DNA from: Bacteroidales bacterium
Lineage (GTDB): Bacteria > Bacteroidota > Bacteroidia > Bacteroidales > UBA1556
Direction: 5' to 3'
DNA length: 42,401 nt
NCBI GenBank assembly: GCA_029932765.1
Contig: JAOZPM010000005.1
Coordinates: 1-42,401 of the forward strand
Shown here piece by piece: positions 1-42,401 of this stretch. Every line of letters begins with the position of its first letter. The stretch's first letter is position 1. The position numbers were made by a program, and so were the translations under genes. A model generated the notes under the pieces. The model made no database searches, was not told the DNA's origin, and worked only from the letters and a program-made list of their open reading frames with translations.

Positions 1-262
1 ACTCTCGTGATGGCTTATTTATGTGACCCCTCTGGGGCTCCCTTCGACTTGCCTTATCAGGCCAACGCTCAGGATAAACTTCTCGCCCCAGAGGGCACAA
101 AAAAAGCCAACACTCTCGTGATGGCTTATTTATGTGACCCCTCTGGGGCTCCCTTCGACTTGCCTTATCAGGCCAACGCTCAGGATAAACTTCTCGCCCC
201 AGAGGGCACAAAAAAAGCCAACACTCTCGTGATGGCTTATTTATGTGACCCCTCTGGGGCTC
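1..262. repeat. Tandem direct repeat with a 111-bp period. There are two perfect full units (1-111, 112-222) and a 40-bp partial third unit (223-262) that merges into tRNA-Lys. The array is truncated by the window edge.
   Basis: By eye the units are identical base for base. Each contains gtgacccctctggggctc, the last 17 nt of the tRNA-Lys gene read on the minus strand, plus a hairpin/T7 terminator. Confidence 0.9.
210..238 (-). terminator. Rho-independent terminator downstream of tRNA-Lys copy 1. An identical copy lies at 99-127 inside the repeat unit.
   Basis: The minus strand reads AAGCCA-N11-TGGCTT followed by T7. Confidence 0.55.
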
Positions 263-318
263 GAACCCAGGACCCTCTGCTTAAAAGGCAGATGCTCTAC
301 CAGCTGAGCTAAGAGATC
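246..318 (-). tRNA. tRNA-Lys, anticodon UUU
   Basis: The minus strand reads GATCTCTTAGCTCAGCTGGTAGAGCATCTGCCTTTTAAGCAGAGGGTCCTGGGTTCGAGCCCCAGAGGGGTCA. It folds as a cloverleaf with anticodon loop CTTTTAA, T-arm CTGGG-TTCGAGC-CCCAG and a 7-bp acceptor stem with G-U pairs. No CCA is encoded. Confidence 0.9.
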
Positions 319-380
319 ATTCTCATTTGTTTGAAGGTTAATTCTTGATTGTTTAGATCAAAAGAGAAATTCATCTCTTG

Positions 381-453
381 TGACCCCTCTGGGGCTCGAA
401 CCCAGGACCCTCTGCTTAAAAGGCAGATGCTCTACCAGCTGAGCTAAGAGATC
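381..453 (-). tRNA. tRNA-Lys, anticodon UUU (second, identical copy)
   Basis: The 73-nt sequence is identical to 246-318. On the minus strand it is followed by a short AAGAGA-N6-TCTCTT hairpin and T residues. Confidence 0.9.
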
Positions 454-642
454 ATCCTTATTTCAAATGAGGGTGCAAATATACAAGCTTTTATCAAATG
501 AGCAAACAATTTTATGAAAAAAGATGAAGATTTATTAAGCTCTATAATTCAGCAAATTAAAGTGTAAAAAAACTATTTATTGATATATAATAGTATCTTA
601 AACTATTAATAAAAGTTAATATAAAGTCATCATTATTCTTTT

Positions 643-650
643 TACTTTTG
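643..650 (+). promoter_or_regulatory. Bacteroidota-type -7 promoter box (TACTTTTG)
   Basis: Matches TAnnTTTG, 60 nt upstream of the ATG at 710. Confidence 0.4.
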
Positions 651-709
651 CCAATCGATATTATACCAACAGAATTGAATTATAAAAAGTATTATTTTTA
701 GAAAATAAA

Positions 710-1927
710 ATGACATTACAACAACAAGAATCAAATAAAAATTTTAAGGCCTTTATTTGGCATGCGGCTTTTCTTGCTCTAGCAGCAAATTTTATGGATA
801 TAGACACCGTTATTCCTGCTATGTTACTATCTGTTGGCGGCAATGCTATTCACCTAGGAATTCTCACAAGCATAATGGTTGGTGGTGCTAGTTTTATGCA
901 ATTATTCTTCTCAGGAATGCTATCAAATATAGCCTATAAAAAGAAATTCCTTTTGGCAGCAATAAACCTCCGCGTACTAAGTTTATTAGGTTTGTCTACT
1001 CTTTTCTATTTTTCAAAAAGTATAGATCCAAATATTGTACTGCTTACAATATTTGGTCTTATCCTTATTTTTTCCTTTAGTGGGAGTTTTGCCAATATCT
1101 CCTATATTGATATACTGGGAAAAACCATAACCAAAGCCAAGCGCAAGAAATTCTTCAGCCTTAAACAGTTTATTTCGAGTATAGGCTTACTTATTTCAGC
1201 TTTTGGAGCAAGTTATGTTCTTAAACAATATGTATTTCCTGAGAACTATTCAGTAACATTTATCTTTGCGGCATCACTCCTATTTATAGCCTCTGGTGGA
1301 TTTTATTTTCTAAGTGAGAAAACACCTTCTGCAAAAAAACGAATGAATTTAAAGAATTTCTTTGCTCAAATGCCCAAGGAAATAATGCTTAACAAAAACC
1401 TAAAGAACTATTTATTTATAATAAATATGCTAGGAATTGGTGTAAGTTTACTACCTTTTGTTATATTACTTGCAAAGGACTCTGGCAGCATAAGCCTCGA
1501 AAGTATAGGTAGTTTTATTATCTTCCGCACTTTAGGAATGGCAATAGGAAGCATTAGTCTTTTTTATAAAGCTAAAAGTTTTAAATATAAGAATGTACTT
1601 CTTTTCAATGTATTTCTTGGATCAGCATTACCGATAATAGCCCTAGCATTACAGAATAACGCTGTACTATTCCCAGGTATATTTCTATTGGCAGGAGTAT
1701 TTGTTTCCACTTATAAGGTAGCCATGAATGGTATTCTTATTGAAATATCTAATGACGAGAATAGAACATTATACGCCGGAATATCTGGCGCGGGGAACAT
1801 ATTAACAAGCATATTTCCTATAATAGCTGGAATACTACTGGCAAGCCTTGGTTATAATATAGTTTTCGGATTTATTAGCCTGATAATGTTTGCAAGTATA
1901 TTCTTTATTAGAAAACTGAGGTGCTAA
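710..1927 (+). CDS. MFS-type polytopic membrane transporter
   Basis: 405 aa with about 12 hydrophobic segments and a central basic loop (KAKRKKFF), which is an MFS-like organisation. The substrate is unknown. Confidence 0.6.
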   Translation: MTLQQQESNKNFKAFIWHAAFLALAANFMDIDTVIPAMLLSVGGNAIHLGILTSIMVGGASFMQLFFSGMLSNIAYKKKFLLAAINLRVLSLLGLSTLFYFSKSIDPNIVLLTIFGLILIFSFSGSFANISYIDILGKTITKAKRKKFFSLKQFISSIGLLISAFGASYVLKQYVFPENYSVTFIFAASLLFIASGGFYFLSEKTPSAKKRMNLKNFFAQMPKEIMLNKNLKNYLFIINMLGIGVSLLPFVILLAKDSGSISLESIGSFIIFRTLGMAIGSISLFYKAKSFKYKNVLLFNVFLGSALPIIALALQNNAVLFPGIFLLAGVFVSTYKVAMNGILIEISNDENRTLYAGISGAGNILTSIFPIIAGILLASLGYNIVFGFISLIMFASIFFIRKLRC

Positions 1928-1933
1928 ATAAAA

Positions 1934-1979
1934 AATGTCAATAGAATAGAGTAAATTAACAATCTATTTTATTGACATT
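1934..1979. terminator. Bidirectional hairpin terminator between the convergent MFS and feoB genes
   Basis: The arms aatgtcaatagaataga and tctattttattgacatt are 17 nt with 1 mismatch, separated by a 12-nt loop. Confidence 0.55.
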
Positions 1980-2000
1980 CTTCTGCTAACAATAATATCT

Positions 2001-4502
2001 TTAATAGAATAAACTACCTATCTGATATGCGGCAAATGCAGCAACCCATGCAATAGCTGTAGTATATACAATTTCAAAAATAGCATACTTCCATAAACCA
2101 GACTCTCTCTTGATAGCTGCAATAGTTGCTATACATGGGAAATAAAATAACACAAACAACAAGAATGCAAAAGCCACCGGTGGCGTATATATTTTCTGCC
2201 CTATTTTTGGCCCTGAAGTATATTCTGCAGCTTTAAGTTTTTCGCCTAGTGATTGTGTTCCCTTTGCTTCGGGGTCAGATTGATAAAGCACTCCCATAGT
2301 AGAAACTACAATTTCCTTAGCAGCAGCTCCTGTAATCAGACTTACTCCAATTTTCCAATCAAAACCAAGTGGACGAATTACTGGCTCAATAAAATGACCT
2401 AATTCACCAATATAAGAATTCTCTTGACGCTCACCCTCTTTCATAAGTGAAATCTTATGTGCAACTAACACTTTTGCTATTGCTATACTATCGGCACTTA
2501 TGCTATTGTCTTGCGTAGCTTTATGAAGCATTTCTATTTCAACTGCATCATAATCTTGCAAATAATCAACTTCTCTAGGGAAATAACCCAATGCCCAAAT
2601 AAGAATAGAAGCAATAAGAATTATTCCTCCCATCTTCTTAAGATACATTTCAGCCTTAAACCACATATGCTTAACAATTGTTAGAGCTGTAGGTACACGG
2701 TATGGAGGCAATTCCATTACAAAAGGCAATTCCTTAGCTTTAAACAATGTTTTCTTGAAAATCCATGCTACAATTCCTGCCATCATAATTCCTAATGAAT
2801 AAATAAAGAAAAGCATTGTACCAGGGTATTGGGGAAAGAACGCACTAATAATTACCACATATACGGGTAATCTTGCACTACACGACATAAATGGATTAAT
2901 AAGCATTGTTACCAACCTATCGTTTCTTCCTTCGATGGTACGAGTTGCCATAATAGCAGGCACATTACACCCAAAGCCCATTAGTAATGGAATAAATGAG
3001 CGGCCATGTAATCCTACTTTATGCATTATTTTATCAACAATAAAAGCCACACGAGCCATATAGCCAGTATCTTCCATTATGGAAATAAAGAAGAAAAGTA
3101 TAAGTATATTGGGTAAGAAACTAATAACACTTCCCACACCACCAATTATACCATCAACTAATAAATCTCTAAATATACTTGGCTGCATTAGATTAGAAAC
3201 AAAACTACTCAAAATACTTACTCCGGATTCTATCCATAATTGCGGATAACTACCAATAATAAAAGTAGTTTGAAACATTACCCACATTAGAAAAATAAAT
3301 AGAGGAAAACTATATAATCTATTAGTAATAATACTATCAACAGCATGTGTAACATCTCGTTTGCTGAATGTAGCTCCTACTTTATAAGTTTCTTTAAGTG
3401 CACCATAAATAAATCCATATTTAGCATCAGTAATTGCAGATTCCGCATTTTCTTTAAAATAGTTTTCAGCCCTATCCTGACGATCTTTTACAAGAAGCTT
3501 TATTTCTTCTTCATTTATTGTTTTCTGAATTTTAGATTTAGCATCAGCATCACCCTCAAGCAATTTAATTGCAAGAAAACGAGAAGATATTCTATCCGTT
3601 AAATCCCAATTACCAGACTGTTTAATAAGATCTTGAATTAGCTTAATAGATTTCTCTATGCACTTACCATAATTTATATGAATATGACGCTCTATTGGAT
3701 TTTTATTAAGGTATGACTCTATAACTAGATCAAAAAGCTCATCAATACCTTTTCTTTTAGCACCAACAGTACGCACCGATGGAATTCCTAACATTTGAGA
3801 AAGAAGCTTGTCGTCAAGCACATCTTTTCGTCTATCCATCTCATCGCTCATATTCAATGCCATAACTACCTTTACATCCATATCAATAAGCTGGGTAGTA
3901 AGGTATAAATTACGTTCAAGATTAGAAGAATCTATAACATTAATTATAACATCGGGCATTTCATCATGAATAAAATTACGAACATATAATTCTTCTGGCG
4001 AGTATGCTGTTAGTGAATATGTACCTGGCAAATCAACAATATTGATTTTATATCCGGCATGCTTAAAAATTGCTTCTTTGGAATCTACCGTTACACCGCT
4101 ATAATTACCAACATGCTCATTAAGACCCGATACAATATTAAAGATTGTAGTTTTACCACAGTTAGGATTTCCAACAAAAGCTACATTTAGCTCTTTAAGT
4201 TTTGTTGCACGACCCTTTAATTTGCTATCATCTTTTATTGTTCCTTTAAATACAAATTCTTCATTAACATGATCATTTTCAGACATCAACTCAATAAGAT
4301 TAGACTCTGAAACTCTTAATGAAACATCATAGCCCATCAAAGAATACTCAATAGGGTCTTGTAAGGGTGCTCTTCGAATAACCTCAATCTCTTTCCCCGC
4401 AATAAAACCCATCTCCATTATTCTTCGGCGAAAAGCACCTCGGCCTTTTACTTTAGAAATAATACCCTTTTCACCTTCATTAAGATCACTTAAATGTTTC
4501 AT
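2001..4502 (-). CDS. feoB: Ferrous iron transporter, FeoA-FeoB fusion
   Basis: The N-terminal ~75 aa form a FeoA-like SH3 domain (GEKGIISKVKGRGAFRRRIMEMGF). This is followed by the G-domain motifs GNPNCGKTT and DLPGTYS and a large polytopic permease domain. Confidence 0.93.
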   Translation of the reverse strand: MKHLSDLNEGEKGIISKVKGRGAFRRRIMEMGFIAGKEIEVIRRAPLQDPIEYSLMGYDVSLRVSESNLIELMSENDHVNEEFVFKGTIKDDSKLKGRATKLKELNVAFVGNPNCGKTTIFNIVSGLNEHVGNYSGVTVDSKEAIFKHAGYKINIVDLPGTYSLTAYSPEELYVRNFIHDEMPDVIINVIDSSNLERNLYLTTQLIDMDVKVVMALNMSDEMDRRKDVLDDKLLSQMLGIPSVRTVGAKRKGIDELFDLVIESYLNKNPIERHIHINYGKCIEKSIKLIQDLIKQSGNWDLTDRISSRFLAIKLLEGDADAKSKIQKTINEEEIKLLVKDRQDRAENYFKENAESAITDAKYGFIYGALKETYKVGATFSKRDVTHAVDSIITNRLYSFPLFIFLMWVMFQTTFIIGSYPQLWIESGVSILSSFVSNLMQPSIFRDLLVDGIIGGVGSVISFLPNILILFFFISIMEDTGYMARVAFIVDKIMHKVGLHGRSFIPLLMGFGCNVPAIMATRTIEGRNDRLVTMLINPFMSCSARLPVYVVIISAFFPQYPGTMLFFIYSLGIMMAGIVAWIFKKTLFKAKELPFVMELPPYRVPTALTIVKHMWFKAEMYLKKMGGIILIASILIWALGYFPREVDYLQDYDAVEIEMLHKATQDNSISADSIAIAKVLVAHKISLMKEGERQENSYIGELGHFIEPVIRPLGFDWKIGVSLITGAAAKEIVVSTMGVLYQSDPEAKGTQSLGEKLKAAEYTSGPKIGQKIYTPPVAFAFLLFVLFYFPCIATIAAIKRESGLWKYAIFEIVYTTAIAWVAAFAAYQIGSLFY

Positions 4503-4539
4503 TATTATTTATTTCATTAAAATTATTTTCTAAAAAAGA

Positions 4540-4547
4540 CAAAAATA
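4540..4547 (-). promoter_or_regulatory. -7 promoter box (TATTTTTG on the minus strand) for feoB
   Basis: TAnnTTTG match 38 nt upstream of the feoB start codon. Confidence 0.4.
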
Positions 4548-4587
4548 GTTTAATTAGTTTTTTAATCAATAGCTATTAGTAGGTATT

Positions 4588-5106
4588 CTATTTCAATTCA
4601 TCTTTTTTCTTTTTCACTTTTCTAAAATATGATTCTTTGGTGGCAATATACATCACTTTGGTAGCTTTCATATGTACATTCCCTGCTTTATCAACAAATT
4701 CTACAGGAAGTTTTAAATAATATTGCCCTCTTTTATTTAGATTTTCTCTTATTTCTTCAATCACCTCATCTTCAATAATGAATCTGGCAACCACTTTCTT
4801 TTTAATGGGCTTCTTAAAAACTATATGAGCTTCCTTATCCCATATAACATACTCTCTTCCAAATATATTACGAAGCTGAATTGCAAAAATAGGATCTATT
4901 GAAGCATAAATACTACCGCCAAAAACAGTCATATTAATATTCCAATTTCGTAATCCTAATTTAATACAAACATGCATTTCTTTCCAATCATCGGAAATAA
5001 ACCGAACTCTACCACTACTCCTTCTATATGCTGGGTATATGTTTAAACCAAACTTATAAAATTTAGTATATAAGCTCTCCTTTCTCTCTGTTTCAAACTC
5101 TTTCAC
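4588..5106 (-). CDS. Hotdog-fold protein, DUF4442/YiiD-C-like putative thioesterase
   Basis: 172 aa. The motif FGGSIYASIDPIFAIQL and the overall pattern resemble the DUF4442 family. The assignment is from memory only. Confidence 0.55.
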   Translation of the reverse strand: MKEFETERKESLYTKFYKFGLNIYPAYRRSSGRVRFISDDWKEMHVCIKLGLRNWNINMTVFGGSIYASIDPIFAIQLRNIFGREYVIWDKEAHIVFKKPIKKKVVARFIIEDEVIEEIRENLNKRGQYYLKLPVEFVDKAGNVHMKATKVMYIATKESYFRKVKKKKDELK

Positions 5107-5136
5107 AATATAAAATCTTGTTTTAATTAATCAACG

Positions 5137-5144
5137 CAAATATA
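5137..5144 (-). promoter_or_regulatory. -7 promoter box (TATATTTG on the minus strand)
   Basis: TAnnTTTG match 31 nt upstream of the start at 5106. Confidence 0.4.
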
Positions 5145-5202
5145 CTAATAAGAATATCATTTAATTAATAAAGTTTTTTATTCAACTAACATATGTTTTT
5201 CT

Positions 5203-5210
5203 TACTTTTG
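5203..5210 (+). promoter_or_regulatory. -7 promoter box (TACTTTTG)
   Basis: TAnnTTTG match 33 nt upstream of the ATG at 5243. Confidence 0.45.
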
Positions 5211-5242
5211 AAGCTTAAATCTAACCTACACATTATTGCAAA

Positions 5243-6703
5243 ATGGAGAATTATTTTCAGAAATTTAGAGAACAAGTTATAGGAAGAAATTACCCTTTCA
5301 CAAGCCCTTATGGTGAGCAAAAAATAATTTATGCTGATTGGATAGCAAGTGGCCGATTATATAGAGGTATTGAAGACAAAATGGCTAATACATTTGGGCC
5401 TTTTGTTGCAAATACACATACCGAAACTAGCGAAACTGGTACTGTAATGACAAAAGCATATCATCATGCCAAAGATATTATCCGTAAACATGTAAATGCT
5501 AATCCCAATGACATTGTAATAACTGCAGGCGTTGGTATGACCGGTGTTGTAAATAAATTTCAACGGATATTAAATTTAAAGCCTTGCCATAACGATAAAA
5601 ACTTAGAAGAAACACTTTCTGGAGAAAAGCCAGTGGTATTTATTACCCATATGGAGCATCATAGCAACCATACATCGTGGTACGAAACTATTGCTGATGT
5701 GGTAGTGCTGCCTGCAACTAAAGAAGGCACAGTAGATTTGATAAAAATGGATGAAGTGATTTCGTCTTACTCTAAAAGAAAAAAGAAAATTGGAAGTTTT
5801 ACAGCCTGCAGTAATGTTACTGGCGTTGGAACTCCTTACCATAAGATGGCAGCAATAATGCATAAATATAATGGTCTTTGTTTTATTGACTTTGCTGCAA
5901 ATGCACCTTATGAAGAAATGAATATGCATCCTGAAAATAAAGATGAGTATCTTGATGCAATAATGTTCTCTCCACACAAATTTTTGGGAGGACCAGGATC
6001 TTCAGGAGTATTGGTATTTAAAAAAGAGCTTTATACTAACGCAGTACCCGATCACCCAGGAGGTGGAACTGTAGATTGGACAAATGCTTGGGGTGAGTAT
6101 AAATATACTGACAATATTGAAGCTCGTGAAGATGGTGGAACACCTGGTTTTTTGCAAGCCATTCGCACTTCGCTTTCTTTAAAACTAAAAGAACAAATGG
6201 GTACTGATAATATCCAAAAACGAGAAGAAGAACTATTTAAAATAGCTTTTACTGAACTTGGTAAAATTAATAATCTTAGTATTCTTGCAAACAATATTAA
6301 AAAACGAGTTGGCGCACTTTCTTTCTATATAAAAGACGTTCATTATAATCTAATAGTAAAACTACTTAATGATAGATTTGGAGTACAAGTTAGAGGTGGT
6401 TGTGCTTGCGCAGGTACTTATGGTCATTATCTTCTTAATGTTACTCATGAAGAATCAAAACGAATTACTGATTTGATTGATAGCGGCGACCTTAGCAAAA
6501 AACCTGGATGGGTACGCCTTTCGGTACACCCAACAATGACTAATGATGAGCTATACTTTATTTGTGATGCTATAAATAAGATTGGTAAAAACCATGAAGA
6601 ATGGGCGAAAGATTATATTCACGAAGAGGAAACTAATGAGTTTATTCACAAAAACTTTATCAATAAAGAACGATATAATATTGATGATTGGTTTTCTTTA
6701 TAG
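5243..6703 (+). CDS. Class V aminotransferase-fold PLP enzyme (cysteine desulfurase/selenocysteine lyase-like)
   Basis: 486 aa. It has the PLP-lysine context SPHKFLGGPGSSGVL and the THMEHHSN and GGCACAG motifs typical of this fold. Confidence 0.85.
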   Translation: MENYFQKFREQVIGRNYPFTSPYGEQKIIYADWIASGRLYRGIEDKMANTFGPFVANTHTETSETGTVMTKAYHHAKDIIRKHVNANPNDIVITAGVGMTGVVNKFQRILNLKPCHNDKNLEETLSGEKPVVFITHMEHHSNHTSWYETIADVVVLPATKEGTVDLIKMDEVISSYSKRKKKIGSFTACSNVTGVGTPYHKMAAIMHKYNGLCFIDFAANAPYEEMNMHPENKDEYLDAIMFSPHKFLGGPGSSGVLVFKKELYTNAVPDHPGGGTVDWTNAWGEYKYTDNIEAREDGGTPGFLQAIRTSLSLKLKEQMGTDNIQKREEELFKIAFTELGKINNLSILANNIKKRVGALSFYIKDVHYNLIVKLLNDRFGVQVRGGCACAGTYGHYLLNVTHEESKRITDLIDSGDLSKKPGWVRLSVHPTMTNDELYFICDAINKIGKNHEEWAKDYIHEEETNEFIHKNFINKERYNIDDWFSL

Positions 6704-6725
6704 TTACTCTCCAAAAAATAATAAC

Positions 6726-6759
6726 AAAAAAACTCGTAATAAATATTACGAGTTTTTTT
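6726..6759. terminator. Bidirectional terminator
   Basis: The hairpin ctcgtaat-aaat-attacgag is flanked by A7 on the left and T7 on the right, between convergent genes. Confidence 0.7.
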
Positions 6760-6777
6760 GCTTAATTGATATATCTT

Positions 6778-7506
6778 CTATTTAAACCAGCCAAATATAA
6801 AACTTATTTCAGCAGTAGGCGAACTAAGTTTGCCTGTTTCAAATACATTGCTTTCAATTTTATTACTAGAGTTTAGGTAATTATATGATAACTCTGAATT
6901 ACTAACCCATTGGTAACCCAAACCAACTTTAAACTTCATCCAATTAGTTAGATTCATTTCTACATCTATTTGAGGAGTTATTACAAAAACTGGGCTCGAA
7001 ACATAAACATCATCATTATAATACTTACAATTATAGCTATTGCAAGATTGGTAATAATCGTAATGATCATAAAGAAGAATTGCACCTCCTCCAAACTTTG
7101 TGCTAAAACCAAAATGTATTGGTTTATCAGCCACAAAATTAACACCTACTATTAATCCCGTATGAAAAAATGTAGAAGCTTTCTCAATATTAGATGTTGA
7201 ATCTGATGAAAGGAAATCGTATTCAGGAGAACCAAATGAACCTCTACCATAGAATCCCACATAAAAACTTCTATTTAACAAAACAGCACCATCAAAGCCC
7301 GCTGCACCAGCTACTTTTCCATCTAATGATAATAAATTAAAACTAAAAGCACCAAACCCACTTATCTTAGTAATTGAATTATTATTACTAAATAATGTTT
7401 TATACTCTGTATTTGAGTTTTGAGAAACTGAAGAATCAGATTTCTGAGAAAACATAACAAAAGGTGTTCCCAATGCTAGTAATAATAATAGTAAGAATAT
7501 TTTCAT
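6778..7506 (-). CDS. Secreted outer-membrane beta-barrel-like protein
   Basis: It has a signal peptide (MKIFLLLLLLALGTPFVMFS), alternating aromatic/Gly-rich strands and an aromatic C-terminus (FIFGWFK). Confidence 0.55.
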   Translation of the reverse strand: MKIFLLLLLLALGTPFVMFSQKSDSSVSQNSNTEYKTLFSNNNSITKISGFGAFSFNLLSLDGKVAGAAGFDGAVLLNRSFYVGFYGRGSFGSPEYDFLSSDSTSNIEKASTFFHTGLIVGVNFVADKPIHFGFSTKFGGGAILLYDHYDYYQSCNSYNCKYYNDDVYVSSPVFVITPQIDVEMNLTNWMKFKVGLGYQWVSNSELSYNYLNSSNKIESNVFETGKLSSPTAEISFIFGWFK

Positions 7507-7709
7507 TTTTTAAAGTATTGATTGATTTTGATAAATATCTTTATGTGTTTTTACTAATTAATAAAATATTTACTAGCAAGTGCCTTTTAACACTTTATAC
7601 TAATAAATACAAACTGTTATAGAATTACAAAAGTAAACTAATTACGAAGAGTAAAAAAGTAAACAAACTAACAATAATTACTTTTAGTAGGTTTTAGATA
7701 TATTTTTAC

Positions 7710-7717
7710 TATATTTG
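7710..7717 (+). promoter_or_regulatory. -7 promoter box (TATATTTG)
   Basis: TAnnTTTG match 61 nt upstream of the ATG at 7778. Confidence 0.4.
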
Positions 7718-7777
7718 TGACTGATATTTCACAGATATCGCGTATGCAAACATATTTATTAACCTAACAAAACTACC

Positions 7778-8167
7778 ATGAAAAAGTCAATCCGATTTTT
7801 CTTTATCATGCTTTTAAGTATTAGCTTATTCCAAATTAGCTGTACAAAAGAGGATGACAAAGCTGTAGTATTACCTACAGTTAGTACTAATAGTGTAACA
7901 AACATTGCACCTACAACAGTAACAACTGGCGGGGTAATTAGTGATAATGTAGAAATTACTGCTAGGGGTGTTTGTTACTCAACATCCAATCAAAATCCTT
8001 CTCTAGAAGATGATGATGGTTTCACCACTGATGGTACTGGTGATGGAAGCTTTGTTAGTAACCCTTCGGGACTATTAAACGGAACAACATATTATATTAG
8101 AGCATACGCTACAAATACTATAGGAACAGCATATGGAAATATGGTTACATGCAAAACCATGCAATAA
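7778..8167 (+). CDS. Small lipoprotein with one Bacteroidota surface-protein repeat domain
   Basis: It has a signal peptide and lipobox (LFQISC). The motif ARGVCYSTS...TTYYIRAYATNTIGTAYG is a repeat module common in Bacteroidota cell-surface proteins. Confidence 0.6.
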   Translation: MKKSIRFFFIMLLSISLFQISCTKEDDKAVVLPTVSTNSVTNIAPTTVTTGGVISDNVEITARGVCYSTSNQNPSLEDDDGFTTDGTGDGSFVSNPSGLLNGTTYYIRAYATNTIGTAYGNMVTCKTMQ

Positions 8168-8190
8168 ATTATAAGTTATTATTACAAATC

Positions 8191-8223
8191 AAGAGCTAGG
8201 TTATATTATTTAGCTCTTTTTTT
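8191..8223 (+). terminator. Rho-independent terminator
   Basis: aagagcta-N12-tagctctt followed by a T run. Confidence 0.6.
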
Positions 8224-8296
8224 ATTCTATCACTTTTGCAACAATAACAAATAATTAACGTAGAAGTGTTATTGACAAAATTATGATATATTAAAA

Positions 8297-8845
8297 ATGG
8301 ATATTAATAAAGAGAAGAACATAATTAGAAAACAAATTAAGTATATAAAATCAAAGCTTAATGCTGAGGATAAACTTCTATTATCAAAACCCATAATTTT
8401 GAATTTGGAGAATAATAATGACTTTATTAACTCAACGTGCATACTCGCATATTGGTCCATGAATGACGAAGTAAACACCCATGCTTTTGTTCAAAAATGG
8501 AGTTCTTCTAAAGATATATATCTACCTGTAGTTAAAGGTAATATGCTTGAATTTAGATTATTTACAAATATTAATAATATGGAAAAGGAATCTGAATTTG
8601 GCATTTTTGAGCCCAAAGGTAAAATATTAAAAGATTATACGATAATTGATCTTGCAATAATTCCGGGAGTAGCTTTTGATAATCATAATAATAGATTGGG
8701 AAGAGGCCTTGCTTTTTATGATAAAATACTTAAAAGTATAGATGCAAAAAAGATTGGGATTTGCTTCAATTTTCAGATTTTGGATATAATACCAACTGAA
8801 AATACTGATATTAAAATGGACATGATAATAAGCTCTAAACCCTAA
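8297..8845 (+). CDS. 5-formyltetrahydrofolate cyclo-ligase
   Basis: 182 aa with the family pattern: the EV..... segment, YLPVV, FGIFEP, IIPGVAFD and NRLGRGLAFYDK. Confidence 0.85.
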   Translation: MDINKEKNIIRKQIKYIKSKLNAEDKLLLSKPIILNLENNNDFINSTCILAYWSMNDEVNTHAFVQKWSSSKDIYLPVVKGNMLEFRLFTNINNMEKESEFGIFEPKGKILKDYTIIDLAIIPGVAFDNHNNRLGRGLAFYDKILKSIDAKKIGICFNFQILDIIPTENTDIKMDMIISSKP

Positions 8846-8880
8846 TTAAATATAATACTATATAAATAAACTATTTTCTT

Positions 8881-8888
8881 TATCTTTG
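8881..8888 (+). promoter_or_regulatory. -7 promoter box (TATCTTTG) for the transporter-ATPase/MscS operon
   Basis: TAnnTTTG match 26 nt upstream of the ATG at 8914. Confidence 0.45.
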
Positions 8889-8913
8889 ACAATTATACAA
8901 ATTAAAAACACAT

Positions 8914-11900
8914 ATGGCAGGAGCTAAAAAGTTTGGAACATTTGCAGGAGTTTATACACCATCGGTACTTACAATACTAGGTGTAATAATGTATATGCGA
9001 CTCGGTTGGGTTGTAGGGCAAGCTGGGTTAATTGCGGCTATTGCAATTGTATTATTAGCACATATTATTTCCATAACTACAAGCTTAAGCATATCAAGTA
9101 TAGCTACCGACAAAAAGATAAAAACTGGTGGAATATACTATATACTATCACGAAGCCTTGGCCTACCAATGGGAGGTTCTATTGGCATAACTCTATTTGT
9201 TGGTACAGCATTAAGTATTGCATTATACATTGTAGGTTTTACCGAAAATTTCATTAGTATTGATACTATTAGCAGTTTCCTAGGAGTGGAAGACAGCATA
9301 AACACCATAAGAATAATTGGAACTATTGTACTTATGATTCTAGTTGCAATTGCATTTATTAGCACTTCTTTAGCAATAAAAACTCAGTTTTTTGTTTTAG
9401 GAGCAATAGCACTTTCCTTAATTTCTATTGGGCTAGGATTTGCCATGATGGACACATCTGCAATTACAGAACCAATAATGAGTCCTGCAAGAACAGGAGT
9501 GCCATTAATAACTGTATTTGCCATTTTCTTCCCTGCCGTTACAGGTTTTACAGCTGGAGTTGCTATGTCGGGCGATTTAAAAGACCCCAAAAGCTCTATT
9601 CCTAAAGGTACAATGTGGGCTGTTGCAACAGGACTAGTTGTTTATATAATACTAAGTATTGCTATAGCGTATTTTGTAGACAGAGATCTATTATTAAATG
9701 ACAATAACTTTTTTCTAAAGGTAGCATTATACTCACCACTAGTAATAGCTGGAATTTGGGGAGCTACACTATCATCTGCTTTAGGAGGAATCCTAGGAGC
9801 ACCACGTATTATACAAGCAATATCAGGGGACAAAATAATACCTAAGTGGTTTGGAAAAGGTCATGGCGAATCCAACGAACCTCGTAATGCACTTATTTTT
9901 ACATTCATTATTGCTGAAATTGGAATTTTAATTGGAGAACTAGATGCAATTGCTGAAGTTGTATCTATGTTTTATATTGCTGCTTATGGCTTTATAAATC
10001 TAGCTTTTGCTCTCGAAAGTTGGGCAAGTAGCGATTTTAGACCAAGTTTTGCTGTAAATAAATGGGTTGGAATTATTGGTTTTGTAGCCAGTTTTGGTGT
10101 TATGATGCAATTGAATCCAGGAGCAATGTTTGCAGCATTTATAATAATGTGGGCAATATATTTCCTTCTAAAAAGAAAAGAAATAAAGTCGGACTTTGGC
10201 GATGTTTGGAGCAGTGTATGGTCATCAATGGTAAGAACTTCGATTACTAAACTTGCAGAAAAATCACTTGAAAAACGTAATTGGAAACCTAATATACTAT
10301 TATTCATTGGTGAAAATGACCAACGACCTCATTTAATGGAACTTGGCAAACTATTTATTGGAAAGTATGGTTTTTTATCAGCATTTAATTTAATAGAGAA
10401 TGATAGCAATACTTTTAGCTTAACCAAGCATGAACAGTCTATTGACACTTCGCAAAACACCGATGGAGTATTTATCCGTAAGCATAACGTTAATAATATA
10501 TATGACGGAATAGAACAAGTATCATCAACTTATGGTTTTGCTGGAGTGGAACCAAATACTATATATATGGGGTGGGCTCGAAACACTAAAGACCCTATCC
10601 GTTTTGCTCATATGCTAAAAAATATTTATTCTCTTGATCAGAATATTGTTTTAATGGATTATGACCAACAACTTAAGTATGGTGATAAAAAACAAATTGA
10701 TATTTGGTGGAGAGGTAAAGGACAGAATGGAAATTTATCGTTACAATTAATTAAATTTCTACAAGAAAATGATGATTGGGCAAAATCCAAATTACGACTA
10801 ATGGTCGTAAATCCCGTTAATGACGATCATGAAAAACTATTTAAACAAGCAACAAGTATTCTTAATAATTTGAGAATTGATGGTGAGGTGCGAATCATTA
10901 ATAACCAAATAGAGAACCGTAGCTTTTATGACATTATTAATGTTGAGTCGATAAATTCTAGTTTAATTTTCTTGGGCTTACCTGATATAGAAATAGGCAA
11001 AGAGAAAAGCTTTATTGACAATACTAATGATTTATGTAAAAAAATTGGTACAGTAATATTGGTAAGAGCTTCTTCTACATTTATGCATTTAGAAATTGGT
11101 GGCAGAAAGAAAAAGGAAAACTCTAATTTAAAAAAGATATTAAAAACAAATAAGGAAAATAGAGCAGCTCTTAATTATCCAAAATACAAAGCTCTTGAGC
11201 TTGCTAATATGGATTTTTTCAATAAGAGCATGAATAATCTTGAGAGTATAAAAGAAACCTCTTTATATAAGTTTATTAGTGCTGAAAACAAACTATTCAC
11301 CGAATTTGATAGCATAATTAAAGAGTCAATAACGAATCTAAAAATAGAACTTGAAAAGAGTAAGCCCGAGTATTATTCTGCAAAGATATCGGCAATACAC
11401 ACAAAAACTCTTACTAAAATAAACGATTATCTTAATAGTAATAAAAAACTAATTAAAGAGAAGGAGCAATACATTACAGACCTTCTAGAAAAAGAAATTA
11501 GCTTTATCAAAATGCTTTATAAAGCTTTGCCAAAAACCATAAAGATAAAATACGGAATAGAGGATATTCAAATTGATCCCAACGATAGCTTTGATATAAA
11601 AACCTATAAATGGATTAGACGTAAGTTAGTTTTAATTGGAAAAAAAGAATTTTCTTATACTATTAAATATCAGCACTTACTAACCGAAAAATTATTAAGT
11701 ACAAATATCGAATTTATTGAAGATATACTTCATAAGTTTGGATATATGAGTAGTGAGAATATTACTGATGTAGAAATATTTACATCAAATATAGATAAGG
11801 AATTTCTTAACCTATATTTATCGGCTAGTAAGGATCAAAAAATTGATATTAAACAAATAGATAAAATAGAAAAACTTAATACTGATTTAATAAATAAAGT

Positions 11901-14046
11901 AAATAGTAGAATTACTAAATTTGTAAAGTATAGAGAAAATATAATTTATACACTTACAAATAAACTTAATGAGATTAGCTCTATTACTGATGTAAATAGT
12001 ACAATAGATGATGATTTTAATATTAGCAAGCACATTAATAATATAGACAAATCTCTTGATTTATATACTGAGAAGAGATTTCATAATAATATAATATTAA
12101 TAAATAGAGTTCAATTAAACATAACTCTACTAAGCTTTGCTGCACAATTACGACAATTTACAAAGCTAATTCTAAGGAGAGTAAGTGTAAGTCTAGAGAA
12201 AGATATTACAAATAATGATAAATCCTATTTAGAGTACTTAAAGCTTTATAGGAATGAGTTTGATAAAAATAATGATGCTAGTTTCAATTTTGAGAGTGAA
12301 AAGCTATCAGTTAATTTTGATCAAAGTTCAGCAAAAAGCCTTATCAATCTTATAGATAGATCACAAAAGAATATTCTTGAATTATTACCAGATTCAATGG
12401 AGATTTTTTCTGAAGAATCAGAGAATATGATCGGCACTAAAAAACAGTTTAATGATTTAGAAATTATAAATATTTCTGTAACACGCTTAATTGATTTTAT
12501 AATACAAGATGAATTTATAAATAAGATTAGCACTATTATTTCTAGCCTTCCTGAACAAATAACTACTAAATCGCATTTCTTACTCGACCACTTACGCTAT
12601 ATGTCGTATTGTGTAGAACACAAAGAAACTGTGGAGGAAGACTTCCGAACTTTTATTAATAATGAGATTTCTAAGATTGAGAATAACAATAATACAAATG
12701 ATGAATTTGTAAACAGCATTCTATTACAAATAGAGGAACGTCAGCGAATTCTTAATGAAAAGACATCTATTTATCCATTTGTATTAGCAGCTACTAATCT
12801 TAAGCAATATATTAAACAAAGAGAAAATTCTATTAGCAAGAATAAATTATCACAGTTAATAAGTCGCACAAATAATTTATTACGAAGTATTGCTGCTAAT
12901 ATATGGTATCAAGAGAGTGAGGGCATTATTTTAGCAAAGAATCTTATTAATGATTCTGACAAAGTTTACGATAATAATAGTAAACAGCGCAAAGCTATTG
13001 ATAAGATTAAAGCACCCATAGAAGTTTCTAATAATCTACCATATTATTACCAACAATTATTCACTAATAGGCAGAATTATATTCCTGAATTCTGGATAAA
13101 ACGAGAAGCTGCAGAATTAGAATTTGATAACTTTGTTAAGGATAAGAAATACAATCTTGCAAAAGCATTACTTATAAAAGGAGCTCCTGGCTCAGGAAAA
13201 ACTCACCTAAGTTATCATTTTACCCAACTATTGCCAAGCAGTAATAATGTAATTACAATTACACCTCCTATTGGTGGCAGTATTAATATGGATATTTATA
13301 ATAATATTATACAACAAGCTTTCAATAATATTTCTGATTTTGACAAACTTGAAGATGATACTGTAATAATATTTGAAGATATTGAATTGTGGTGGCAAAA
13401 AAGTAATAATGGCTTTGAGGTATTCGATTCTATTTTTAATTCCATTGATAAGCATTCCAACAGACTTACTTTTATTGTTATAATAAATAGTTATACCTAT
13501 TCCATAATTGAGAAATTACGAGATTTAAAACGTATATTTTCTCATATTATAAGCTTGAGTATAGTAGATGCACGAAGTATAGAAAAGATGATATGGAGTC
13601 GTCACCTTTCTGGTGGACTAAAAATTAGTTTGGGTAATAAGTCCGAAGACAGTTTTCACACTTGGGATTTTGCTCGCTTATTTAGCAAATACTTTAAGAG
13701 TTCGCATGGCTTTATAAATACTGCTATGTACAATTGGATTAATAATATTATTGAAATTGAAGATAAGAATATAAAAATTCGTAAACCTGAATCTTTAAGC
13801 ATTAATTTATTTAATAGTTTAAATGATAATGAGTTATGGGTACTGCAATCATTTATTATTCATAAACAAGTAAATACTGCCAAATTATCAAAAATAACAG
13901 ATTTGGAATCAAGTTTTATTAATAGAAAATTAATAGAAATGTTACGAATAGGAATTATTGAAGAAAAAGGAAAGGACATTTATGAATTAAGTCCTCTTCT
14001 TACACCAATGATAATTCAGTTACTTAAATCTAAGAAATACTTATAA
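8914..14046 (+). CDS. Chimeric 1710-aa protein. It consists of an SLC12-type cation-chloride cotransporter (permease plus SLC12 C-terminal domain, aa 1-~730), a ~660-aa N/K/I-rich helical region, and a P-loop ATPase plus winged helix (aa ~1393-1710).
   Basis: - TM1 signature: KFGTFAGVYTPSVLTILGVIMYMRLGWVVGQAGL.
- SLC12 C-terminal-domain pattern: NWKPNILLF, IDIWWRGKGQNGNLSLQLIKFL, KLRLMVV, LIFLGLPD.
- ATPase motifs: FWIKREAAELEF, then Walker A GAPGSGKT (nt 13180-13203) and Walker B VIIFEDIE (nt 13363-13386).
- C-terminal wHTH-like segment: LWVLQSFIIHKQVNTAKLSKITDLESSFINRKLIEMLRIGIIEE.
- The frame is uninterrupted for 5.1 kb in stop-codon-rich AT-rich DNA. Confidence 0.8.
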   Translation: MAGAKKFGTFAGVYTPSVLTILGVIMYMRLGWVVGQAGLIAAIAIVLLAHIISITTSLSISSIATDKKIKTGGIYYILSRSLGLPMGGSIGITLFVGTALSIALYIVGFTENFISIDTISSFLGVEDSINTIRIIGTIVLMILVAIAFISTSLAIKTQFFVLGAIALSLISIGLGFAMMDTSAITEPIMSPARTGVPLITVFAIFFPAVTGFTAGVAMSGDLKDPKSSIPKGTMWAVATGLVVYIILSIAIAYFVDRDLLLNDNNFFLKVALYSPLVIAGIWGATLSSALGGILGAPRIIQAISGDKIIPKWFGKGHGESNEPRNALIFTFIIAEIGILIGELDAIAEVVSMFYIAAYGFINLAFALESWASSDFRPSFAVNKWVGIIGFVASFGVMMQLNPGAMFAAFIIMWAIYFLLKRKEIKSDFGDVWSSVWSSMVRTSITKLAEKSLEKRNWKPNILLFIGENDQRPHLMELGKLFIGKYGFLSAFNLIENDSNTFSLTKHEQSIDTSQNTDGVFIRKHNVNNIYDGIEQVSSTYGFAGVEPNTIYMGWARNTKDPIRFAHMLKNIYSLDQNIVLMDYDQQLKYGDKKQIDIWWRGKGQNGNLSLQLIKFLQENDDWAKSKLRLMVVNPVNDDHEKLFKQATSILNNLRIDGEVRIINNQIENRSFYDIINVESINSSLIFLGLPDIEIGKEKSFIDNTNDLCKKIGTVILVRASSTFMHLEIGGRKKKENSNLKKILKTNKENRAALNYPKYKALELANMDFFNKSMNNLESIKETSLYKFISAENKLFTEFDSIIKESITNLKIELEKSKPEYYSAKISAIHTKTLTKINDYLNSNKKLIKEKEQYITDLLEKEISFIKMLYKALPKTIKIKYGIEDIQIDPNDSFDIKTYKWIRRKLVLIGKKEFSYTIKYQHLLTEKLLSTNIEFIEDILHKFGYMSSENITDVEIFTSNIDKEFLNLYLSASKDQKIDIKQIDKIEKLNTDLINKVNSRITKFVKYRENIIYTLTNKLNEISSITDVNSTIDDDFNISKHINNIDKSLDLYTEKRFHNNIILINRVQLNITLLSFAAQLRQFTKLILRRVSVSLEKDITNNDKSYLEYLKLYRNEFDKNNDASFNFESEKLSVNFDQSSAKSLINLIDRSQKNILELLPDSMEIFSEESENMIGTKKQFNDLEIINISVTRLIDFIIQDEFINKISTIISSLPEQITTKSHFLLDHLRYMSYCVEHKETVEEDFRTFINNEISKIENNNNTNDEFVNSILLQIEERQRILNEKTSIYPFVLAATNLKQYIKQRENSISKNKLSQLISRTNNLLRSIAANIWYQESEGIILAKNLINDSDKVYDNNSKQRKAIDKIKAPIEVSNNLPYYYQQLFTNRQNYIPEFWIKREAAELEFDNFVKDKKYNLAKALLIKGAPGSGKTHLSYHFTQLLPSSNNVITITPPIGGSINMDIYNNIIQQAFNNISDFDKLEDDTVIIFEDIELWWQKSNNGFEVFDSIFNSIDKHSNRLTFIVIINSYTYSIIEKLRDLKRIFSHIISLSIVDARSIEKMIWSRHLSGGLKISLGNKSEDSFHTWDFARLFSKYFKSSHGFINTAMYNWINNIIEIEDKNIKIRKPESLSINLFNSLNDNELWVLQSFIIHKQVNTAKLSKITDLESSFINRKLIEMLRIGIIEEKGKDIYELSPLLTPMIIQLLKSKKYL

Positions 14047-14786
14047 TGCAGGATCTAACCAAACATATATCCGCATTTCCATTTATAGGATTTGTATTAG
14101 GTGGCATTATCTTATATATGATTTTGCGCATTATACAAATTGTGCTTATTAGGTTTATTGAAAATTCCAAAATCATTTCAAAGATAAATAGAGTTTACAG
14201 TATTATTGAGCTCTTTATTGGCGAATTATATATTCTATGGACAATACCCTATTTTCTGAAAAATAGCCCAAGTATTGGAATCGTACTAAGCATAATCCTG
14301 ATTACATCTATAGGGTTAATTTTTTGGTATGCAGGTAGAGATTTTATTTCAGGCTTTATTATTAAGTCTAACTCTGGATTCAGAATTAATTCTAGGATTA
14401 AGACCAATGATATTGAAGGTGTTATTATTAATTTTTATGCAAGAAATCTTAAATTAATAAACGATAAAGGCGAAAAAATAATTATACCATACTCTACTTT
14501 GATAAACAAAGATATTCTTGTTAAGAACCGTAATAAAACTCGCATTTCAAAGCATATTACTCTTAAAATTAATAATGTTGACAATTATAACACTCTAATA
14601 AAGGATTTACGTTTTATGATAATGATGCATCCAAAATCATTAGTAAACATTGCTCCTACTATATCCATATTATCGCATAAGAAAGGCGTTTGTAATGTAG
14701 AGATTGATATTACAGCAAGAGACAATAATGGTCTTACTGATATAGAAACCTACCTAAAGAAAGAGCTTAAAAACCAAAAAGTATAA
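14046..14786 (+). CDS. Small MscS-family mechanosensitive channel-like protein
   Basis: 246 aa with 3-4 N-terminal TM helices. The pore-helix-like AGRDFISGFII is followed by a beta-domain pattern (IKTNDIEGVIINFYARNLKLINDKGEKIIIPYSTLINKDILVKN). Its ATG overlaps the upstream TAA (TAATG). Confidence 0.7.
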   Translation: MQDLTKHISAFPFIGFVLGGIILYMILRIIQIVLIRFIENSKIISKINRVYSIIELFIGELYILWTIPYFLKNSPSIGIVLSIILITSIGLIFWYAGRDFISGFIIKSNSGFRINSRIKTNDIEGVIINFYARNLKLINDKGEKIIIPYSTLINKDILVKNRNKTRISKHITLKINNVDNYNTLIKDLRFMIMMHPKSLVNIAPTISILSHKKGVCNVEIDITARDNNGLTDIETYLKKELKNQKV

Positions 14787-14793
14787 ACATGAA

Positions 14794-14827
14794 AAAAGGT
14801 TCAATTTTTAAGAAAATTGAACCTTTT
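14794..14827. terminator. Bidirectional terminator
   Basis: A perfect 15-bp stem, aaaaggttcaatttt / aaaattgaacctttt, with the 4-nt loop taag, between convergent genes. Confidence 0.75.
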
Positions 14828-14847
14828 GATATTTATCGTATTTATTA

Positions 14848-15405
14848 CTAATCAATTGTAATATGAGTCCAGTTTTCACCTTTTTCAATTCGCTTCAATT
14901 GTGTTAATGTAATTCCAAATTCACGAGCTATATGCACATAAATAGGTTTTTTACCGTCTTTAGTACCATCACGCAGTTTAATTTTAAGATTTCTAACATC
15001 TTCTTCTGTTAATTTAGAATTCTTAATCTTCTTTTGGTGATAATCTGGATCAGCCTTTCGATGAGCATACATGCCATCATTATCGCGCCAAGCAAGGTTC
15101 TCAAAGTAATTATTACTCCTATTATAATCTTGATGAATTACGTATGTTTCATCTTTACTTGGTGTATCAAGGAAATAATCAGCAACAATTTTATGAACAA
15201 AATATGTACGTTTTTTCTCGCTTTTTAATTTAATAACTAAAATATTGTAACCAGTTAGGAAGGAACCTTTAATAATTTTTCCACCCTTTCTACTAGTTCT
15301 AAAACTTTTTATTTGTCCATAATTTGAAATCTCAAACTTCTCATCAGGATGAATTTCTGAATAATCAAGCTTCACCCATTTTTCTTCTGCTCTACTCTTT
15401 TCCAT
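14848..15405 (-). CDS. Free-standing NUMOD4/HNH (HNH_3-type) homing-endonuclease-like protein with a C-terminal HTH
   Basis: It has a NUMOD4-like ISNYGQIKS motif, an HNH core (VHKIVADYF...VIHQDYNRSNNYFENLAW) and a C-terminal HTH-like IAREFGITLTQLKRIEKGENW segment. Confidence 0.75.
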   Translation of the reverse strand: MEKSRAEEKWVKLDYSEIHPDEKFEISNYGQIKSFRTSRKGGKIIKGSFLTGYNILVIKLKSEKKRTYFVHKIVADYFLDTPSKDETYVIHQDYNRSNNYFENLAWRDNDGMYAHRKADPDYHQKKIKNSKLTEEDVRNLKIKLRDGTKDGKKPIYVHIAREFGITLTQLKRIEKGENWTHITID

Positions 15406-15442
15406 AACAATTATATTTAAATAATTAATTTATAATATTTTA

Positions 15443-15450
15443 CAAAGATA
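15443..15450 (-). promoter_or_regulatory. -7 promoter box (TATCTTTG on the minus strand) for the HNH gene
   Basis: TAnnTTTG match 38 nt upstream of the start at 15405. Confidence 0.4.
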
Positions 15451-15629
15451 ATCATTAAAACTACTAAATCGTGACTTAACGGTTTTTTAATGGTATAAAA
15501 AACATTATTTAACATTTTAGGCTCGTTAAAAATAACAATTAGTATACAATATGTAATTAATCAATCCAATTCCTTATTTATTATTAACATAATTTTCAAT
15601 TTTTAGAAATCAGATACCAAGTGTTTTCA

Positions 15630-15637
15630 TATATTTG
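15630..15637 (+). promoter_or_regulatory. -7 promoter box (TATATTTG)
   Basis: TAnnTTTG match 40 nt upstream of the ATG at 15677. Confidence 0.45.
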
Positions 15638-15676
15638 CATTTAATATAAAACACTAAAAACAAAAAAAAATAAACT

Positions 15677-18481
15677 ATGTTTAAGTATTTACTATCATTA
15701 ATCATATTAACTTCATTAAGTTTTTTTGCTACAGCTCAAGAACAAGTTACTATTGATTTCAAAGCAGAAGTACCTATGGACGAGAACATTCGCCATGGAG
15801 TATTAGAAAATGGATTAACTTATTATATCCGTGCCAACTCAACTCCCGAAAACAGAGCTGAGTTTTTTCTTATAAATAATGTTGGTGCAATGCAGGAAAC
15901 TCCTGGCCAAAATGGTTTTGCACACCTAACTGAGCACATGTGCTTTAACGGAACAACAAATTTTGAGAAAAAAGACATTATTCATTACTTAGAATCTATA
16001 GGTATGAAGTTTGGACCAGAGATTAATGCATATACGGTTTATGACCAAACTGTATATACTTTAAATAAGGTACCAATAGAAACTATTGAGAACATTGATA
16101 CTTCATTGATGATTCTTTTTGAATGGGCTACAAATGTTACAATGGATACTGATGAAATTAATGCAGAACGTCTTGTTGTAAGAGAAGAGCTTCGTACTCG
16201 TAGCAGTGCAATGAGCCGTATGCGCGACGAAACTAACAAAGTGCTTTTTGAAAATTCTAAGTACGCTGTTCATAATATTATTGGAACTGTTGATGTAATT
16301 GACAACTCACCAGTAGATACCCTTAGAGCTTATTATAATGATTGGTACCGTCCTGATCTTCAGGCTATAATTATTGTTGGAGATATTGACGTAGACAAGA
16401 TGGAAGCTAAAGTTAAAGAGATATACTCTAAACTTCCAATGCCTAAGAATCCTAAAACACGCATAGAACATCAAATTCCTAATCATAAAGGAATTAAAGT
16501 TGCTCTAGCTCAAGATAAAGAGGCACAATACTCTATCATTCAAGCTACATACAAAAAAGATGTAGAAAAGAATAAAAACCAAAAGTACTATTACGAAGAA
16601 CATTTAAGTGCTTTATATGGCATTATGATTAATAACCGATTAGGAGAGCAAAGCCAAGCTGCTGACGCTCCATTTATGCAAGCTTTTGCCGGTTATAATT
16701 CAATGGTTCGTACAAAGGATGCTTATAGCTGTTTTGCTGTAACTGGAAATGATAAAATCAAAACTGGTTTTGAGGCTATCCTTATGGAGAACGAAAGAGT
16801 TAAGAAATTTGGCTTCTTAGAGTCAGAATTCGACAGGGCTAAAAAAGAATTATTATCTTCAAATGTTAAAGCATTTAAAGAAAGAAATAAGCGCAAAAGT
16901 GAAGTTTTTGCTAGTAACATTAAAGGTAATTACCTTACTAATGAACCTATCCCTAGTTCAGAGTGGGACTTTGGTTTTGTAACTTCATTTATGGAACAAG
17001 TAAAACTTGAAGAAGTAAATGCCTTAGCTAAAGAATGGATTGTTGATAGCAATATGGTTGTTCAAATATGGGCTCCAGAAAAAGAAGATGTTGATATGCC
17101 TACTGAAGCAGAAGTTTTTGCGATTATTGCAAAAGTTCATAGTGCTGAATTAGTTCAATATGTAGATGCTGAAGCTAATAAGCCACTAATAGCTAGAACT
17201 CCTGTTGCTGGAACTATAGTAAGTGAAGAAACAAAAGATGGTATTACTCGTTGGACATTAAGCAATGGAGTAAAAGTTGTAATCAAGACAACTAACTTTA
17301 AAGAGGATGAGATATTAATGAGAGCATATAGCGATGGTGGATGGAGTAAGACTAAAATGAAGGATGATGTGTCTGCTAAGATTGCTGCTGACGTTGTTGA
17401 TATGAGTGGTGTTGGTGAGTTTGATAATATAAGCTTAAAAAAGAAGCTTGCTGGAAAAACAGTAAGTATTAACCCTTACATTTCGCAAATAACAGAAGGC
17501 ATGAACGGTAGTTCTTCTATTGATGATTTCAACACACTATTAAAACTAAACTACCTGTATTTTACGAAGCCTAGAGCAGACAAAGATGCTTTTGAGAACT
17601 ATAAATCACAAACTTCAGATCAGCTTAAGAATAAGAATTCTAATCCACAGCAAGTGTTTATTGACAGCCTACGTTTAAGCATGTCGCAACATCACCCTCG
17701 CAAAAGAGTAATGACTGTAGATATGTTAAATGAAGCAAAATTAAACCGTATTAAGTACATCTTTGGTGAGCGTTTTGGAGACCCTTCAGGATTTACTTTC
17801 TATTTTGTGGGAAATATAGATATTGATGCTCAAAAAGACACTATTCTAACATACCTTGGTGGACTTCCAACTGTTACTCGTGAAGAAACTTACACTGACC
17901 TTGGTGTTAGAATGCCACAATCTCGTGTTGAGAATCATTTTACTAGAGAAATGGAAACTGAGAAAGCAACAGTATTTATTGCATTTACAGGAGAGTCTAA
18001 GAAAATAAGTATTGAGGACGAATTAAATCTTCAGATGGTAAAATCTTACCTTGATAATAGATATATGGAAACTCTTCGTGAAGAAATAGGTGGTACTTAT
18101 GGCGCTAGCGCATGGTCAAGCATTTCTCATAGACCAGTATCTGAATATAATATTGGAGTTTATTTTGATGCTGATCCTGCCAAACTTGATACAATGATTT
18201 ATGTTGTATATAAGGAAATGGATAATCTTATAGCTAATGGACCTTCGGAACTTGTTATTAAAAACACTGTTGAGAATAAGCTTAAGGAGCATTCTGAGAA
18301 AGCAAAAGAGAACCGATGGTGGATTAGTGTTATCATGAATGATGATATTAATAATCAAGATTATAAGCATTTTGATTATGATGGGTTTTGGAAAGGTATT
18401 ACACCAAAAAGTGTAAAGAAATTTGCTAAGAAGAAACTTGACAGCAAACGTACTGTAGAAGTAGTTCAAACTGTAAAATAA
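15677..18481 (+). CDS. Secreted M16 (insulinase/pitrilysin) family zinc peptidase
   Basis: 934 aa with a signal peptide, the inverted zinc motif HLTEHMCFNG (HxxEH), and a length consistent with duplicated M16 N/C halves. Confidence 0.9.
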   Translation: MFKYLLSLIILTSLSFFATAQEQVTIDFKAEVPMDENIRHGVLENGLTYYIRANSTPENRAEFFLINNVGAMQETPGQNGFAHLTEHMCFNGTTNFEKKDIIHYLESIGMKFGPEINAYTVYDQTVYTLNKVPIETIENIDTSLMILFEWATNVTMDTDEINAERLVVREELRTRSSAMSRMRDETNKVLFENSKYAVHNIIGTVDVIDNSPVDTLRAYYNDWYRPDLQAIIIVGDIDVDKMEAKVKEIYSKLPMPKNPKTRIEHQIPNHKGIKVALAQDKEAQYSIIQATYKKDVEKNKNQKYYYEEHLSALYGIMINNRLGEQSQAADAPFMQAFAGYNSMVRTKDAYSCFAVTGNDKIKTGFEAILMENERVKKFGFLESEFDRAKKELLSSNVKAFKERNKRKSEVFASNIKGNYLTNEPIPSSEWDFGFVTSFMEQVKLEEVNALAKEWIVDSNMVVQIWAPEKEDVDMPTEAEVFAIIAKVHSAELVQYVDAEANKPLIARTPVAGTIVSEETKDGITRWTLSNGVKVVIKTTNFKEDEILMRAYSDGGWSKTKMKDDVSAKIAADVVDMSGVGEFDNISLKKKLAGKTVSINPYISQITEGMNGSSSIDDFNTLLKLNYLYFTKPRADKDAFENYKSQTSDQLKNKNSNPQQVFIDSLRLSMSQHHPRKRVMTVDMLNEAKLNRIKYIFGERFGDPSGFTFYFVGNIDIDAQKDTILTYLGGLPTVTREETYTDLGVRMPQSRVENHFTREMETEKATVFIAFTGESKKISIEDELNLQMVKSYLDNRYMETLREEIGGTYGASAWSSISHRPVSEYNIGVYFDADPAKLDTMIYVVYKEMDNLIANGPSELVIKNTVENKLKEHSEKAKENRWWISVIMNDDINNQDYKHFDYDGFWKGITPKSVKKFAKKKLDSKRTVEVVQTVK

Positions 18482-18505
18482 AATAATCTCAAAACAAACA
18501 TATTT

Positions 18506-18542
18506 ATAGCCCAGTTATTTATTTAGCTGGGCTATTTTTTTG
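18506..18542 (+). terminator. Rho-independent terminator
   Basis: atagcccag-N12-ctgggctat followed by T8. Confidence 0.7.
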
Positions 18543-18577
18543 TGTTATGAAATAACAAAACTAAAACCTAAAATACC

Positions 18578-18585
18578 TAACTTTG
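18578..18585 (+). promoter_or_regulatory. -7 promoter box (TAACTTTG) only 4 nt before the uvrB ATG
   Basis: TAnnTTTG match. The spacing implies a leaderless or near-leaderless transcript if this box is functional. Confidence 0.3.
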
Positions 18586-18589
18586 TAAA

Positions 18590-20620
18590 ATGAATTTTAA
18601 ACTAGAATCAGATTTCAAACCTACCGGTGATCAACCCCAAGCTATAGAGCAATTAATAAATGGAGTTGAGCAAGGTCAAAATGGACAGGTGCTTCAGGGC
18701 GTTACTGGTTCTGGTAAAACATTTACCATTGCAAATGTTATTGCAAAACTTAATCGCCCTACCCTAATTCTAAGTCATAACAAAACCCTTGCAGCACAAT
18801 TATATGGAGAGTTTAAGCAATTCTTTCCTAATAATGCTGTAGAATATTTTGTTTCTTATTACGACTATTATCAGCCCGAGGCTTTTATCCCAACTACCAA
18901 TACGTATATTGAAAAAGATCTTCAGATAAATGATGAAATAGATAAATTGCGCTTAAGTACAACATCATCTCTTGTTTCTGGTCGTAGAGATGTAATAGTA
19001 GTTTCGTCAGTATCATGCATTTATTCATTGGGAAACCCTGCTGATATTACAAATAACATTGTGATGCTCACAGTAGGTCAGAATATTGATAGAGATTTAT
19101 TCTTAAGGCATTTAGTAAATAGTCTTTACTCAAGAAATGAGATTGATTTTCAGCGAGGCACATTTCGTGTAAAAGGAGATACTGTTGATGTTCATCCTGC
19201 AAATACTGATTTTGCATACAGAATTAGTTTTTGGGGTAATGAGGTTGAAAGCATTGATGTAATTGACCCTATGAGCGGCACAAAATCAGAGAGTCTTAAC
19301 TTTGTCAAAATATATCCTGCAAATATATTTGTAACAGATCAAAGCAAAATGAAGGATAACATATACCAAATACAAGATGATTTGGTAAAACAGATGGACT
19401 ACCTAAATTCAGTTGGAAAACCTTTGGAAGCAAAACGTCTTGAAGATAGAGTTACTTATGATTTAGAAATGATAAGAGAACTAGGATATTGTTCAGGAAT
19501 AGAAAATTACTCTAGATATTTTGACGGCAGAAAAGTTGGTCAGAGGCCATATGTACTTTTAGATTTTTTTCCTGAAGATTTTCTTATGGTAATAGACGAA
19601 AGTCATGTAACATTACCACAAATACGCGCAATGTATGGTGGCGATAAGTCACGTAAAACTAATTTGGTTGATTATGGTTTTAGGCTACCTTCAGCCATGG
19701 ATAACAGACCCTTAGTTTTTGATGAATTTGAACAAATAACTAAGCAAACACTATACGTATCAGCTACTCCAGCTGATTATGAGTTACAACGTGCCGAAGG
19801 TGTTGTTGTAGAACAAATGATTAGACCAACAGGATTATTAGATCCTATTATAGAGGTGCGACCAAGCGGAAACCAAGTTGACGACCTACTTAATGAAATT
19901 GAGATTCGTGTTGAGAAAAAAGAAAGAGTATTAGTTACAACACTTACCAAGAGAATGGCTGAGGAGTTAAATAAGTATTTCTTAAATCTAAGTATTAGAA
20001 GTAGATATATACATTCGGAAGTTGACACACTAGAGCGTGTAGAAATTCTTCGTGAACTACGCCTAGGTAGTTTTGATGTATTAATAGGAGTAAACCTACT
20101 TCGTGAAGGGCTTGATTTACCAGAAGTATCGTTAGTAGCAATTCTTGATGCTGATAAAGAGGGTTTTCTTCGTTCGGAACGTTCTCTTACTCAAACTGCT
20201 GGAAGAGCTGCAAGAAATGTGAATAGCTTAGTTCTTTTCTATGGCGATAAAATCACTAATTCCATGCGAAAAACTATTGACGAAACTAACAGAAGAAGAT
20301 CGATACAAATAGCATATAACGAAAAGCATGGCATTACACCTACACAAATAAAAAGATCTACAGACTCAATAATGAACCAAACTGCTGTTGCAAACTCACA
20401 TATCGACAAGCAAAATGCAAAATATAGTGCTGCCGAAAATAGAACTTCAGTTGCAGCTGACCCAGTAGTAAAATACATGAATGCTAATCAGCTAAAAAAA
20501 GCTATTAAAAAGAGTAAGCAAAGTATGGCAAAAGCAGTCAAAGAGCTTGATTTTATTGAGGCAGCAAGATATAGAGATGAGATTAATGACTATAATAAAT
20601 TATTAGAAAAATATAATTAA
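18590..20620 (+). CDS. uvrB: Excinuclease ABC subunit B
   Basis: It has the N-terminus FKLESDFKPTGDQPQAI, Walker A GVTGSGKT, a DESH box and a C-terminal UVR domain (FIEAARYRDEI). Confidence 0.97.
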   Translation: MNFKLESDFKPTGDQPQAIEQLINGVEQGQNGQVLQGVTGSGKTFTIANVIAKLNRPTLILSHNKTLAAQLYGEFKQFFPNNAVEYFVSYYDYYQPEAFIPTTNTYIEKDLQINDEIDKLRLSTTSSLVSGRRDVIVVSSVSCIYSLGNPADITNNIVMLTVGQNIDRDLFLRHLVNSLYSRNEIDFQRGTFRVKGDTVDVHPANTDFAYRISFWGNEVESIDVIDPMSGTKSESLNFVKIYPANIFVTDQSKMKDNIYQIQDDLVKQMDYLNSVGKPLEAKRLEDRVTYDLEMIRELGYCSGIENYSRYFDGRKVGQRPYVLLDFFPEDFLMVIDESHVTLPQIRAMYGGDKSRKTNLVDYGFRLPSAMDNRPLVFDEFEQITKQTLYVSATPADYELQRAEGVVVEQMIRPTGLLDPIIEVRPSGNQVDDLLNEIEIRVEKKERVLVTTLTKRMAEELNKYFLNLSIRSRYIHSEVDTLERVEILRELRLGSFDVLIGVNLLREGLDLPEVSLVAILDADKEGFLRSERSLTQTAGRAARNVNSLVLFYGDKITNSMRKTIDETNRRRSIQIAYNEKHGITPTQIKRSTDSIMNQTAVANSHIDKQNAKYSAAENRTSVAADPVVKYMNANQLKKAIKKSKQSMAKAVKELDFIEAARYRDEINDYNKLLEKYN

Positions 20621-20648
20621 TTATTTAGATTATAAACATAATTAAGAC

Positions 20649-20656
20649 TACTTTTG
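20649..20656 (+). promoter_or_regulatory. -7 promoter box (TACTTTTG)
   Basis: TAnnTTTG match upstream of the ClC gene. Confidence 0.4.
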
Positions 20657-20726
20657 TCGCCTTTAAAAAATACTTTATTATATGATAATATAGTTTTTTA
20701 CAATACATACAATACTCTTAAAAATA

Positions 20727-22508
20727 GTGAAGCAATACATCAAACAATTACGCCGTAGGTTATATATATATCGCATACGATATATTAGTCCAAAGAATTT
20801 TATTATGATTCTTAGTGCTTTAGTTGGTCTATTGGCTGGATTAGCAGCTGTAGCAATTAAGAATGCTGTTCACTATACTCAATATTTAGTAGAAACAATA
20901 GTAACAACATTTCAGCTTAAATTTCTATACTTTTTACTCCCTATTATAGGAATTGGGCTTACAATAATTTTCATAAAATACGTATTAAAAAGACCTGTTG
21001 GTCATGGTATTCCATCTGTACTTTATGCCCTTTCTAAAACCAATGGAAAGATAAGAAGCAACAATATGTTTTCTTCAATTATAACAAGTGCTCTTACAGT
21101 AGGATTTGGAGGATCGGTTGGGCTAGAGGGTCCTACTGTATCTACTGGTGCTGCTTTTGGATCTAATATAGGAATAGCTTTACGACTTAATTACAAACAA
21201 CTTATTATACTTTTGGGAGCAGCAACGGCAGCAGCAATGGCCGCTATTTTTAAAGCACCTATTGCAGCAGTAGTTTTTGCATTGGAGGTAATAATGATTG
21301 ACCTTACTGTTGCATCAGTAGTACCCTTGCTAATTGCCTCAGCAACGGCAGCCTTAACATCTATGTTTTTTCTTGGAGTAGGAACAATATACCCTGTACA
21401 GATTATTGAGTCATATAAATTAGCAGAATTACCCTACTACATTTTATTGGGAGTATTCTCTGGCCTATTAGCAGTATATTTCACAAGAGTATATATGTTT
21501 ATTACAGAAACCTTTGACGCAATGGAAAGTGTTTGGAAAAGGCTATTTATTGGTGGTGCTTTATTGGGTTTAATAATTTTCTTTTTCCCTTCCTTATATG
21601 GTGAGGGTTTCGAAGGTATTAACGCTGCTTTAGCAGGAAATACAGAACATGTGTTCTTCAACACATTCTACAGTAATTTAGATGATAATTTTCTATATAC
21701 AATTGGATTTATTATTTTAATCTTACTTTTTAAAGTAATAGCTACATCTCTTACTTTTGGCGCGGGTGGTGTAGGTGGAATTTTTGCTCCTTCCCTATTC
21801 TTAGGTAGTAACTTAGGTCTTCTTTTTGCATATTTAGTAAATCATTTCAAACAGATTTCTATAAATAGTAGTCACTTTGCATTGGCAGGCATGGCTGGAC
21901 TAATTGCAGCTAATCTACATGCACCATTAACAGCAATTTTCCTTATTGGGGACCTTACTGGTGGCTATCAAATGTTAATTCCATTAATGATTGTAAGCGT
22001 AGTGGCTTATTCCACTGTAAAAATCTTTCAATCTAATTCGGTATATACAATTCAGCTTGCAAAACGTGGAGAACTTCGCACCCACAACCCTGATACTAAC
22101 ATTTTAGGTATGATGACTATAAATAAGGTTATTGAACGTAATTTCTATACTGTAAATAGGAATCAAACTTTGGGTCAATTAGTAATGGTAATTGCAAAAT
22201 CTCAAAGAAATATTTTTCCTGTTGTAGATATGGATAATAATTTTGAAGGAGTTATTGCTATGGATAACGTTCGTGAAATTATGTTTAATACAGAGTTATA
22301 CGAAACAACATTTGTTTCTGACCTCATGTATTGTAATATTGAGGTGATAAATATGAATGACACTATGAATAATATTGCTGAGAAATTTCATAAATCATCA
22401 AATTACAATATCCCTGTAGTTGACAATGGCAAATATGTTGGATTTGTATCAAGAGCAAACGTATTTTCTACCTATCGAAAGATGTTGAAATATTTTGCTG
22501 AAGATTAG
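20727..22508 (+). CDS. ClC-family chloride channel/antiporter with a C-terminal CBS pair
   Basis: The ClC motifs GGSVGLEGP and GGVGGIFAPS are present, with two CBS-like repeats at the C-terminus. The start at 20727 is GTG, and an alternative ATG lies at 20805. Confidence 0.88.
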   Translation: MKQYIKQLRRRLYIYRIRYISPKNFIMILSALVGLLAGLAAVAIKNAVHYTQYLVETIVTTFQLKFLYFLLPIIGIGLTIIFIKYVLKRPVGHGIPSVLYALSKTNGKIRSNNMFSSIITSALTVGFGGSVGLEGPTVSTGAAFGSNIGIALRLNYKQLIILLGAATAAAMAAIFKAPIAAVVFALEVIMIDLTVASVVPLLIASATAALTSMFFLGVGTIYPVQIIESYKLAELPYYILLGVFSGLLAVYFTRVYMFITETFDAMESVWKRLFIGGALLGLIIFFFPSLYGEGFEGINAALAGNTEHVFFNTFYSNLDDNFLYTIGFIILILLFKVIATSLTFGAGGVGGIFAPSLFLGSNLGLLFAYLVNHFKQISINSSHFALAGMAGLIAANLHAPLTAIFLIGDLTGGYQMLIPLMIVSVVAYSTVKIFQSNSVYTIQLAKRGELRTHNPDTNILGMMTINKVIERNFYTVNRNQTLGQLVMVIAKSQRNIFPVVDMDNNFEGVIAMDNVREIMFNTELYETTFVSDLMYCNIEVINMNDTMNNIAEKFHKSSNYNIPVVDNGKYVGFVSRANVFSTYRKMLKYFAED

Positions 22509-22520
22509 TATAATTAATTC

Positions 22521-22528
22521 TAACTTTG
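22521..22528 (+). promoter_or_regulatory. -7 promoter box (TAACTTTG)
   Basis: TAnnTTTG match, but 99 nt upstream of the ATG at 22627. Confidence 0.3.
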
Positions 22529-22626
22529 TAAATAATATAAATATATAATCAAAAGGCATTTGTGACAAATAATAATTTGACTTATTATTACTTCTTGGAG
22601 AGATATTTTAACATAAAACATATCAA

Positions 22627-23388
22627 ATGAGATTAACGTTTTTGGGCACCGGAACCTCACAAGGCATACCTGTAATAGGCTGCAAATGTGCTATCTGCCA
22701 AAGCGATAATGAAAAAGATAAACGACTAAGGAGCTCTGTTTTAATAGAAAATGAAGATGATATTTTCACAATTGACGCAGGCCCAGATTTCAGACAACAG
22801 TTATTAAAACAAAATACAGATAAGCTTTCTGCTGTACTAATCACTCATGGACATAAAGATCATATTGGTGGACTCGACGACATAAGAGCCTTTAACTACC
22901 TACAAAAAGAACCAATGAATATATGGGCAGATAAGTCTGCTATTGATAGCATAAAAAAGGAATTCCATTATGCATTTGCCAAAAAAAGAAATCCCGGACT
23001 TCCTAGTTTCAACCTCAAGGAAATAACGGAAGAGAAAATAATTATTGGCAACACAACAATAACACCCATAGCATTATTGCACCATAAACTAAGCGTTAAA
23101 GCTTTTAGATTAAATGACTTAACATATATTACTGATGCTAATTTTATCCCTAAAGAATCCTATGAATTGCTCAAAGGCACAAAGATTCTCATAATAAATG
23201 CATTACGTAAGGAGAAGCATATTTCTCATTTTAATTTAGAAGAAGCTTTAGAAGTAATAAAGAAAGTAAATCCAAATAAGGCATATATTACACATATTAG
23301 TCATTTAATGGGTACTCATAATGAGACAAGTATAGAACTACCAAATAATGTGAGTTTTGCTTATGATGGTTTAAGAATTGAATTCTAA
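22627..23388 (+). CDS. MBL-fold metallo-hydrolase (PhnP/GPMS-like)
   Basis: It has the HxHxDH motif ITHGHKDHIGG and an N-terminal CxxC (IGCKCAIC). Confidence 0.85.
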   Translation: MRLTFLGTGTSQGIPVIGCKCAICQSDNEKDKRLRSSVLIENEDDIFTIDAGPDFRQQLLKQNTDKLSAVLITHGHKDHIGGLDDIRAFNYLQKEPMNIWADKSAIDSIKKEFHYAFAKKRNPGLPSFNLKEITEEKIIIGNTTITPIALLHHKLSVKAFRLNDLTYITDANFIPKESYELLKGTKILIINALRKEKHISHFNLEEALEVIKKVNPNKAYITHISHLMGTHNETSIELPNNVSFAYDGLRIEF

Positions 23389-24260
23389 TGAAAAAAGTAG
23401 AGAAAAGACTTATTGTAATTGCAGGACCAACAGCTGTTGGCAAAACTAGCTATGCCATAAAACTAGCACAGGAGTATAATACTGAAATTATATCTACCGA
23501 TTCGCGACAATTTTATAGGGAATTGCAAATTGGGACTGCTGCTCCTACTGAAGAGGAATTAAATGCGGCACCACATCATTTTATTGGCAATCTTTCTATT
23601 CACAATTACTATAATGTATCCATTTATGAAAAAGAAGCCATAAAAAAAATAGAAGAACTATTTAAGACTCATGATACTGTAATTGCAGTTGGAGGCTCAG
23701 GTTTGTATATTGATGCACTATGCTATGGTATAGATAATTTGCCTGATGCCGAGCCTAAACTACGACAAGAGATAAAAGATAAATTTGCTACTTATGGCAT
23801 TGAATACCTTCAGGATGAAGTTCGCAGATTAGACCCTGACTATTTTGCAAAGGCTGATATAAACAATCATAAAAGGCTTCAAAGAGCTCTTGAAGTTTGC
23901 ATACAAACTGGCAAAACATACTCATCGCAACGTACTGAAAAAAAAATTAAAAGAAATTTTAAAATAGAGAAGATTGTAATGAATATGCCTAGAGAAATCC
24001 TTTACGATAGAATAAATAAACGTGTTGATATTATGGTTGAAGAAGGGCTTATTGAAGAAGTAAAAGGGCTTATTCCAAATAAAGACCTTAATGCTCTGAA
24101 TACTGTTGGTTATAAAGAACTATTTCAATATTTTGACAATAACATAAGCTTAGAACAAGCCATTACGGATATTAAAACTCATAGCCGCAGATATGCAAAA
24201 CGGCAACTTACATGGTTTAAAAGATATGATGATTTCACTTGGATTGAAAACAATAAATAA
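23388..24260 (+). CDS. miaA: tRNA dimethylallyltransferase
   Basis: It has the P-loop GPTAVGKTS, the DSRQFYRELQIGTAAPT motif and RYAKRQLTWF. Its ATG overlaps the upstream TAA. Confidence 0.95.
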   Translation: MKKVEKRLIVIAGPTAVGKTSYAIKLAQEYNTEIISTDSRQFYRELQIGTAAPTEEELNAAPHHFIGNLSIHNYYNVSIYEKEAIKKIEELFKTHDTVIAVGGSGLYIDALCYGIDNLPDAEPKLRQEIKDKFATYGIEYLQDEVRRLDPDYFAKADINNHKRLQRALEVCIQTGKTYSSQRTEKKIKRNFKIEKIVMNMPREILYDRINKRVDIMVEEGLIEEVKGLIPNKDLNALNTVGYKELFQYFDNNISLEQAITDIKTHSRRYAKRQLTWFKRYDDFTWIENNK

Positions 24261-24333
24261 CAACCCATTATCAAACTAATTATAAAATAAGTTATTCTTT
24301 TAGCAATTTTAGTATAAATACAATAAATAGTTT

Positions 24334-24341
24334 TATATTTG
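24334..24341 (+). promoter_or_regulatory. -7 promoter box (TATATTTG)
   Basis: TAnnTTTG match 25 nt upstream of the ATG at 24366. It overlaps the TTG at 24339 that the ORF track used as the start. Confidence 0.45.
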
Positions 24342-24365
24342 CTAATAATAGTAATAATAAAACTT

Positions 24366-26090
24366 ATGAAAGCACCTTATTTATTAAGCGAAGTTGACGA
24401 TCAAAATCTATTCAATTTCTTAAAAAACACTGCGAAAAAATTTCCAGAAAATCCTGCATTATGTTATGTTGGAGAGGATTACATACTTTATAAAGATTTC
24501 CATAAGAAAGCTTTAGAGATAGCAATTTGTCTTAAAAACAATAATATAGAATTTGGTGATAGAGTTGCCATTTGGAGTGAGAATGGTCCTAATTGGCTAA
24601 TATCATATTTTGCAATTGTAAGTATTGGAGCTGTTGCCGTTCCAATATTACCAGATTTTTCAGCAAAAGAGGCTGAGCATATTCTTGATCACTCAGGTTC
24701 AAAGCTATCTTTTATATCACTAAATCAGGCTAATAAATTAAAAAATGCAAATATCAAGATTGCTAGTAAAATAGTCCTTGTAAACGACTTTACTACAAAT
24801 ATAAATGAAGAATTAATAGGACAAGATAATTTTTGCGATGCTAATGAGAAAGATGTTGAAGATTTCAAATTACCAAAGGTTGTAGGAAAAGATCTCGCTT
24901 CAATTATTTATACAAGCGGAACAACTGGCACTTCGAAAGGAGTAATGCTTACTCATAAGAATCTTTTTTCTAATAGCATACAATGTTATGATACATATGC
25001 TGTTACAGAAAAAGATCGCTTCCTTTCTATACTTCCAATGTCGCATTCTTATGAGTTCACTTTAGGAAATATATATGGTGTAATGTGTGGAGCATCAATT
25101 CACTATATTAAGAAGCCGCCAACAGCATCAGTATTAATGCCAGCATTAAAGTCAGTAAAACCAACATTAATGTTTACAGTACCTTTGATTATGGACAAGA
25201 TTTTTAAATCTAAAATACGTCCAGAGCTTACAAGTTCCCCTTTAAAGCGGTTCTTATACAATATGACATTTACACGCAAGCTACTGCATAGAATAGCTGG
25301 AAAAAAATTATATAGTACATTTGGTGGACAATTACAATTCTTTGGAATTGGAGGCTCTAAACTAGATGAAGATGTTGATAGATTCCTTCATGAAGCTAAG
25401 TTCCCTTATGCAATAGGCTATGGTCTTACCGAAACTTCTCCTCTATTAGCAGGAGCAACTCCCGGCAAAGGCAAAGTTGGCTCTACAGGTCCTGCAGTAC
25501 TTGGGACTACATTAAAGCTTAGAAACATTGATCCAAAAACTGGAGAAGGTGAAATTATAGCCTATGGTCCTAATATAATGCAAGGATATTATAAAGCCGA
25601 TGAACTAAATAAAGATGTATTTACTGAGGATGGTGGCTTTATAACTGGTGACACAGGTATATTTGATAAGGATAATTCCTTATTTATAAAAGGTAGAATT
25701 AAGAATATGATTCTAGGGCCTAGCGGAGAGAATATATTCCCTGAAGAAATTGAAGCTCAGATAAATAAAAGTGAATGGGTATTGGAATCACTTGTATATG
25801 AGCTTAAAGGAAAAGTTGTAGCAAGGGTAGAGATTAATAATGAAGAATTTCATAAACAATTTGCTCACTTAAAAGATAAGACTAACGAAATTGAAAACAC
25901 TATTAACGAAATTCTTGGCAATATTAAGAAATCCGTTAATAATGAGGTTAATAAATTTTCGAAGCTTAGTAATATTTTTGAGCAAAAAGAACCTTTTGTT
26001 AAAACTCCAACAAAGAAAATTAAGAGATATCTTTATAAGGATAAAGAAGCCCATGAAAATCCTGAGGAGAAACAAATTGAAGAGAAATAG
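24366..26090 (+). CDS. Long-chain fatty acid-CoA ligase (AMP-binding family)
   Basis: It has the motifs YTSGTTGTSKGV, GYGLTETS and TGDTG. I moved the start to the ATG at 24366 (MKAPYLL) because the upstream TTG lies inside the predicted promoter box. Confidence 0.88.
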   Translation: MKAPYLLSEVDDQNLFNFLKNTAKKFPENPALCYVGEDYILYKDFHKKALEIAICLKNNNIEFGDRVAIWSENGPNWLISYFAIVSIGAVAVPILPDFSAKEAEHILDHSGSKLSFISLNQANKLKNANIKIASKIVLVNDFTTNINEELIGQDNFCDANEKDVEDFKLPKVVGKDLASIIYTSGTTGTSKGVMLTHKNLFSNSIQCYDTYAVTEKDRFLSILPMSHSYEFTLGNIYGVMCGASIHYIKKPPTASVLMPALKSVKPTLMFTVPLIMDKIFKSKIRPELTSSPLKRFLYNMTFTRKLLHRIAGKKLYSTFGGQLQFFGIGGSKLDEDVDRFLHEAKFPYAIGYGLTETSPLLAGATPGKGKVGSTGPAVLGTTLKLRNIDPKTGEGEIIAYGPNIMQGYYKADELNKDVFTEDGGFITGDTGIFDKDNSLFIKGRIKNMILGPSGENIFPEEIEAQINKSEWVLESLVYELKGKVVARVEINNEEFHKQFAHLKDKTNEIENTINEILGNIKKSVNNEVNKFSKLSNIFEQKEPFVKTPTKKIKRYLYKDKEAHENPEEKQIEEK

Positions 26091-26094
26091 TATA

Positions 26095-26138
26095 ATTTGT
26101 TTGTTGTTTTGTGTTTTAACACAAAACAACAAACAAAT
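26095..26138. terminator. Bidirectional terminator, a perfect 21-bp stem
   Basis: atttgtttgttgttttgtgtt / aacacaaaacaacaaacaaat with a minimal loop, between convergent genes. Confidence 0.75.
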
Positions 26139-26144
26139 TTTTAA

Positions 26145-27209
26145 TTAAAAAGCAAGTAACTCTTTTGCAATATTATCAGCAGCATTACCACCACCATATA
26201 GATCTTTAGAAAAATCTAAATCAAACTTTTGCTCTTTATAAGCCTTAATTATTCTATCCTTATGGGCTCCAACTATTGTATTAAAACCATTGCTAATAAG
26301 CTCAACCCATTCCGTTTCGTCGCGTAAAGTAATACATGGTTTCTCAAAAAAGAAGGCTTCTTTCTGCAAGCCTCCACTATCAGTCATCACTAGCTTACAA
26401 TTCTGTAATAGATAAACCATCTCTAAATAACCAACTGGCTTTATAAGTTTTATTTTTGATTTATCAATTTCAATATTATTTTTGTCAATAATATTTAACG
26501 TGCGTGGGTGAAGTGGCAAAATAACAGGATCTTTTTCTCCAATTTTATGGAAAGCATCTATTATACTCTTTAAACGCTGCAAATCATCAGTATTTTCTGC
26601 ACGATGAATTGTTGCCAAAACAAAGTTACTAGGAATATCAAAATCAGGTTTGCGGCTTTTATCTGCATAAAATATTGCAGCATCTTGCATTACATCACCA
26701 CTCAGGGATACCTTAATATCAATATTCTTATAACCCTCTATATTCAAATTATCAATTGCAGTTTGGGTAGGACAGAATAATATTGTAGAAATTCTATCAG
26801 TAAGAATACGATTCACTTCCTCTGGCATTTTCATATTAAAAGACCTTAAGCCTGCTTCTACATGCGCTATATTAATATGCAATTTAGATGCCGCAAGAGC
26901 ACCCGCCAAAGTAGAGTTTGTATCACCAAAAACAAGCACCCAATCAGGTTTTTCATCAAGAAGCACTTTTTCAACCTTTTCCAGCATTTGTCCAGTCATA
27001 GCACCATGTCCAAGACCATTAATATCCAAGTTATAGTGTGGTTTAGGAATCTGCATTTCCTCAAAAAATATATCAGACATATTAGCATCGAAATGTTGCC
27101 CAGTATGAATAATTATTTCTTCAATTTCAGAATAATTTGAAAAAGCACGACTTACTGCTGCCGCTTTTATAAATTGAGGCCTTGCCCCTACTATTGTTAT
27201 TATTTTCAT
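26145..27209 (-). CDS. wecB: UDP-N-acetylglucosamine 2-epimerase (non-hydrolysing)
   Basis: It has the motifs IVGARPQFIK, HVEAGLRS and DSGGLQKEA. Confidence 0.93.
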   Translation of the reverse strand: MKIITIVGARPQFIKAAAVSRAFSNYSEIEEIIIHTGQHFDANMSDIFFEEMQIPKPHYNLDINGLGHGAMTGQMLEKVEKVLLDEKPDWVLVFGDTNSTLAGALAASKLHINIAHVEAGLRSFNMKMPEEVNRILTDRISTILFCPTQTAIDNLNIEGYKNIDIKVSLSGDVMQDAAIFYADKSRKPDFDIPSNFVLATIHRAENTDDLQRLKSIIDAFHKIGEKDPVILPLHPRTLNIIDKNNIEIDKSKIKLIKPVGYLEMVYLLQNCKLVMTDSGGLQKEAFFFEKPCITLRDETEWVELISNGFNTIVGAHKDRIIKAYKEQKFDLDFSKDLYGGGNAADNIAKELLAF

Positions 27210-27469
27210 TGATTGTATTATTATATACTTGCCTGCATGCTAAAATGTTAAAATACTAAATGATTATATTTTTAATTAAAAACTCAGTAATCAAATTCAG
27301 ACCTCAAAATTAGCTTAAATATATATTTAAAATCTCAAAATGTTTTTTATTTTATAAAAATTAGACTATTTACGGCTTATACAACTATTATCCAATAATT
27401 TATACAATTATTATATACACATCTAATTGAAAATAAGGCCAATAATTATAAAAACTAGATAAAAAGTAG

Positions 27470-27477
27470 TACATTTG
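27470..27477 (+). promoter_or_regulatory. -7 promoter box (TACATTTG)
   Basis: TAnnTTTG match 66 nt upstream of the ATG at 27543. Confidence 0.4.
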
Positions 27478-27489
27478 CGTAACGTATTT

Positions 27490-27511
27490 TACTGTAACTA
27501 TTGTTACGGTA
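27490..27511 (+). promoter_or_regulatory. Imperfect palindrome (operator or 5'-UTR hairpin candidate)
   Basis: TACTGTAAC-TATT-GTTACGGTA has 9-nt arms with 1 mismatch. Further GTAAC/GTTAC copies flank it (GCGTAACG, AGTTACT). It lies just downstream of the predicted -7 box. Confidence 0.3.
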
Positions 27512-27542
27512 ATATTAGTTACTATAATTAAACTATATTATT

Positions 27543-28856
27543 ATGAAATTTTACAATAGGGAAACAGAACTTGAATTACTTAGATTACAGGAAGATAGAA
27601 TGAATAACAGTTCTAGAATGACTGTAATAATAGGCAGAAGACGTATTGGCAAAACTCGACTAATAATAAAATCACTAGATCAAAACCGTGATATATATTT
27701 ATTTGCAGCAAGAAAAAGCGAGCAATTATTATGCGAAGAATTTGCTGAAGAAGTAAGAAGCAAAGGCATTCCTGTTTTTGGCAAAATTCATAAATTTAAA
27801 GATCTATTTGAATTGCTGCTTAATGCAAGTAAGCAAAATGCTTTTACATTGGTGATAGATGAGTTTCAGGAATTTTACTCAATAAACCCATCGGTATTTA
27901 GCGAAATGCAAAACCTATGGGATAGATATAGAGACAAAAGTAGGTTGAATTTGATACTAAGCGGATCCATTTACACTATGATGAAGCAGATATTTGAAAA
28001 TGCTAAGGAGCCACTGTTTGGTCGTGCCGATGAAAAAATATACCTCAACGCATTTAATGTTGATACATTGAAAATGATTATGGCAGATAATAACCCTAAA
28101 TATACTGCGCGTGATTTGCTATCATTCTATATATTCACTGGTGGCGTAGCCAAATATGTAGAAATATTGACAGAAAAGAATGCCTTAACATATACCAAAA
28201 TGCGAAATGAGTTTTTTAAAGCTAACTCGTACTTTCTAGAAGAAGGAAAGAATATACTTATTGAGGAATTTGGAAAAGACTATGCTACATATTTTTCGAT
28301 ACTAAGCCTTATTGCCTCGTCAAAAACTTCGAGAACTGAAATGGAATCTGTTTTGGGAAAAAATATTGGTGGATATTTAGATAAGCTTGATAAACAATAT
28401 AGCATTATAAAAAAGGTAAAGCCCATAATGGCAAAGCCAGGAAGCAGAACACAGAAATATTTGATTCACGATAATTTTCTAAACTTCTGGTTTAGATTTA
28501 TATTCAAGTACAAAAGCGCCGTAGAAATACAAAATTTTGAATACTTACGAAAGATTGTTGATCGTGATTTTGATATGTACAGTGGTAAAATACTCGAAAA
28601 GTACTTTATTGAGAAACTTAGCTCACAAAATAAATACAGCGAAATAGGAACTTATTGGGAGAAAGGAAACCTCAATGAAATTGATATTGTAGCAATAGAC
28701 CAACTTAATAAAACAGTACTTTTTGTGGACATTAAGCTCCAAAAGAAGAAAATAAATTTAGAAATTCTTAAAATAAAATCTCAAAAGCTACTCCATCATT
28801 TCAACGGATATAGATTTGAGTATAAAGGGTTTTCGATGGAAAATATTGAAGGATAA
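27543..28856 (+). CDS. ATP-binding protein of the archaeal-ATPase (ATPase_2)/DUF234 class, with a PD-(D/E)xK-like C-terminal tail
   Basis: It has FYNRETELELL followed by the P-loop GRRRIGKT, Walker B LVIDEFQE and a C-terminal EIDIVA...FVDIK motif. Confidence 0.8.
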   Translation: MKFYNRETELELLRLQEDRMNNSSRMTVIIGRRRIGKTRLIIKSLDQNRDIYLFAARKSEQLLCEEFAEEVRSKGIPVFGKIHKFKDLFELLLNASKQNAFTLVIDEFQEFYSINPSVFSEMQNLWDRYRDKSRLNLILSGSIYTMMKQIFENAKEPLFGRADEKIYLNAFNVDTLKMIMADNNPKYTARDLLSFYIFTGGVAKYVEILTEKNALTYTKMRNEFFKANSYFLEEGKNILIEEFGKDYATYFSILSLIASSKTSRTEMESVLGKNIGGYLDKLDKQYSIIKKVKPIMAKPGSRTQKYLIHDNFLNFWFRFIFKYKSAVEIQNFEYLRKIVDRDFDMYSGKILEKYFIEKLSSQNKYSEIGTYWEKGNLNEIDIVAIDQLNKTVLFVDIKLQKKKINLEILKIKSQKLLHHFNGYRFEYKGFSMENIEG

Positions 28857-28898
28857 AGGGTTCTCCTTTTTCCTTAATACTAGTCCTTTATACTCCCC

Positions 28899-29219
28899 CT
28901 AAACCATTTCCCTATAGATGGTCTCTACCAAGCGGTTTTTAAGAACCTCGGCATAAATATCTACTGCAATCTCACGATATTGGAAAATAATTATACTTAC
29001 TGCTTTCGAAATTTCTATACTACTTTTTACTTGCTTACTAAATTGCTTCTTCATCAATTTAGGCAATATTTCATCAATAAGTTCAACACGAGCTGAAACC
29101 TCATATTTGCGAAAAATATCAGTCTCGGTATGCACAAGGCTTTCCAACTCCATTGATATTTCTTGCAAAATCCTAATTAGCGCTTTTAATTCATCCTTAT
29201 TTGAAAACTTGAAAAGCAT
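28899..29219 (-). CDS. Hypothetical small helical protein
   Basis: 106 aa. Its ATG lies 2 nt after the argS stop codon. I recognise no motif, and the coding call rests on ORF length in AT-rich DNA plus the tight coupling. Confidence 0.45.
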   Translation of the reverse strand: MLFKFSNKDELKALIRILQEISMELESLVHTETDIFRKYEVSARVELIDEILPKLMKKQFSKQVKSSIEISKAVSIIIFQYREIAVDIYAEVLKNRLVETIYREMV

Positions 29220-29221
29220 AT

Positions 29222-31006
29222 TTACATCTGGTTTGGAACTTCAATACCTAATAAGCTCATTGACGATTTAATAATATCTCCCGTCAATTTCGATAAATCC
29301 AATCTAAAGGCAGCCTTATCCCTATCACTCTCATTCATAATATGATTATCGTGATAAAACTGATTATACTCCTTTGCCAAATCGTAAGCATAAGATGCAA
29401 TTATTGCAGGGCTGTAATTATTCGCCGCAACTTGCACTACACTAGGATAATTATAAATAATTCGAAGCAAACTACTCTCCTTCTCATTAATACTTAATGT
29501 ATTATCCCAACTTCCAAACTCTGCATCTTTGGCTTTACGCATTATCGACTGAATACGAGCATAAGCATACTGTACAAATGGACCTGTATTACCATTAAAA
29601 TCAATGGATTCTTCAGGATTAAAAAGCATTTTACGCTTTGGATCTACTTTAAGAATAAAGAATTTTAAAGCAGCCATTCCCACTTGATAATATAGTTTAT
29701 CAGCTTCAGAATCTGATAGATTATCTATTTTACCAGACTCAGAAGTTAACCTTTTTGCATCTGCAACAATTCCATCAATTAAGTCGTCGGCATCAACAAC
29801 AGTTCCCTCACGAGACTTCATTTTACCATGTGGTAACTCCACCATTCCGTATGAAATATGATGAATCTTACTAGCCCAATCAAAGCCAAGTTTCTCCAAT
29901 ACCAAAGTCAATACTTCGAAATGATAATTCTGCTCATTACCAACAACATAAAGCATCTTCTCAGGAGAATAATCAATCTCACGAAGTTGAGCAGTTCCAA
30001 TATCTTGAGTCATATATACCGAAGTGCCATCAGAGCGAAGTAGCAACTTCTGATCTAGGCCCTTATCTTCAAGATTAGCCCATATAGAGCCGTCTTCTTT
30101 CTGGTATAATACTCCATCTTTAAAGCCTTTATTTACAACATCTTTACCAAGTAAATATGTTTCTGATTCATAATAAATTTTATCAAAATCCACTCCTAAT
30201 TTCTTATAAGTAACATCAAAACCTGCATAAACCCAGGCATTCATTGTTTCCCATAGTTTATATACTTGTGGTTCTTTTGCTTCCCAATCGCGGAGCATTT
30301 GCTGAGCTTCTTTTATTATAGGAGCTTCTGCCTTTGCTTCTTTTTCTGTTTTACCATTTGCTATAAGCTCTGCTATTTCAACTTTATAATCCTTATCAAA
30401 CTGCACATAATACTTACCTACCAAATGATCGCCTTTTTCACCATTAGTCTCTGGAGTTTCACCATTACCATGTTTTTGCCATGCCAACATTGATTTACAA
30501 ATATGAATTCCTCTATCGTTTACAAGATTTACTTTCTTTACGTTTTTGCCACTTGCCTCAAGTATCTCTGCAATGGAAAATCCTAAAAGATTATTTCTTA
30601 TATGTCCAAGATGCAATGGTTTATTTGTATTTGGCGAACTGTATTCAATAACTATTGGAGCGGCATTCTCGTTAGCTAGTTCAAAACCATAATTAGAGTT
30701 TTTTGTTGCTTCTTTAGCTATATCAAGCCAGTATGAACTTTTTATTGATAAATTAAGGAAGCCTTTAATCACATTAAAAGATTTAACATCTGGAATATTA
30801 TTTACAAAATATTCTCCCAATTTATTTGCTAATTCTTCTGGTTTAGATTTTGCAAAGCGCACAAACGGAAATACATTTACTGTAAAATCACCTTCAAATT
30901 CCTTTCGTGTTTCTTGTATTGCTATTGTGTTTTTATCAATACTGTGAGAATATAACTCACTAAATGCTTCCGCAAATTTATCTTTTATAATAATTTCCAT
31001 ATTCAT
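29222..31006 (-). CDS. argS: Arginine-tRNA ligase
   Basis: It has the HIGH motif (PLHLGHIRN), a KMSKS-like MKSREG and a C-terminal anticodon-binding domain ending in M. Confidence 0.96.
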   Translation of the reverse strand: MNMEIIIKDKFAEAFSELYSHSIDKNTIAIQETRKEFEGDFTVNVFPFVRFAKSKPEELANKLGEYFVNNIPDVKSFNVIKGFLNLSIKSSYWLDIAKEATKNSNYGFELANENAAPIVIEYSSPNTNKPLHLGHIRNNLLGFSIAEILEASGKNVKKVNLVNDRGIHICKSMLAWQKHGNGETPETNGEKGDHLVGKYYVQFDKDYKVEIAELIANGKTEKEAKAEAPIIKEAQQMLRDWEAKEPQVYKLWETMNAWVYAGFDVTYKKLGVDFDKIYYESETYLLGKDVVNKGFKDGVLYQKEDGSIWANLEDKGLDQKLLLRSDGTSVYMTQDIGTAQLREIDYSPEKMLYVVGNEQNYHFEVLTLVLEKLGFDWASKIHHISYGMVELPHGKMKSREGTVVDADDLIDGIVADAKRLTSESGKIDNLSDSEADKLYYQVGMAALKFFILKVDPKRKMLFNPEESIDFNGNTGPFVQYAYARIQSIMRKAKDAEFGSWDNTLSINEKESSLLRIIYNYPSVVQVAANNYSPAIIASYAYDLAKEYNQFYHDNHIMNESDRDKAAFRLDLSKLTGDIIKSSMSLLGIEVPNQM

Positions 31007-31062
31007 CTCAAATACTATTTTTATTGATTTAATGTCGGTAGCTAATTAACTTATTAGCTATT

Positions 31063-31323
31063 CTAATAATCTATATCATTATCTAATTTACTAATTTTAG
31101 CGAGTGCAAGATTCACAGCTTCTTGAATATAAACCTCAAGATTCTCTTTATTATCTACATCATAAGTTTCCTGCGATATTAACACCTGACACACTTTTCT
31201 ATTTCCATCAACCACCACTTTCACTCCTCCATTATTTGCTTGCCCATCAACCAATATAAGGTCCAATCGATCCTTTAATATCGACTTATCAATTTTTAGT
31301 TTATCTACAGAAAAGCTCCCCAT
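31063..31323 (-). CDS. YbaB/EbfC-like nucleoid-associated protein (short)
   Basis: 86 aa. The pattern GQANNGGVKVVVDGNRKVCQVLIS...ENLEVYIQEAVNLALAK resembles the YbaB core. Confidence 0.55.
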   Translation of the reverse strand: MGSFSVDKLKIDKSILKDRLDLILVDGQANNGGVKVVVDGNRKVCQVLISQETYDVDNKENLEVYIQEAVNLALAKISKLDNDIDY

Positions 31324-31324
31324 A

Positions 31325-31600
31325 TTATAAGCCCATTATTCCTTTTATACTTTCTGCTTTATAATACACCTCCATCACATCTTTAGAGCTTTGCATCATT
31401 TGATTAGCGGTAATACTCATATACTTAAGATTTTTTGACTCGCGCATTGATATATCAGCATCGTCACTAAAAAGCGCTTCAGTTTCTTCTATAGATTTAG
31501 GATTAAAAGGAACAATAAACTTAAACATATAAATACGAGGCCATGTGAAATCTTCTTCTAGCAATTCTGCCAATTTTGCATATTCTTTTTTATCCGTCAT
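31325..31600 (-). CDS. DUF493 (YbeD-like) small protein
   Basis: 91 aa. The FTWPRIYMFKFIV pattern matches the YbeD family. Its stop is 1 nt from the start of the next gene. Confidence 0.6.
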   Translation of the reverse strand: MTDKKEYAKLAELLEEDFTWPRIYMFKFIVPFNPKSIEETEALFSDDADISMRESKNLKYMSITANQMMQSSKDVMEVYYKAESIKGIMGL

Positions 31601-31719
31601 ATCTTCATTTTTACGACTACAAAGGTCGGAATTTTTTCGCTTAGTTTTCAGATGAAAATTATAGTTATAATTGCAAATCTTATGCTCTATTCATAAGAAC
31701 TTAATATTATAATAAAACT

Positions 31720-31755
31720 AAAAAAGCCTATATGTAAAACAATTACAGATAGGCT
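31720..31755 (-). terminator. Rho-independent terminator of the 233-aa orphan gene
   Basis: The minus strand reads AGCCTAT-N17-ATAGGCT followed by T6. Confidence 0.55.
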
Positions 31756-31785
31756 CTAAAACTATAAATTAACTATTATAAAATT

Positions 31786-32487
31786 CTAAGAAATTTCGTT
31801 TTGAAACATATCTTTAAGTTTATTAAGATCTTCTTTTGTTAAATCTTTACTATAAATCCTTACAACATCTTCTACTTTATTATGATGGAAAATAACACCC
31901 AATCCTGCATCAAAATTATTCCCTAGATAATTATGTCTTATTTTTTGAGCAACAACTTCAAACTCTTTCCATGAAATACTATTTTCTACATTAAAATAAA
32001 TAAAATGAGAATTATCAGAGCTATAATACACACCATCAACAAGTTCTAAGTTACAGAATTTCTTAATATGAATCAGTGCTTCTGAATCAATATTTAGAGA
32101 TTTTCTAAGCTTGAAACCCTCTTCAATAAGAAACTCTTCAAGCTTAATTATACTATCGTATGTTTCAAGATTAAATATTCTTATGGCCTTATATACTTTA
32201 TTATTAAACTCAAGTTCAGCTAATGCTGCCGAAAATTCAAATTTCGCTTTCTTTTCTATATTGTATAATCTACGGTAAAAAAACTCTAAAGTAACCTTTT
32301 CACTTAACAATATAAAAAGCGTTTCTGGCTTACTTTCTGAGGTAATAAAATTGCTGCTATAATAACCTGGGAATGGATTTACAGCCTCTAGAACTCCGGT
32401 ATTTGAAATTATATGATGACTAAGTGTTTTTACAGTTTCTTCCTTAGTGATAATTGAAAGAGTATTATTAAATAATTGCTTTTCCAT
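31786..32487 (-). CDS. Hypothetical cytoplasmic protein, no recognisable family
   Basis: 233-aa ORF with its own -7 box and terminator. It has no signal peptide or TM segment and no motif I recognise. Confidence 0.55.
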   Translation of the reverse strand: MEKQLFNNTLSIITKEETVKTLSHHIISNTGVLEAVNPFPGYYSSNFITSESKPETLFILLSEKVTLEFFYRRLYNIEKKAKFEFSAALAELEFNNKVYKAIRIFNLETYDSIIKLEEFLIEEGFKLRKSLNIDSEALIHIKKFCNLELVDGVYYSSDNSHFIYFNVENSISWKEFEVVAQKIRHNYLGNNFDAGLGVIFHHNKVEDVVRIYSKDLTKEDLNKLKDMFQNEIS

Positions 32488-32515
32488 AATATATTATTTT
32501 GATTAATAACTATCA

Positions 32516-32523
32516 CAAATATA
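32516..32523 (-). promoter_or_regulatory. -7 promoter box (TATATTTG on the minus strand)
   Basis: TAnnTTTG match 29 nt upstream of the start at 32487. Confidence 0.45.
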
Positions 32524-32596
32524 CTAAATCCAACAACCTAAATCAATATATATAAAGTGATAATTAACAGTATAACAACAAGATAATATATACTCA

Positions 32597-33166
32597 CTAA
32601 ATTATTCCTCTTTTCTTCATTTCAAAATAGCAACGCTCAGTAGCTTCAATATCAGCAAATGCATTATGAGCACCTTCAAAATCTTCGCCAAATAACTTAA
32701 TATGCAACTCCGAAAGTTTTGGCCACTTAAAACCATAATAACCTGGAATTTTACAGAAATCAGTAGAATTAAGCATGGTACAGTACTTAGGTTTAGCATC
32801 AAAACTTGAAGCAATATTTCTTCTTATAAATTCAGCACCTATTATTTTTTCATCAAAACTAATATTATGAGCAATAATAACACTTGCATCATCTACTATT
32901 TCATTAAATTTGTTTAATACATCATCCAAAGGAACACCTTCTTTTACAGCTCTTTGAGTAGTTATTCCATGAATATTAGATGCAGAGGATGGTATACTAA
33001 ACCCATCAGGTTTAATAATAAACTCGGCAGAATCAATTCGTTCTCCTTTGTCATTACTCAGTATCCAACCAATTTGTATCATACGTGGCCAATTATCTAT
33101 ATCGCTTGCTGGAGCTTTGTAATTTTTTGGTAAACCTGTTGTTTCTGTATCGAAAAATAAATACAT
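32597..33166 (-). CDS. DEDDh 3'-5' exonuclease (DnaQ/epsilon-like, stand-alone)
   Basis: The three exonuclease motifs are present: Exo I FFDTETTG, Exo II IIAHNISFDEKI and Exo III GAHNAFADIEA. Confidence 0.88.
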   Translation of the reverse strand: MYLFFDTETTGLPKNYKAPASDIDNWPRMIQIGWILSNDKGERIDSAEFIIKPDGFSIPSSASNIHGITTQRAVKEGVPLDDVLNKFNEIVDDASVIIAHNISFDEKIIGAEFIRRNIASSFDAKPKYCTMLNSTDFCKIPGYYGFKWPKLSELHIKLFGEDFEGAHNAFADIEATERCYFEMKKRGII

Positions 33167-33171
33167 AATTT

Positions 33172-35139
33172 TTATTTAATGTCTATAATTTTAACTTCTG
33201 TTCTTCTATTCTGTTTGCGCCCTTCTTCTGTTTCATTTGTTGCAACGGGCTCGTTTTCTCCATATCCCATATATGTAATTCTTTTGGCTTCAATCCCCAT
33301 TTTATCAACTAAATAATCATATACAGCTTTAGCCCTTTTTGTGGACAAACTTTTATTTTCAGCTTCTGAACCTATATTGTCTGTATGTCCTCCTATTTCA
33401 ACCTTCACTTTAGAGTTTACAGTAAGGAAAGTTTTTAATTTATCTAACTCTACAAACGACTGCGATTCTAACTCATAACTTAGCGATGCGAAAAATATGT
33501 TTTTAAGAGTTACTTTCTTATTAATATCAATTTTTTGTAAATATATATTCTTTAAAAATGGAGTATTTGAAGAGTGTTTATCACCCACTTTAAAATTTTC
33601 GGAATAATCTAAATAACCTTTTTTACTTACATATAAGCCTAGTTCAGCATTATTTGGAATTGTAACTAGAAAGCTACCATCACGCACATCTGATGTTGAT
33701 TCTACAATAAGTTTCTTCGTATTTAAATTATAAAGCTGAAATTCTGCTTCCAATACTTTTTTCGAATTTTTTTCAGCAACAATACCTTTCATATAATTAA
33801 CCTGAATTGGTCGAGCATCTTCGTATAGTTCAAAAGAATAGATATCGTAACCACCATAACCGCCTTGCATATCAGATGAAATATATGCCATATTACCATT
33901 AGAATTAATAAGAACACCCATCTGGTTTTCATAATCGTTAATTGGGTAACCAAGATTTACAACCTTCCCCCAATTCCCATCATTATCCATGCGCGTCATA
34001 AATAAATCCATTTCTCCCATTCCAACATGACCATTGGATGCAAAATATAATGTTCGCCCATCAGCATGAATAAAAGGAGTCATTTCTGAGCCTGGTGTAT
34101 TTACAATATCACCAAGGTTTTTCACATTGCCATAAGTACCATCAGGCATGAGCTCTGCTGTATAGATATCAGAATTTCCTCTACCCAATCTACGAACAAA
34201 ATACAGAGTTTTACCATCCGAACTAAGACACGGATTAGATTCCCAGTCACCAGTATTTACAGGACTTCCTATATTTCTCGGCAAGCTCCATGTTTTCCCT
34301 CTCTTATCCGAAATATAGATATCACACCTTCCTTTACCATCATTTCTATAACATGCCGTAAAAACCATCTTAGTTTGATCAGGAGAAATATTCATTGCAC
34401 CTTCATTACCACTTGTATTGAAAATATTATTCATACGCATGGCTGTACTCCATTCTAACTCATTACTATTACGTATACTTTTATAAAAATCCTCTTCGCT
34501 ATCATTTCTTTGCTCCCTAGTACTATTATTTTTTGGAAATCTTCGAGTTAGAATAATAGTATTCTCTTCAGTATTTATGGTATTAATATATTCATCGTGA
34601 TTGCTATTAACAGCAGAACCTATATTTTGCGGATTATAATCAACGGGATTTGCAACACTCCATTTTCCAAATTCAGCCCTTTCGAGCCCTGAATCTACAG
34701 TTTTCTGATATCTTGGATTCTTTTTGGGGTGGTTATTATAAGCCTGAAAATTATTATATGCATCATCATACAATCCCATATTCATTTCCATAACCGACAT
34801 AGTTAAAAAAACATCAGGATAGAAATCCGGGTTTACAATACTAGCTTTCTTATAATAATATAGGCTTTTCTTTATGTTATTCATTTCTGAATATATCTGA
34901 CCAGCCATTAAGTAAGCTTCTACAAAACTAGAGTCATACTTCAAAGCATCATTCACTTCATAAATGGCATTATTATAATCCTTATTATCAAAAAACACTA
35001 TAGCTCTATTAAAGGCTTTCTTTGCTTTTCTTGATTTAGAGGTAAGATCTTGTTTATTATTATGTTGCGAGAATGAGTCTAAAGTCACCAATAGGAGTAT
35101 TGAGGTAATAATAGTAATTATAACTACTAGCTTTCTCAT
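33172..35139 (-). CDS. Envelope protein with TPR repeats, a TolB-like beta-propeller and a C-terminal OmpA domain
   Basis: It has a signal peptide, TPR-like helices (AIYEVNDALKYDSSFVEAYLMAGQIY) and WD40-like repeats (S.DG..LYF). The OmpA motif is GHTDNIGSEAENKSLSTKRAKAV. Confidence 0.88.
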   Translation of the reverse strand: MRKLVVIITIITSILLLVTLDSFSQHNNKQDLTSKSRKAKKAFNRAIVFFDNKDYNNAIYEVNDALKYDSSFVEAYLMAGQIYSEMNNIKKSLYYYKKASIVNPDFYPDVFLTMSVMEMNMGLYDDAYNNFQAYNNHPKKNPRYQKTVDSGLERAEFGKWSVANPVDYNPQNIGSAVNSNHDEYINTINTEENTIILTRRFPKNNSTREQRNDSEEDFYKSIRNSNELEWSTAMRMNNIFNTSGNEGAMNISPDQTKMVFTACYRNDGKGRCDIYISDKRGKTWSLPRNIGSPVNTGDWESNPCLSSDGKTLYFVRRLGRGNSDIYTAELMPDGTYGNVKNLGDIVNTPGSEMTPFIHADGRTLYFASNGHVGMGEMDLFMTRMDNDGNWGKVVNLGYPINDYENQMGVLINSNGNMAYISSDMQGGYGGYDIYSFELYEDARPIQVNYMKGIVAEKNSKKVLEAEFQLYNLNTKKLIVESTSDVRDGSFLVTIPNNAELGLYVSKKGYLDYSENFKVGDKHSSNTPFLKNIYLQKIDINKKVTLKNIFFASLSYELESQSFVELDKLKTFLTVNSKVKVEIGGHTDNIGSEAENKSLSTKRAKAVYDYLVDKMGIEAKRITYMGYGENEPVATNETEEGRKQNRRTEVKIIDIK

Positions 35140-35164
35140 AAATTTTTTTTATTAAATAATATTA

Positions 35165-36052
35165 CTAACGATATCTTTTGGATCGTTTTCTACCATATTT
35201 TTTACGTTGTTTCATTGCCTTTTTATTAGCTTTGGTTTGCATTACTACTCGCTTTCTTTTATTAAAAGCACGTATGGACGGGTCACTAGATTTTCCATTA
35301 TGACGCACATAACGATTACTAACGCCCCAATGACCAGGAAGCTTAAAAAAGTATGTAACACCTATATTAATCATATTTAGACGTTCCGACGTTGTACCAT
35401 CAACGGGATAAGCATCAACTTTATTGCTGAATATAACATGTGATGTAAACTCCCCAAATACGGAAAAGCTCTTATTTATATTATATCTTACACCAAGGCC
35501 AAAAGGCATTGTAAATTCTGTAAGTCTATTGGGGCCACGACCTTCTTTCTTAACTGTATAACCTTCTTTTGCAATTACAGAATCAGTATTCAAATCATAT
35601 AATTCGCTTCTAATTTCAGAAAGACCTACTCCCAAAAACGCATATACATTATACTTGCGATACTTATCAATACCAAGAAAAGCATTTGTAAGGTCAAATA
35701 CCGCGGAAATAGAGTATTCAAATAAATTACCTTTAAAATATATCTTCTCTGATTCCTTAGTACTCTTCATTATAGAGTACATAAACAAACCTTTAATACC
35801 AAAATAGGGATTAAACATTTTATCGAGATAAATTCCCAGACCTACTCTACGATCTTGATAGAAATATTTACTAAATGGATTATTATCTTTAAAGCTATTT
35901 GCATTATCTGAGACGTCACCATTGAAACGAGTTGCTCCTACAAAGAAACTAGTATTCCAATGGTTGGCAAACTTATAATGGTTTTGTGCATTTACAGTAG
36001 TAGCTATAAATGTTATAAATAGAATAAAGATGTAGAATAATATTTTTCTCAT
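35165..36052 (-). CDS. Outer-membrane beta-barrel protein with a Lys/Arg-rich C-terminal tail
   Basis: It has a signal peptide and alternating beta-strand patterns. The last ~45 aa are highly basic (KRKRVVMQTKANKKAMKQRKKYGRKRSKRYR). Confidence 0.6.
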   Translation of the reverse strand: MRKILFYIFILFITFIATTVNAQNHYKFANHWNTSFFVGATRFNGDVSDNANSFKDNNPFSKYFYQDRRVGLGIYLDKMFNPYFGIKGLFMYSIMKSTKESEKIYFKGNLFEYSISAVFDLTNAFLGIDKYRKYNVYAFLGVGLSEIRSELYDLNTDSVIAKEGYTVKKEGRGPNRLTEFTMPFGLGVRYNINKSFSVFGEFTSHVIFSNKVDAYPVDGTTSERLNMINIGVTYFFKLPGHWGVSNRYVRHNGKSSDPSIRAFNKRKRVVMQTKANKKAMKQRKKYGRKRSKRYR

Positions 36053-36091
36053 GTAGTAACCTCTGTATTTTTACAGTAATTTTAAGCACTG

Positions 36092-36099
36092 CAAATTTA
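36092..36099 (-). promoter_or_regulatory. -7 promoter box (TAAATTTG on the minus strand)
   Basis: TAnnTTTG match 40 nt upstream of the start at 36052. Confidence 0.4.
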
Positions 36100-36185
36100 G
36101 TAAAAAAGCTTGCTAATACTACAAAAACTTAATAAATAACAATCCCTAATTACATTATTTTGCTAGAAACATTATTGACATACTA

Positions 36186-38144
36186 CTATTGATTCCCTAT
36201 TAACCTAATAGACTTCCCTAAAAGAATTAGGTCAATATTAACTCTATAGTTTCGTGCATAGGCAATATTCAAAGTTTCTATTTCTTTTAAATTAAATTTA
36301 TCATTAGCCATATCTGAAGGATGTAGGATGCTATTTTTAAGTTTTGGAAGCTGAATACCATCAATTATATCAAACCCTACAAATGTCTTTATACCAAAAA
36401 TTACTGAAATTAAATTCTTTAATGCTCCAAATGGTTTTTTATAAATAAGAAAACTAAGCGGAAAAGAAACCAACAATATTATACCTATAACGAAATCGAA
36501 TAGTCTTTTAAATCTTTTATTTGCATCTTTATTAATAGCATTTATTTCAACAAAATAAATATCACTGGAAGTATTTATTGAATTAGAGCCTATAATATAC
36601 ATACTCTCTGATGGTGCTATTTTATACTCCATATTTGGAAGTTTCAGACTAGTCATCATATCTATAATTTGAGCTGCCCCAAAATCTTTTGCACAGAAAA
36701 TAAGCTCGTCAATCTTATGTATTCTAACAATCTCTTCCAACTGCGAAACAATACCCAAAACAGAAGTAGAGTTTCTTCTATCAGCATCAGTATCAGTAAG
36801 TATTTTTGAGGCAAAAGAAGCATCTATATTAATCTGATCCATTAGTTTTAAAACTCTACTCGACTCATTATCACTGCCAACAATAGCTATTCGTTTTGCT
36901 GAAACATTACCAAATTTAAAGCTTGAAAAACCAACTAAATAGGATAAATAACGCCATGCAATCATAATAATTGGGGAAATAACTGCACCAAATAAAATTA
37001 TAGCTCTTGAGAAACGATAGGTTTCTGGCAAGAGTGAATACACAACCAATGTTAACATAACTCCTATTAGCTGACCCAATACAATCCTATATATCTTAAT
37101 GGGTTTAGAATAACCACCAGCATAGTATATAACAGTTTGCCAACCAGCTACTATCAACGGAATAAAAAGGTATAAGAATAAATCAGGATACTTCTGACTT
37201 TCTCCAAAAATAAGCTCTGCCCAATATTTTGCAGTAAGGATTAGAGCTGTATTTATAAGAATAAAATCTATAGTAGATTCCAACATCTTGCGAAAAAAAC
37301 TAGCAACTACAGAAATAAAAGCCCTAAGAATTATAGCAGCATTTATAAGAATGCTAAATAGTTTTGCATTTTCTTTAGAATAGTGTTTTTTGGCAAATAT
37401 CACCATTGCATTATAAAAAACATATACATAATTAACGGAGTTTTTCTTCGTACTTTCTCCCTTATAATGAATAATTCTAGTTTTAGGAAAATAATAATTC
37501 TTATATCCTCCCAAAATTATACGATATGACAAATCGATATCCTCACCATACATAAAGAAATCTTCATCCAATAAACCTACTTTATCAAGAGTGGTTTTAC
37601 GCATTAACATAAAAGCTCCTGCAAGAATTTCCACTTCATGAATTTCATCATTACTAAGATGTCCCTGGTGATAGGATGCAAATTTCTTTGATTTAGGAAA
37701 TATTTTTGATATGCCAAACATTTTATAAAAAGCGGACTGTGGAGTTGGCAACCCTCTTTTTGATTCTGGTAAGAATCTACCCTTTCCATCGAGCATTTTT
37801 ACTCCCAAGCCACCTGCATCAGGATGAGAATCCATAAATGCTACTGTGGTTTCAAAAGTATCGGCTTCAACAATAGTATCAGGATTAAGTAAAAGAATAT
37901 ACTCTCCCTTTGAGATTCGTATTCCTTGATTATTTGCTTTCGAAAAGCCAACATTATCTTTATTGGCAATAAGCTTAATATCAGGAAACCTTTTTCCCAT
38001 CATTTGCAGCGAACCATCAACAGAATTATTATCAACAACAATTATCTCAGTATCAACATATTTTGCAGCTACCAAGGCAGAATCAATGCATTGTTCCAAA
38101 AAATGTTCAACATTATAATTAACTATTATTACTGATAATTTCAT
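36186..38144 (-). CDS. Family 2 glycosyltransferase fused to a polytopic membrane region and a sugar-phosphotransferase-like C-terminal scaffold
   Basis: - N-terminus: GT2 (LSVIIVNYNVEHFLEQCIDS, VVDNNSVDGS, the DED of FMYGEDIDL).
- Middle: about 4-5 TM helices.
- Then a Rossmann-like segment (RIAIVGSDNESSRVL...IDELIFC).
- Then KRLFDFVIGIILLVSFPL, the typical N-terminal helix of bacterial sugar transferases. Confidence 0.75.
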   Translation of the reverse strand: MKLSVIIVNYNVEHFLEQCIDSALVAAKYVDTEIIVVDNNSVDGSLQMMGKRFPDIKLIANKDNVGFSKANNQGIRISKGEYILLLNPDTIVEADTFETTVAFMDSHPDAGGLGVKMLDGKGRFLPESKRGLPTPQSAFYKMFGISKIFPKSKKFASYHQGHLSNDEIHEVEILAGAFMLMRKTTLDKVGLLDEDFFMYGEDIDLSYRIILGGYKNYYFPKTRIIHYKGESTKKNSVNYVYVFYNAMVIFAKKHYSKENAKLFSILINAAIILRAFISVVASFFRKMLESTIDFILINTALILTAKYWAELIFGESQKYPDLFLYLFIPLIVAGWQTVIYYAGGYSKPIKIYRIVLGQLIGVMLTLVVYSLLPETYRFSRAIILFGAVISPIIMIAWRYLSYLVGFSSFKFGNVSAKRIAIVGSDNESSRVLKLMDQINIDASFASKILTDTDADRRNSTSVLGIVSQLEEIVRIHKIDELIFCAKDFGAAQIIDMMTSLKLPNMEYKIAPSESMYIIGSNSINTSSDIYFVEINAINKDANKRFKRLFDFVIGIILLVSFPLSFLIYKKPFGALKNLISVIFGIKTFVGFDIIDGIQLPKLKNSILHPSDMANDKFNLKEIETLNIAYARNYRVNIDLILLGKSIRLIGNQ

Positions 38145-38158
38145 TGCGTGTTATTTAA

Positions 38159-39694
38159 CTAATTCATTATATAATGAATACCTGCTCCAGGGCCCAAAGG
38201 TAAGCCTAATAATAACCAAGCTACTAATAATATTATCCAAACTACCAGAAACACCATTGAGTATGGGACCATGGTGGCAATAATAGTACCTATACCAGCC
38301 TTTGAATCGTATTTATGTACAAAAGCTATTATCAGAGCAAAGAAGCTCATCATTGGCGATATAACATTTGTAACACTATCACCAATACGATATACTACTT
38401 GCGAAAGCTCAGGGGAATAACCCATTATCATAAACATAGGAATAAAAATTGGTGCAAGAATAGCCCATTTTGCAGAAGCACTACCCATTAGCATATTAAT
38501 ACTTGCCGAAAGCAGAATAAACAATATCATAAGTGGAATAAGTCCAATATCTGCAGACATTAGTACGTTTGCACCTTTTACAGCGAGAATAATTCCAAGA
38601 TTACTCCACTTAAAATAAGCCACAAACTGAGCTGCAAAAAACACTAGTACAATATAGGTAGAAAGAGTTTTCATTGAAGAAGCCATACCTTTCATTACAT
38701 CAGCATCACTTTTAAACTTTCCAGTAGTAATACCATAGGCTAATCCTGATGATCCTGCAGATATAAAAAGCAATGCAACAACACCTTTAATTAGCGGAGA
38801 AGATAAAACTCCACCATCTTTACCTCTAAAAAAACCATCTTCGGGAATAATACCAATTAAAGTAATAGCTGTGATAACACCTATTGCCAATAAAGCCATC
38901 AAAAGTCCTTTTTTTTCTAATTTAGAGAGAGTATCAAAAGAATCTTCGCTATCTACATCACCTGTATACTTACCTAAACGAGGTTCTACAATCTTATCAG
39001 TAACAATAGTACCTGCAATAGCAATTACAAAAGTTGAAACTACCATAAAATAATAATTTGCTGTAGGATTAACAGAGTAATTTGGATCGAGAATATGAGC
39101 TGCTTCAGTTGACAAACCCGCAAGAAGAGGATCTACTGTTCCTAGAATTAAATTAGCACTAAAACCCCCTGATACTCCAGCAAAAGCAGCAGCCATTCCT
39201 GCAATAGGATGCCTACCTACAGCAATAAAGACAACTCCAGCTAAAGGAATTAGAAGAACATATCCCACATCAGAGGCTACATTAGATAATATTCCTGAAA
39301 ATACAAGAATAAAAGTAAGCATTGAGGAAGGAGCCTTTATTACAAGCAAACGAATTATTGAATTTATTAGCCCACTATACTCTGCAATCCCTATCCCAAG
39401 CATTGCTACTAATACAATTCCTAATGGTGCAAAACCTGTGAAATTATCAACCATTTCTAATAATATCCTATGAATACCATCATGCGATAATAAATTCACT
39501 GGCTTTATTAATTCCTGAGTTCCAGGATGAATCGCTTCCCAACCCAAATAATGGCCTATCGCCGAAAATACTAATGCTGCTAGAGCAAATAAAGCAAACA
39601 ATGTTGCAGGATGTGGCAAAGCATTTCCTGCTCGCTCGGTCCAATTTAGCATTTTTTGAAATATTCCTATTTTTCCCGTCTTAGTATCTAACAT
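38159..39694 (-). CDS. AbgT-family transporter (p-aminobenzoyl-glutamate/antimetabolite efflux family)
   Basis: 511 aa, polytopic. The N-terminus LNWTERAGNALPHPATLFALFA is typical of AbgT/MtrF. Confidence 0.85.
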   Translation of the reverse strand: MLDTKTGKIGIFQKMLNWTERAGNALPHPATLFALFALAALVFSAIGHYLGWEAIHPGTQELIKPVNLLSHDGIHRILLEMVDNFTGFAPLGIVLVAMLGIGIAEYSGLINSIIRLLVIKAPSSMLTFILVFSGILSNVASDVGYVLLIPLAGVVFIAVGRHPIAGMAAAFAGVSGGFSANLILGTVDPLLAGLSTEAAHILDPNYSVNPTANYYFMVVSTFVIAIAGTIVTDKIVEPRLGKYTGDVDSEDSFDTLSKLEKKGLLMALLAIGVITAITLIGIIPEDGFFRGKDGGVLSSPLIKGVVALLFISAGSSGLAYGITTGKFKSDADVMKGMASSMKTLSTYIVLVFFAAQFVAYFKWSNLGIILAVKGANVLMSADIGLIPLMILFILLSASINMLMGSASAKWAILAPIFIPMFMIMGYSPELSQVVYRIGDSVTNVISPMMSFFALIIAFVHKYDSKAGIGTIIATMVPYSMVFLVVWIILLVAWLLLGLPLGPGAGIHYIMN

Positions 39695-39699
39695 ATTTT

Positions 39700-40257
39700 T
39701 TATTTATATACTTCATCAGGAAGAGTAAAGCCTTCTTTAATTCTGCCTTCCATATCTTTATAATATTTCATTAGCTCAATAGTATCTTTTTCAAAATTAT
39801 CAGTAGTAAAGAACACATCTTGCATACCACAAGTTTTAGTTTTATAATCTATAAATCCAACAATAACTGGAATATTAGCTCCTCGCGCAATACGATGATA
39901 ACCTGTTTTCCATGTTAACTGGGCAGTCCGTTTACCCTCTGGAGCAATAGTAAGTAAAAACTCATCATTTTTATTAATCTCATTTACAACATCTTCTACA
40001 ACATTGTTTTTCCCTCTACGCACAGGAATTCCACCTATACTTTTAATTAAACTACCCAAAGGAAAGAAGAACGCTTCTTGTTTAATCAAATACCTTGCAT
40101 TTAAACCTAATGCTTTATATGTAAAAAATCCAATGAAAAAATCCCAATAACTTGTATGTGGAACAGTAAGCACCACGGCTTTTAGAGGAATGTTGCCTTT
40201 TATATTTAAAGCTGCTTTCCAACCGAATAACCCTAATAATATCTTAGAAAAACCCAT
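39700..40257 (-). CDS. PlsC-type acyltransferase (1-acyl-sn-glycerol-3-phosphate acyltransferase-like)
   Basis: It has the HX4D motif (PHTSYWD) and a PEG block (IAPEGKR). Confidence 0.7.
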   Translation of the reverse strand: MGFSKILLGLFGWKAALNIKGNIPLKAVVLTVPHTSYWDFFIGFFTYKALGLNARYLIKQEAFFFPLGSLIKSIGGIPVRRGKNNVVEDVVNEINKNDEFLLTIAPEGKRTAQLTWKTGYHRIARGANIPVIVGFIDYKTKTCGMQDVFFTTDNFEKDTIELMKYYKDMEGRIKEGFTLPDEVYK

Positions 40258-40259
40258 AA

Positions 40260-42302
<2,043 letters not shown>

Positions 42303-42348
42303 TTAAGTATATTATAAAATACAACTGATAGAATTAAAAAAAAGTCCA

Positions 42349-42383
42349 TAAAAAAAGCCCCATCCTGTTTCCAGAATGAGGCT
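42349..42383 (-). terminator. Strong rho-independent terminator of a gene lying beyond the right window edge
   Basis: The minus strand reads AGCCTCATTCTG-GAAA-CAGGATGGGGCT, a 12-bp stem with two G-U pairs and a GAAA tetraloop, followed by T7. Confidence 0.7.
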
Positions 42384-42401
42384 ATATGTCTGTGGCGACG
42401 A

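What the first reader, a model, noticed from the sequence alone, without database searches (positions are those of the whole stretch)
8914..14046. 1710-aa chimera: a complete SLC12-type cation-chloride cotransporter fused to a ~980-aa cytoplasmic tail ending in a P-loop ATPase and a winged helix
**Seen.**
- One frame stays open for 5.1 kb in AT-rich DNA, where all overlapping ORFs in other frames are shorter than 110 aa.
- aa 1-~450 form a polytopic permease with the SLC12 TM1 signature KFGTFAGVYTPSVLTILGVIMYMRLGWVVGQAGL.
- aa ~454-730 show the SLC12 C-terminal-domain pattern (NWKPNILLF, IDIWWRGKGQNGNLSLQLIKFL, KLRLMVV, LIFLGLPD).
- The prokaryotic CCC homologues I know of end at about that length. 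This ORF continues for ~980 more residues.

**Established.** The CCC C-terminus is cytoplasmic, so the tail should be cytoplasmic too.

**Inference.** An ion transporter appears to be hard-wired to an NTP-driven switch and a possible DNA-binding module. Two readings are possible:
- The tail is a built-in regulator of K+/Na+/Cl- uptake.
- The protein is a 'transceptor' that reports ion or osmotic status.

A ClC chloride channel lies 6.7 kb downstream, so chloride handling is locally over-represented. I cannot verify novelty without a database search.
Basis: partly seen in the sequence, partly recalled or inferred. Interest (0 to 1): 0.8.

Follow-up and report, generated by a model that had tools for sequence, protein, structure and literature searches.

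The report
Salt transporter fused to AAA+ switch
The 1,710-residue protein is real: it is one member of a widespread but unstudied bacterial family in which an NKCC-type salt transporter carries a long helical domain and an Orc/Cdc6-like AAA+ ATPase, and is almost always encoded with a small MscS-type mechanosensitive channel, which points to a self-contained osmotic-regulation unit.

Summary
Window 8914..14046 (+) is one 1,710-aa ORF with four parts:
- an SLC12 transmembrane domain, aa 1-450
- an SLC12 C-terminal domain, aa 451-730
- an all-helical domain of about 590 aa with no Pfam match
- an AAA+ base, lid and winged helix, aa ~1396-1710. The AlphaFold model has pLDDT 84, and Foldseek's best matches are Orc/Cdc6, RuvB and RFC.

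It is neither an artefact nor a one-off. An exhaustive profile search found 1,284 representative clusters. One motif pattern found 199 species genomes in Bacteroidota, Calditrichota and Myxococcota, including cultured Enhygromyxa salina and Plesiocystis pacifica. In 80 loci, 64 carry the intact fusion.

1. The same parts occur as separate adjacent genes elsewhere (L004, L089), so this is a gene fusion.
2. A ~245-aa MscS-like channel gene follows on the same strand in 68 of 76 informative loci (median gap 9 nt). It overlaps the fusion's stop by 1 nt in the window.
3. CCC-less helical/AAA+ proteins also sit next to MscS genes.

The nearby ClC is local synteny only. DNA binding by the winged helix is unsupported.

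Databases call the family "amino acid permease", and I found no paper on it. The likeliest role is an ATP-switched salt-uptake and release module. That mechanism is inferred.

The parts
8914..14046 (+). Whole gene: a 1,710-aa fusion of CCC, helical domain and AAA+/winged helix.
   Evidence: ORF listing. Colinear with four close relatives. Colinear with 64 intact fusions of 1,692-1,832 aa in species genomes.
8914..10263 (+). SLC12/APC-fold transmembrane domain (aa 1-450), closest to NKCC1.
   Evidence: AA_permease E 2e-46 and TIGR00930 at 401 bits. NKCC1 chains are the best PDB hits for the TMD alone. Nine hydrophobic stretches found by hydropathy, several long enough for two helices. Ligand residues: Na+ S287, S288 and A284; K+ Y105, T210 and P207; Cl- Y358. 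These are kept in 94-96 of 96 fused proteins.
10264..11103 (+). SLC12 cytoplasmic C-terminal domain (aa 451-730).
   Evidence: Pfam SLC12 PF03522 scores 30.5 bits against a cut-off of 27. Aligns to KCC C-terminal domains up to about aa 707. About 78% identical among close relatives.
11104..12738 (+). Middle ('MID') domain (aa 731-1275): all-helical, about 30% charged, Gly/Pro-poor, with no Pfam or PDB sequence match.
   Evidence: No Pfam hit in the window protein or in five diverse members. No PDB hit with the tail profile. Predicted as long helices, but the model is low-confidence. Length IQR across 96 fused proteins is 583-600 aa, measured on slices that include about 30 flanking residues. 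A family profile hits all 28 CCC relatives of 1,000 aa or more, E 1e-11 to 1e-80.
12739..13098 (+). Helical lead-in to the ATPase (aa 1276-1395), containing the family motif LPYYYQQLF (aa 1375-1383, nt 13036-13062).
   Evidence: The start of homology to the stand-alone 447-aa protein of L004 falls here, at about aa 1281. The motif LPfYYxQLF is conserved across 134 modules.
13099..13563 (+). AAA+ alpha/beta P-loop base (aa ~1396-1550). Walker A is GAPGSGKT (aa 1423-1430, nt 13180-13203). The Walker B-like motif is D1489-I-E1491-LWW, within nt 13366-13404. The putative sensor-1 residue is N1525.
   Evidence: GK[ST] is kept in 125 of 135 modules and D-[LIM]-E-L-W-W-E is near-universal. Model core pLDDT is above 90. 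Foldseek matches Orc/Cdc6, RuvB and RFC at probability 1.00. Pfam P-loop hits are sub-threshold, with KAP_NTPase at 20.9 against a cut-off of 20.
13564..13788 (+). AAA+ helical lid (aa ~1551-1625) with invariant R1563-H1564 (nt 13600-13605) and the motif ARLFxxYFxxSxG.
   Evidence: Invariant columns in the 28- and 134-sequence alignments. Helices at 278-335 of the model.
13789..14043 (+). C-terminal winged-helix domain (aa ~1626-1710).
   Evidence: Helix-helix-helix-hairpin topology in the model. The whole-module match to Orc/Cdc6 and RuvB includes their winged helices. Faint wHTH hits to Sta1 and Csa3. Net charge is +2 in the window and the family median is +1.
14046..14786 (+). Partner gene: a 246-aa, 3-TM MscS-family channel-like protein. 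Its ATG overlaps the fusion's stop codon by 1 nt.
   Evidence: MS_channel_2nd E 5e-8. Three hydrophobic segments. aa 73-200 align with the pore helix through the cytoplasmic domains of MSL1. Downstream on the same strand in 68 of 76 informative loci, median gap 9 nt. It is the only broadly recurrent neighbour.

Best explanation
**What it is (shown).** The gene encodes a member of a large, unnamed family of bacterial NKCC-type cation-chloride cotransporters. The canonical transporter (12-TM domain plus SLC12 C-terminal domain) is extended by a ~590-aa all-helical domain. It ends in an Orc/Cdc6-like AAA+ module made of a P-loop base, a lid and a winged helix. The protein is a Rosetta-stone fusion: in other genomes the CCC-plus-helical part and the AAA+ part are adjacent separate genes. 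It forms a two-gene operon with a small MscS-type channel.

**What it most likely does (inferred).** The pair is a self-contained osmotic or turgor-regulation unit. The CCC brings Na+/K+/Cl- in. The MscS-type channel lets solutes out. The helical-plus-AAA+ tail is a nucleotide-dependent switch, a slow ATP-binding and hydrolysis device and not a motor. It would set transporter activity and couple it to the channel according to cytoplasmic state, such as ATP/ADP or ionic strength.
For: **Anatomy.**

**Family size and spread.**
- 1,284 representative clusters have E at or below 1e-3.
- 96 of the best 150 are full fusions.
- One motif pattern finds 199 species genomes in three phyla.

**Fusion and fission.**
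- The L004 447-aa gene aligns end to end with window aa ~1281-1710 (E 3e-54).
- L089 has the same three-gene layout.

**Link between the channel and the AAA+ module.**
- An MscS-like gene lies downstream in 68 of 76 informative loci, with a median gap of 9 nt.
- It is the only universal neighbour.
- CCC-less helical/AAA+ proteins are followed by MscS genes in L063 and L088.
- Among five CCC+MID contexts, the AAA+ and MscS genes are both present (L004, L089) or both absent (L005, L090, L091).

**The transporter looks competent.** All side-chain ligands of the NKCC1 Na+, K+ and Cl- sites are kept in 94-96 of 96 fusions.

**The NTPase looks competent.**
- Walker A GK[ST] is kept in 125 of 135 modules.
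- The D-x-E-LWW motif, a sensor-1-like Asn and an invariant R-H in the lid are conserved.

**Ecology.** The cultured hosts are halophilic marine myxobacteria.
Against: - No experiment exists for any family member.
- The role of the AAA+ module is inferred only from fusion and gene neighbourhood.
- No arginine is conserved at the usual arginine-finger position, so ring-type ATP hydrolysis is doubtful.
- Eight of 76 informative loci lack the MscS neighbour.
- A sizeable CCC+MID class has neither the AAA+ nor the MscS gene. The helical domain must therefore have a function of its own.
- The helical domain could not be modelled with confidence (pLDDT 46).
- The habitat link to salinity rests on record titles and two cultured genera, not on a test.
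Confidence: 0.5

Rival explanations
1. **Transceptor or membrane-tethered regulator.** The winged helix binds DNA, as in Orc1/Cdc6, and the protein reports ion or osmotic status to transcription.
For: - The closest folds are DNA-binding AAA+ proteins whose winged helix contacts DNA.
- There are faint wHTH hits to Sta1 and Csa3.
Against: - The winged helix is about neutral in charge (family median +1).
- A winged helix is a structural tier of many AAA+/STAND modules that do not bind DNA (my own knowledge).
- The conserved partner is a channel, not a regulon or an operator.
- The module sits behind a ~590-aa helical domain on a polytopic membrane protein.
Confidence: 0.1
2. **The helical/AAA+ module primarily serves the MscS-like channel**, for example in assembly, gating or inactivation control. 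Fusion to the CCC would be secondary co-localisation, so the tail is not a regulator of the transporter.
For: - CCC-less helical/AAA+ proteins are followed by MscS genes in L063 and L088.
- The AAA+ and MscS genes are present or absent together next to CCC+MID genes.
Against: - The helical domain occurs on CCCs that lack both the AAA+ and the MscS gene.
- The intact fusion to the CCC is the dominant form: 64 of 80 loci and 96 of the best 150 representatives.
- L040 has a CCC-less helical/AAA+ gene with no adjacent MscS gene.
- L087 also shows no MscS gene next to such a protein, but its only neighbour was not identified and the contig is 4 kb.
Confidence: 0.2
3. **Anti-phage or abortive-infection system.** An AAA+/STAND-like sensor would trigger ion flux through membrane effectors to collapse the infected cell.
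For: - Sub-threshold hits to AAA_16, nSTAND3 and BrxC_BrxD.
- Membrane P-loop defence proteins that alter ion content exist, for example Tmn (PMC13001434, listed).
- A homing-endonuclease-like gene lies next door.
Against: - No PADLOC model hits the tail or the channel beyond faint wHTH noise.
- The flanks are housekeeping genes: 5-FTHF cyclo-ligase, M16 peptidase, UvrB and MiaA.
- The transmembrane domain is ~89% conserved and keeps intact substrate sites.
- There are no sensor repeats after the NTPase; the protein ends at the winged helix.
- Synteny is stable within lineages.
Confidence: 0.04
4. **Artefact.** Two or three genes were joined by an assembly or sequencing error.
For: - Split versions exist: L004, L089, L012, L017, L035, L046, L048 and L050.
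Against: - 64 independent species genomes and four close relatives keep the uninterrupted frame.
- The tail shows purifying selection (46-71% amino-acid identity with conserved motifs).
- Several of the split cases are in long-read MAGs, judging by their names, and may themselves be frameshift errors. That is my inference.
Confidence: 0.01

Closest known systems
Animal NKCC1 and the KCCs (SLC12A2, SLC12A4-7)
   Same: - Same transporter fold and same cytoplasmic SLC12 C-terminal domain.
- The NKCC1 side-chain ligands for Na+ (S613, S614), K+ (Y383, T499) and Cl- (Y686) are all conserved.
- By analogy, a role in cell-volume regulation.
   Different: - There is no long N-terminal regulatory region with WNK-SPAK/OSR1 phospho-sites; the protein starts 5 residues before the first residues that align with NKCC1's transmembrane region.
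- About 980 extra C-terminal residues carry an AAA+ module that no characterised SLC12 protein has.
Canonical prokaryotic CCCs of about 734 aa, such as the Methanosarcina acetivorans CCC whose C-terminal domain was crystallised (Warmuth et al. 2009, cited in PMC4301019)
   Same: The transmembrane domain plus C-terminal domain core is 55-62% identical to the ~734-aa Bacteroidota and Chlorobiota relatives.
   Different: Those proteins end after the C-terminal domain. This one continues with the helical domain and the AAA+/winged-helix module.
Orc1/Cdc6, RuvB and RFC-type AAA+ ATPases, and the archaeal Walker-type ATPase PAB2304 (PDB 1w5t, 1fnn, 2qby, 1in4, 2qen)
   Same: Three-tier architecture of base, lid and winged helix (Foldseek E 2e-9 to 1e-7, probability 1.00). 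A Walker A motif, an acidic Walker B motif and a polar sensor-1 residue are present.
   Different: - Sequence identity is only 10-16%.
- Walker B reads D-x-E-LWW instead of hhhhDE.
- No arginine finger is conserved.
- The module is tethered to a membrane transporter.
- There is no evidence of DNA binding.
- TM-scores are only 0.3-0.5, so the domain arrangement differs.
Osmoregulatory transporters with cytoplasmic sensor or regulator extensions: ProP (C-terminal coiled coil), BetP (C-terminal helix), OpuA (CBS domains) and Trk/Ktr (RCK nucleotide-binding rings). This comparison comes from my own knowledge.
   Same: The concept is the same: a solute or ion uptake system whose activity is set by an attached cytoplasmic helical or nucleotide-binding domain.
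   Different: None of them uses an AAA+ module or a ~590-aa helical domain, and none is an SLC12 transporter. This is an analogy only, and no homology was tested.
MscS family channels (E. coli MscS, Arabidopsis MSL1), for the partner gene
   Same: PF00924 beta-domain, three TM helices, and alignment from the pore helix to the cytoplasmic domains.
   Different: - Very compact at ~245 aa.
- The pore-helix segment is rich in bulky residues instead of Gly and Ala, from my reading of the sequence.
- It is genetically coupled to a transporter/AAA+ protein, which is not described for MscS.

Membership tests
SLC12 / cation-chloride cotransporter (TC 2.A.30) | APC/LeuT-fold polytopic permease that matches CCC-specific models. 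| tested here: met
   AA_permease E 2e-46. TIGR00930 scores 401 bits, which is below its full-length equivalog cut-off of 953 because the model is built on eukaryotic proteins. The best PDB hits are all SLC12.
SLC12 / cation-chloride cotransporter (TC 2.A.30) | Cytoplasmic SLC12 C-terminal domain. | tested here: met
   PF03522 scores 30.5 bits against a gathering score of 27 on aa 451-730. Alignment to KCC C-terminal domains.
SLC12 / cation-chloride cotransporter (TC 2.A.30) | Conserved Na+, K+ and Cl- coordinating residues. | tested here: met
   S287, S288, A284, Y105, T210, P207 and Y358 correspond to the hNKCC1 sites defined in PMC9713717.
SLC12 / cation-chloride cotransporter (TC 2.A.30) | Electroneutral cation-coupled Cl- transport activity. 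| not testable with these tools
   Needs flux assays.
AAA+ ATPases (Orc/Cdc6-RuvB-RFC-like, Pfam AAA_16/AAA_22 neighbourhood) | Walker A P-loop GxxxxGK[ST]. | tested here: met
   GAPGSGKT at aa 1423-1430. GK[ST] is kept in 125 of 135 family modules.
AAA+ ATPases (Orc/Cdc6-RuvB-RFC-like, Pfam AAA_16/AAA_22 neighbourhood) | Walker B acidic residues after a hydrophobic strand. | tested here: met
   The window has VIIFED-I-E-LWW. D1489 and E1491 are conserved at 80% or more, in a variant D-x-E spacing.
AAA+ ATPases (Orc/Cdc6-RuvB-RFC-like, Pfam AAA_16/AAA_22 neighbourhood) | Alpha/beta base plus C-terminal helical lid, with a winged helix in the Orc/Cdc6/RuvB types. | tested here: met
   AlphaFold model with pLDDT 83.9. 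Foldseek probability 1.00 to 1w5t, 1fnn, 8efy, 2qen and 2qby.
AAA+ ATPases (Orc/Cdc6-RuvB-RFC-like, Pfam AAA_16/AAA_22 neighbourhood) | Arginine finger (box VII) for inter-subunit hydrolysis. | tested here: not met
   No residue reaches 50% conservation as Arg between the sensor-1 strand and beta5 in 134 modules. The invariant R1563-H1564 lies in the lid, at a sensor-2-like position.
AAA+ ATPases (Orc/Cdc6-RuvB-RFC-like, Pfam AAA_16/AAA_22 neighbourhood) | Passing a curated Pfam or NCBIfam AAA model. | tested here: inconclusive
   In the window protein, AAA, AAA_22 and AAA_16 are all below cut-off. AAA_22 passes in family member P0215, at 28 against 27.
KAP family P-loop NTPases | Transmembrane helices inserted in or after the P-loop domain, and a match to the PF07693 model. 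| tested here: not met
   PF07693 scores 20.9 against 20, and only on the isolated C-terminal 380 aa with partial model coverage of positions 14-115 of 293. There is no hydrophobic segment anywhere after aa 420.
STAND NTPases (NB-ARC, NACHT, Avs-like) | NTPase, helical domain and winged helix followed by C-terminal sensor repeats, and a match to a STAND model. | tested here: not met
   The protein ends at the winged helix with no repeats. nSTAND3 scores 18.1 against 27.2 and NPHP3_N 17 against 24.8. There is no PADLOC hit.
MscS family (partner gene 14046..14786) | Pore-lining TM3 followed by the beta-domain (PF00924) and the alpha-beta domain. | tested here: met
   PF00924 scores 33.3 bits against 20.2. 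Three TM segments. aa 73-200 align to MSL1. Channel activity is not testable here.

The most novel reading that the evidence does not exclude
The helical domain and the AAA+ module physically bridge the CCC dimer and the MscS-type oligomer into one transporter-channel supercomplex. ATP binding and hydrolysis would reciprocally switch salt uptake and solute release. This would be a bacterial, single-operon counterpart of animal cell-volume regulation, and the first AAA+-gated secondary transporter or mechanosensitive channel.
Probability: 0.2. Interest if true: 0.85.

Novelty: new variant of a known kind. Interest (0 to 1): 0.62.

Why it matters
**For CCC biology.** Cation-chloride cotransporters are medically central in animals, yet how they sense volume or ionic state is known only through eukaryotic kinase cascades. 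Prokaryotic CCCs are almost unstudied. This family shows that bacteria in at least three phyla solved regulation differently, by attaching an AAA+ nucleotide switch and pairing the transporter with a mechanosensitive-channel homologue.

**For experiments.** The family gives a genetically compact system with cultured hosts (Enhygromyxa salina, Plesiocystis pacifica). It could be used to ask how salt uptake and release are coordinated, and what an Orc/Cdc6-like AAA+ module does at a membrane.

**For annotation.**
- Hundreds of proteins named 'amino acid permease' are NKCC-type transporters.
- They carry two unmodelled domains that deserve family definitions.
- The fusion and fission pattern is a textbook Rosetta-stone link between the AAA+ protein, the CCC and the MscS-like channel.

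Tried and rejected
1. **Word-indexed homologue search with the tail.** It returned only four proteins and suggested rarity. The exhaustive profile search showed this was a sensitivity artefact.
2. **AlphaFold on the whole 980-aa tail with four sequences.** pLDDT was 46, so the model is unusable. I did not run Foldseek on it.
3. **PDB sequence-profile search with the tail.** It gave 0 hits.
4. **Pfam on the middle region of the window and of five diverse members.** Nothing was found.
5. **Genome scan with the 28-sequence alignment.** It failed because no stretch was conserved enough. I repeated it with a motif-coherent subset.
6. **PADLOC defence models.** Only faint wHTH noise on the tail, so the defence reading was set aside.
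7. **ClC as a functional partner.** Rejected, because no ClC cluster recurs among neighbours in the 80 loci.
8. **Other recurrent neighbours.**
   - A protein of about 1,100 aa plus a 130-aa lipoprotein-like gene upstream occur in 12-14 loci. These are lineage-specific synteny.
   - A cluster in Myxococcota consists of antisense ORFs in high-GC DNA and is an artefact.
9. **KAP and STAND membership.** Tested and not met; see the membership table.
10. **Literature searches.** Searches on bacterial CCC extensions, the accession numbers, and the MscS-CCC pairing found nothing relevant.
11. **A MAFFT run timed out.** It was repeated in fast mode.
Full report
**1.

Window 8914..14046 (+) is a single ATG-initiated ORF of 1,710 aa. 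The only overlapping ORFs of 80 aa or more in other frames are 83 and 107 aa. Local GC is 25-36%.

The evidence for each part:
- aa 14-461 match AA_permease (E 2e-46). The K-Cl cotransporter model TIGR00930 scores 401 bits.
- aa 451-730 pass the gathering score of Pfam SLC12 (30.5 against 27). All significant PDB sequence hits are SLC12 chains, and the KCC alignments run to about aa 670-707.
- The remaining ~980 aa get only sub-threshold P-loop hits around aa 1416-1545. KAP_NTPase passes marginally (20.9 against 20) when the last 380 aa are scanned alone.

**2. It is not an artefact**

Four close relatives of 1,710-1,714 aa, from independent assemblies, align without gaps across both junctions. 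Identity falls in steps:

| Region | Identity among close relatives |
|---|---|
| TMD | ~89% |
| CCC C-terminal domain | ~78% |
| Middle region | 46-67% |
| P-loop module | ~70% |
| Winged helix | ~66% |

This is the pattern of a translated tail under purifying selection. The stored cluster representative differs from the window protein at only three residues.

**3. It is not rare**

The word-indexed search had suggested rarity. An exhaustive HMM search with the tail profile overturned that:
- It found 1,284 representative clusters (50% identity) at E at or below 1e-3, and 357 at or below 1e-30.
- Of the best 150, 96 are full fusions of about 1,670-1,830 aa. Most of the rest are fragments.
- A scan of one genome per GTDB species with the single peptide pattern [DEH]DLELWWE found 199 species with a confirmed relative.
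- Those species span Bacteroidota (Bacteroidales, Marinilabiliales, Prolixibacteraceae, Lentimicrobiaceae, Rikenellaceae, Sphingobacteriia), Calditrichota and Myxococcota.
- The Myxococcota include the cultured Enhygromyxa salina (three strains) and Plesiocystis pacifica SIR-1.

In the 80 loci returned:
- 64 carry an intact 1,692-1,832-aa fusion.
- 9 are cut by contig ends.
- 7 are split or lack the CCC.

Two caveats apply. Both searches favour full-length or motif-bearing members, so the true ratio of fused to split forms is uncertain. My ORF caller takes the longest ORF, which over-extends starts in high-GC Myxococcota.

**4. Three tiers and a gene fusion**

The closest relatives of the CCC half fall into length classes. 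A family-wide profile of the middle region hits all 28 relatives of 1,000 aa or more (E 1e-11 to 1e-80). The series is:

| Tier | Architecture | Length |
|---|---|---|
| 1 | CCC | ~734 aa |
| 2 | CCC + MID | ~1,200-1,270 aa |
| 3 | CCC + MID + AAA+ | ~1,700-1,830 aa |

In L004, a 1,270-aa CCC+MID gene is followed by a separate 447-aa gene with no Pfam hit. That gene aligns end to end with window aa ~1281-1710 (E 3e-54, 24% identity). An MscS-like gene homologous to window 14046..14786 comes next (E 8e-14). L089 repeats this three-gene layout. The window protein is therefore a Rosetta-stone fusion of neighbouring genes.

Three other CCC+MID genes (L005, L090, L091) have neither the AAA+ gene nor the MscS gene next to them.

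**5. The conserved partner**

The gene whose ATG overlaps the fusion's stop (14046..14786) has these features:
- It encodes a 246-aa protein with three hydrophobic segments.
- It carries the MscS beta-domain (PF00924, E 5e-8).
- aa 73-200 align with the pore helix through the cytoplasmic domains of the MscS-like channel MSL1.

An MscS-like gene lies immediately downstream on the same strand in 68 of 76 informative loci, with a median gap of 9 nt. In an all-against-all clustering of neighbours it is the only broadly recurrent family: 64 loci fall in one cluster, all downstream. No ClC cluster recurs. The ClC at 20727..22508 is local synteny shared only with close relatives.

Soluble MID+AAA+ proteins without a CCC also exist, at 994-1,151 aa (L040, L063, P0187, P0181, P0190). 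Hydropathy shows no TM segment in three of them and a single isolated hydrophobic stretch in each of P0181 and P0190. Two of the four whose neighbours I looked at are followed by an MscS-family gene (L063 and L088).

**6. The C-terminal module is an AAA+ ATPase with a winged helix**

With a 28-sequence alignment, AlphaFold gave pLDDT 83.9 and pTM 0.75, and the core is above 90. Foldseek against the PDB gave probability 1.00 to these targets:
- archaeal ORC2 and Cdc6 (1w5t at E 2e-9, 1fnn, 2qby, 2v1u)
- RuvB
- RFC subunits
- the Walker-type ATPase PAB2304 (2qen)

TM-scores are only 0.3-0.5, so the tiers are arranged differently.

Across 134 modules that are 21-37% identical to the window, these motifs are conserved:
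- LPfYYxQLF
- Walker A G[ED]xxSGK[TS], with GK[ST] kept in 125 of 135
- pPxxGS
- hhhh-x-D-[LIM]-E-L-W-W-E
- an Asn at the end of the next strand, which looks like sensor 1
- an invariant R-H in the lid
- ARLFxxYFxxSxGNxG

No arginine is conserved at the usual arginine-finger position. I read this as a nucleotide-binding switch and not a ring motor; that is inference. The winged helix is about neutral in charge (family median +1).

**7. The middle domain**

- It has nearly constant length across 96 fusions. The IQR is 583-600 aa, measured on slices that include about 30 flanking residues.
- Sequence conservation is weak and mostly a hydrophobic pattern.
- In the window it is 1.8% Gly plus Pro and about 30% charged.
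- It is predicted as long helices with two short hairpins, but only at low confidence.
- It has no Pfam or PDB sequence match.
- Because it occurs on CCCs that lack the AAA+ module, it belongs functionally with the transporter.

**8. The transporter half looks active and NKCC-like**

The TMD alone matches NKCC1 best. I used the ion sites defined for human NKCC1 in PMC9713717 and the ungapped alignment. The side-chain ligands map as follows:

| NKCC1 residue | Window residue |
|---|---|
| S613, S614 (Na+) | S287, S288 |
| Y383, T499 (K+) | Y105, T210 |
| Y686 (Cl-) | Y358 |

The backbone-ligand positions A284 and P207 are also kept. These residues are conserved in 94-96 of 96 fusions and in all canonical relatives.

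**9. Most likely mechanism**

Shown:
- The architecture.
- The fusion and fission pattern.
- The operon with an MscS-type protein.
- Intact ion sites and nucleotide-binding motifs.

Inferred:
- The pair is an osmotic or turgor unit.
- The CCC imports Na+/K+/Cl- and the MscS-type channel releases solutes.
- The helical and AAA+ tail sets and couples their activities in response to nucleotide or ionic state.

The cultured hosts are halophilic marine myxobacteria, which fits but does not prove the reading.

Rivals:
- A DNA-binding transceptor is unlikely for the reasons given in sections 5 and 6.
- A module that serves mainly the MscS channel is plausible and partly overlaps my reading.
- An anti-phage system has no PADLOC support and sits in a housekeeping context.
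- An artefact is excluded.

**10. Comparison with what is known, and novelty**

The protein is a bona fide SLC12 member by every sequence criterion tested. Its tail is an AAA+ module by fold and Walker motifs, but it fails the arginine-finger test and the curated Pfam thresholds. It is not a KAP or STAND NTPase, because it has no inserted TM helices and no sensor repeats.

Public databases call family members 'amino acid permease', for example P. pacifica WP_006975026.1 / A6GE86. The partner gene is WP_006975025.1. I found no paper that describes the architecture or the pairing.

The sequences are therefore known, but the family, its two unmodelled domains and the MscS linkage are undescribed. 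I rate it a new variant of a known kind. It is of moderate to high interest and directly testable in cultured organisms.

Noticed in passing
window 14848..15405 (-): A free-standing 185-aa NUMOD4/HNH_3 protein sits convergent to the MscS-like gene. It matches a PADLOC 'homing endonuclease' model (E 2e-13). It is conserved at the same position in the close relatives L001-L003.
   Followed up: partly
window 27543..28856 (+): A stand-alone 437-aa ATPase_2 + DUF234 protein, also matching AAA_22 and AAA_14. This is the same 'archaeal Walker-type ATPase plus winged helix' class as PAB2304 (2qen), which was among the structural matches of the transporter's tail. I did not test any relation to the tail.
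   Followed up: no
window 245..318 and 380..453 (-): Two tandem tRNA-Lys(TTT) genes lie 62 nt apart.
   Followed up: no
window 2001..4502 (-): An 833-aa FeoA-FeoB fusion. A FeoA domain at aa 3-71 is joined to a complete FeoB.
   Followed up: no
window 20727..22508 (+): A ClC channel with a CBS domain. It is syntenic only in the close relatives and is not a recurrent neighbour of the family elsewhere.
   Followed up: yes
L063 11745..16282 (-): The same Calditrichia genome region that holds an intact CCC fusion plus MscS also encodes a CCC-less 1,056-aa helical/AAA+ paralogue. That paralogue is followed by a larger, 394-aa MscS-family gene with a low-complexity N-terminal region.
   Followed up: partly
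L022 and L088 (both contigs of assembly JBDRNO01): In one MAG, the intact CCC fusion (L022) has no recognisable MscS gene after it. A CCC-less 1,151-aa helical/AAA+ protein on another contig (L088) is followed by an MscS gene. This looks like partner swapping between paralogues.
   Followed up: no
L040 1839..9317 (+): A CCC-less 994-aa helical/AAA+ protein lies directly downstream of two sensor histidine kinases and a response regulator (CHASE8-HAMP-HK; PAS-HK-REC; REC). No MscS gene is adjacent.
   Followed up: partly
window 22627..23388 (+), and the equivalent genes in L001 and L003: A 253-aa metallo-beta-lactamase-fold protein lies just upstream of the gene syntenic with the IPPT/MiaA-like gene of L001 and L003. 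In the relatives it also carries a precomputed hit to the Anti-Pycsar_Apyc1 family.
   Followed up: no
window 6778..7506 (-) and 7778..8167 (+): Two small signal-peptide proteins of 242 and 129 aa have no Pfam match. The 129-aa one is conserved two genes upstream of the fusion in L001 and L002.
   Followed up: no
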